Shown piece by piece: positions 1-64,000 of a stretch of DNA of 64,000 nucleotides. The translations under genes and the position numbers were made by a program. The stretch is from Zygnema circumcarinatum SAG 698-1b (taxonomy: Eukaryota; Plantae; Zygnematophyceae), in the NCBI GenBank assembly GCA_037447605.1, contig CM074817.1:2356001-2420000 (forward strand), written 5' to 3'. Position 1 is the stretch's first letter. Each line of letters starts with the position of its first letter. The notes beneath the pieces were generated by a model. It saw only the letters and a program-made list of their open reading frames with translations. It searched no databases and was not told the origin of the DNA.

Positions 1-160
1 AAAGATTAGTGGATGAATGCATCTCCACTCAAAAAGTAAGTTCATCCATTGAGAAGGCCATCAGTTGGCCTTAGAAAGGAATTTGTTAATTTCAATCATT
101 TTCCAACCACAAAATTACAAGCTGAAACACCATTGAATCTTCATATCTCAATTATTCAGA

Positions 161-502
161 GTGGGAAGGAAGAATATTCAAAAAGGCCCGAAAAATTCGC
201 TGATGCTGCGTGTTTGGACTGCAGGCCTTGAGGGCCGAAAGCCTCATTTCGGCCTCGGATCAACCTTTGCCGCATCACCAGACGCTGAGATGCCGCATGT
301 CTCCATGCCTGTCGGCTACGACGGACCGTTGTTCTCAACTGAAACTGTGGAGCAAGCGTTTGACGGCCTGAACAGCACATTTGTGCCCGGCGGAACGGAA
401 ACTGAACTGGACGCGCCTGACCGCGGCGTAGATGGAGCGGCGGGCGGGGTCGGAGTGAGCGGACACAGGGGGAGGGGGGGCGGCCTGGGGATGGGGCCGT
501 GA
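161..502 (+). CDS. Possible last exon of an unknown gene that starts before the window
   Basis: Open frame of protein-like composition (…DAEMPHVSMPVGYDGPLFSTETVEQAFDGLNSTF…) after a plausible ctgcag acceptor. TTTAGGG repeats follow the stop, as at the quinone oxidoreductase gene. No family recognised. Confidence 0.3.
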   Translation: MGRKNIQKGPKNSLMLRVWTAGLEGRKPHFGLGSTFAASPDAEMPHVSMPVGYDGPLFSTETVEQAFDGLNSTFVPGGTETELDAPDRGVDGAAGGVGVSGHRGRGGGLGMGP

Positions 503-919
503 GGGGGGGCACCGCCTGACTTCAAAGAGGGTTTAGGGTTTAGGGTTTGAAGGAAAGGAAGTGGCATGGAAGGGTGGGTGGGTTTGACGCTTCGTTGGGT
601 TTGGGCTTCTGGGAGGGATACCGTACAATATGTACATTAGGGTTTTTCGGTTTGAGGGGTTTTTAGGTGTATATATTAGGGTTGGGGTGTTAGAGAGGAA
701 ATGGGGGGTTCAGTGAAGTGTATGAGATGCAAGTGGTGCGCGACATGATTGGAATCCGTTGTTGAGCGTAGGGGTGTTTCTATGTACATTGTAAAACGGG
801 AATCGTTTTCTGTGTTGGCTTTTTCGTGTGGGTTGTATGCAGTTATTTGGTTTCGTTCACACGTACAGTACGTACAAACTAGGAAAGCGATTTACAAAGA
901 GGGAAAATGGCATTTATGA

Positions 920-1115
920 CACGATGGCGAGGCCAACAAATGTACATGGACAAAATCAGCATGGGGAACCACGAGGGATAGGTCGCAAAGGACCTAAGCA
1001 CAAAAGGAAATGCTAGGGGTACAAAGGGTCCATTACGGCCAATTCCGCGTGGTTCCTGATGATGTTGATGTTGTCCATGTACATTTGATGGCATCATCGC
1101 CATCGTGAGATCAAT
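920..1115. repeat. Imperfect inverted repeat (920-973 vs 1048-1107), member of a dispersed family
   Basis: cacgatggcga-ggccaacaaatgtacatggacaaaatcagcatggggaaccacg is matched in reverse complement at 1048-1107. A further copy lies at 53932-54040. Confidence 0.7.
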
Positions 1116-1299
1116 TCACAAAGTAAAATCAAGGGGTTTATTACACTGCCCTTCACAATATTCGCAATGTGTCCAATATTGCCTCGCAGCGTCCACGATA
1201 TTCCTGGACACGCTATACCCCGATGCGATATCGTATCGATATTGTCGTAACTATATCGGCAGAAGCAAGTTTCAGCAGCGGGATGATCACGGAGGTGCA

Positions 1300-2915
1300 T
1301 TGTTCCACAGTTCGGACCAGTGGATCGGCAACCATTGGACAACCATTGGATGGCAATGGTTGGACGTCTACTGGTTGGCAACCAGTCGACTGGTTATATC
1401 CATTAAATCAAATGGTTGGCAACCATTAAATTGTTGATGTACGGATCCCCGTACAGTCGATATAGTACAGTACTGTACTGTATGGGATTTGGTCAACATG
1501 TACGAATGTACGGTCAGGTGAAATAAATAGTACGCTTATTGTTTTGGCGGGTAGCACGGGATGCCACCGGTTGGCTGCGCCAATTGGGGCAGCCAATCTA
1601 GGACTACCACGTGGCAATTAGGGTTACAGGCCTGCTGGAGGATGGAGGCAGGAGGCAGGGACTGCAAGGAGGCAACGCAGAGGAGGACGAGCTCCCCGGT
1701 CTCACCGGGCGGCGGACATGGCCAGCCGAGCAGCCAGCAAGCAGAGGACGAGGGCCAGGGCGAGGGCGGGAGCCAGGGCGGGCGTCGAGGCGAGCGAGGA
1801 GCGGCGGACATGGAGGCAAATTATTGGAGCGGTGGGAGTGCGGCCGAATGAGGAGCTGCGGCTCTCTTCAGGGCTTAGGCATAAATAGTGCTTAGTGCTT
1901 AGCTTAGGTTTAACCTTCTTTTGCTTTGCTGTGTGCAATCAGCCCTTGTGAAGGTTGGATAGAGGAGGTGGGAGCTTGGGTAGCTCAGGTGTGTTCTTTG
2001 GGATTAGAGGGTGTGTTTAGAGGATAGTGTGAGGTTGAGTTCCAGACACATTCCTTGTAAACATCCTTATTCTTATTAATGGAGTTTTAGGCTTAGAGCT
2101 TTCTCCAAAGTTTTCTCAGTGTATTTTCTACTCCCTTGCATGTTCCTCAGTCTGAAATGTCTACAGCGGCAAGTGAGGGGACATCTGCTGGGGGGTCTGA
2201 CTCTAACATAAATCACTAGTTGTCAACGGTTGGCAACCCACCAAAAAACACATACGACCCATTTTTGAGCCCCTACATCTCCCTACACGTTTGATTTACA
2301 GTAAACTATTAGTTTCCTCTTTTTGAAGTACTCACGGAACCCTAAGCCTAGCCGAACCCTAAATCTGGACTCCTGCTCCTCCTCACGATTCTGACTGCTC
2401 TCACAAAGCGCGCACTCATGCGCTCTACTGCGACAAAACAAAATAAATTCAGCAGAGCATGTCCATCCACCCAAGAGAAGAAAATGAGCACAAAAAACAC
2501 ACACATCGCAGTATTCGCATTTTCAGATGATCACATACAGTTGAAAAAAATTCATATCAGAAATTTTAGAGCGTGCAGTTTTGCTGAAAATAAAAAGACT
2601 GCCAAAAGCAGTGGAAGTTTCAAAAACCCCTTCAGGGTTCAGGGTAGGAAAAAGAGCATAATTTCAGAAATTCAATGGTTGCCAACCATTGGATCACTGG
2701 TTCCGAACCAGTCGAATGGTTGTTTCAGTCCTGCGCCACTGGTTGGCAACCAGTCGAATGGTTGTTTCGGTCCGCAACCACTGGTTGGCAACCAGTCGAC
2801 TGGTTTGGAACCAGTGGATGCCACTGGTTGGCAACCAGTCAAATGGTTGTTTCGGTCCGCAACCACTGGTTGCCAACCAGTCGACTGGTTTGTCTAATGG
2901 TCCGATCTGTGCATT
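1300..2915. mobile_element. Probable non-autonomous DNA element with subterminal ACTGGTTG(G/C)CAACCAGT palindrome arrays, interrupted by a solo LTR
   Basis: Palindrome arrays at 1315-1426, ~2220-2240 and 2674-2893 (42-bp unit), with weak inverted similarity between the outer ends. Boundaries are approximate. Confidence 0.5.
1432..2208 (+). mobile_element. Solo LTR (777 bp)
   Basis: Begins TGTT (1432) and ends AACA (2208), flanked by identical TAAAT at 1427-1431 and 2209-2213 (5-bp TSD). Internal TATA-like cataaatag near 1880. Confidence 0.8.
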
Positions 2916-3709
2916 GTTCAGAGACCCATTCCATGGAGCCATCGCTGTTGAGAAAATCACATAAATAACGCTAACTGCTGCTGCATGGAACGTCGTCAAA
3001 AAGTTCCAGCGTTTGTCGTTATCCGCCCCGCTGGCGCCATCATCACGCCGTAAATAGACCCTCGTCCAGCTGGAAGGCCGGATCGCGCGAGATCGCAACT
3101 TTACCTTCGACGATATTTATAGATCCGACGGTAAGTGTCTTCCATGACGGTGGAGATCTTCGGAGTTCTCGAAAATCCGGATCTGGGACGTGTCAATCAT
3201 TCTCAAACGCCAGTGAAATATTTATCCGAATCAGTACTCGTGATCCTGATAAAAGCTCACTGTAAAATGTAAACGCGAAAGACAAAAGTACTGAATTTGG
3301 GTTTTCTAGGGTTCTAGGCGTTTTTTTGAAGCGACATAAACCTTCAGGCCATATCTTTCTGGCGGTTTGCACAGAGACAATTTTTTCGGGCTTATTGAAA
3401 AGACAAAGCTGAAATCCACGTGGCGGTCATTGATTCGTCTTGTTCGTTTGTCTTTTTGCTACGCACTTGAATTCATTATAATACGACAAAATTATGCCCG
3501 TACAGTCGAGCTGTGATCATAACCTGCGGTAACCTACAGTTGCCGCCCTCCGCCACAGCACGCGAATACGACAAGCTCCTGAAATCCCGCAGCCCGTGAA
3601 GGAACGCCACGTGGCAGCCGTGGGCCATATTTCCGCGCCGTGTCCTGGCACAAGTGCATTGCGGGGAGGGCGAAGAGTGAGAAAGGGAGGGAGGAGGGAG
3701 CCGGCAGCC

Positions 3710-5996
3710 ATGGCGGCTGCAAAGCTCCTCCTCCTCCTCGCCGCCATGGCCTGCATATTTATCGCACACGTGTCAGCCGCAGCTCGCTGCCCTGATTACA
3801 AGGAACGGAGCGGCTGCCTAACGGGCTCATGTGCAAGGAAAGGCCTCCAAGGCTACTTCACGGCCAGTCAGCACTCCTGCAACGAGGGGAGAGGGAGAGA
3901 GAGAGGATCCTGCATCCCTAACAAAAAAATAGGGTTTCAAACCTCCATTCCGTGGTTTTCAACTTGAGTAAATTCTTAATTTGTTTTCCATTCTGGTGCA
4001 AATGGGGTGCAGGTCCCCCCTGCCCCGCACGTGTGCGTGGCGCGGCGGTGCCTGTTCGCGAAGTGGATGACGTGGCGGGGGCAGCGCCTGCAGGTGCTGC
4101 AGCGCGCCTTCGCCTCGCGGTGCTGCCTGGAATGCAAGAAGGCGGCGGAATGCAAGTACTGGCAGTGGTGGAAAAAGTGAATTCTCTCTCGCTCTATCCG
4201 TCTCACTCTCTCTCTTCTTATATCTACCTCTCTCTCTATCTCTCACCCTCATCCCCTCCTCTCTCTACCACTCTCCCTGCCTCCCTTTCCATTTCCTCCA
4301 TTTTCCTCTTTCAATTTCAATTTCAATTTCAATTTCACTCCTCTACCTATATCACCCTCCTCTAGTCATTTCCTTCTCTTCTCTCTTTCATTTCTCACTT
4401 CTCTCTCTCTTTTATTTCTCACTTCTCTCCCTCCTTCCTCTCACCCTTCTTCTACCCTGAACCTTATTCCCTCCCCTCCCTCCCTCCCACCTCCCTCCCT
4501 CCCTCCCTCCCTCCCTCCCTCCTCCCTCCCTCCCTCCCTCCCTCCCTCCCTCCCCTCCTCCCTCCCTCCCTCCCTCCCTCCCTCCCTCCCTCCCTCCCTC
4601 CTCCTCCCTCCTCCCTCCCTCCCTCCCTCCCTCCCTCCTCCCTCCCTCCCTCCCTCGCCCCCTCCCACCCTCCCTCCCTCCCTCCCTCCCTCCCTCCCTC
4701 CCTCCCTCCCTCCCACCCTCCCTCCCTCCCTTCCCCCAGGAACCACGCTTGCTTCCTCTACTTCGACCCGGACAAGGGCCCCCTCTGCGGAGGAACCGTC
4801 CTCTCCTATGTCGGCGCGCAGTGCCAGGACAAGGTCTATGTCCGCACGTGCCGAAAACGCAAGGGCGCCGTCACATGCACAGTTTCCGTAAAGGGCGACC
4901 CCCACCTCGTGGGAGCACATGGAACGCCGTTCGACTTCAGCGGAACCCCCGGGAAGTCCTTTTGTCTGTTGAGCGACGAGAGGTTCCATGTGAATATGAA
5001 ACTGACGGGGTACTACGACAACAGAACGGAGGGCGCCAGCGTTTTACGGAACGGGAAGGCGGTGCGGACATGGATACGGGAGGCGGGGGTGCTTTGGAAG
5101 GACGGGGGAGGGAGGGAGCACAGTCTGCATCTTGTTGCGAGGGAGGGGAGGGAGACGGCCCGAGGAGAAGGTTTCCTCGCCATGGCTATGGCGGACGGAG
5201 AGGAGCTTCCAAAGATGAAGGTGGGGATTCGAATCAAACTAAAAGAATAGGAATTGAATAGTTCTTGCTTTGGGGTTTAAGGTTCAGAAGTTTGGGCTTT
5301 GATAAAGGATAATTCTCATCATGTGTTGTTTGTGTTGTGCTGTGAAGCAGGAGGGCGAGGAATTGAAGCTTCCCGGGGCTCTCACTATCGCAATGGCGGG
5401 AGTGAGGAGGGAGGGCCCCTTTGAAGTGGAGGTGCTCTCTATTCAAATTGCAGACCTTCTCCAAATGGAAGTGAAGCTCCGTGTGGCGGAGCCTCTCCTT
5501 CAGACCTCTGAGGACGCGCAAGTTCACCTCAGTTTGGAAATAAGTTCGGTCAAGGTCGGCTCCTTAAACCACTCCAGGAGCAGAATTCAATCCCTTGTCT
5601 ACTTACTTACTCATTTGATTCGAAAAAGAAAAAACGAGTAACAAGTGGGTTCTTTTTTTTGTGGCGCAGGTGAGCCCCAAAGTGCATGGGATCTTGGGGC
5701 AGACATACCGCAGTGGGAGAGAAGAGATAGCGGCGGAGTTTGCTGAGATGGCGGCACAGCTGAAAAGACCAATTGCTGCGGATGGAGAGAGTGGAGAGGG
5801 GTTCTTGGACGGAGAGGCGGAGGACTATGTCTCCACGGGAGTGATGGAGCCCGACTGCACTTTTTCGGCTTATGGAGGGCGGGAGGAGGGGAGGAAGGTA
5901 TTGTTGGGGCAACTGGAGGTTGAGGATGAAGGAGGGGGGAGAGGAGAGCGGGGAAAGGGAGGGGCAGAAGAGGAGGGGAGGGATGGGAGGGAATAG
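3710..5996 (+). CDS. Secreted root-cap-domain protein with N-terminal Cys-rich/PAN-apple-like module (about 5 exons)
   Basis: Signal peptide MAAAKLLLLLAAMACIFIAHVSA. Exon ~4014 encodes RCCLECKKAAECKYWQW. Exon 4740-5220 encodes GDPHLVGAHGTPFDFSG…FCLLSD…VNMKL…TWI. Last exon has VHGILGQTY…DYV…DCTFS, typical of the root-cap (PF06830) family. First donor site uncertain. Confidence 0.8.
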
Positions 5997-6447
5997 AGAG
6001 AGGAGAGGGGAGAGGGGAGAGATAGGGGAGGGGTGGGAGAGGTCGAAAAGGGAAGGGTGGGGGGAGGAGGAGAGGGAAGGGAGAGGAGGGGAAGGGGGAG
6101 GAAGGCGAGGAGAGGATGGAAGGAAGGGGGTAGAGCCGACAGGAAGGATTGAGCGGACATCGAGGGGAGTGGAAGTGGGGAGACGAGGGAGGGGGCGGAA
6201 AAGAGGGAGAGAGAAGAGGAGATTGGAGGAGAGGTGGAGGGGGGAGGGAGGACGGGAGGAGGGGAGTGGAAAGGGAGACGTGGGAGCATACATGAAGGTG
6301 ACGAGTCCATGGTCTCTAAGACAAGCATGTAAGGGAGAGGGGATAGCCATGGGGGTAGCCATGGACCATGGCGTGGATGGATAAAGCGAGAGGTCCACAA
6401 AGGGAGAGATTCATGTAGAGCTTTGCGAGTCATAACTTCAACGTTAG

Positions 6448-6807
6448 TGTTGAGGATACAATTATTGTACATGCGAAGGTATAATGTGAGTCGCCACGCT
6501 CACACAATGTACGAGAGAGGGGTTGTGGGGCCTACAATAAGAGGGCTTAGGAGGGAGGGCTTAGGATTAAGGCGTGATGCCATGTGTAGCATAGTGCGAG
6601 TGAACAATGTTCCTTAGAACATTGTTCACATGTCATGTGAAAGTCAAAGTGAAAGTCACATGTCAGAGTGGTTTACATGAACCGCGTGTTGCGAGGAGTT
6701 GTTGGGGCTTGTGGGTGCTATGGAGGGTCCACGACGGTCCAATATTTTCATGTCCGAGTTTTTCTTTAGTCAAAGTTGCAAACCAAGCCCGGATTAGTCT
6801 TTCAACA
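6448..6807. mobile_element. Possible Copia-type solo LTR remnant
   Basis: TGTTGA…TCAACA termini around 360 bp containing a perfect 13-bp-stem hairpin (6600-6629). No target-site duplication found. Confidence 0.3.
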
Positions 6808-7019
6808 AGAACTTGCGAGCAGTCCGCACGTTCGGCGCCGGCTTGTGACTGGCGGAGAGGGCAGAAGGCAGAAGGCGACAAAAAGGAACCTTTCAAATAA
6901 AAACACGCGACGTGGTGAGCACGTGGCTAAAGCACTACCGTTGGATTGCGACAGCAGGTCAAATCTCTTGCTCCAAAGGTCGACACGTGGTCAACACACC
7001 TCAAACTACAAGGTAAAAC

Positions 7020-7211
7020 GAAACCACGAGTTAAAAGAAAACCACAAGTTAATAGAAAACCACGAGTTAACCCGAAACTACCAGTTAAAAGGAAATTACG
7101 AGTTAACATGAAACCACGAGTTAAAAGGAAACCACGAGTTAACATGAAAGCACAAGTTAACATGAAACTACGAGTTGAAATGAAACCACGAGTTACAAGG
7201 AAACCACGAGA
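7020..7211. repeat. 18-bp minisatellite (consensus ~GAAACCACGAGTTAAMAD, about 11 copies)
   Basis: Tandem units read directly from the sequence. Confidence 0.85.
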
Positions 7212-7635
7212 ATTGACAAGTTCGACCTCGGGACGGAACCCCACCGAGGAAACGCGCAAATATCGAACTGCATTTCCGATACGTATCGGAAATATGTAGC
7301 GACGAAAGTTACCGATACGGCGAGTACTCGACAAGACGGCGAGAGAGGGCCCATCCGCCCTCGTCATAAAGTTACAGAGGCAGCAGGTGTCTTTATCGAG
7401 GGGGTGACTTTGTGGCGGTCCAGGGCTGCTCTGCCTGCTCCTGCTGGAGCAGCTCGCCTCCCTGTGCTCCACCTCTCTGTTTGCGCCTCATTGCAGACTG
7501 TCTTCACTCTCATTCACTCCCTCTCTCTCTCCCTCTCCCTCGCTCTCCCCCACACATTGGAGCCTGAATCCTCTCTCTCTCTCTCCCCCACATTGCAGCC
7601 ATTGTTCTCACTCTCTCTCTTTCTCTCGCTTTGCA

Positions 7636-8073
7636 ATGGGAAAGCCCGGCGAGAGGCACAACACCATGACATACGCCATCCGGGCGGAGCTGTGCAGCTT
7701 CAAGCGCGCGCATCCGGGCACCTCCCACAGCGACCTCCTGCACTGGCTCCGCGCCACGCATAACATGACCGTCTCCCTCGCCACCATCTCCAAAACCCTA
7801 AAGCGCTCCGCGGCCATTCTTGAAGCCAGCCCCGTTCAGAATTCGGCGGCCAAGAGGGCCAAGAAGCAGCAGTATCCGAAGCTGGAGGAGGCTCTGTTTC
7901 AGTGGGTTGCAGAGAGCAGGGAGAAGGGCGGGGGCAGCATTTCTGGAGAGGCGTTGAAGGAGAAAGGGAGGCAGTTGCTGGGACAGTTGTATCCAAACGC
8001 ATCCGCGAGCTTCAAGTTCTCAGATGGATGGCTGTGGAACTTCAGAAGGCGGTACAACATGACCGAAAACAGG
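7636..8073 (+). CDS. CENP-B / pogo-Tc5 transposase-type HTH DNA-binding protein, no DDE domain visible
   Basis: MTYAIRAELC…DLLHWL…VSLATISKTLK (CENP-B N-terminal HTH), then YPKLEEALFQWV…ISGEALKEKG…FKFSDGWLWNFRRRY (HTH_Tnp_Tc5). The frame then runs into CT microsatellite; the true 3' end is uncertain. Confidence 0.8.
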
Positions 8074-8354
8074 TCTCGCTCTCGCTCTATCTCTCCTCTT
8101 TTCTCTTGCGCGCTCCCTCGTGGGCTCCTCTCTCTCTCTCATTCTCTCTCTCTCTCTCTCGGTCTCTCTCATGGCCTCCTCTCCCTGTCCACCATTGCTT
8201 TATTCCGTCCGCACTTTTTCGTAGCGCACAAAACATAACTTTAAGCAGAGGATTTTTTATAAAGTCTGTTTTTTTGTTTTCTTTGGATAACTTTACGAGG
8301 CGCCATTAAACTTTATGGGAGTTCACTGCATAGAGTTACTACTGTGTCCTTCCG

Positions 8355-8425
8355 CCACGTGTCCTCGTTTCCGCGCCGATTGCCACGTGGCTGCGCGTTC
8401 TCCAACCTTTTCGAGCGCCACGTGG
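8355..8425. promoter_or_regulatory. G-box/ABRE cluster upstream of the quinone oxidoreductase gene
   Basis: Three CACGTG sites (ccacgtgtc, gccacgtggc, gccacgtgg) within 70 bp. Confidence 0.5.
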
Positions 8426-8945
8426 TGCCTTCCCAGCGCCCCCCGTCCCCCCGCCCCGCGCGGGAGAAACCGTCAACCTAATTTTCCACCGTCTCTCTGC
8501 TCCGCCATGCTCAGGAAGCGTTTCCCTTCCACCCCTCTCCTCCACGCCGCCATAGCCGCCGTCACTTCTCCTCTGTGTCGCTCTCCCGCACTCTCTCATC
8601 CACTCTCTCCCGCGCTCTATTCCCCCCTCCCTCTCCTCCTCTCTCCTCCCTCCTCTCGTCCTCTCTCACATTTTGCCCCTCTACTACTTGGCAGAGACGC
8701 AATCTCTGCAGCCCGCGTCCACCGCCTTCTACCAGCTCCGCATCCTTCAAGCCCTGAACTCCACCCTCGGTATTCACACACTCCCTCACAAAAGATAAAC
8801 GCTAAATCCGAATCCCTAGACAATGAACTTTGAGCTGCTGCACATCTCGTTCTGATCCCCCCCTCCTCTTCCCTTCCATGAACCCTAACCCTGCTTCACA
8901 TGCAGGCAGTTACAGCTTTCAACTGTTGTTTTACGGAACTGCAAC

Positions 8946-11826
8946 ATGAAGGCAGTAGAGATCAGTGCCCCGGGCGGCCCTGAGGTGCTGCGAGTAGTGG
9001 AGGTGGAGGCCCCAATTCCCAAAAAGGGGGAGGTATTGCTGACGGTAGCAGCAGCAGGTTTAAACCGCGCTGACATCATGCAGCGGCAGGGGAAATATCC
9101 TCCACCTCCAGGTTTGTTGTCCACCAAGGCAACGGCTGCTTGCTGACTTGCATTGGGGGGGTGGAAATTAGGGGCTTGGATTAGAGATGGGTCTGGAAAT
9201 GGAGGAAGAGAGAGAGGGGAAGAGAGGAGAGCGATAAGCAGGAGGGACGGAGAACGGAGTGAGAGAGTGGGGGTGGGGGAAGGAGAGATGTGGGAGGGAG
9301 AGGAGTGGAGGGAGCCGAGAGTGACAGGAGTGCGGAACAGTGTTGCTTGATTGGGAGGGGGGGGGGGGTAGATTAGAGAGGATGGACTGATGTTATTCCT
9401 GCCCTGAATTGTGAGCGATTACAGTATGGACTTTCGTTGATAGCTCTCCCTCTCACTCCCTCCCCCCTCTCACTCCTCTCTCTCTCCTGTGGTTGCAGGC
9501 GCCTCTCCCTATCCTGGGCTGGAGTGCTCCGGAACCATTGAGTTTTTGGGAGAGGGAGTAACGGGCTGGAAGGTGGGAGATCAGGTGAGAGCCTCTCTCC
9601 ATCCTTCTTTCATTTCCCATTGCTTAAGGCTTGCTTAAACGAGCTTGACTTTGTCGAATGCCCTATCTTCAATCCGTTGTTTCCCCTCCTTTTACCCTCT
9701 TTTTTCCTACGTGATTTACGGAAAAGCTTACTGGCACATAGAACAGGTGTGTGCCCTTCTGGACGGAGGAGGGTATGCAGAGAGAGTGGTAGTCCCTGCC
9801 TCCCAACTTCTCCCAATCCCTAAAGGAGTGAGCCTTATAGAGGCAGCCGCTCTCCCAGAAGTTGCCTGCACGGTGTGGTCGACCGTCTTCATGACTTCAA
9901 ATCTCAAGGAAGGAGAAAATTTTCTAGTGAGTTCAAAGTAGAACTTTGTTCTATAGTTTTTTTTGTCTACTTTTTGACATATATCTTAGAATTTGCTTTT
10001 GTGGATTGGTAATTTGCTGAGCAGAGATAGGACTCTCTCCCATTCTCCCTCTCTCCCATCCCTCCTCCATTCCTCTCTCCGTCCCACTCCGACCCCTCTT
10101 GCCCCGCCCTGCCCTCCCCACTCGTCCGTTATTCCCTCTCCCTCTCCCTCCTCTCGTCACGCTCTCTTTCTCCGTCCCTCCTCTCCCTCCTCTCCCTCCT
10201 CTCCCTCCTTCGAACCTCCCTTATAACCTTTGAGATCCCTCCTGGGAATTTTCCTCGCAGGTTCATGGAGGTTCAAGCGGCATTGGAACATTTGCAATTC
10301 AGCTCGCGAAAGCTAAAGGAGCGAGAGTGTTCTGCACCGCTGGTAAATCATTTTATACTTTGCTTTTTTATTTTTTTTCCCCTTCATACCTTTGAAATAG
10401 TATCCGTTTGCAAATGACGAACCCTGGGAATCTGAAAGCCTTTATTCATTCTTGCTTTCCTGCATGCAATGAAGGTGCGCTTTGGAGCGAAAAAATCACA
10501 CAGAAAAGCAACCATTTTTTTCTTGTTAATTAGTGGTTTCTTTTTCGTTTTTTTTCTTTTGCACGTTTGAGAACATAGGTACTCCGGAAAAGCTTCACAG
10601 ATGTAAAGAACTTGGAGCGGATGTCACCATCAACTACCGCGAAGAGGAATTTGTCGACAGAGTGAAGGAAGAGACGGCCGGTAAAGGTAAGGGACTGGCG
10701 GGTAGCCCTAAACCTGAAATCTGAACCCTAAAAATAACCTGAAGGGCCCTTCTTGCTGAGAACAGTCTCAGGCCTTGAATCACACTCCATAGCTTCCTGA
10801 TCGGCTCTCCTTGTTCCCCGTTATTCCACCCCTCTCTCTCTCACTTCTCTTGTTCTCGCTCTCTCCCTCCCTTGCTTTCCCTGCCTCTCTTTCCGCCCCT
10901 CCCGGTGTGCCCCTCTCCCCTCCTCCCGCTGTCCAGTCTCTCCCTCCCCCTCCCTCACCTACCTCTCCTACCCCTCCTCCCCCTCCCTCTCCCCCTCCAC
11001 CTCTCTCTCTCCCTTCCGACCTCCCTCTCCCTCGCCCCTNNNNNNNNNNGTCCCCCCCCGCCCTGCCCCCAGGCGCAGACGTGATCCTGGACAACATGGG
11101 CGGGCCGTACCTCGCCCGGAACATTCGCGCCCTCGCCACGGGCGGCCGGCTCTTCGTGATCGGCCTGCAGGGGGGCCGCGGGGGGGACCTCGACTGCGGG
11201 GCGCTGCTTATGAAGCGACTCTCCATCGCATGTCAGCGCTGCCTCTGCCCTCCCTCTTGCCCTCCCTCCCTCTCCCTCCTCCCTCTCTCTCTCTGTCTCT
11301 CTCTCTCGCTCGCCTCCCTTCTCACTCTCTTGCGCTGGCTCTTGCTGTTTTCCACCGCCTATTTCCTTCTTAGCCCGCATTCCTTCCTGTCACTCTCTGT
11401 ACCGCCCTCTTCCTCGTCCCTCCACCGGTCTCTGTTTCTCGCTTCCTGCCTCTCTCCCTTTCCCTCTCTCTCTCTCTCTCCCCCTCCCTCTCCCTCTCCC
11501 TCTCCCTCCCCGCCCTCCCTCCTCCCCTCCCTCCCTCCCTCGCTGAGCCTGCCCTCCCGCCTCTCTCTCTCTCTCTCTCCCCAGCGGCGGGCCTGCGCAG
11601 CCGCCCCCCCGAGCAGAAGGCCGGCATCGTGGCGGAGGTCCTCCGGCACGTGTGGCCGGAGGTCGCCGCGGGGCGGGTCCTGCCCGTGGTCCACTGCGCC
11701 CTCCCGCTGGCGGAGGCCGCCGCGGCGCACGCGCTCATGGAGGGCAGCACGCACGTCGGGAAGATCCTGCTCAAAGTGCCGCCGCCGAACCTCGACTTGG
11801 AGGTGTCGGTGCTTCCGCAGGCTTAG
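8946..11826 (+). CDS. NAD(P)H quinone oxidoreductase, PIG3/zeta-crystallin (MDR) family, 7 exons
   Basis: [15 protein letters not shown]…[33 protein letters not shown]…[10 protein letters not shown]…[16 protein letters not shown]…[17 protein letters not shown]…[13 protein letters not shown]…HVGKILL; phase-consistent GT-AG introns. Confidence 0.95.
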
Positions 11827-11985
11827 GGCTTTAGGGTTTTAGGGTTTAGGGTTTAGGGGTAGGGTTTAGGGTTTAGGATTTAGGGGTAAGGGTAGGGTTT
11901 AGGGTTTAGGATTTAGGGGTAGGGTTTAGGATATATGTTTAGGGTTTAGGGTTTAGGGTTCAGGGTTCAGGTTTAGGGTTTGGGG
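11823..11985 (+). repeat. Degenerate TTTAGGG telomere-like tract immediately after the stop codon
   Basis: About 20 variant TTTAGGG/GTAGGG/TTCAGGG units. Confidence 0.8.
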
Positions 11986-12754
11986 CCTGGGCCTTGGGCG
12001 TGTGGGTCTATGGTTAGGCTGTTGCCGGGGAGGTTTCAACGGGGAAGGGGGAGGGGGGGGGGGGGAGGGCTTTTCCTTGTCAAGGGAGAGGCTCTATGTA
12101 GAGTTCAGTTCCGTGGCTGTCGAGCAATTCGATGCATTCGCTTGTACATAATTTGGCGGAAGGAGGAGAATGTGGAATGAGTACTCTCCGCTGATGTAAG
12201 CGGAGGGCTGAAATGGTACTGGTTCGAGTTCGACAGTGTCCTTTATAGGGACCATGGCTTTGTGTCGCTGCGTTCGTTGTAGGGAGGAAAGGGCCTGCGT
12301 AAAGTCATTTGTCCAATGACTATTCGCCACGTGTGTGTGGCGAACCGCCATGGGACGATGCTTGACCATAGTTTGCGATGAAGGAACGCCCCCAATTCAG
12401 TGTGAAGCATTACAGTTTGCAATTTGTTGCCATCGCAATGTTGTTGCCTCAGAGAAGACGGCGACATAAAGCGCGAGGTATTTGGGTTGTTGCTTGAAAG
12501 TTTTGTTGTGGAACTTGCAAGAACAACAACAAAGTTCTCAGGAACAGTTAACCATCCTCCACGCTTTGCATGCCCTTTCCCCCACCAACGAACCATCATC
12601 TATGGACGATCCCTTTCTCATGTGTGAACACGTTTTTGGTTCACACTTGGGAGAAGAACGGGACGGACGCTCCTGTGAACAGTCCACAAATGTCCCGAAG
12701 CCGGTGTCTCCCGCAGAAGACGACAAAACAATCGAATGTTGGCCACTGAGATGG

Positions 12755-13040
12755 GGCCACGTAGCGCCTGCGCCGTCATTTTCTGAGACGTGTCGACCTC
12801 TTACCGGGCCGCCCGCCTGGCCACAATCTCACTTTTGTCGGTGGGCGCGCTAGCGACTTGCCACGTTGCAGTTTTTTGCAGAACCGATAAATTATCCCAA
12901 CTCGACGCGAGCAGGGCGTTCTGGGGGCGACACGTGACGCAAGTGCGTACGGGTCAAGGAGCAGTTGACACGTGTGAGAACGACGTGACTGCCTTTCTAG
13001 AAGACACTGACAACGGCCAATGGTGACTCGCCACGTGCAC
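12755..13040. promoter_or_regulatory. ACGT-core (G-box/ABRE) cluster upstream of PMP3 paralogue A
   Basis: ccacgtag, gacgtgtc, ccacgttg, cacgtgac, cacgtgtg, gacgtgac and ccacgtgc within ~290 bp. Confidence 0.5.
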
Positions 13041-13264
13041 AATTGGGACTCGTGGCAGGTTTTCAGTGGAGGATGTTCTTTGGTTAAAAGGGGAGGCCGG
13101 CCCAAGAGGGTGCAGGGAGGGGCAACTCTGCAAGGATTGACCGCGATCGACCGCGGCGAGTAATAAAGAGAGGGAGAGGGGGAGAGAGAGAGAAGAGAGA
13201 GAGAGAGAGCGAGACAGGGGTCGCTCATTCTGCGGTTAGTACTTGTCGCAGTTAGCGAGTTAAG

Positions 13265-13629
13265 ATGGCGACAGAGGGAGCGGTGGACGTCTGCAGTGTG
13301 CTGCTGGCCATCCTGCTGCCGCCGCTTGGAGTGTTCCTGAAGAGGGAGTGCCAGATCGAGTTCTGGATCTGCATCCTGCTCACTATCCTTGGCTACATCC
13401 CGGGAATCATTTATGCCATCTACGTCATCATGAAGGTGAGAGAGAGGCCTGTCAGTCGCAGTGATGAGTTTGATCCCCTTAACTACTTCTGCAATTTGGT
13501 GATCACTTCCCTGAAGTTCGGGTTACGAATCAGTTTTTTGGCGTCATTCCGGGTTTAGTTCAGCATGCCTGTTCACCGAGGAAGTGCGGAATTCTTTTTG
13601 TAAATTCTCCTGCTGTGCAGAATCTATAA
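13265..13629 (+). CDS. RCI2: PMP3/RCI2 (UPF0057) small hydrophobic stress membrane protein, paralogue A
   Basis: join(13265-13435,13621-13629): MATEGAVDVCSVLLAILLPPLGVFLKRECQIEFWICILLTILGYIPGIIYAIYVIMKNL*. Confidence 0.95.
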
Positions 13630-13840
13630 GGTACTAATTCTTTTGTTCACTCCCTTTGGTGGCTGCAGTATGCTTAAATGAAGGTCATGAAGTCCATATA
13701 CTTGAAACACAGGACGTGCCAAGGTATCACAGGAGAGATCAGCATCAGAACGTTCACACCATGTTTTTCTTGACAGTGCAAGCAGCACCCGGTGATGCTT
13801 AGACCATTATGAGATCTGATCAGCACATGTGCAGTAGAAG

Positions 13841-15420
13841 TCAATACATGCAATCTGGCTTGCATGGAGGAAGGCAGACATCCTTCTTTTGCACAAGGAT
13901 ATCGAGGAAATGCCCTCTTTTCTGCGAAGTCACGAGCAATAAGTTCCTGTAAATATGGCCGCTTACTTGCTTTACTCTCCAGCAGTCATCGTACGGAGCA
14001 TAGACGCGTAGATAGCACTTGAAGCTAGTGGTGAAGATCCATAGCGCTTTTGGTGGGGCTGAGAAAGTGTTCCGTTCAAAATTTCCTTTCTCGAATCTGA
14101 AGGATTTTTCCTGTGAAGCCATCTGTATTGAGGTTGAAGCAGTCACTATTTTTGAGAAGCAACATTTTTTCTGGATGTCTTCAAGTATGTCGAAACGTTG
14201 TTTTTTCAGATCTGTTGTTGCTGTGGCAGTGCATGTAGAGCCATCGGCGATGTTGCTCCATGGCTTCATTATAGGGCTGTAAAGCATTCCTTGGCACTCC
14301 GCCTCACTGCAAGAAAATAACTTCGCAGAAGTTTTCAAATTTCGATCGTCAATGGTTCGCTTTTTCTAAATTTACCAGTTTCATTTCCCGTTCAAGCAAA
14401 GACAAAGACCTTGTAATAAACAAGCAATGACAATATACACCAATCACATTTGGTGATTGTGAACTAACAGCCTACAACCGCATAGCGAGTGCCATAGATA
14501 GAACGATATTTTTCACCCCCCCTTCCTGACCCCCCCTCCCTCTCCCTCCCTCCTTCCCCTCTCCCAGTCTCCCTCTCCCTCCCTCCCCTGTTTCTCTCTC
14601 CCTCTCCCTCCCTCCCCCTCTACCCCCCCTCCCTCTCCCCCTACCCCCTCCCTGTCTCCCTGTCGCCCTCTCCTCCCCTCTCCCTGTCACCTCCCCCCCT
14701 CTCTCCCCCTCTCTCTCCTTCCTCTATTCTCTCCCGTGGCTGTACGCAGCGCGGGACCATACCCTAAACGTGCCAAAGCAAGAATTATGGTTGCGGTTGT
14801 GTTGCAGTTCCAAAGTGCAGCAGGATGTGGAAAAGCAAAACCGTTTCTTCTCAATTTTGGTGGTCCCGTCGAAGGAAGATTCTGTAGCATTTTTTATAAC
14901 CACAGCCGGTATCAGACCAACTGACCTTTCCTATAATGAGAAGGAGATAGTAACGAAAGACGCAGAGAAGTTGTACTGATTGTTAAGAAAAGTGTGTCGG
15001 CGCAAAATGCAAGTTCTAATCAAATTTTCGCGACTTAGTTTTGCTGCCCGCTTCAAGTGTTGCACATTGTTATGAAGCTAACTGTACCTACAAATGTGAA
15101 GTCAATCCTGTCATCTTTTCGTAGCATAAATGCGCAATCTGGAATTATATTCGTCATTCGCAGTATTCACAGACCAGATTTCCAACGATTGCGTAGAGGC
15201 AAAGTAGAAGGATCGAGCAGATCAGATTCTCTTGAAACAGTGTCGAATTCAATCAAAGGAAGGGCCAAAAGATTGCCATCCATGCGACCAGATTTTACAA
15301 AGTGCACATTTTTTCCATTATGTTACACAAAAGCTGCAAGCTTTTCACAAACAGGGCAAAGCCGACCTAATCGCAGCTACTACAAGCCTGCCGGTGTACA
15401 TCTAAAACCATCTCCGGGCC
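13841..15420 (-). pseudogene. Possible decayed coding sequence of unknown family
   Basis: A 165-aa open frame (13841-14338) plus frames broken by isolated stops near 14730-14980 and 15060-15400. No family recognised. Confidence 0.25.
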
Positions 15421-15732
15421 ACGCCCCCAGCCTCTCTCAATATACTTTCGTTTTACTTACCCTCCCTGCAACTTCATAGCAAAATTTATGTCTCCTGTCC
15501 TGCTAACTACAGGAGAGAGCTGATGCAGTTATGGCGGTTTCAGAATATTTCCATCGATTACAACAATGCGTGCTGGACAGGGATCATCCCTCATGTCCAT
15601 GACCCTTCTTCATAGCAACCGTCTGAAAGCTTCGCAGAAGTTATGTACAGCAACAGCCTGCATTCCAAACTCAAGGCTCGCTGCGAACGTTTCTTGATTT
15701 TTTCATACCACGGAAAAAGGCCCGTAAGGAGC

Positions 15733-16141
15733 CTATGGTGTCTGCAAAAATGACATGCCAATGAGGGCGATTCGACCATTAAGGGCAATGGGAAACGGAG
15801 GGAAACAAAATAATATCAAAGCCATCTCACCAGCTCGACACTACAAGCAAGAAATAGCGAATTAGATTGCAAGAGAAGTACACCATTTTCCATCTGAGAA
15901 GCAGCAGCAGCAGTTGCAATAGCAGCAGCCGCCGCAGCAGCAGTAATGTTGAAAAAATAGGGTTTCGAGCACTTACATTCACAATTACGTAAACTGCGTA
16001 AATTATTCCCGGTATATACCCCAGAAACGTCAGCAGCAGACATATCCAAAAGTCGAGCGCACATCCTCGCTTCAGAAATACCCCCAGCGGCGGCAGCAGT
16101 ATGGCGAGCAACACACTGCAGAAGTCACGCCCGTCACTCAT
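15733..16141 (-). CDS. RCI2: PMP3/RCI2 (UPF0057), paralogue B
   Basis: complement join(15977-16141,15733-15741): MSDGRDFCSVLLAILLPPLGVFLKRGCALDFWICLLLTFLGYIPGIIYAVYVIVNTP*. Confidence 0.95.
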
Positions 16142-16359
16142 GCTTGCTCCCCTCCTTAACCCTCGCACTCTTTCTTGCTCTCACGCCCCCTCACTCCCTC
16201 CCTCTCTCTCCTCCCGCTCTCTCCTCCCTCCTCCCTCCTCTCTCCTGCAAAACCTTGCACTACCCTCCTCGTGCCTTCAACTTCGAACCCCAAACCGTGC
16301 AAGCCCACGATCTTCAAAGCGCCGCCTCCCTCTTTAGCCGCGGAGGCGTGCAGGCCGCC

Positions 16360-16460
16360 CGTGAGACGTGGCAGAAGGACCACGTCACTCGGCCGACGTG
16401 GCCGTCACGCGGCGCACGCACACGGCTCCATGGGAACTTCTGCTACGTGCCGGCCAGTAC
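16360..16460. promoter_or_regulatory. ABRE-like cluster upstream of PMP3 paralogue B
   Basis: gacgtggc (twice), ccacgtca and tacgtgcc within ~100 bp. Confidence 0.45.
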
Positions 16461-17580
16461 AACCGCCACGTGGATACGGTCTTGGACGCGGTGGAAAGTT
16501 CAAAGGGAGTACATATTTATGGGAAAATGTGGTCCATTTTAGAATGGCGAGATACGTGTTCTTTGTTATGTTCTATTATTGGAGACCGACGAGACGACCG
16601 GCTCGGACCAGCTTTGTTTAGAACAGGTACTTGTGTTCATTACGGGAGACTACATTCAAGCTGCTATTGCGATGGACCGATTCATTAAACAAAGCCGAGT
16701 CGAGAGGGCTCTCCAATAGCGAATTTGCAGCGAACGCGGTTCAGAAAAAGGCCAAAAACGGGTTCGCACTTGTAACCGCGTGCACCGATTGGCCCAAAAA
16801 CATAAAACTTTTGTTTTCTTTTCCAAACGCCTGCCCGCGTCGCCTACTTGGTGTTCTGCTGCCCGCTCGCACGGGCAGAAATAAACTTTACCTGCCTGCC
16901 CGCTGCGGCCGAGGCAGCTGAGGGACGCCAGAATGGCAATTTGCACGCTTGGGAATCCTCTCCCATTGGCTGCTGAGCGCACTACCTACGTGGCGACATT
17001 GTGCAAAACGTACAGTCGTCATTACTACGCACATACCATTTTGGATAGGTACACAGCTTTTCGAATTAAAAAACCTTTATGTCGTGAGGGAAGAACAGTA
17101 AGCCAGAGCTTCAGCCCTTTTGCAGCCTCACATCCCTCAGTGCGCCTCTTTCTTCCCCTTTTAATAGTAATAATACTGAGAGTCAAGTTGGTGATAATGG
17201 GGGAGAAATGTGCATTAATATCAGCATGGGAATGCCAAATGTGATAATGCATTAAATAATGCCGACAATATACCGCATACGAGTGTATTGGATTGTCTCG
17301 GTTACAGTACTGTAATGTCTTTCTGATTTCATTTTTGCATTGCTAACAAGAAGGTCAATGGATGACATCGGGCAGGAGAGGGCTAAGATTAGAGATATGG
17401 CGAATGATTGTATAGTCAGGTCAAGCTCATGCTTAAGGTTAGGGTTAGGGTTTGCTTCAGGGTTAGGATTAGGGTAAGAGTTGGGTCGAAGAGATTTGGG
17501 TTGAGTGCTGGAAGCCTTGTGCAGCAAGAAATGAGGAAGTGATTCTCTATCAGCGGCCGCATGCTTCAGAAGTCCGCGCC

Positions 17581-18759
17581 ATGGCGGCTTCGTTTCTTCC
17601 ATTTTTTCGCTGGACCGTCCGGAACGGATCTCCGTTCCGTCTACCATGGTACCATCCATCCCTTGTACAGCTCACTTGCACTCAGTCCCTTCAAGGGCGC
17701 CATGGATACAGCAGCAGCAGCAGCAGCAGCAAGGAGGGAAAAAACCTTGACAAAGCGAGTGCAGGCAGAGCCACCGTGGCTGAGGAAAAAGCTGCGGATT
17801 CGACGAGGGCTCTCCGAGAAGCAGTGGACGCTCTCTTGAGCTTAGGATGCACGCAGCAGGATGTCCAGCGCATTGCTGATAAGAAGAAGAGTCTCCTTGT
17901 AAGGGGCTATAAGCATATCCTTCCTAAAGCAGCTTTCTTCCAGAGCCACGGGGTCAACTCCCACGACTTTTTAAAGGCCTTAGAGAACGGCAGCAATTTG
18001 CTCTTCGCTCCAGATGAGAAGCAGGAAAGCGTGATCGAGTTCCTTCGGAACACTGTGAAGTTGACGAACTTAGGGAAGGTGATAGGAAGTATGCCGGGAA
18101 TTTTGAAAAGGCGTGTGGAGACTCTTGAGGCGATGGCTCATCTATGGAAGGAGTTAGGCATCCCTGTCACAGGCGCTGTGCTGGAGAGCTACCCGCAAAT
18201 TTTCAGCTACAGTCCTGAAACAATAAAAAAGGGAGTTGAGGCTGTGAGGTCGACCTTCCCTTACGTAAAAAAGGATGTGCTCATTCTTTTCCCTAGCATC
18301 GTTAGCAGAAAGGGCCATCACTTCAAGGATGTTGTGGCCGGATTGGAGGGGATATTCGGGCCTGATAAAGCTCAGAAAGTGCTGCAGAGTTACCCACATA
18401 TATTATTAGTACCACGGGAGACAATGGATAACACGTACAAGCAGCTGAAACAGCACTTCGGGGACCTTCCAGCCTTGAAAATGGTGAAAGTACAGCCCTC
18501 ACTGTTTAACATTTCTTGGGAGACTATTAAGTCTAAGATTGACTTCCTATTGATTGAGACGGCCCGTAGCAAGGAGGAGATCTGCATGTACCCGACCGTA
18601 CTGCAGCTCTCCCTCGAGAAGCGGCTGAAGCTGAGGCACAGGGCGCTGCTGGAGGCCGGAATTGATCACAAGAAGTTTTCGCTGTGGGCCTTGTTCTCAT
18701 GTACGAACGCTGCTTTTATGGAAAAGTTTAAAGTACGCTTGATACCGCAACAGGTGTAA
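17581..18759 (+). CDS. Mitochondrial transcription termination factor (mTERF) family protein, single exon, organelle-targeted
   Basis: Basic/Ser-rich N-terminus, repeated helical units (YPQIFSYS, YPHILLVP, QPSLFNIS…IKSKIDFL) and the terminal YPTVLQLSLEKRLKLRH motif typical of mTERF. Confidence 0.9.
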   Translation: MAASFLPFFRWTVRNGSPFRLPWYHPSLVQLTCTQSLQGRHGYSSSSSSSKEGKNLDKASAGRATVAEEKAADSTRALREAVDALLSLGCTQQDVQRIADKKKSLLVRGYKHILPKAAFFQSHGVNSHDFLKALENGSNLLFAPDEKQESVIEFLRNTVKLTNLGKVIGSMPGILKRRVETLEAMAHLWKELGIPVTGAVLESYPQIFSYSPETIKKGVEAVRSTFPYVKKDVLILFPSIVSRKGHHFKDVVAGLEGIFGPDKAQKVLQSYPHILLVPRETMDNTYKQLKQHFGDLPALKMVKVQPSLFNISWETIKSKIDFLLIETARSKEEICMYPTVLQLSLEKRLKLRHRALLEAGIDHKKFSLWALFSCTNAAFMEKFKVRLIPQQV

Positions 18760-20026
18760 GTTGGAGCTCTGGTTTGAACATGTGCTGAGAGAGCATTGTG
18801 GGGCCAAACGACTCCTTTGGTTTTTTTTTTTTTTTTTGTATGTTTGGCAATGGCAATGCTATCAGTCGACCTCCCAAAGTGACCTTCTGTTCCAATTAAA
18901 AAAAAAGTAAAAAAAATCATAAAGAAATGCACATTTAATATTCGTGCTTACTTTTTGAGAGAGAGAGAGAGAGAGACATCCAGGAAGCTTCCTGGAAGTC
19001 TGCACTTGATACGGCTGCCAAGTTGCCTAACCGTACGAAACAGTACGGCAGGCAGGGTCCGGTTCCCGCCCCTTCACACAATTTACAATCACAATTTGTC
19101 ACGTCATACACAAGGACACGAGGTTGATGGTGATTGGTCCAGGCTGTAAATGTAAGGTATTTGTCCTTTCCTCGAAGTTGCGATCGTACGACGTCTGTAC
19201 GGACCATTGAGGCAACTTGGGTGAGACACGTGGGCGCGTGCCATTCGCTGGGACCGAGCCCGGCTGCAGATCGAACGGTGATGTGATCTGCGAGAGAATC
19301 GACGGTGAAGATTCTCCGCGCCAGTGAAGACGGCCACCCGCGAACGATCTCGTGGCGAACGGATCTTTCGCTCCGAGCGCATTGTAAAATAAAAATGTGC
19401 CCGACGGAAAGTGGTGTGTATCGATTCCAAAAGGTGTGAAATGAACATTTTCTGTTTTTCAATCCTTTTTTGTCGATTTTAAAATCTGCCCGTGAAAGAA
19501 GGTCTGTGTGTAGACAAAAAAGGTGTGAATTTAGCATTACCCTTGCTGACGGGCCAGCGCCAATTCACCGACCGTACGACCGTACGTATGGTTCAATTGC
19601 AGCGGTGGTACGAACATTCTAAAAGAGTTCTGTAACTCAGGAACTTTCAGATTCGAACGTTCGAATTCTGAAATCTAAATCTCTAAAAGTCCCTTGTACG
19701 GACTTTTTGCCATCCCTGCACCACGGCAGGTATTGACCGTACTGTACTTCTGTCATTTTCTGCGGTTATAACGATGAAATTACAGTTCCCGTAACTCGCG
19801 CAGTTTAACTAGAACAGATTTTAACCCCATGTGAGTTTGAACATGTGTACGTCGTGAAACTGATTTCTGCAGTTTTCCCACGGAGGCGTGGCCCTTAGCC
19901 CTAAGTTGCAGCGCCTGTTGCTGGGGAGGACGAGGGAGGTCAACGAGAAGGGTCAAGCCCTGCTTCTTTTCCTCATTTCTTCTTCCCTCTCTCTCCTCCC
20001 TCTTTGTCTCAACCCCTGCATCAGAT

Positions 20027-22315
20027 ATGGCGGTAATGAGCGACTTCAATGCCGTCGTCTCTACCTTCAGATCAGAGTACAGCAAAACGCCAACCAAACT
20101 CAAGGTAACCTCTCTCTCTCTCCCTCTCTCTCTCTCGCTCGTTCTCTCTCATTCTGACCCTCTTTCAATCTGCCCCTCCTTTCCCGCTTCGCAATAACCT
20201 CAGCAATTGTGTCTTTTGTTCTGCAAATCTCTGAATCTCCGTAACTACAGCATACTGTATACCTTCGTTTGTCCATAATTTACAAGTATGATACTCGCAT
20301 TTATAGGCTAAAATCTGCATTGTAAATCGCCACCAGATCCTCTACCTCCCTTCCATTCGAGCAGGTCCTTCATTAGGGTTGAGTGAGGAAGGGCACAATG
20401 CTGCCCTGCTTGGCAGTTCTCTACTCATTCCGCATCTTGACGCATGGAAATCACTATTTCTATTCCTGTATTAGTTTCGTGTTTCGTGAAGTTTACGCTC
20501 ACACCCTATGTAGCGCTCTGGGGTTTTGACATTTTTGGAACTGACATTAACTTTGGAGATGCTTAGCTGAGTTTCCCTAATTCTTGTTTCTTTCATAAAC
20601 GGTGTAGGCAATTGACTTATTCCTCGTCTATGCCATCGTCACGGCAATCATCCAGGTAATTGGGAGGCCGTCGCCCTCTCCCTCTCCCTCTCCCTCTCCC
20701 TCGCCCTCTCACTTTCCCCCTCCATTTCCATCTCCCTCTCCCTCTCCCTCTCCCTCTCCCTCTCCCTCTCCCTCTCCCTCTCCCTCTCCCTCTCCCTCTC
20801 CCTCTCCCTCTTCTTTCACTTCTCATCCCTCTCGAGTCCTCTCGCACTCAATTTCTCATTCCCTTCAGAAACGTATTGTGCACCTTTCTCTCTCTATCTT
20901 CTCTGTACCTTCTCTATCCCTCCGTCCCCGCTTGTCAGTGTGAATCCTAAGGTCATCTCGTATTAGCCTCTCTCCTAACAGGGACGATGATAACCACGAT
21001 AGAGACATTTGTTAGGGTTAAGTCATCCGCTATTCTTTGCGCTTCATTACCTTCTCCTCAGTCACGCATCCATGGGCAGAAAATGAGCTGAATGTCAGCG
21101 TTGCATCAGTTTCTATTCATCCGTTGAAACAGATGTTAGTAGACATGCAAGTGGCTTTTAATCTGCTGCTAAAGCGAAGAATGGGCTTTTTGGGTAGGAA
21201 ATAGTTGAATTTTAGGAACCTGTTAATCCTTATTCATGGCAGACGGCTACAGTAGAAGTTATTTTCCTACTGCTATGCCATTCCCTATTGGAACTTCATT
21301 GTTTTCTTACCTTTTTCCTGTGCGGTTGCAGTTTGCCTACATGTCCTTGGTCGGCTCTTTCCCCTTCAACGCCTTCCTTGCAAGCCTCTTCGCTTGCATT
21401 GGAACAGCCGTGCTAGCAGGTGCGCATAACTTTATAATTCGTATTTCATTATATTGCTAAAACCGAAGAAATCATTAATAACTTTCCCTGCTTGAATCCG
21501 TATTTCATTTGAGTTTCCCATAGCCTCTGCTTCATTTTCTTCCAAGATTGACCTGTCTTTTCGTCCTTGGCGGTGAGTGCAGTGTGCCTAAGAATGCAAG
21601 CCAACCCGGAGAACAAAGAGTTTAAGGTAGAGAGCTTCCATCGCTGCCTCATCTTTGTCAGCATTTTCAAACATTTCGTTCATGTAAAGAAACCGAAAAC
21701 AGCTTTAGAAGGTCCTGTGCTCTTGAGACATCGGCCCATGCCAAGTCTTTAAATATAAGCAAGTTGAGTCAAGTCGAGTCAAGTCAAGTCAAATCAAGCC
21801 ATTCCAAGCCAAGCCAAGTCGAATCGAGTCAAGCCAAGCCAAACCAAACCAAAGCCAAGCCAAGTCGACTCGAGTCAAGCCAAACCCAAGCCAAGCCAAG
21901 CCAGGCCAAGCTAAGCCAAGTCAAGTCAAGTCGAGTCGAGTCGAGTCGAGTCGAGTCGAGTCGAGTCGAGTCAAGTCGAGTCGAGTCGAGTCGAGTCAAG
22001 TCAAGTCAAGCCAGGCCAAAACCAAACCAAGTCAAGTCGAGTCAATCCAAGCCAAAGCCAAGCCAAGTCGAATCGAGTCAAGCCAAGCCAAGCCAAACCA
22101 AGCCAAGTCAAGTCAAGTCGAGTTAAGATGAGTCGAGTCAAGTCGACTCAAGCCAAGTCAAATCAAGTCAAGTCAAGTCAAGCCAAGTTCTTCACCCTTA
22201 CCATTCCTTTTTACTTCTTTTTCTTTCGCAGGATTTGCCCCCCGAGCGAGCATTCGTAGACTATGTCCTTTGCAGCCTCGTGCTGTACCTCGTGGTCATC
22301 AACTTCGTCGGCTGA
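20027..22315 (+). CDS. DAD1: Oligosaccharyltransferase subunit DAD1/OST2, 5 exons
   Basis: …YSKTPTKLK/AIDLFLVYAIVTAIIQ/FAYMSLVGSFPFNAFLASLFACIGTAVLA/VCLRMQANPENKEFK/DLPPERAFVDYVLCSLVLYLVVINFVG*. Confidence 0.97.
21758..22187. repeat. Compound pentanucleotide array (AAGTC/GAGTC/AAGCC)n in DAD1 intron 4
   Basis: About 85 pentamer units read directly. Confidence 0.9.
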
Positions 22316-22703
22316 ACCCTCCCCTCTTCCTCGCAGCACTCATGTCTCGTAGTTCAGTTTCGCAAGAACGGGAAATTATGCATGGAGGCGCCGAAAATAA
22401 TAAAAAAAAAATGTTTTTTTGGCACAACAGTTTTGTATGCCCGCGCATGAGCGGAGCTTAATGTTCTTTTACTATTTGCCCTCATAAGAGGCTTTCTTTA
22501 CCCGTTGAAAAACTTGGTTTGTGGGTGAAAACTTGTTGGATGAATGTGAGGTCTGCATGGCCTCAGCCTGCACTTGGCAACCGCCCCAGAATCAGAATTT
22601 GAGGTCTCCGCAAAAAAAAAAAAAAAGGCAAACTTGACAGCATATAACACAACGCAATTTGAAGAAATTTATGGTTTTTAAATAGTATTACATAACAAAA
22701 AAT

Positions 22704-23404
22704 GGGGGCGACTATTTACAGTGTACGGATTCTGAATGTAGTGTACGATTTCGCCGGGCAGCAAAAAAAAGGTTTTTTTTGGCGAAAAATGCTGTTTCAC
22801 ACTTTTCAGAATAGATATAGACCCTTTATCGTCGGATGTACGGATGGTGATTTGAAATGTACGAAGCGCGCGCGTCTACAAGGTATAAGGGCGCAACACG
22901 TGGAGCGACATGATTGGTCGCGGCAACATATGACGTGGCAAGTATGTTTGGAACCGTGACGTGACGAAACGAGACGCAAAAAAAGTGGAGTCCGCGGATG
23001 GCAGTCGGAAATGGCGGGAATTAAAACTGACAGATTTTTCCTGAAACACGCTACGTTATGTGCCTTATCTTTTTTTGTCAGTTTGAATTCCCGCCATTTC
23101 CGACTGCCGTCCGCGGACTCCACTTTTTTCGCGTCTCGTTTCGTCACGTCACGGTCCCAAACATACTTGCCACGTCATATGTTGTCGCGACCAATCATGT
23201 CGCTCCACGTGTTGCGCCCTTATACCTTGTAGACGCGCGCGCTTCGTACATTTCAAATCACCAACCGTACATCCGACGAAAAAAGGTCTGTATCTATTCT
23301 GAAAAGTGTGAAACAGCATTTTTCGCCAAAAAAAACCTTTTTTTTGCTGCCCGGCGAAATCGTACACTACATTCAGAATCCGTACACTGTAAATAGTCGC
23401 CCCC
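22704..23404. mobile_element. Foldback/MITE element: ~329-bp near-perfect inverted arms, ~43-bp spacer, 8-bp TSD
   Basis: Arms 22704-23032 and 23076-23404; termini GGGGGCGAC…GTCGCCCCC; CAAAAAAT duplicated at 22696-22703 and 23405-23412. Confidence 0.92.
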
Positions 23405-23771
23405 CAAAAAATTTCTTATAGGCGTCACGTCACGAGTTACATGCGCCATCTTCAGCCCTCAGTTTTGTGGAGCCCGTTCACATGCGCAGGGCGGGTTGAC
23501 GCTACGCTCAACAGCACACATAGACGCCGCCACATAATTCGTCTCTGGCTTCCGGCCAGGGCGGAGAGCACCCTCCATCATGCATGATGATGCTCTTGTA
23601 ATCACATCATTCTCTATGTAGAATCATCAATTCTCTCTCTCTTTCTCTCTCTCTTTCTCGCACGCACACATATACATTCATATTTTTTTTCTTTTCTTTT
23701 TATATTCTTAACATTCATCACTAGTTCTTGTCCCTGCTGCTACTGCTGCTGCTGGTCGCCACGTGGCAGCC

Positions 23772-25163
23772 ATGAATACCTCCCTCTGCCTGCTTTGCTC
23801 GTCCTCGCCCTCTTCGTTTCTTTCTCCAGAAACCCTAATCCCAAACCCTAGAACCCTAAGCTCGAGAGAGGCTGACTCTAATCAAACCCTCTACCCTAAA
23901 GCTAACCACCTTTTCATCCCTAACCCTAATTCTGCCGCTTCTTCATCACCCGCTGTGTCCAAAAGCTTCCAAATTTCTTCCTCTCTCTCTGCAACTTCCC
24001 CCCTCAGCAGCAGGAGCCCCTCAATCTCCTCCCCCTACCGCACCTCTCTCCCTCCCTCCCTTCACGCTGCCCGTCTCTCCCACCGCTCCTCTTCTCCTTT
24101 CTGTGGAGGACTATTCCACCATTCAGAGACTGCCACGTGGCTCCAATGCCGTGCTGTAAGCGAAGCTTCTGAATCCTCCACAAAGTGGTGGGAGCGGTGG
24201 CTTCCATGGAGGGATGAGCTGTCACAAGACGAAGAAAGTGTATGTTAAGCTCCTCTCTCTCTCTCTCTCTCCCTTCCCCTCCCTCTCATACATTTCCCTC
24301 CCCTTTTTTTTCCATTTTTCATTTCCATTTCCATTTTCTTCTCTCTCCCTCTTCTCTCATCCGACTCTCTCCCCTATTCTCTCTACCGCCCCTCCATTAC
24401 TTGCTCCTCCCTCTCTCTTTCACTCGCCCTCTCGTCCTCGTCCTTCCACACGTATTTGCAGGACTTTCTTCAAAACCCACCTCGAATAGAGCTGGAGAAC
24501 ACCTACAAACAGTACGGAGATCGAATGGTGGTGGAAGATGTCTCCATACATTTGAACGCAGGTGAAGTGGTAAGGCCCCCAAAACTTGCTTGAAGGGCCC
24601 TAAATACCGTCAATTAAAATCCTTTGAATCGTTTTCAAAACCAAAGACAGCCTTCACATCCCTCTAACCCTAAAACGTTCCTAAATGACTCCGTTTTTCA
24701 GTTTTTTTCATTTTTTTTTCCAGGTGGGTCTTTTGGGTCCCAATGGGGCTGGAAAGAGTACGGCCTTTAGTCTGCTGGTGGGGAGGGAGCGTCCAACAAA
24801 GGGAACCGTAAAATTGGGGTCTCGAGATATTACAAAACTACCCCTCGAATTGCGGGCGAGGCTCGGTGTTGGGTATTTGCCACAGGTACATATTTTCCAA
24901 TTTCGCAGTAAACTTTTTCAGCCCTTAGAAGCTTAATGAAGCAAGCAAGCTGCAAGCATTCTTTTTGTTCATTTTTTCTTATCACCTTTCAGCTGTTCAT
25001 TCCACCTTTCTTCGCTAGCAAATCCTCCATACTCAAACTTGAACTCCACTCAACCCTAGTAAGAGGCCTTGATAGCTTCTTCTTTTCTCAATAGCGGTGC
25101 CCCTTTTGGGAATTTACACGTGAGGGAATAGAAGCGGGTCCAATCCACACCCTTAAACTTCCC

Positions 25164-25227
<64 letters not shown>

Positions 25228-25428
25228 TGATCTGCAGTAGTGTTCACACCATATCCGCGAAGTAAGTGGATCGGATTTTTCCGTTCACACTGTGCAGGAG
25301 GCGAGCATCTTTCGGGGCCTCACTGTGCGCGACAACATCTTATTGGTCCTGCAAGAGACCGGCGTCCCTCGGGCCAATCAGGAGGCACGGATTCAGGTAC
25401 TGAAACTGGGCTCTCTCTCTCCCACCTT

Positions 25429-25501
<73 letters not shown>

Positions 25502-27207
25502 CTCTCACTTCTGCAGACAGGCTTTTCCTCTGCCATTTTGTGTACGATTGCAAAGGTGTCTTTTTCCGTCTCCGATTCCGTTTCACTCTCTGACTACCCC
25601 CTCCCCTCCCCTCCTCCTTCCCCTCCTTTTCTTTTGTAATTGTATTTTATTGAAATAAACAAAACAGTAATCATTGATCACTGAATCGTTTATCAATATA
25701 GAAGTGTTATGAAATAAGTTGGTGGGAGGGGGGGGCCTGCAGGAGCTGCTTAGGGAGTTCGGATTGGAGCAGGTTTCCAACACAAGGGGGAGGTCTCTTT
25801 CCGGGGGAGAAAGGCGTAGAGCGGTACTTATTTCAACTTTTCTTCCCTTTCCTTTTGGGGTTTTAGGAGGCTCAGGGTTCAGAAACTGTGGGCTTTGCAG
25901 CTTAGAACGGAGTCGTACTTGAAAATCTTTCGTTTATTAGGAGTTTTCATTTTTTCTCCAGCAAGTTTTTCATCCTCAAAGAGGACAAGTTGTTCCTTTA
26001 CTTGAAGTGAGGATAAACAACGGTCATCTGTTAAACTGATTCCGTAAAACTGTGCATGGAACAGGAGCTGGCGAGAGCGCTCGCAGCAAACTGGAGGGGG
26101 GGTCCCCCTCGAATCCTTTTTGTTGATGAGCCATTTTCAGGAGTAAGCACATCATCAATTATTGATTTTTTCTTACAAAATTTCAGTCCACTATAAACCA
26201 CCTCCATAATGTCAGGGTCTCTTTATCAAAACCCTCTTTAAAGTCAGGATTTTTTCCCAGGTTTTTCGGGCCCAACTGCCCAAAATCTTCCTGATCTCGT
26301 GGGGAAGATCACCACGAGATCCCCTATTGTTAATGTAAACATAATAATCACTAGAATATGCATACTTCAAATGTAAACCTGCTGAAGTGGATCCGTTGAT
26401 TTTCTCCAGGTGGACCCAATCGGAGTGCAGGAGATTCAGGCCATGCTGCGAACCCTGTGTGAACGGGACAACATCGGAATCTTCATCACGGATCACAATG
26501 TGAACACCCACGACTTGTTGCCTGCTTTCTCTTTGCTCGCTCATACACAAGTTTTGCTATGTAACGTTGTCAGAAACCCTAAAACCTCCCCCCACACTCT
26601 TTCTCCCTCCCTCTCTCTCTCCCTCCCTCCCTTTTCTCTCTCTCCCTCCCCCCCCCACTCTCTCTCCCCTGCACACTCTCTCTCCCTCTCTCTCTTTCTC
26701 CCTCCCTCTATCTCTCTCTCCCTCCTTTTCTCTCCCTCCCCCACTCTCTCTCCCCCGCACTCTCTCTCTCTCCCTCTCTCTTTCTCCCTCCCTCTATCTC
26801 TCTCCCTCCCTTTCTCTCCCTCCCACCCCCACTCACTCTCACCCGCTCTCTCTCTCTCTCCCTCTCTCCCTCTCTCCCTCTCTCCCTCTCTCCCTCTCTC
26901 CCTCTCTCCCTCTCAGGTGATCGAAACTCTGCGCATATGCGACCGCGCGTACATGATGCACAGAGGGCGGGTCATGGCCCAGGGCACGCCCCAAGAGCTG
27001 TACGGAAACGCCTACGTGACCAGGCACTACCTCGGGGAGGGCTATGTGCGCCACATGGAGCCCAGACTCAGTTCTACGGAACCGTTAAACGGAGAGGCTT
27101 CCCCTGCAGGGAGCGAGCCAAGGACCGGGAATGGGGCCGTGGGGCCGCTGGAGGGCTCGCCTTTGAGCGAAGAATTGATGGCACAGCAATCAATAGATGG
27201 GAAATGA
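23772..27207 (+). CDS. lptB: LptB-like (YhbG) ABC ATP-binding protein with Ser-rich N-terminal transit peptide, 8 exons
   Basis: 156-aa Ser/Pro-rich first exon, then [34 protein letters not shown]…[20 protein letters not shown]…[18 protein letters not shown]…DEPFSGVDPI…[17 protein letters not shown]…GTPQE…YLGE. Confidence 0.88.
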
Positions 27208-27750
27208 CATTTTTTTTTTTTAAATATCCTATTTTTTTGTGTTTGGTTGTTTGTTTGTTATTTATTTATTTATTTTTTTAATTTTTTCCCAACCCAATTG
27301 ACTTGAACGGACCCGAACGGACCCCAAACGGTGGCACCCGGAAACAGGAAAGAGTGATCCACGGTGAAGTCACTCCGCTCGTGGTTTCTATGCGCAAGGC
27401 CGGTTCCATGTGCACAGGCCAACAGCAAACGGAGAACGGAGTTTGGCTCCATAGAAACTGCGTTCTTTGTATCAGCCAGCACGAGCAGCCCACGCAAACC
27501 AAACCAAATTCAATCCAAAACAGCGACAGGGCGGAGGAGGAATCCTTCTGGGATGGGCCATTCATGCAGAGCACACAACATTGTAACTGAATACATATGT
27601 TTTTTAGGGTTTGAACAGAGCAGAGTGCAGCGCTAGGCGTCGTCTCTTTACCTGAAGGCTTAAGGTATAACTTGGACGATCACTGAATTTCGTGAAGATG
27701 AGAACTGACGGAAGGTCCATCGGTCTCCTTCCCTCCTCTGCACTCACAGG

Positions 27751-30700
27751 TCATCCCTCCAATGCCTCCGCACCAATAAGAAATCCGTCTTCAAAAAATT
27801 TGTGACTCCATACTAGAAATCTCATAACTTACGTGACAACTTTCTGCCTCCTCCGACTCTTCCACTCTCTGGCCCCCCACCCCCCCTCCTCTCGTCTTTC
27901 ACCCTTCTTTCCGTAACATTCGGGTAACATCCCCCCTCGCCCCCCTCTCCCTCCCCCTACCCCTTTCCCCCTCCCGTCTCTCCCTCCCCCTCCCCCCCTC
28001 CCTCCCCTCCCTCCCCTCCTCCGCTCCCCCTCCCTCTTCCCCTTCCACCCCCCTCCCCTCTCTCCCTCCCTCCCCCTCCCCTCTCTCCCTCTCCCTTCCC
28101 CTCTCCCACCACCCCCCTTCTCCCACTTTCTCCCTCTCTTTCATTGTCACCCTCCTTCATCATGTTCACCTCCATCACCTGAGGAGGAGAGGTAGCCAAA
28201 CTCACAAGTGCACGTGGTCAAGTTCCCCCCATTGCTAAAGCCGGCGTTGCAGGTGCATGCAGGGACATTTTGGAACGAGCAGAATCCGTTGCCGTTGCAG
28301 ACTCCGGTCGGCTGATTTGCGCCGCAGAAGTTGGCGCACTCCTGGGCGGGCCGCTGCGCTCCGCTGTAGCACGCGGCGGAGGCTGCCGGAAGTGTGAAGC
28401 AGTTGCCGGCTACAGCCACTCTGCAGAAGTCAGCGTTGTTGAAACCGATCTTCGGAGTCTCCGAAAGGTAATTTCCGGTAACGTCGATGTAGACGTCTGC
28501 AAAGGCTTTGAAGCGGATCTGCAGTCGGCCGGTCAATAAGATGTTGCGGAGGAATCTGCACAACAAGGTTTCTGAGTTCAGTTCCTGATAAAGTATCGTA
28601 ATTCTGCATTCCTTTCCTTTCCTTTCCTTGAAGCCTTTTGGTTTGCTGCAAGCCTATCGGTTAGCCAATGCTGGTAATGAACATTTCGAAGTTATCCACT
28701 TCGGAAAATGTACGATCTCCTCCATTAAAGATAGAATATTTGTTTGAAATGGGTAAAGTGACTAACTCACATGCTCAAAGCACTTGTGAGAGAACCAAAG
28801 GAAGTAGGAATCGTCCCAGTGAGTTGATTTTCGGAGAGGTCCCTGCCACGTCACCCATGCATAACCCTTCTTACGTTTTGGGATGTTTAGGATTCATTCC
28901 ACGGTGTCCTGCACGGCATGAATACCACAAAAATTCTGAAAAATGCACAACCCCTTAAAGAAACATGTATAATTTTTTTTTTTGCTGACATGTACTCCAA
29001 GCTGGAGAGGCTTCCAATCGTTGCTGGAATGTTGCCGCTCAGCTGGTTGCGGCAGAGGCGGCTGTGGGGCCCACACGCACCAAAAAGCACAAAATTAGCA
29101 ACCCTTCTGGAAATTTTCATTTACAGATTATGGAATATGTGTGAATGGGGCCAGAATCCCTTCATCCAGAATCTCCAGATATGAAAATATCGCTTGAGTA
29201 TACAACATTGAATGCCTGAAAACATGCAAACATGAACCGGACGAAGGGGGTTCAGATACAAAACTGGAGGCTGCAGATTACTGAGAGGAAGTCATCGACT
29301 TACAAACTTGTCAAGTTTGTGAGGTTTCCAATAGAAGTTGGGATCTCTCCTACAAGATTATTAGAGGACAGGTCCCTGCAGAAGCAGCAGACTCCACCTC
29401 TTGTAAGCTTGCCGGCTTCTTGACAATGTGCAGGTTTTAAATATTTTTCTTTTAGAGCGGGCACAGGAAATCTGGTGTTAAACAACAAGGGGCACTGAAT
29501 CCCTCCTAAGTGGCATCTCAAGTACAGTGAAAAAAAAAGGCAGGCCCTTTGAAAAGTCTTACAAGATTTTTAGGTTCACAAGGCGAGTGATGTCCGGGGG
29601 AATCACAGAGCTCAAGAAGTTGTCAGATAAGTCCCTGCAAGCCAAATCCAATGGATTGAGTGGGTGATTGGCTGCATACAATTTTTCCCTCTCCAATACA
29701 AAATGTCTCGCAATGTTTCCTCCTACGACTTCTCTGAGATTTGGACTTTGGTGGCTCTATGGCAACTCTTCCTCCTTTTTTTCGATCCTCTTCCTCTTGC
29801 ATTATCAAGCATAGTTTGCACCATGCGCAGGAAACGGATGGAAGGAAGCACATGTTAAATCACATTAGTCATGTGGTAACAATGCGTGACTAAATTGACC
29901 ACATAAGTGTGACCAACTAAACGAGCCATCTATGTCACGCGGAGGTATCACATGACACCTCATAAGCCATGGCAGCGATCATCCCGTCATCATTGTGAGG
30001 CTGAGTAAAGGCTGACTTGACGGAAACGGCTCACATAGAAACGTTGTTCCGGTGTGTGAAGGCGCCATGCATGGTGTTCGTTTTGGAGCTCAGGGTTCTA
30101 CTGGAAGCTACCAATGACCTATGGCTAGTCACTAACAAAAAGTATGAAATTGACAAAATAGTATGCATATCACGAATTTCCACAAATGTATGTGCGTAAA
30201 GAGTAAAATGCGCGGAAGGTCTATTTACATTATAGATTGATCGTCATACAATGGACGCGAGAATAGTGAAGGAAGAGACTCCAAGACGGGAAGAGCTCAC
30301 AATCGCTGAAGCGTGGCGATGGCGGCGATAGAAGGAGAAATGACCCCCGCAAGCGAAGCGTGCTCCAAATGTCTGCGCCCACACGAAGCTTTATTCGACG
30401 AGACGTCGTAGAGATGGAGCTGGCGGAGGAGACCGACCATTCACAATGCGACTCATTAGGGGGAGTCAGACATTGACCATGGCCGTACTAAATTCCCGAA
30501 TTTAGTATACAGTACAGTACTAAAAGTCAAAGTTTCGTGTACGAATTCCGGTCGGGATCCGCGGCTCCGCCGAACCCAGCCGTAACGCAATGCGTACCTA
30601 GCCACTGCTTAATTCCCCCGACAGGATTACTAATTTTGATTTGGTCATGGTCAATGTCTGACTCCCCCTATAGGGGCTGACGGAGAGAAGCGGAGCCGTA

Positions 30701-33700
30701 CATGGCCACAACAGTGCGCCGTCCGCCGCAGTCGACGCCGCGCCATTGGCAGAAGTTGGGCGTTGTGGCCACCCACGAGTCGAGCGCGCCGGAGGGGTCC
30801 GAAGTGATGCCGCTCTTGAACTGCAGGAGGGCGCTCGCTGCGGCACTCGCTGCAGGGGAAACGGAGACGAGCTTGAGGGAGGGAGGGAGGGACGGAGGGA
30901 GGGGAGGGAGGGGGAGAGAGGAAGGGATAACGGGAGAGAGGAGAGAAGGGGTTTGGAAGGAGGCACGAGACGAGGGGTGGATGGAGGGCAAGGGAGAGGG
31001 GAGGAAAAGCACGATGGTAAAGGGAAGGGAGGGAAGCGGAAATTTAGGGGGGTGGAGCGACGGACCGAGGAGCTGGGAGCGGGAAAGAAAGCGGGAGAGA
31101 AACAAAGAGGGTGAGGGAAGTGGGGAGGCGAGGGAGAGGAGAACAACGAAGGTGAGGCGAATGGGACAGTGAAACGGAAATGGGGGGCGCTAGAGGACGA
31201 AGGACAAGAATGAAGAGACGCGTGAGGGAGGGGGGAGAGAGAGAGAGAGGGCGACGAGGGGGGATTGTGGGGTACGTAGACAGAGAAAGAAAAAACGAGA
31301 AGAACGAAGGAGAGGAGAAGGGGGAGAGAAGGCGAGAAGGAGATGCGGAGGTGAAGAGAAGGAAGAGAGAGCGGAAGAGGTGGCGAGCGGAGAAAGATTT
31401 GCCTCAAGACTGAATTCGATTTTGTGACATGCTTGCTTGATTTTGAGAGCCAGATTGCATTCAATTTCCTTTAGGAAGGAGCAGCTCAGCGGATCCCCAC
31501 TCGAATTGCGAAACAAAATAGATACCAATTTTCAAAGATGGTCGTGTCTATGTTCATAGTTATCTGCACATAAGTTTTCCTTCGACCATTCATCATAGAT
31601 TCCTCAGTCATTTCAAGCATGTCGGAGCTTCTTGTACCTGGAAGAAGAGGACTGGGAGCAGGAGGACTGGGAGGAGGCGGACTGGGAGGAGGTGGACTGG
31701 GAGTAGGTCCACTGGGAGGTGGCTTTGGTACTGCACATGCATGAAGCGCAAGATTAAGGTCTCCAAAACGAGGCTTCACTGATGTTCGGAATTGTAATGG
31801 CTAATGTTTGATTCTTTTCTTAACTCACAATCCAATCAATTCTGAATTGAACTTTGAGTCTGACGCATAGTATAATTGGAAGCGCTCTCCATGGAGGAAG
31901 AAGAGCTCCAAGAAGCGACCCGATGAAGAAGTTGCGGAGAGAGTTCCCCTTGACTCACAAAGTGTTGTACAGTCTCTAGTGTTGTACAACAATAAGTACT
32001 AAGTTCTCATCCTAACTGATCTTTTTTCCTTTTAAGTGATGCACGAATATGCACTTGTTTGGCCTTCATAGGCTTGCAGGTGATATTGCTACTGAGGTTC
32101 CTCATGCATTCCTCTGATACAATAAACTGCGGTCTATAATCCATAAGTTCCACATGCATGGACACGATCCCACGTCCCTTTAACAAACCTTTGAAGGGAA
32201 AGATTTTGGTATAATATCGCAACGAGTTCCCCTTTTACCAAGTCCAGAGACTTAGTTTTGTGACGTAGTCTAACAAGCAGACACATATTGGGCAAACCGA
32301 GGGAGATACCGAGGGAGATAGAGAGGCTGGGGGAGCCGGAGAGAGGAGTGGGAAAGAGAGGAGTCGAAAAGTAAGAGGGTAAAGGGAGAGGGAAGGGAGC
32401 CAAGGTTGAGGGGGAAACGAAGGGGAGGGAAAACATGCGAGGAAAGAACTGTAGGTGAGGCGAGTGGGACAGACAGAAGAAGGGAGAGATGTAGAGGAAG
32501 AGGGAAAGGGAGGGGGAGCGGGAGGGAGAGGGAGGAGAGAGAGAGAGGGGGATGAGGGAAATGAGCGCAGGTTAAGGGGAAGATGGACGGGAAGAAGAAT
32601 GAAAAAGGAGAACGCGGGAAAGGGGAAGGAGGAGAAGGAGAGAAGTAGATGTGGAGGTAAACGAGAAAGGGCATGAGGAGGCAGAGAGTGCGGACTTGGC
32701 GGCGAGGGGGGAAGTTTTTTCTCAATTCTAAATTCGGTTCAGTGAAATGCTTGTTCCATATTGAGAGTCGACTTGCATTCACTTACCTTTCTTACAGGCA
32801 CAACCCAATTGATTCCCACTCAAATTATGATTCGACAATTATGTTTCTTCGGAAATTGGTCGTGTCTTTGTTTATCGTTTTCTGGTCGTGACAATTCTTT
32901 TGACCATTCATCGTGGCTTTCCTTGGTTACATCAAAAAATTCATGACTTCTTATACCTGAAGGAGGTGGAGGAACGGGAGGGAGGGGTGATGGAGGAGGT
33001 GGACGAATTGGGGGAGGAGAAGAAAGGAAAGAACTTGGAGGGAGAAGAACGGGAGGGCGAGGACTGGGAGGGAGAGCACAAGGAGGAGGTCGATTGGGAG
33101 GAGGTCGAGGGGGAGGTGGTTGGAGTGGTGCATTTGACACTGCACAAGCATGATGCGAAAGATCAAACATTTCGCATGAGGTCCATGTACATATGGCATG
33201 TCAACGAGTTTACAATATGTTCGGAATTCTAATTTGTAAACACGTGAGTAAGAGTTTACCTTTGGTACAAGTCCAATTACTAGATGTTGTGGCATAGCCT
33301 GAATCGCAGACGCATGTTGGGCGACCCGTAGTGTTTGAGCAGAGCCCGAAGCCGCCGCATGCACCGCCGGACTGAAGGGCGTTGCAAAATGCTGTGCACT
33401 CAGATACGTCCTTTTGTCCATTCCAGGGACAGGTGTCACTTGAAGACTCACCCAAACAGTTGGAAATCACATTCGGGCAGAAATAAAATCCTAGTGTGTA
33501 GAGAGTCAGTGGCTTTGCCATGAAGTTGTAACTGAAGTCAACAGACGGTACATTGTCTCCAAGGAAATTTATGATTTGCGACCCCGTAAAGAGATTATTG
33601 TTGACGTTCCTGTATCACATACATGCTTTTGTTAGCCAATTGTACACATCTGAAGCCAAAAGCAGAAACTCGTACGTGCTGCTTAGACATAAAGTTGACG

Positions 33701-36700
33701 TTTCAGAATAGTAACATTTGTGAAGTTTCCGAAGGGGGGAGAAAAACACACCTCTCCATAGAGGATTCTAAAAAGCTGTAATTTTTTCAGCCTTTTTTTA
33801 GACCTTGAGCCGGTTTACAACATAGCACAAGACTCGCCTTCACTCGTGGACTTTCACAGGCAAATGCTGAAGCACTCTGTTGAAAAATTCATGAATGCTG
33901 TTTTCTATTTACTCACAATCGGGCAAGGCTTCGGATGTTCCCGATGGGAGAAGGTATGAGGCCGCCGAATTGGTTATAGGATAAGTCCCTGCACAATAAG
34001 CAGACAAGAATATTTGAGATTGTAGACCACACATGTCTGCCTTCAATGTCTTGCATGTTGAAATAAAAACATTTGTACCGCTTATGTCATGAGGTTACTC
34101 AAGTTCTGAAGGATGTTCTCGGATTAGGACGTACAAATTCACAAGCTTCGTTAAGTTTGCGATGCTTGCAGGTATCTTGCCGGTGAAACTGTTATAAGAA
34201 ACATCACTGCGCACAAAAAGAAACCGACAGTGCTCAAACTTAGAAGCTCCCCACTAACATAGACATGCATCTGGCAAGCGCATAGTAAACAAGTCGTTCA
34301 AAATAGACGGTTTGAATTCAGGAAACGGACACATGTAGCCCCCATGATGGGATTAGGGTTCTTAAGGTAATTAGGGTTTTTAGGATTTTTAGGTCCAAGC
34401 ATGACAAGTCACAGGACGCCCTTAGTAAAAACTGTATTTCAGTACATCTCCAAGGTCTTGGATATCCGGAACTTAGCGGCCCAGTGGCGACAGCTTCTAT
34501 TCAGTGTGCTGCTTCAAGCTCGGTAAATATTCGAAACGGGGACGAGTTCGAGGTTGCGTGCTTACAGAGTGGCGAGTCCAATTAAGTTGCCAATTGTGGA
34601 AGGGATGGTATCCACCAAATAGTTGTGAGAAATACCTCTGCACTCAAATAAATGATTTTTTTTCACTTCTTATGAGCATGAATACTAAACAAAGACTTGG
34701 AAGCTGTCCTTCGGAAAACAAAAGGACTAGCCTTGTGAACATTGTGATCCAGCCTAAGGAAGCCAAAATTCGACGACTTTTTCATTTTCCAACTTCCATT
34801 GGAATGCTGCCCAAGAACTATCTTTCAGAAACGAAAAGCGCACTCGACAAGCGAAATATTTTCCAGATTCATGTGCGTTACGAGCAATTTGTATATTAGG
34901 CAAAGCTACAAGCGTACAAAGCCAATAAGAGAAATAGAAAAACAATCGATTAATGGAAGTGGTGAAATGAAGATTGGGATAGAGCTCAAAGTTGAATAGC
35001 CTCACAAATTGACAAGTTTCTTCATGTTTCCAATTGTCGTGGTCAGGTTGCCCGAGAAGTTGTTGTGAGACATATCTCTGTGTAAACAAGGGAATCGACA
35101 ATTTGAGTTGTGCTCTCAGATCCTAATCGAATACAATGCAAATCTCTTTCATGTTCAGAAAAAATATCAAAAACAGAAACAAGCGGCTCGTGACTGAATT
35201 CCAGTTTTTGAGATGTATCAACTCGATTTCAGGACTCACAGAGTGATGAGATTTGTCAGGTTTCCCACTGCGTCAGGGATGGTCCCCGATAGATTGTTGA
35301 AGGCAATATTTCTGAGCACACAAAGATATGGATACTTTTAACGTTGCAGGTACTGTTAGGTGCCATGCCAATACTAAACTAATCACTCACAAGTGTACCT
35401 AAAAACTTTAAATTAGAGTACAGTGCTTGGACACCCACGGAGCATACTGTAACAACAGTCAATACTTTCAAACTTGCGCTCACTAATTAGACAACTTTTT
35501 AAAACCCGCCCTTCAACAAGATCAGGATCATTCCCCGGAGAGTGTCTTTTTTTGAAAAACGACAATGCCCACATTACTTTCTGTCTTGATAACATCCGCA
35601 ACACCAAAGCGGCCACACTTTCCCTTGAGCTTACAGATATGTGAGGCTCGTTAGACCGCAAATTGTAGAAGGAAACTTGCCAGAGAATTGATTGTTATTG
35701 AGTTTCCTACACGGAGCAACAGAAACCATCATCAACATTTCGAGGTAGGGATGCTTGAAGACCAACAAAGTAAAGGTGGTCATGGGCTGATGCAGAGATG
35801 TATGCCGTCGAAAGCCATTTAGAAGGACGACAGCAGAAGCAAAAGGATGGCAGAGCTTCTTGCGACCTCAGGCTTTGTGAGGAGGCTGCCCCAGATGAGT
35901 CAAAATCAGCACATGAAGGAACCTTTGCAAACTTTGAGAACCTTTGATGTGGCACTTCATTATTTAGCGAATGACAAGTTGAGTGTTGGACTGTCAAGCA
36001 TAGCGCAAAAAGTGTGTTGTTGACTTGTCAGTTTGATAGTGGTGAAGTCTTGGCTCTGCTCTGGCCTTACAAGTAAGTGAGGTTCCGTAATGCTCCGAGT
36101 TGTGCTGGCAAGGCGCCAGTCAAAGAGTTGGAAGACAAGTCCCTGCTCCCATTGACATGAGCTGTGTACCAATCAGCACAGCAATAGAGCGGGTTCCCAA
36201 TGCTGAATGAGGAAACCTATTTCACAGTACAAATGGTGATGTGAAAAGACTCACCTCAGGCACAATCAGCACATAAAAAAACCTTTGGGAACTTCGAGAA
36301 TCTTTATATGACATCTAAATGACTTAGCGAATGACAAGTTGAGAGTTTGATAGCCAAGCATGAGCGCAGAGAGTGTGCTGTTGAGCTGTCTGTTTGAGGG
36401 TGATGAAGTGCTGGTTCTGCTTTTGGCTTACAAGGTAGTGAGGTTGCGTAATGCTCCGATTTGTGCTGGCAAGGCGCCGGTCAGATAGTTTTTAGACCAG
36501 TCCCTGCTCTCATTGACAATTTGACATGAGCAGTGCACCGATCAGCACAGCAACAGAGCGAGTTCCAAATGATCTGAATACAATGAAAGCGGCGTACGGT
36601 AATACAATGGTAGAATACAATGGTACAATTCAAGGTATTGGTCGTTTTCCAGCACAAATTATTCCGATTTAGATCTTCGATGCACATAATGCGCCGTGAA

Positions 36701-37547
36701 CCCTTGACGAGCAGAAGGCATGTGAGACATGTGAGAGCGAGCTGGAGGGCAGAGGGCCGGCAAGAGGGGCCGTATCCTACAGGATCTGAAGGCGCGAAAG
36801 GCCGCCTATCTCCACACCGATTGTTCCGGTGAGAGAGAAGTACGGCCAAGATGAGATGTTCCTGCACATGGAGCGTACCCTCTCATAAAAGTGATGCAAG
36901 GAAATGCGACGGAGAGTCGTGACCTGGACCGGTACACGGTCTGTTCTCTTCAAGTCTAAGAACCAACCAGCAAGATGCGCGAATATTTCGCAAACTCTTT
37001 GTGCGCGCAGGCATGCTCTCAGAGGTCATTTATTCAAAACTGTCCTATGCATGTGGGTGCAAGAAGGAACAGTTTCTCATTTTTGATGTTTTACATTCAC
37101 TCGTGCTAAATACGTCAGAAATTTTCTCCATTTTTTTTGAGGTCACAGCCTGCGAGTCGTCATTACAGAGTGGCTCCTGGAAGCCATGGCTGGCTCCTCT
37201 CCCTCTACCCCTCAGCCTCCACTGCCGCCATTACCACTCTCACGACTAATACCCCAAACCCCTCTCCATATCCGTCTCCCGGCCTCTCTCTCTCTCGCTC
37301 GCTCCCTCTCCCATACTCACTCTCTCTCCCTCCCCCACTCTTGCACTATTGCCGGCGCTCACCATGCGATGATGCGTCCGTCGCCATCGCATGTAATGAA
37401 GGGGAGCCGCGTCTCGCATTGCTCCCCGGTTTCAAACCATGTACCGACACGCGGCAAGATCATGGGCAGCCACGCGGCATTCAGAGTGAGCCCTGCGCAG
37501 CCAATGGCACAAGAACAATGTGTTGTTGGCCACAATAAGTCGGTCAT
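27751..37547 (-). CDS. Extracellular LRR protein with two LRRNT-LRR-EGF-like modules joined by Pro-rich (extensin-like) exons
   Basis: About 72-nt one-LRR exons (DLSSNSLTGALPAQLGALRNLTYL, DLSYNQFGGLIPSPIGNIRSLARL, DLSSNNLVGEIPTSIGNLTNLTSL), a cap exon ALLQFKSGITSDPSGALDSW…CQWRGVDC, and Cys-rich exons (CGGFGLCSNTTGRPTCVCDSGY; CNGNGFCSFQNVPACTCNAGF). Both ends uncertain; an alternative read-through stop lies at 28147. Confidence 0.8.
30459..30668. mobile_element. 210-bp MITE with 23-bp perfect TIRs and TA target duplication (Tc1/mariner-Stowaway-like), intronic
   Basis: GGGGGAGTCAGACATTGACCATG at 30459 and its reverse complement ending at 30668; TA at 30457-30458 and 30669-30670. Confidence 0.88.
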
Positions 37548-37939
37548 GCGGTCATGCACGGTCCAACTCAGGGCGGATTTAGGGTTTTGATTTGGGGGGG
37601 GTTGACTCATGAGTTCGGAAAAGAAATTTGAAATTCGAGGGTGCGTATTTTTGCTATTCAACCTTCAAATGCGGTCAGTGGTGAGGCCATCATCATCATG
37701 GCCATGAGTTTTTTTTTTTTTCATCGCCATCTCGGCATGCAAAAGGAAGCGCAAGCTGTGGCTTTAAATTATCCGTCCAAAAAATATAATACTTATAAAA
37801 AGGAGAAGAAAAAAAACAGCAAGGCAAGGCATAATGCAGCGACGGCTACATGCGGCAGTTCTTTCCCCCTTTCAGTTCCACGCAAGCTGCGACTGTTGTA
37901 AATTAAGGCCCGGTCCGTCTCACTCACTTCACTCACTGC

Positions 37940-38743
37940 CATGTTTGCAATCTGAATCAAGGAAAGCTCTCAAGTGCACACACTGAAAGATAACTGAAAT
38001 CAAACGAGCAAAAAACACCGTAAGGAAATGTAAGGAGAAAGCACCCGGCCTCAAAACTCCTTAATAAAGTAAAGGAAGTTACAAGCACAAGTTTCAGCCC
38101 TCAGGCTTCTACTTCAGCTCTGACTAACTCCCGAACCCCTGCTGCCCATACAGCCAGGAAACCGCACTTAGCAACACGAGCTAAGCTGCGGCTGTATTAG
38201 AATATATATTACCTAAGCCTAACTCTACTTAAGTACTAAGCGTTGCACTACTCCTCCACGTTCTAATGCATGCCATGTCTCGCCACCGCGCTGCACCGCA
38301 CGCCGCCGCGTTCCACCGCGCACCTCCATGTCGCTGGCGACGCTCCACGTCTCCAGGCGCTCGCCTCTCTCCTCGCGGTAACTCCTCCTTAGGTCGCCAT
38401 GGCCAGGAGGGGGAGTGTCCGTACAGAAAGCTCCTCCTCCGACTTGCCTTCCTTCGAGAAGCTTCCTCGACAACGCGCGCGCCACTCCAGCGTTCGTCCG
38501 TACGCACCGGACTAATGTACGGTCGACCCAAAGAAACAATAAGCAAACCTAAGGTGTTCGCGCAGCCTATCGCTGAGCGCCACGTGTCATAACTATCCTT
38601 AAGCGACTCTGAATATCTCCAGTGTCGACGCGGCCTATAGCCGCTCGCCACGTGGCCAGAGACTAATTCTGCGCGTTCCCACTACGAGACTAAGACTGTC
38701 GGTCAGTCCACATCCGGACCGAATCTCCTAAGGACCTTTGACA
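37940..38743 (-). mobile_element. Probable solo LTR related to the 1432-2208 LTR
   Basis: Minus strand starts TGTCAAAGG and shares the segment cttgtaa…cctt…ttattaa(t)ggagtttt…ggc…gctttctcc with the first LTR. ACTGC occurs on both flanks (37935-37939, 38744-38748). The 3' terminus is non-canonical. Confidence 0.55.
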
Positions 38744-38869
38744 ACTGCTAAGGACCGTACGGTGTACAGTTCGGGGCTATACCCCTATTGTACACATCAG
38801 CGACATGGAGTTGCGCCGCAACACGACAAAAGTGAGGCCCTCACGGTCGCCCTCGTCCACGACCACCCC

Positions 38870-38995
38870 CGCCACGCGCGGAATTCCGTACAGTCCATAG
38901 AGTCCGTACAGGGCCAGTGCCAGCACGACCACTGGCAGCGCGCCACGTGCCATGTCGAGGCGCAGCCACGTGGCAAGCAGCCCACGTGGCAGGCG
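38870..38995. promoter_or_regulatory. G-box cluster
   Basis: gccacgtgcc, gccacgtggc and cccacgtggc within ~55 bp; target gene unclear. Confidence 0.4.
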
Positions 38996-40424
38996 GGCGG
39001 GCTGCCGCGGCGCAGCGGAACTCAGGGTTTTGCCGAACGCGGCAAAGGTGAAAGTTCCCGCGGCTGTGCGCGGTCAATCCGCCAATCAGATGTCCGCTTC
39101 ACACGTATGAAAGCTACTCGCACGTGCGAGCATTGCTCATATTGAGCTTAAAATATTTCGATGTTGGGCCGTGCGATGAATGCGAAGGAGGTGAGGGGTT
39201 TGAGCGCGCGCGCTGAAGCCCTGAACCCTGCCTTAACCCTAAATCCTGAAACATAAGTGCCCGACCTTCTGCGCCGCGTGAGACCGCTTGTGCCATGTAA
39301 CGATTCAACTTCGCACATTTTAGACTTTGTTTCGAGTTTACAGACCGGCTTCACCCAACTCTGCAACATGGGGGGCGTCTCCTCATGGGATATGGGAGAT
39401 GGGGGGAGGGGAGAGGGAGGGAGGGAGGGACGGAGAGAGAGAGGGAGGGGAGAAAGAAAGACGGATGAGGGAAGGAGAGAGAGGGGGAGGGAGAGCGAGG
39501 GAGGTTGAGAAAGGGAGAGACGGATGGAGAGGGAGGGACGGAGAGAGAGAGGGAGGCAGAGAAAGGACGAGACGGAGGGAGGGGGAGGGAAGGAGAGAGA
39601 GGGGGGGAGAGAGAGTGAGAGTGGGAGGGAGAGTGCAAAGGAGAGGGAGAGCGAGACGAAGTGGGAGGAAAGGAGACAGGCAGGGAGAGGGAGGGAAAAC
39701 GGAGAGAGTGGGAGAGGTAGGGAAGACAGAGAGGGGGAGGGAGAAAAGGGAGGGAGAGGGAGGTCGAGCGGGATGGAAAGACGGAGGGAGAAACGAAGGG
39801 AGGGGGAGGCAGGGAAGGAGGGAGAGAATTACGGTCATGTGTTTAAGAAATGCCTCACATGCCTGAGTATGGCAAAAAAGGAAAAGATGGCTTATGATTC
39901 GCAAGTGACAAGCTACTGAAAAAATCAACGAGAAAAAAGCTGCGTAAATCTCTAAAAAAGTGAAACGGGTTTTCTTAGTTGGTTGAAAGGCATGATCTGC
40001 CAAAACAAATTTCTTGCATACACACAAGGTGGAATTAACCATGAAAATGGGCAAAAAATCAGAAATTCAATTTCTGAATGCCAAGAATAAAAAATTTCAT
40101 GTTCGCTGCTTGCCCTCCCACACAAGTAATGAATCAATTAATCAAATAAGTACGATAACTCCATATACGCAAATACACTAATTGGCGTCACCCATTGGGG
40201 ACTGACTGCCCCTTAGAAGCTCTGCCCCATAGAAACTTTTTAACTCCAAAAAAGTGCTCTTGAACATCTGCCATTCGTTGGCTTTCGACGTACCCGATAC
40301 CCTTCATAGTGTGAAAGCCCAAAGTAAACACCCTCGATAAAGTCACCCCTCGATAAAGTCAACAATATCGACAGAGTCTATGTATACCCTCGATACGTTA
40401 GTCGCCCTCGATATATCCGATACG

Positions 40425-42185
40425 TCAGGCGATATCGGCGGCGGCGATGGCTCGCAGGAGGGCGGGGAGCGGCGCGGCGGCGAAGAGCGAGGCGGGGTAG
40501 ACGGCGGAGCCCCAGCGCGGGTGCAGCGCCACCTGGCAGCACCCCGCGTTCGCGCACGCGAAGCCGAGGAGCGTGCGCAGACCGTCCACTTCGCTGTACG
40601 GCATGTTGCTGCGCCGCTGGATCATCTGTACGGCCGCCCGCCCGCCCCCGAACAATGAAAAAGAATAGCGGGTTTTAGGGTTTTGAAGGGAGGAGGGAGG
40701 GAGGGGGAGAACGAGAGTAACAGGGAGAGGGAGAGAGGGAGAGGGCGAGGGAGAAGAAGAGGGAGAGGGAGCGAGGGGGGGAGAGTGAGGGGGAGAATGG
40801 GAGAGAGATAGAGGAAGGGGACAGAGAGGAAGAACGAGGGAGAGAGAGGGGGAAAGAGTGGGAGAGGGAGGTAGAAAGAGAAAGAGAGACAATGGTGGTC
40901 TTACAGGAAGGCCGGAGCATGGATCAATGTAATCCGCAAAATAGCCGTCCTTAATCAAAGTGTCGCATACCGCCTTTGCCCACCCCACAAACTGCATCAC
41001 AAAAAGTGATGTAACCAATGTCAAACTGTGATGTAGATGCAACGCATCGACATAATGCAGTCGCTTCGGTGCCATCATGCAGGCCCCCTTCGGCCTCCAT
41101 ACGTGCAGTATGGCTCAACATACAGACCAGTCATGTCTTGATACTCCCATTTTACAAACATTTATTGACACATAACCCATTTGAAAAACCCCATTTAAAA
41201 AAGACCCGTTTGAAAAAAATCCATTTGAAAAAAAACCCATTTGAAAAAACTCCATTTGAAAAAAACGCATTTGAAGAAACCCCACTTAGAAGAACCCAAT
41301 TTGAATAAACCCCATTTGAAAAAACCCCATGTGAAGAAACCCTAATAGGAAGTGGGTCCCACAGATTCCAAGAGACGGTCCTTCTCGTCCTCCACGACCT
41401 CCCCCGTGCGCACTAAGTCCACGGCGGCGTTCTGGCACGTGGGAACGATCAAAAGGGAATTTGGATCCTGCCCGGGAAATATCGCGGCAAGGTCGCTGCG
41501 GTACTGGCGCGGGCAGCCTAAAAAAGATCCAAAAAAAAAAATACAATGATGATGGGTAGGTCTATTTACAAATGTACCCTTTGGATTGGGTTGCATAGGT
41601 TCGAATCAGCGTGCATTCGAATTTCGAGTTTTAAAGGTTGAAATTAGTTCCAAGGGAATGAGAACCATTGGAAAAATCAAGGTGTAATGGATTCATAATA
41701 TGAATTTAAGGAAGATAAAGGTGCCAACAAACGTGAAGGTTACACGACCCTAAAGTAACCCAAGATTTTTTTCGATCACTTGAAAAAAATAAAACCGACA
41801 AAATTTTCAACAGAAAAAGGAGACTGAATTCTAAAACGCCAGCCTTTCAACTCATAAACCCTAAATTTCTGAACCCCACCAAAGTCTTCGAGTAATGCCC
41901 CTACGCCCCTGAAAGCTGCCCCTCCAGCTATCAGAATCCAGCGAACCCCAAACCCCAAACCCCAAACCCTTACCCTAACTGTATAAATCCTAAACTCTCA
42001 CTCTGAACCCTAACCCGAAATCCTAACCTTCAACCGTAAACCCTAACTCCAAACCTCAACCCTAAAACCCTTCTCAGACCCTGCAACGTGGCTTTCTTAC
42101 AGTGCACGGAGTACTCCATTCCGCCACGTGTCGCCATCACGTCCGTCAAAGCGTACGGACCACGCCGGGGGGCGTCGGCCGACAT
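40425..42185 (-). CDS. MMADHC: MMADHC/CblD-like cobalamin-trafficking protein, 4 exons
   Basis: GMEYSVH-CPRQYRSDLAAIFPG…LLIVPTCQNAAVDLV…EDEKDRLLES/FVGWAKAVCDTL…YFADYIDPCSGLP/…YSEVDG…LLG…AGCCQVALHPRWGSAVYPASLFAAAP matches the PF10229 pattern. Confidence 0.88.
41175..41345. repeat. ~16-bp minisatellite (CCCATTTGAAAAAAA-like, about 11 copies) in an MMADHC intron
   Basis: Tandem units read directly. Confidence 0.8.
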
Positions 42186-42354
42186 GACGCCACGTGGCAG
42201 GCTCGCGCACCTGCTGACCTGACTGCTGACGTGGCAACGTCTACGCTCGCAGCCCCTTGGATGGTGCCACGTGGCAGCTCTCAGTAGCCCTCTCCCTCCG
42301 GCGACCGAACAGGGCCCGTTCACACGCGCTCAAATTTACGGAACATTGGGAAGG

Positions 42355-42645
42355 CGATACGATATGGTACAATATTATACAATACGATACGGTATATTGT
42401 TGACGGTACGATACGGTACATCTAACCAGAGTATCATACAATATATCTTAAACGGCAAGATAGGATACAGGAAGCAAAATACGATACGATATGTTATTAC
42501 AGTACGATACGATATACTAAAACACAATCCGATACGATATAGTTTTAAAGTACGATACGATACAACTAATCACATTACAATACGATATATTGTTAAGGGT
42601 GCGATACGATACATATCTTATCACAGTACGATATATATATCTTAA
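42355..42645. repeat. Degenerate (GATAC)n array between the divergent MMADHC and RPN7 genes
   Basis: Repeated acgatacgat motifs; a second short array lies at ~53645-53700. Confidence 0.7.
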
Positions 42646-43155
42646 TTCCGATACACATAGAGCCAGTTAACGCGTGAACGACCGTTCAGTAAAGCTCCGT
42701 CTCACACGTGTGGTAAGTGGTCCGGAAATTTCCCTGTTCACAGTGGGCCTGCTTGATGCTGCAGGGGGGAAGGGCCCATAGAGTCAACAGCAACAAGAGG
42801 AGGAAGGAGGAGCGGTGGGCAGCCATAGCTCGCACCTCCTGCACAGCCCTCCTCCGCCTCCCCCATCACCGAACATCTCTAAAAACCAAATCAAATCACC
42901 GCACTTTCTTTCTTGCAAGCAACAACACGATCCAATTTCTCGCAATTTTCAGTTCCTTCCTGCAATTCTGCATTTTAGGGTTGGGAGCGATTTAGGGATT
43001 GGAGAATTTTAGCCCCTCTCTCTCTCTCTCTCTCTCTCTTCTCTCCTGCTCCCCCCTGTCCTCCACCACTCCTGCCGCTCCCCTCTCCCTCTCTCTCTCT
43101 CGCTCTCCCCACTCTCTCTCTCTCCCAACTGCTTGATCAACTCCCCCCGGCAGCC

Positions 43156-47613
<4,458 letters not shown>

Positions 47614-48598
47614 CCCATTCCGTTACACCGTTACAACATGTTCCGTTTTATAATGTTGCATAGAATGCGGGGCTGTATGTAGGCTTGTGCGTGGAAGAAG
47701 GGGAAGTCAGGGAGAGAGGCTCACTGATTTTGGATTGGCAGTTTTGGGACAGATTTCGTTTAGGCGTTATATGTTGCCATTAGGGTTCTAAGGTTTTTCA
47801 GATTTACACATGGATCGTCATTTAGCGTTGAGGCATCACGAGTCCAAGTTGTATGGGCCGATTATTTTTTCTACCATCATGCATGTTTGGGCGACAACAT
47901 GCTGACGTGGCCGTTCCTTGTTGGCTGTTCTATATGTGGAGCAAAGCGTATAACGAGAACAACAGATGGAAGGATTCTTTGAAGTAAGGCTCTGAGAGAT
48001 TTCATCCTCAACCCCTTTTTCGTTCTTTATTTGATAGCCCAATGAGTTCAACCCCAGTTCCCAATACAATGTCATCCATTGTTGCTTCTATTGCTCCTTT
48101 CTTTCCTTCCTAGCATGGTACACTCAATCTTCTAGCTACAGGGTTGGCATACTATCTACAGAGTAATCATCCAACTTCTGTGCCTGAAATCAGGATGCTA
48201 TGAATCAAGTCAAGTCAAACCAATCAGAGCCTACCGAGAAACGCTCATTTTAACTTCGGTTTCCTCCCAAGCAAATGTTTGATCAAAAAAGCGGGTCACA
48301 TCATTCCATCTTACGGCAGCACTGCTTCCATCTCAAAATTATCGTCACTCTCACTCCTTTCGGCCCAAAAACTACCTTCGCCTTCGCCTCTCTCCATCAA
48401 CCCTCGTCTCCTCTCACTCACCTCACCTCTCCTCTCCTCTTCTCTCCCTCTCCCACTCCTTTCTCCTATACTCCCACCCTCACTTCTGTACACTCACTAC
48501 CTAACCTAACCCTCGAAAACATCCATCTAGTCCCCCAAACCCATCTATTTTTTCACAAATAGTTTGTCGGATTTCCCAACACACTCACCTTTCATCAC

Positions 48599-51500
48599 TC
48601 ACCTTCCTTCTCTGCTCTCTCTCTCCTTGAAGGCATCAATGGCTGCCATCAGTCGGCCCTCCGTAAGTTGGTAAAGCCTTTTTTCTGCGATAGCGGTCGA
48701 TATTTCCACAAAGGGCCAATCCATGGCTTCCGCCGCTTCCTGCTCGTCGAGACCATCTCCGATGGCGCAGAATTTGACCGAAGAAAAATTTGAATCAGGC
48801 AAAAAACGCTCCTTGATCCACTTAAAGCATTGGAGCTTGCCCACATCACGGGAGCTGTAAACTGCAAATAAAACAAACAAAAAGGAGGGAGTGGGGGATA
48901 AGGGGGGGTGGGGGGGGGATGAAACTACCGAGGAGAAAACGTTTAAAAAACAAGGAGAAAACAAGAAAACCAAGATAGCATTCTAGGGATGGAAATGGGG
49001 AGGAGAGAGTAGTTCATTTCGGGAGATTGTTGAGCCCCTCTACCTTTCTCTTGATTAGTTTTGAGAATTTTAGGGTTTGCAGGCTCTCACTGTTCGCAGG
49101 ATGAATGAGGTGGTGGAGACGGAAAAGGAGGAGTTTGGCCAAAGTGGGGACGAGCTGCCCTGACGTCACGATCACGTTCACGTTCCTCCCTCCTCCACTC
49201 TCCCACACCTCTCTCTCTCCCTCTCCCTCTCCCTCTCCCTCTCCCTCTCCCTCTCCCTTTCCCTCACCCTCTTCCGCATCTCTCTCGCTCTTGTTAGAAT
49301 AGGCCACTCCCACTCCCTCCTCCTCCTTCTCCTTCCCTGTCACTATGCAGGGACCCTCAATTGGTTCGCCACTCTTTGAGCATTTTTCATACAAAAATTT
49401 GACCTTTTTCCCAACATCACTTTTGGTGATGTTTTCGACGTAGGACCGCTTCAAGCCGCCCCTCCCTGCATCACTTTTTCCTAACTTTATCGAGGAAGAT
49501 AATTTTCCGACCTGCCCGCCTGCCACCTGGCAAGCCAAAAGAAGCTTCCGGCCTGACAAAAGGAAAAATTTCCGAAAGGAGTCCATAAACAGTGCGCAAA
49601 ATGAAATAGAAAAAAAAGATGGGGAAAAAGAAAGGACGGAGAGGAGACAAAAACATTGAACAAATTAGAACGGAATTTCTCACATGTGAACCTTCTCGCC
49701 TAACGGAGACTGCTTCTTCTTCGGTTTATGTCTCTCCTTTCCGACAAAGGAACACAAAAACTTCCTTTCCTTTCCCCGCTTATTTTTCTTAATTCACTAT
49801 TACCTCGTTTTCCTCTTTACCTCTTTGAAGAAGTGTGGCTTGAGACAGAAGCAAACTCTCTCCCTCAGATTGCCTCCTCCTCTGCTCCCATTTCTTTTCT
49901 AATCACATCCATTAAGCGGCCTGCTGCTCAGCCATCATCTCGAATTATAACGAGAGGGAGAACATCATTACCACATTTTTCAAACCCTAACATCTCCCAA
50001 AACCTCTAAACACTGAAATCCGTAACAGCATGTAGAAATGTGCCAAGTTCTGAAGTTCTTCACCTTCGCTGAGCTGCTGGATGACAGATATTCCTTACTT
50101 GCGACAACTCCTTTGCTATGACACTCTCTCCTTCTCTCCCTCACTCTCTCCTTCTCTCCCTCTCTCTCTCTCTCTCCCTCTCTGCCTACCTCTCTCTCTC
50201 TCTCTCCCTCCCAGCGGTTCCTCTCCCATTGCAGTCTCTCCTTCCCCTCCTTCCCTCCCACCCGCTTCATTCTTTACAGCCTTCGGCATATGTGGCCCCC
50301 GCCAAATGGTTCTTTCTATGTTTAATTTTTCCCGCAGCATACTGAAAGTACGGGGCCTCTCCACCCTCCTTCACAGTAGGAGTAAACAATCCTCCAGTCT
50401 ACAAGTCCCCATCACTACAAAATGACCAAAACGGAGACTAAAAATCCCAAAACCCTCAAAATTCTCAAAACCTTGACCTCCTCCAAGGCCTACCCCCAAG
50501 ACCCCCTAAACCCTAAACCCTAAACCTTAAAGCCTAAACCCTAAACCCCCAACCCTAAAACCTGTACCTGCAGAGAGCCAACCGTCGGAGTACATATCGG
50601 TGCGCAGGTACAGCTGCCTCCACTCCTCCTCGCGCCTTCCGAGAAGCTTCTCCACCCCCTGCAGGAGAAGCAGGAGACCAGGATCAGAAAGAACCTTCCC
50701 CTCCCTCCTTTCTCCCTCCCTCCCCTCCCTCCCCCCTCCCTCCCTTCCTTCTCTCTCTCCCTCCCTCCTCTCCCATCCCACTCTCCCTCCCTCCCGCTGT
50801 CCCCTCCCCTCCCTCCTTCCCTCCCTCCCTCCCTCCCTCCCTCNNNNNNNNNNAAAAAAAAAAAAAAAAAAAATTAAGGGTAAAAAATGATGAGGAAGGA
50901 GAGAATTTCACTCTGTATTTTTTTTTTTTTTTTTGAAAATTACAGTTTTCAAAGATTTTGAAGGTTAGGTCAAACCTCTTCAAAGAACATGTGTTCATCG
51001 CAGATGTCCAAAATTAGCTTCTCCCACTTCTCTCCCACCTCCGCCCCCTCCCTCTCCTCCTTCGCCCCCTCCTCATGCTTAAGAGCAAATTTTCCGGTCA
51101 GAAGCGACTGAAAAATAATAAGAGTTTCGTCCAAATCCCACACAAAAACTTTTCTCTCCTCGCCCTTTTGTGAAATACTCCTTTTCTGTGGAAACTTTCT
51201 TGAACTTGCCTCAAAATCGAAGCTCTCCCTTTGTTTCTTATGCCTCACACTCTGTAACTCGTTTTTAACATTTTTTTCGCTGAAATTTTCTTCTTTCATT
51301 TCTGGTCCTCCGACCCCCCCCGTATGCGAACCCTCAACACTTATTTTCTCCATATTTTGCGGAGTACTGATTTGCTCCATATTTTGTGGAGTACTCGTTT
51401 CTCCCCCAACCTCTCCCGCCAAAACCGCGGTTTCCACCAATCGGGAGTCCACATATTGTCCCCTATTTTCCACATTTTCATCTACTGTACATCCATTTTC

Positions 51501-52681
51501 TAGACTATAATGTGACCGGAAATTCAAAAAATGAGAGTCCACATTCCCTCCCCTGAACCCTTCACCATTGTCTCCAAAACAAGGGTTGATGCTACTTTGA
51601 ATCACGGGAGGTGTTCTATGTTGAAATCCGTAAGATTGGCCGTAGAACGTTTCTCTGTCCGCCGTTGGCCCTCCGTAAAACGTGTGCATAGAACCCCAGT
51701 TGTTGCCATCTCCGTATCCGTAATACGGGACGGAAAAATTACTCGAATAATTCAAGTGAGGAGGAGGGACTCCTTGATTTCCAAAACCGAAACCGGTACC
51801 GCTTGGATCAGTCGGCCAACTGGATGCTGCCAAGTGTCCAGCTTCTGAAGGTAAATCCACAAAAGGACCACCTGGTGTGGATCCACCCAGCGTAGGTCCA
51901 CCTGGCATAGGTCCACCTGGCCTAGGGCTATTCAGAATAGGCCCACCTGGCATAGGTCCACCTGGCATAGGTCCACCTGGCATAGGTCCACCTGGCATAG
52001 GTCCACCTGGCATAGGTCCACCTGGCGGAGGCCAGCTGGCAGGAGGCGGGCCAAAAGTTGAAGCTCTCACAGGCGGTGGAGGTAGAACTGGGGGAGGCCC
52101 AATCCCTGCCGGCCATTCTGGGGGAGGTCCACCTGGGGGTCCATGCCAAGCTGCTCCGTTCGCTCCAAACTGAAACTGTGCAGATTGGCTCCATGGAACT
52201 CCGCCGGCCTCAGGCTCGTGGCGGACATTTGCAATGGCCCTTTTAGAGGGTTGAAATGCGGGTAGATTAGAAAATAAAGGACGCTCCAATGATGGATGGC
52301 TAGAGGGAGGAGGTGGAGGGGGAAAATTTTGGGGAGCTGCCCGAGGAGGCTGTGGAGCTTGGAGGGCTGGTGGCAAATATGTGTTCTGAAAAAAGCAGTA
52401 AAACACCAAAAAAGGGAGGGGGAAAGGAGGGGAGGAGATGGGTAATGAGCTATTTGGAAAGCAGATATGCTTTAGCCAATAGTTAAAGTCAAATATGTAT
52501 GAGTGGAATTTTCCTAGTGTTGTGAAATAGCTTTGGAAAGATCGATGCATTGCCTAAAGGGTTTTATAAAATTGAATTTTACGCTTTAAGAAGTTTTTCA
52601 AAACAATACCTGCGGTGTCGACCAGTGCCCGTAAATCTCACTGTAGATGTTTGAATTATTCACTTTCTCGCCCCGCTCCAT
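48599..52681 (-). CDS. EYA: Eyes absent (EYA)-family HAD protein phosphatase with long Pro/Gly-rich N-terminal extension
   Basis: KVFVWDLDETLIIFQSLLTGKF…WEKLILDICDEHMFFEE…RQLYLRTDMYSDGWLSA…NVIVTSGQLVPTLAKLLLFRL…YSSRDVGKLQCFKWIKERF…FCAIGDGLDEQEAAEAMDWPF. Exon 1 (52610-52681) splices in phase 0 to the long exon. The 3' end is approximate. Confidence 0.92.
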
Positions 52682-52930
52682 GCTTATTGAGCTTTGCCGA
52701 AAACCCTAAAAGCCCTAAACCAGAGGAAAGGGAAAATGTGTAATACGAGTCATTTAAAAAATAAACCAAAGGAACAAACCGACGCGGAAAACCGTTGCTT
52801 TCTCAGTCTCCAACCCATCTATGCTTGAACATAAATGCAGAGAATAGTGGTGTGAACAGAAACAGTTTGTGAACACTCCATCACAATCCTCAAAACTGCT
52901 TCAAATCCTAAAGGCCACCTCCGCTAAGGT

Positions 52931-53370
52931 CCTAACCCTAACCCTAACCCTAACCCTAACCCTAACCCTAACCCTAACCCTAACCCTAACCCTAACCCTA
53001 ACCCTAACCCTAACTCCTAACTCCTAACTCCTAACCCTAACTCCTAACTCCTAACCTCTAACCCTAACTCCTAACCTCCTAACCCTAACTCCTAACCTCC
53101 TAACCCTAACTCCTAACCCTAACCTCTAACCCTCCTAACCCTAACCCTAACCCTAACCCTAACCCTAACCCTAACCCTAACCCTAACTCCTAACTCCTAA
53201 TCCCTAACTCCTATCCCTAACCCTAACCTCTAACCCTAACCCTAACCCTAACCTCTAACTCCTAACCCTAACCCTAACCCTAACCCTAACCCTAACCCTA
53301 ACCCTAACCCTAACCCTAACCCTAACCCTAACCCTAACCCTAACCCTAACCCTAGCCCTAACCCTAACCC
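52931..53370. repeat. Interstitial telomere-like array (CCCTAA)n with CTCCTAA/CCTCTAA variants
   Basis: About 70 hexamer units read directly. Confidence 0.95.
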
Positions 53371-53931
53371 TTTGGAAGATATGAATTATTTATTTATTTG
53401 CACACAAAACAGCCCTAACTCACTCCTCCAACTGCTCCTGCCCGAGGGCAAGCAGAGCCTCTCCCTCACCTCGCCAGTGCGCCCTCCGACAGGAACGGGT
53501 GCAGAATCTTCAGCTTTCTAAAATGCTCTTGTGCACAGGACGACCTCCGAGAGCACAGAATTTTTTTTTTTTTTGGTTTTTAAATCGAAAATGTCTGGAG
53601 TTAGATCATAGGCGGATCAAGTTCCGCGTTCGTTGCCTTTAGACGATATCAATATGATACGATACGATACGATACAGTATGATACGACAAGATACGGTAC
53701 GCCGTAATCGTAAAGAAGCGCCCGTAAAACCGTACCATTCCATTCGCTGCCGTACAGCAGAAACCGTCACGATGACGCAACACGCGTACGAAAGCACCGT
53801 ATTTCGGCTCTTACTGTTCAGGTAGAAATTCCTAACCACAAGCCTCAACAACAACTTGGCGGCCATTTGGTAAAAAAATTATCTAAGTATTCCTTCGAGA
53901 CTCTCTAGTCTTTCGAGGGAATGGAAGTGGC

Positions 53932-54040
53932 ATTGATCTCACGATGGCGATGAGGCCATCAAATGTACATGGCCAAAATCAGCATGGGGAACACGAGGAA
54001 CTACTTGCAAAGGACCTAAGGGCAAAAGAAAAAAGCTAGG
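53932..54040. repeat. Dispersed copy of the 920-1115 repeat family
   Basis: attgatctcacgatggcgatgaggccatcaaatgtacatggccaaaatcagcatggggaacacg…gcaaaggacctaag aligns with 920-1015 and with the reverse complement of 1048-1115. Confidence 0.75.
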
Positions 54041-54650
54041 AGCGGAAAGTTGTAGCAATTCCAGGTCGCTAGTTGCAATGAGTGCGTGCCGTTCGTTATA
54101 TCGCGAGACCTGCTGATTCTCGTATGACTATGATTGACTCTTGACCAAAATTAAACTCGAAATTTAAAACAGTTTCGTTCAAATTATTCCCACGTTTAGT
54201 TGGTTCTTCATGCGAAATTGAACTGAGAGGTTACTGTACATGTGACAGCGTCACCACCGTAAGATCCGTAATGCACATCCGCCCAGTTTCGTTGCTCACT
54301 CATGATAACTGACGGTCCAATCACACGTGTCACACGTGTTTAACCTTCGCAACAATTAGCGCCAGGCACTAAGGATGAAATTTATCAAACAATTCAGCAC
54401 AAAGGAACCGCCCCTTTTTGTTGTTAGAAACGCAACAAAATCGATTCGACCCAAAGGGCCCAAACGTTTGAACACTTCGATTCCTCGACAAGGCCATTCA
54501 TGAACTCATTTTCCGAGCTCGACATTTGCTCTATGTACAACAGTGAAGCAAGTGATGTCTCCCTCTCCCTCTCCCTCTCCCTCCCTCTCTCCCGCTCCCT
54601 CCCTCTCTCTCTCCCTCTCTCTCTCTCTCCCTCGCCCTCTCCCTCGCCTC

Positions 54651-54967
54651 TTACAGGTACACCCTTTTGGGCGGATTCTTCGTGCGATTTTTGCAGAGAG
54701 GGCAGAGCTTGTTGCCATTTTTCCAGAGATCCATCGCGCAGCGCAGGCACGTCTGCGCGTGCTGGCAGTCAAAGGTCGCGCGTTGGATCTCGACACCGTC
54801 GAAGTAATCGAGGCAAATGCAACACTCCTGCATGCAACCAACCAAAGGGGCACAAGTTTTAGGGTTTCAAAGGCGCTTCAAAGTAGTTGCGGAGAGGGAG
54901 AGGGAGAGGGAGAGGAAGAGGGAGAGGGAGAGGGAGAGGGAGAGGGAGAGGGAGAGGNNNNNNNNNN

Positions 54968-55019
<52 letters not shown>

Positions 55020-55020
55020 C

Positions 55021-55053
<33 letters not shown>

Positions 55054-58000
55054 GGAGAGGGAGAGAGAGAGGGTTACAGGGAGCGAGAGAGCGAGAGAAA
55101 GAGAGAGGGTTACAGAGAGAGAGAGAGAGGGTTACAGAGAGAGAGAGAGAGATGGTTACACAGAGAGAGAGAGAGAGAGAGAGAGGGTAACAGAGAGAGA
55201 GAGAGAGAGAGAGAACGGGGAAAGGGGAGGTTTAGGCAGAACAAAGGGGCATGCCGAGAGCATATCCTAACAAAGCATAAGATTCACTATCTCAAAGGCC
55301 TAGGTTTGGAGCAATTTTGACTTTTGTACTCTTCAAATAATAAATTGAAGGAAGCCATGAGCAATTAACATCAACATCCTTCATTGTATCCAACTACTCA
55401 CCCCTTGCGTGACCTTCTTCATCTCCTCCTCGTGTTTCTGATTGAGTTCAAATCGCAACTTCTGTTGCTCCTTTTTAAACTGCAAGAAAGGAACAATGAG
55501 AAATCAACAACAGACTCTTAAACCGGCCTGCTGAAAGCAGGAGTTGAGAGAAAAAGATCCCTCCCCCTCCCTCCTGCTCCCTCTTCCTCCCCCCTCTCCC
55601 TCCTGCACCCTCATCCTCCGCCCCCTCCCCTCTCCCCCCTCCCTCCCCGCCTCCCCCCATGCCCCCTCCCCCTGCCCCCTCCCGCCTCCCTCCTCCCCCC
55701 TCTCCCNNNNNNNNNNCCCACTCCCTCCCCTTCCCCCCCTCCTCCCTCTTCCCCCCCTACCTTCAGCCTCTCCTCGTCGAGCTTCCTCTCCAACTCCAGC
55801 TCCAACTCTTTACTCCTTGCGTCCTGCTCCTCCTTTTCGCGCTCTTGCCGGAGCATGGTCTCCTCCGAGCGTTGCGCATCGGCCTTCTTGCGCTGCAACT
55901 TCTCCTTTTCTAAGGCTTGAGCCCTGGGGTAGAGGGAGAGGGACGAGGAGGAGAGAGTGAGAGTGAGTGAGTTAGAGCCTACAACTAGAGCTGCTTGCTA
56001 CCTAACAAGAACAAGGCATGTTAAGAAATAAATGAGAGACGACGATAATATGTCACGCACTTCGTCACTTCTTGTTGTATTCTTTTGTCTTGCTCTTTCA
56101 AAATGCGCTGCTTTTCTCGTATTTGATTTTGGGCTAAGATAAAATTTTCTCGGGCTCTTTTCGCCTCTTTGGCATTCTCCTCCTCCAGAGCCTTCAACGT
56201 CTGTGTGAATCTCTGCTTCATGTCCGAAATCTGCATTAACGAATGGGAAACATAGAACGAAAACATTACAATTAAGAATCACAGAGTTTCGAGTCGTTGC
56301 ATATAATCCCTTTGTAATCTAATTTGAATTATTCCCTCTCTCCTCCCCACCCTCCCTCACGCTTATGTCTCGCTCTCCCTCCCCCGTCTCTCCTTCACTC
56401 CCATCTCTCTGTATCTCTCTTTCACGTCCATCTCCCACTCTTTCTCTCCCTCCCCCGTCTCTCCCACACGCCACCTTTTTATCAGCCTCTTCAGCCCGTG
56501 TTTTGAGTCCAAAAATCGTGGCCTTGTGCACTTGCTCTTTGGCTTCCAATAACTGATTACGTTCCTCAAGCCGAATATGCTCCTGCAAAAAAAAAGGGGG
56601 AAAAAAGAACCTATGCTTTTTGGTAATTCTTACTTCAAAGAATTCGCTAAGCATTTCCGCATGCACAGCTTACTAAAGAGTCGTGGTAAACCTGCAACCT
56701 CTTATAGTAAGTTTTAGCTGTTTTTAACCCATTTCAAAACAAGACATAAAAAGGTAAAAGAATTGAAGTTTACCACTTTTGCTCGTTTTGTCGGTTCTTC
56801 AACCATGGTTGCATATGAGGTCTCCATCCATTTAACAAATTTCTTTTGTGGATCGAGCCGCTTCATATCTTCCACTCGTGCCATGTAAGCGTAAATGATT
56901 TGTTTACCATCTTCACTGACTAATTTGCGCTTTCCACTTTGTTGTACCACCTCCCACTCTTTCAACCCTCGCTTCGTTCTGACCATCTCCTCTTGCAACT
57001 TTACTGCTTGAAGATACCCCTCTAATGAAGGCGGAAACTGCACAAAATTAATTCCCATATGACCATCCCGTCCATATCTCGGTTTCGCATTCACCACACT
57101 ATAGTCTCGAAACAAAGATTTTATGTCGTCATTAGTAAGGCCGACATAAAGATTTGTCGACTCATCTATCTTTGTCCGAGTATTCTCTACAAGCACAACA
57201 GGAGGCCAAACTATATGGTAATCCTGAGCGCGCTTCACATCGGCTCGGCCTTCCGGCTTTTCAATTGTCGAGGAAAGACCTGCACATAGGGTTTCAAGAT
57301 TTAGGCATTTATAGTTTCGTGGTAAATCACATATTGAATATAAGAAGGGCCCAACCAGCTTGCTTTAGCCAGCCAGCCTCACAGTTTTATCATGACTTCA
57401 CATGAGGGCAAAGTAATCAAAGAAACAAGCACAGCAACGAACAGCATTTAAAGACCAGTATTCTAATTTTGATTTCTCGGCTCAATCACAAAGAAAAAGC
57501 TACCAAGAGCCTAATCAATTTAGGGCCCATATTGAAAGGCAAGATTTTTCCTCACACCTAGCAATTGAACTTTATTCAGTTCTTAAGTTCTTTTAAATTA
57601 AAAAAGGAATAGCGACAGATTACAAAAAAGCCAGGAGAAAATTTTGAGTGTAAATTTTGTTATCAAATAACTTACCTCGAAACTCTCGAAGGGCCAAATC
57701 CAAACCACGATGACGAAATTTGTTGGTTCCGCTAGTCAGTGCATGCTGCTGTAGCCCCTTCAAACCGATAATTCCCTGAAAAAAAAAAAAGGGGGGTGAA
57801 GAGGGAGGGAGGGAGAGAGGGAGGGAGGGAGGGACCATATAAAATCTCATCATATAAAAAAGACAAAGCGGCTCATAAGCTAAAGAATAGCGTTGCGCTT
57901 CAGCCGACCTCACTTTCGAGTGCTTTAGAAGCTCAATCCTGAAAAGGGTCTATGCAGTTGTAAATGCAAAAGGAGAAAATATCGAATTTGCCAGCACAGA

Positions 58001-58972
58001 GAGAAACAGAAGGGTAGGAAAGAGAGTGACTACAAAGTGAAGTCAAAGCTCTCCGCCCATCTCTAAAGAATTTGCGATTTTGCGCTTAGAAAATAGCATC
58101 CAGGATAAAATGACTCCCAAAAAAACACAAGCTCTTTCCTAACCCGACCACTAACCTTAACCCTAAAAAGCATCCAAACCTCAGCTTACCAGGCGGCGGC
58201 AGACAGGGCAAGTCACTTTCGCATAGTTTTCAAGTTCATTCTTGTCCCAGTTTTCCCATCTCTTGCGAATCTCAATCGCATACTCCTTTTGCAACTTCTT
58301 TATCTTCCTTAAATTCTCCTCCTTTTGGTCTTCATCGTCGAAGTCACTGTCTTCATATTCATCATCTTCGGGGTCATTTTCTCCTTCACTTGCATCCCCA
58401 GCATACTCCCTATTCTCCTCCGGCACTTGAACATTCTGCTCACGCATCATCGTCTCCCTATCCTCTGCGTCCGCCGCAGGCCGCGCATTGAATCCAGGAG
58501 GGAGTGAAGAATGACTACTGGAAGGCCGTTCAGAATGGTGGTAGGAATTCATGAGCTTGCGCTTGTCCTGAAGAGCAAGAGACAGAGAGAAGAGGGAGAG
58601 GGAGAGGGAGAGTGGGAGAGGGAGAGGGAGAGGAAGAGGGAGAGGGATAGGGATAAGGAGAGGGAGAGGGAGAGAGGTCAAGCAAAGGAGAGAGAGAAAT
58701 TTTTTATCGCTATCTTTCAGAAGCACCTGAGCGACAAGAAACTGTGAGGGAGAGAGGGAGAGGGAGAGGGAAAAGGACAAGAGCCCTTTCAACTGACCTG
58801 CACTCAAAATCTCAGCTGTGAAGCAAGAAAGGGGGGTGCGATTTCCGACATTCATAAGCAAAAAAAAAAAAAAATGCAAACACAGATATAGGCGGGACAT
58901 AAATCTGCATATCATTTGAAAGCTCACAAGCGAGGGAACCTGTACCTGATATGCTGAATCTGAGCGGTCCAT
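54651..58972 (-). CDS. SGS3-like protein (zf-XS, XS, coiled coil) with C-terminal RING finger, about 9 exons
   Basis: Acidic region, CPVC…GLKGLQQHA…RHRGL (zf-XS), IVWPPVVLVENTR…YGRDGHMGINFVQF…EGYLQA…IIYAYMA (XS), four coiled-coil exons, then ECCICLDY…FDCQHAQTCLRC…CPLC (RING). All junctions checked from the XS exon onward are phase-consistent. Confidence 0.85.
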
Positions 58973-59744
58973 GTTCGATCCCAAAAAATTAATTCTGTAG
59001 AAACTGCAATGCAGAGAGTGGAGGATAAATGATTTCTCCCCAGTTCAATTCTTCAATCCTGAATTACTAAAACTAAGTTCTGACTGATTTTCTACAATAT
59101 CTGAAGTCTGAAGCTCTGTGGGCCCTATATACGATTCACACAAACCCAGCCGCCAACACGTTCATGTTCAACAACATCATAAGGGCCATACGATTTCAGA
59201 GGGTCTAGGGATTCTCGAAGGCTTGAAGCACTTGACAGATGGCATCACGTTAGTGGTTAACGTGCAAAAAGTCAGCGTTGACCAGTAGCACGTGGCACAT
59301 CCACATCCGTCGATTTGCGATAGCCATCCGTACACTATCCATGTTGTCACCTAAGAAACTGTTCCAGTTTGACGGATGCAGTCAGTCACAGTCAGGGAAA
59401 TGGAAGGAACCTCCATGTCAGGGTGATTCTATGTGATCAAATTTTCGTTACCATAAATAAGTCGTCCCAACAGTTCAGTTCACAGTTTTCGAGAACTAAA
59501 TTGGAACAGCGTGACCGTCACATGTGCGTCGTGACATCCATCACAGGAATCTTGTACGGCATCACGGATTGCTGTCAAACTGAGAGCATGGAAAGGCCAC
59601 ATCCAACGGAGCTGAAGGCACAACTGGCTGTTGGCTGCAACCGTTTACATGCTGCGCGGGATCCGTTGACTACATGGATAGTAAGGAGAAATGGGAAGTG
59701 AATTACCGGACGAACGGTTGGACTGATTGCAATCCTTGAAAATA

Positions 59745-59895
59745 ATGGTTGGCAACGATTGGCAATGGTTGGAACTTGGCACCGAGTGGGGATACAGCCA
59801 ACCATTGCCTGTGGTTTGGACCATTGGTTGGTGGGCAAAACCAAATACTGGCAATGAATGGTTCGAACCACTGGTCGCCAATGGTTGCCAGCCAT
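59745..59895. repeat. Diverged TGGTTGGCAAC(CA) palindrome array
   Basis: atggttggcaac, gccaaccatt, ccattggttgg and atggttgccagccat resemble the arrays at 1315-1426 and 2674-2893. Confidence 0.55.
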
Positions 59896-60069
59896 AGTCA
59901 TCATGATGAAAGAAGCTGCGACAAGGCAGGAAGTCGTTGCATGCTTTATTCATAAAATAACTCCCGAATGCTTTTACTAGCCTACCTTTGAACTTGCTGC
60001 ATTCAGCTGGAAAGAAAGGACGCTTCCTTGTCTGCCTGTGCACAATTTTTCAGAGCAAAAGCCTAAACA

Positions 60070-60360
60070 ACTGACCTGACCTGAACCAAGCTGAACTAAA
60101 CTGACTTTTTTTTACTTACCTTCTCTGAACTGAACTTATCTCAACTGTACCTGAATTGAACTGATCTCAACTGATCTGAACTGTAACTGAACCGACCTTC
60201 TCTGATCTGAACTGGCCTAAACTGTAACAGTAACTGTAACTGAACTGCCCCTTCCCGATCTGAACTGACCTAAACTGTAACTGTAACTGTAACTGTAACT
60301 GAAGTGCCTTTTTCTGATCTGACCTAAACCTAAACTGTAACTGTAACTGTAACTGAAACT
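60070..60360. repeat. Compound (GAACT)n/(AACTGT)n microsatellite downstream of SNAPC3
   Basis: ctgaactgaact and aactgtaactgt tracts read directly. Confidence 0.8.
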
Positions 60361-60385
60361 GCCCTTGCCGCCATAGAGCGCGGCC

Positions 60386-62233
60386 CTATTCGTGGTAGTA
60401 GTCGAATACGGAGTAGTCCCCCTGCAGCAGGTCCCCCCCCTCTCCGTAGTGCGCACAGTAGTAGCAGTCCGCGCACAACACAGCCGGCGACTCCGCCATC
60501 GCCGCGTCTCCGCGCACAACCTTTTTGGCCGCCAGCACACCGCACACGCAGCACTTCCGGTGCCGGAACTTTTGCTGTCACGTCGCAGGTTAGGGTATAG
60601 GGTTTGGGGTTTTAGGATTTAGGGTGAGGGTTAGGGTTAGGGTTAGGGTTAGGGTTAGGGTTAGGGTTAGGGTTAGGGTTAGGGTTAGGGTTAGGGTTAG
60701 GCTTAGGCTTAGGCTTAGGGTTAGGGTTAGGGTTAGGCTTAGGCTTAGGCTTAGGCTTAGGGTTAGGGTTAGGGTTAGGATTAGGGTTAGGGTTAGGGTT
60801 TAGGGTTAAGGTTAAGGTTAGGGTTTAGGGTTCACGGTTTAGGGTTAGGGTTTCAAGTTTAGGGTTTGGGGTTAGGGTTAGGGTTCAAGGTTAAGGGTTT
60901 AGGGTTCACGGTTTAGGGTTAAGGGTTCAGACGAGCCGACGTGAACGAAGACGAGATCGAGAGGATTTTCGCAAAAGAAAAATCATCTCAAACAATGGTA
61001 TTGAGGTTGCGATGGGAAACAAGGAACCTCTCTCTCTCCCTCTGTCTCTTCCTCTCTCTCTCTCTCTCTCTCTCACAGAGCCACACACATGCATACCGGA
61101 GACTCACCTGAAACTTAACAACAGGATATGCCGCTCCGTTTTGCACATCCGTCGGATGCAACAGTCGCATGTCCGTTATCTGAAAGACGTGCTTGCAGCC
61201 TCCCTACTCCCACCCACAACAAAAACTAAACACACTTCAAAAATTCGCACAGGGTTCTCAAAAAAAAAACCAATCTACTTCTCCTCAATCCAAGATTAAC
61301 ACCCCAAAAACTTATACACCGACATGGCGAGTTACATGGCGAGTAAATTGATCCATACGCCATAGTATAGCGGTCCCATAAACTGACCTGATGCATGTAG
61401 ACGTAGTTAACTCCAATCTGAAAACTGAAGTCCAAAAAACAAGTTTCTTCCATTTTGGCGCTTTGATATTCCGGCACATATCCTTCCTCAAAAATGCCAC
61501 TTTCCAGTCCGTAATGTTTTTCTTTCCACTTTTGACGCTGCTTGCGGTTCCAGTGAAGGATCACGGAACTGAGGTCCTTTGCGTCGCTCCGTCGCATGTC
61601 ACTGTAGAACACGTCCTGCAACACACGGAACGGGGGGGGGAGGGGGAGGAGGAGGTAAAGACAGAGAAATTTGCCGGGACGAGTAAAGGGAAGGGAGGGA
61701 CGACGGAGAGGAGAGGGAGTGGGACGTTGCTTTCAGTGCGTTTCAAGAGAGAGCGAGAAGAGAGGGAGAGAGGGAGAGAGAAGGAAAGGGACAAAGACAG
61801 GCAAAGACAGACAGAGAGAGGAGAGAGGGAGAGGGACAGAGAGATAGAGAGCGAGAGAGGGGGAAAGGGACAGAGACAGGCAGAGACAGACAGAGAGAGA
61901 AGAGAGGGAGAGGGACAGAGAGATAGAGAGAGAGGGGGGGATAAGGACAGACAGGCAGAGGCAGACAGAGAGAGGAGAGAGGGAGAGGGACAGAGAGATA
62001 GAGAGAGAGAGGGAAAGGGACAGAGACAGGCAGAGACAGACAGAGAGAGGGAGAGAGAGAGAGGAGAGAGAGAGAGAGGGAGAGAGCACCTCTATGCAGA
62101 AGAAGGCGGAGGGGAGGGAGAGGCCGGCGTCTGCAGCAATGACGTCCTGAAGGCAGTACACGGCGTCGCGGAGGGCGGTGAGGGGCTGGCCAGCTCGAAC
62201 GATTAACTCTTGCGCCTGCCGCAGAGAGAGGGA

Positions 62234-62283
<50 letters not shown>

Positions 62284-63273
62284 AGACAGGGAGGGAGAGA
62301 GGGGGAGAAGGAAGGAGGGAGTGAGGGAGAGGGAGAAAGGGGAGAGAGAGAGATGGAGACGAGTAGGGGCGAGAAGTTGAAGGAAAAAGTGGAACGAGAA
62401 GGGAGGGGGCAGAGAGAAGGGGAGAATGAGAGGAAGAAAAAAAGGGAAAGTGGAGCAGACAGAGAGTAGGGAGATAAGAAACGGAGGGGATACACTTTGA
62501 CGATAACAAACATTGCTGCATTTCTGAGATGTAGGTTTGCTACTGCTTGTGAATACATTGTTCTTGCATACATGGTCAATCAAGCCGAGTCAACGGCTAG
62601 TAAGCCCACTGAAAGTATCAAACAGAGCAACAAAAAGTTGCAGAACTTCCCTAATCCTCAACCCTAAAATTTTGAAAGTTTCTACAATTTTGGACCCTGC
62701 ACAACGCAAGCAAGCGCTATAATGAGCATTTTTTCCCATTAGCTATTCAAAAATAAATTAAGAAAAGTTATCGAACCTTTGTATCCCTCTTGTCAGGATT
62801 GAGAAACTGGACCACAAGGAGCACTTCAGTTGGTTCCATGCTTTCCCATGCTGTTTCCGTTGAACGGCCCTGTTTCTGCAGCCATGCAAACATGCACATA
62901 GAAAACCCAAACCCTCAAACCCTGAAAAGGCTACTCGAAACTCTAAAAACCATACAAACCTAAAACCCCAAAACGTGCTGAAAATCGAACAACCACAGAA
63001 TCGACCCAACAAACCACGACAACTACCCACACAAAAAGTAAATACCAACTCGAAAAATAGCGTTGTAGAAGACTTGAAAAGACTTTAAAGGCCCCAACAA
63101 CGTGAAACATCATTTTTTATTTTATTTTTATGATAAAAAAATTGTCCACCTTGTGGCGTAGCGAGAGGTAGTTCGCATTTGAGCGCGTGCACGCGTCAAG
63201 GAGGCGAGTGCCCGCGTCCATGTCACGTCGACGCTGGCCACGGCCGCCAAGGAGGAGGGCTTCCTGCACCTCC
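60386..63273 (-). CDS. SNAPC3: snRNA-activating protein complex subunit 3 (SNAPC3/SRD2), 5'-partial
   Basis: [38 protein letters not shown]…[16 protein letters not shown]…[49 protein letters not shown]…[11 protein letters not shown]…YSVFDYYHE*. Confidence 0.92.
60590..60928. repeat. Telomere-like array (TTAGGG)n with TTAGGC variants inside the last SNAPC3 intron
   Basis: Pure core at ~60628-60800 with degenerate flanks, ending ~12 nt from the acceptor on the minus strand. Confidence 0.95.
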
Positions 63274-63296
63274 CTGCAAAAGTGCAAGACCGAATG

Positions 63297-64000
63297 AGAG
63301 TGAGGGAGAGGGAGAGGGAGAGGGAGAGGGAGAGGGAGAGGGAGAGGGAGAGGGAGAGGGAGAGGGAGAGGGAGAGGGAGAGGGAGAGGGAGAGCGAGAG
63401 GAGAGAGAGAGGGAGAGGGAGAGGGAGAGGGAGAGGGAGAGGGAGAGGGAGAGAGAGAGGGAGAGGGAGAGGGAGAGGGAGAGGGAGAGGGAGAGGGAGA
63501 GGGAGAGGGAGAGGGAGAGGGAGAGGGAGAGGGAGAGGGAGAGGGAGAGGGAGAGGGAGAGGGAGGGAGAGAGAGGGAGAGGGAGAGAGGGAGAGGAGAG
63601 GGAGAGGGAGAGAGGGAGAGGGAGAGGGAGAGGGAGAGGGAGAGGGAGAGGGAGAGGGAGAGGGAGAGGGAGAGGGAGAGGGAGAGGGAGAGGGAGAGGG
63701 AGAGGGAGAGGGAGAGGGAGAGGGAGAGGGAGAGGGAGAGGGAGAGGGAGAGGGAGAGGGAGAGGGAGAGGGAGAGAGGGAGAGGGAGAGAGAGGGAGAG
63801 GGAGAGGGAGAGAGAGGGAGAGGGAGAGGGAGAGGGAGAGGGAGAGAGGGAGAGGGAGAGGGAGAGGGAGAGGGAGAGGAGAGGGAGAGGGAGAGGGAGA
63901 GGAGAGGGAGAGGGAGAGGGAGAGGGAGAGGGAGAGGGAGAGGGAGAGGGAGAGGGAGAGGGAGAGGGAGAGGGAGAGGGAGAGGGAGAGGGAGAGGGAG
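63297..64000. repeat. (GAGAGG)n hexamer array, probably intronic in SNAPC3, running off the window
   Basis: Read directly. Confidence 0.95.

Follow-up and report, generated by a model that had tools for sequence, protein, structure and literature searches.

A gene on the plus strand of the window, the whole 64-kb stretch of Zygnema circumcarinatum DNA analyzed here, probably encodes a catalytically competent LptB-type ATPase that, as far as its sequence tells, is nuclear, descends from cyanobacterial lptB, and has been passed on vertically from a time before the Klebsormidiophyceae separated from the land-plant lineage; a working model for its action at the chloroplast envelope is part of this reading. 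Its gene structure, family, intact motifs, cyanobacterial ancestry, and membership in a wider streptophyte family are established by the observations that follow.

The gene model drawn from the window sequence has eight exons at 23772-27207, and the spliced product is 458 amino acids (aa) long. All eight exon lengths are divisible by three (phase 0), the seven introns are all GT-AG, the frame is open throughout with canonical splice sites, and the stop codon is TGA. Exon 1 (23772-24239; 156 aa) has no counterpart in bacterial LptB. It supplies the start codon, a Ser/Pro-rich leader (residues 1 to 131), and an aromatic WWxxW segment directly ahead of the ATPase domain. This segment aligns with a transcript-derived protein of Netrium, and the same alignment, which runs from residue 136 through the domain, backs the junction of exons 1 and 2. 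The first-pass annotation had described a 156-aa leader ending in WLQCRAVS; that length is correct for exon 1, but WLQCRAVS ends at residue 131.

The nucleotide-binding domain is spread over the other exons, all on the plus strand, for which we give positions on TIGR04406, the NCBIfam equivalog model for the lipopolysaccharide (LPS) export ABC transporter ATP-binding protein. Exon 2 (24462-24569; 36 aa; model positions 3-29) encodes the first beta strands and carries an aromatic residue equivalent to E. coli Y13. Exon 3 (24724-24885; 54 aa; positions 30-83, 64.6 bits, E = 7.8e-18), which also matches Pfam ABC_tran, contains the Walker [10 protein letters not shown] motif at 24736-24762 and, as its last codon, the Q-loop glutamine (24883-24885). 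Exon 4 (25298-25396; 33 aa; positions 84-115) begins with EASIFRGL (25298-25321), where the residues corresponding to F90, R91, and L93 of the E. coli groove are found. The ABC signature LSGGERRR (25797-25820) lies in exon 5 (25743-25823; 27 aa; positions 118-144). Exon 6 (26065-26142; 26 aa) carries the R150 equivalent, a clade-specific insert around WRGGP (26092-26106), and the Walker B motif ILFVDEPF with the catalytic Glu (26113-26136), and exon 7 (26410-26499; 30 aa; positions 166-194) carries the D-loop VDP and the switch histidine in ITDHN (26485-26499). Exon 8 (26917-27207; 96 aa plus the stop; positions 197-237) encodes the LptB-type C-terminal segment, which closes with YLGEGY (27028-27045). 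YLGE had been thought terminal, but it is followed by a 53-residue low-complexity tail, which is not common to the orthologues. The other domain motifs that had been noted are where they were said to be. They read GYLPQ/[19 protein letters not shown]/VDPI and ITDHN/VIETL with exon junctions as slashes, so several of them form only once the transcript is spliced. Intron 7 (26500-26916; 417 nt) is a CT-rich microsatellite without an in-frame stop, which is why a mechanical list of open reading frames gives 26410-27207 as a single frame; an intron is found at the same codon in Klebsormidium and Diphasiastrum. A word search with the exon 8 part of this exon 7-intron 7-exon 8 frame gave 12 candidates and one weak bacterial match, because relatives have too few exact words in common with the C-terminal 43 residues.

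That the domain belongs to LptB, as the first-pass annotation had proposed, is borne out by several comparisons. Residues 165-407 align with E. coli LptB end to end with 52% identity over 240 aa (E = 3e-76), compared with identities of 32% to LivG, 32% to LivF, and 28% to MlaF. Exons 2 to 8 are colinear on TIGR04406, covering positions 3-237 of 239 with no overlap, and LptB is the best-scoring family for six of these seven exons. Since the window protein was scored exon by exon, its bits sum piecewise to about 197 against a cutoff of 240; orthologues scored whole reach 272 to 302 bits, and the next NCBIfam family after LptB gives them at most 165. On a local HMM made from 79 bacterial LptBs (the E. 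coli protein and 78 other loci), the window protein scored 313 bits, level with its orthologues (285 to 316), while LivG, LivF, and MlaF scored 168, 167, and 135. When the Netrium orthologue is compared with the PDB, each of the 15 best matches is an LptB. In three trees rooted on LivF and LivG, one of them also including MlaF, the window protein falls inside the LptB group; a phylogenetic check against other ABC families had been called for, and it places the protein with LptB and not with LivG/LivF or with MlaF, the relative of TGD3.

The equivalents of E. coli K42, Q85, S139-E142, D162, E163, and H195 are all present, so that the Walker A Lys, Q-loop Gln, signature, Walker B Asp-Glu, and switch His are kept. 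In the E. coli LPS extractor LptB2FGC, residues F90, R91, L93, and R150 of the ATPase LptB are the groove contacts of the LptF and LptG coupling helices (residue roles from PMC5082905). All four are identical in the window protein, in agreement with the groove motif noted earlier, and in every complete algal orthologue except that of Spirogloea, which has the conservative change R91K. From the intact catalytic motifs and groove cluster, ATPase activity is predicted to be likely. Beyond Walker A and B, the Q-loop, LSGGERRR, the switch His, and the groove cluster, the E. coli protein also shares the YLGE-type C-terminal segment. It differs in being encoded in an lptC-lptA-lptB operon, whereas the window gene is nuclear with seven introns and its product adds the 156-aa N-terminal exon, a 5-aa insert before Walker B, and the 53-aa tail.

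The window gene is an ordinary member of a streptophyte LptB family and not a one-off. Among the matches listed, its closest relatives, with identities of 57 to 68% and none higher, are nuclear proteins of Mesotaenium (ME000022S03619), Netrium digitus (EP00270_P015759), Spirogloea (three copies), Closterium species, and Klebsormidium nitens (GAQ88722.1, already named lipopolysaccharide export system ATP-binding protein); in the LptB tree, those of Netrium and Mesotaenium are nearest. Public databases hold orthologues from at least five streptophyte algal genera and one lycophyte, Diphasiastrum complanatum (KAJ7544338-41), and the family is common to streptophyte algae and some probable early land plants. 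The more distant members are the lycophyte gene, with a damaged Walker A, and intact genes on two eukaryotic contigs. The streptophyte proteins form one clade with the window protein (support 100/100) and share an NC.GGPP-type insert with it. Intron positions are common to the window gene, Klebsormidium, Closterium, and Diphasiastrum, although the number of introns varies from one to seven among the relatives, and the neighbors DAD1, LptB, and MMADHC are the same in the window and in K. nitens. By contrast, leaders and tails are not conserved. The family is thus known in databases, where one member is named, but it is little noticed and uncharacterized; a literature search for LptB, LptF, or LptG together with chloroplast, apicoplast, streptophyte, Klebsormidium, or Arabidopsis found no paper on it.

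The streptophyte clade is sister to a cyanobacterial LptB clade, with support of 99/99 in one tree and 100/98 in a second. These trees include eight cyanobacterial sequences, one of them from a named Oscillatoria, two assigned by gene neighbors, and the rest assigned by 73 to 76% identity and the shared insertion. The neighbor genes that mark the cyanobacterial group are FeThRed_B and CpeT, and an LptA-like gene lies directly upstream of lptB. The insertion gives a second line of evidence. Among 335 sequences scored at this site, only the cyanobacterial (+3 residues) and streptophyte (+5 to +8) proteins carry it, and the spacing from ARAL to DEP is 14 residues in the window protein, 12 in cyanobacteria, and 9 in 303 other bacterial LptBs. 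The cyanobacterial proteins (Oscillatoria sp. P0281, P0355, P0358, and others), which are about 55% identical to the window protein, also share the LVLQ/E-ET.VP and EFRLE motifs with it; they differ in being 242 aa long, in being encoded by a bacterial gene with the LptA-like gene upstream, and in having an insert of three residues rather than five. A bacterial genome scan with exon 3 found LptBs of 47 to 57% identity across many phyla and no close donor, so the first tree was resolved only when streptophyte and cyanobacterial sequences were added. A tblastn search against plasmids returned no named cyanobacterial LptB. Since the melainabacterial LptB falls outside the cyanobacterial clade, the LptB tree does not strictly follow species relationships.

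A plastid relic would require cyanobacterial ancestry, and by tree position and insertion the gene is of cyanobacterial descent. Together with the shared introns, the clade-specific insert, and the common gene neighbors, the cyanobacterial sister group points to an old, vertically inherited gene. Because the best matches listed come only from streptophytes, many of the rows being unnamed, the gene may have entered either by primary endosymbiotic transfer or by a later cyanobacterial transfer.

Location, partners, direction of transport, and cargo we infer from these features. Residues 1-131 contain 27% S and 6% T (33% together), 11% P, and 3.9% D+E, with a net charge of +4, a composition that suggests plastid targeting but does not by itself surely tell plastid from mitochondrial targeting. 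The N-terminal extensions of the window protein and of the Netrium and Closterium proteins are Ser/Thr/Ala/Arg-rich and acid-poor and are absent from bacterial LptB. The case for a plastid location consists of this composition and the cyanobacterial ancestry. In our working model, the leader would bring the protein into the chloroplast, where two copies would be placed on the stromal side of the inner envelope. With their Q-loop grooves (E. coli positions 90, 91, 93, and 150 being F, R, L, and R) they would dock on the coupling helices of an LptF/G-type membrane pair, and ATP binding and hydrolysis would pull a bulky glycolipid out of this membrane. The lipid may then pass over the intermembrane space to an LptD-derived outer-envelope barrel of the TGD4/LPTD1 family.

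Whether chloroplasts contain an LPS-like lipid, or any apparatus for putting it into an outer membrane, is an old and poorly settled question, for which lipid A histochemistry, the Lpx genes of Arabidopsis, and TGD4/LPTD1 provide hints. TGD4 and LPTD1 are LptD-derived beta-barrels kept in the chloroplast outer envelope of land plants; like the window protein, they are remnants of the Lpt machine in plastids, and they are a plausible outer-membrane end of the pathway, although as proteins they are unrelated to the ATPase. Tentatively, we extend the model to the idea that an Lpt bridge of cyanobacterial type still operates at the chloroplast envelope of streptophyte algae and, possibly, of some non-seed land plants. 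In it, an LptB2FG-like extractor of the inner envelope, an OstA-type bridge, and a TGD4/LPTD1 end would export a lipid A-like or other bulky glycolipid to the outer envelope. This extension is possible rather than likely. If it were true, TGD4 and LPTD1 of land plants would be what remained after the motor was lost, much like the gradual loss of plastid peptidoglycan. An intact, conserved LptB motor of cyanobacterial descent gives the question a concrete gene handle in lineages near the land-plant origin, some of them transformable, and with this family the stepwise loss of the cyanobacterial envelope in plant evolution gains a further marker. Its value lies in the family as a whole rather than in the window copy.

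The alternative that survives best is that the protein is a true LptB orthologue which has been re-used, with another membrane partner or in another compartment such as the mitochondrion, and that there is no cyanobacterial-type Lpt bridge. Its cargo might then be a glycerolipid or a lipid A precursor, or its role might be to regulate a different complex. We regard this as unlikely but as deserving serious weight. Using E. coli LptF, LptG, LptC, and LptA and one cyanobacterial LptA-like protein as tblastn queries, we found no homologue of LptF, LptG, LptC, or LptA within the 64-kb window (nothing with E < 1), which is compatible with re-use. The known lipid importer of land-plant plastids is the Mla-type TGD1-3 with the LptD-like TGD4. 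Its ATPase TGD3 (ABCI13) and MlaF resemble the window protein in being stand-alone ABC ATPases of bacterial descent in envelope lipid transport, but they belong to another family, as judged from the 28% identity to E. coli MlaF, the one member of that pair compared. The Arabidopsis lipid A enzymes are mitochondrial according to a statement in PMC3355754 that cites Li et al. 2011, and on that statement it is not obvious that the plastid would make a lipid A-like cargo. The clade-specific insert and the conserved WWxxW segment, both absent from bacteria, could reflect a new interaction. Against re-use, the four LptF/G-contact residues are unchanged in the complete algal orthologues apart from the R91K of Spirogloea, the orthologues still pass the strict LptB equivalog threshold, and the ancestry is cyanobacterial, not alphaproteobacterial.

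Decay is a weaker alternative, according to which the gene is transcribed, or merely open, and no longer functional. The family does look patchy, with seed plants absent among the top matches listed. In the Diphasiastrum copy (54% identity) Asn replaces the Walker A Lys, which shows that the function can decay, and the gene models of this copy skip exon 4; the Closterium locus includes partial duplicated fragments with stops. For the window gene itself this is improbable. Its frame is intact over eight exons with canonical splice sites and every catalytic residue is kept, its domain is 57 to 68% identical to algal orthologues of ancient divergence, and its terminal branch length is ordinary within the clade; for Netrium, a complete transcript is known.

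Two further explanations have next to no chance of being correct. Bacterial contamination or very recent transfer might be suspected from the 47 to 57% identity of the ATPase domain to many bacterial LptBs, but among the matches listed no bacterial sequence exceeds 57%, seven GT-AG introns are present and several cut through conserved motifs, the flanking genes are eukaryotic (mTERF, an XS-domain gene, RPN7, Pmp3, and MMADHC), and intron positions and gene neighbors are common to other streptophytes; introns, neighbors, shared intron positions, and Klebsormidium synteny thus agree with the earlier view of a nuclear gene with eight spliceosomal exons. Membership in another ABC family, of the TGD3/MlaF or LivG/LivF type, could appeal to the weak, below-threshold similarity of exon 8 to PF12399, a branched-chain C-terminal motif (E = 0.032), but the same motif is precomputed for many true LptBs, the identities of 28 to 32% stand against 52% to LptB, and very long branches set the LivF/LivG outgroup apart from the LptB group, in which the window protein lies.

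The window also holds telomere-like repeats, CT repeats, and promoter-like motifs. A coccidian or chromerid origin, which these features first brought to mind, is contradicted by the XS-domain, mTERF, and MMADHC genes of the window and by the streptophyte relatives and synteny of the LptB gene. The window is not human DNA, and its neighbor genes and relatives resemble those of streptophytes. A search of the window against Rfam gave no RNA family.

We read the region from nucleotide 23300 to 27700 and then joined the eight exons of the first-pass annotation by script. The exon lengths are all multiples of three, every intron is GT...AG, and the spliced product is 458 amino acids (aa) long with a TGA stop, so the eight-exon model held. 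NCBIfam was run exon by exon, and the whole spliced product was analyzed with our own scripts. Downstream of exon 1 (23772-24239, forward strand, as are all the others), exons 2 to 8 match TIGR04406, the equivalog profile of the lipopolysaccharide export ATPase LptB, colinearly: exon 2 (24462-24569) covers positions 3 to 29 of 239, exon 3 (24724-24885) positions 30 to 83, exon 4 (25298-25396) positions 84 to 115, exon 5 (25743-25823) positions 118 to 144, exon 7 (26410-26499) positions 166 to 194, and exon 8 (26917-27207) positions 197 to 237, with exon 6 (26065-26142) placed at positions 147 to 167 on the sister model. LptB was the best family for six of these seven pieces. GYLPQ|EASIF, DEPFSG|VDPI, and ITDHN|VIETL span exon junctions, so these motifs are formed only by splicing. 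All motifs listed previously are present; YLGE, taken to be terminal, is followed by 53 more residues. The CT microsatellite that makes up intron 7 contains no in-frame stop, which explains a mechanical open reading frame (ORF) at 26410-27207.

Over 240 aa, the spliced protein shares 52% identity with Escherichia coli LptB (E = 3e-76), versus 32% with E. coli LivG, 32% with LivF, and 28% with MlaF. A hidden Markov model (HMM) that we made from 79 bacterial LptBs gives it 313 bits, versus 168, 167, and 135 for the same three proteins. Grouping with TGD3/MlaF or LivG was thus not borne out, and by sequence the protein belongs to LptB. The alignment shows that the Walker A Lys, Q-loop Gln, LSGGERRR signature, Walker B Asp-Glu, and switch His are kept, as are F90, R91, L93, and R150 (E. 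coli numbering), four groove residues that experiments have placed in contact with the coupling helices of LptF/G (PMC5082905). The gene encodes an intact, conserved LptB-type ATPase.

A scan with exon 3 against one genome per bacterial species found LptBs from many phyla, 47 to 57% identical to our protein over the whole domain and led by Pyrinomonadaceae; a first tree set it within LptB, where its long branch was unresolved. Relatives were collected by a large representative protein search with exon 3, followed by two word searches seeded from its matches; our protein itself was not among the proteins retrieved. In a cluster look-up, the best matches with N-terminal extensions were streptophyte nuclear proteins from Spirogloea muscicola (62 to 65% identity), Closterium species (57 to 63%), and the lycophyte Diphasiastrum complanatum. 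The word searches added Netrium digitus (complete transcript; 61% across a longer, 289-aa alignment), Mesotaenium endlicherianum (68%), further Closterium strains, and Klebsormidium nitens GAQ88722.1 (64%), deposited as "lipopolysaccharide export system ATP-binding protein." Submitted whole, the algal orthologues score 272 to 302 bits on TIGR04406 (cutoff, 240 bits), with the next family at 165 or less, and each of the top 15 PDB matches for the Netrium protein is an LptB. Two more eukaryotic contigs, from a Logan assembly (L091) and a JGI metagenome (L092), carry intact single-intron copies that group with Diphasiastrum (support 96/97), probably as a land-plant subclade. All three Spirogloea models (P0017, P0156, and P0157) fuse a D123 domain (PF07065) to LptB, probably an annotation merge of two adjoining genes rather than a true fusion. 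Closterium models P0002 and P0167 leave the intron after GGERRRA unspliced, and beside the gene of Closterium sp. NIES-68 (L088) are local partial duplications, one exon 4-like (5020-5136) and one C-terminal (6343-6522) with an in-frame stop.

When exons were mapped onto loci, Klebsormidium shared five of the six ATPase-domain introns with our gene, Closterium three, and Diphasiastrum (L089, from CM055100.1; 5751-12996) all six. The Diphasiastrum copy has Walker A Lys changed to Asn, GGERRR to GGERHR, and ITDHNV to ITDHKV, and may be decaying or changed in function. Its deposited models lack exon 2 (L089:5751-5837) and skip exon 4, although the latter is intact (L089:8289-8375). In K. nitens (L087, DF237403.1), the gene adjoins MMADHC and DAD1; in the window, DAD1-like exons (20036-22324, forward) and MMADHC (40434-42162, reverse) lie on either side of it. 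Such microsynteny across so distant streptophyte algae is unusual. The order of the three is rearranged between the two species, and an LRR/EGF-like gene (28 to 36 kb, reverse; called by eye from ORF translations only) is inserted in the window. The window, which also carries mTERF, XS-domain, RPN7, two Pmp3, quinone oxidoreductase, and RING genes, is eukaryotic and looks streptophyte. The shared introns and neighbors rule out contamination and recent transfer, and the earlier call of a nuclear gene with spliceosomal-type introns stands. The homologue of MMADHC (cobalamin-trafficking CblD; 40428-41114, reverse) suggests that the alga uses vitamin B12, because MMADHC is not expected in seed plants. 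The Pmp3/RCI2-type proteolipid genes (13256-13555, forward; 15830-16180, reverse) are convergent, 2.5 kb apart.

In a 54-sequence tree, the streptophyte LptBs form a clade (100/100), in which our protein pairs with Netrium (96/84) and Mesotaenium branches next, and a clade of eight sequences is sister to the streptophytes (99/99). A second tree gave the same topology (100/98). One sister-clade member is named Oscillatoria sp.; in two others, lptB has ferredoxin-thioredoxin reductase and CpeT phycobilin-lyase genes as neighbors and is immediately preceded by an LptA-like gene; the rest are 73 to 76% identical to these and share an insertion. From these names, neighbors, and sequence features, the sister clade is cyanobacterial. 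Independently, the spacing from ARAL to the Walker B DEP is 9 residues in 303 bacterial LptBs, 12 in 15 of 15 cyanobacterial-group sequences, and 14 to 17 in all streptophyte sequences. Tree and spacing together indicate that the gene descends from a cyanobacterial lptB. Among the eukaryotes in the matches listed, the family was seen only in streptophytes; it may stem from either primary endosymbiotic transfer with losses elsewhere or a later transfer. Two 500-aa proteins of the cyanobacterial group, P0182 and P0395, combine LptC (PF06835), LptA/OstA (PF03968), and LptB, either a natural three-component fusion or a gene-calling merge in cyanobacterial metagenome contigs.

The idea that a eukaryote keeps the lipopolysaccharide export motor was right and deserves follow-up; it holds for the whole streptophyte family rather than for this locus specifically. 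The gene joins a family already in public databases, with one member (GAQ88722.1) correctly named; the family is functionally uncharacterized, and no paper on it was found in the literature searched. We consider a plastid Lpt-type motor the probable role. The N-terminal extension has no bacterial counterpart, and its leader (residues 1 to 131; Ser plus Thr 33%, Pro 11%, acidic 3.9%, net charge +4) resembles those of Netrium and Closterium; with the cyanobacterial ancestry, this suggests that it would direct the protein into the plastid. There the kept groove would let the ATPase dimerize on a membrane pair of LptF/G type, and ATP would drive extraction of a glycolipid. This lipid may then move towards TGD4 and LPTD1, the barrels derived from LptD that land plants are known to keep in the outer envelope. 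Against a plastid motor, no Lpt partner gene lies within the 64-kb window, the lycophyte copy lacks the Walker A Lys, and Arabidopsis lipid A enzymes are reported, in a secondary citation, to be mitochondrial (PMC3355754). A reused ATPase with other partners or in another compartment is a possible but clearly less favored reading. A decaying relic is quite improbable for this copy, with its catalytic residues kept. Contamination and another ABC family have next to no probability, the first given the shared introns and neighbors, the second given the identities and scores to LivG, LivF, and MlaF.

In exon 1, degenerate telomere-like CCCTAA/AACCCTA motifs (23830-23930) encode PNP-rich stretches of the leader, a targeting sequence seemingly built from simple-repeat DNA. 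Preceding the ATPase domain is an aromatic segment common to streptophyte orthologues and absent from bacteria (residues 138 to 146, nucleotides ~24183-24209; WWERWLPW here, WWRFW in Netrium, FFRLF in Klebsormidium), which, in the mature protein, may form an amphipathic helix that contacts the membrane. What looks like a foldback or MITE-like element lies in the promoter region: an inverted repeat (22704-23032/23076-23404; 329-nucleotide arms of equal length, 97% complementary, 43-nucleotide spacer) that ends 368 nucleotides before the LptB start codon. Sequence near 18938-19564 is possibly related, a visual assessment based solely on ORF translations. Interstitial telomere-like arrays lie at 11823-11985, 50504-50563, 52931-53371, and 60588-60927, comprising (TTTAGGG)n as well as (CCTAAC)n/(GGTTAG)n tracts that reach 340 to 440 nucleotides in length; a two-unit telomere-like pattern has 21 matches in the window versus about 0.03 expected. 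CT/GA microsatellites are many, including a 1.25-kb, nearly pure (AG)n tract (45454-46706; 628 copies, 97% matches) that falls within RPN7, a gene with exon pieces at 43.9 to 47.1 kb, and is presumably intronic.
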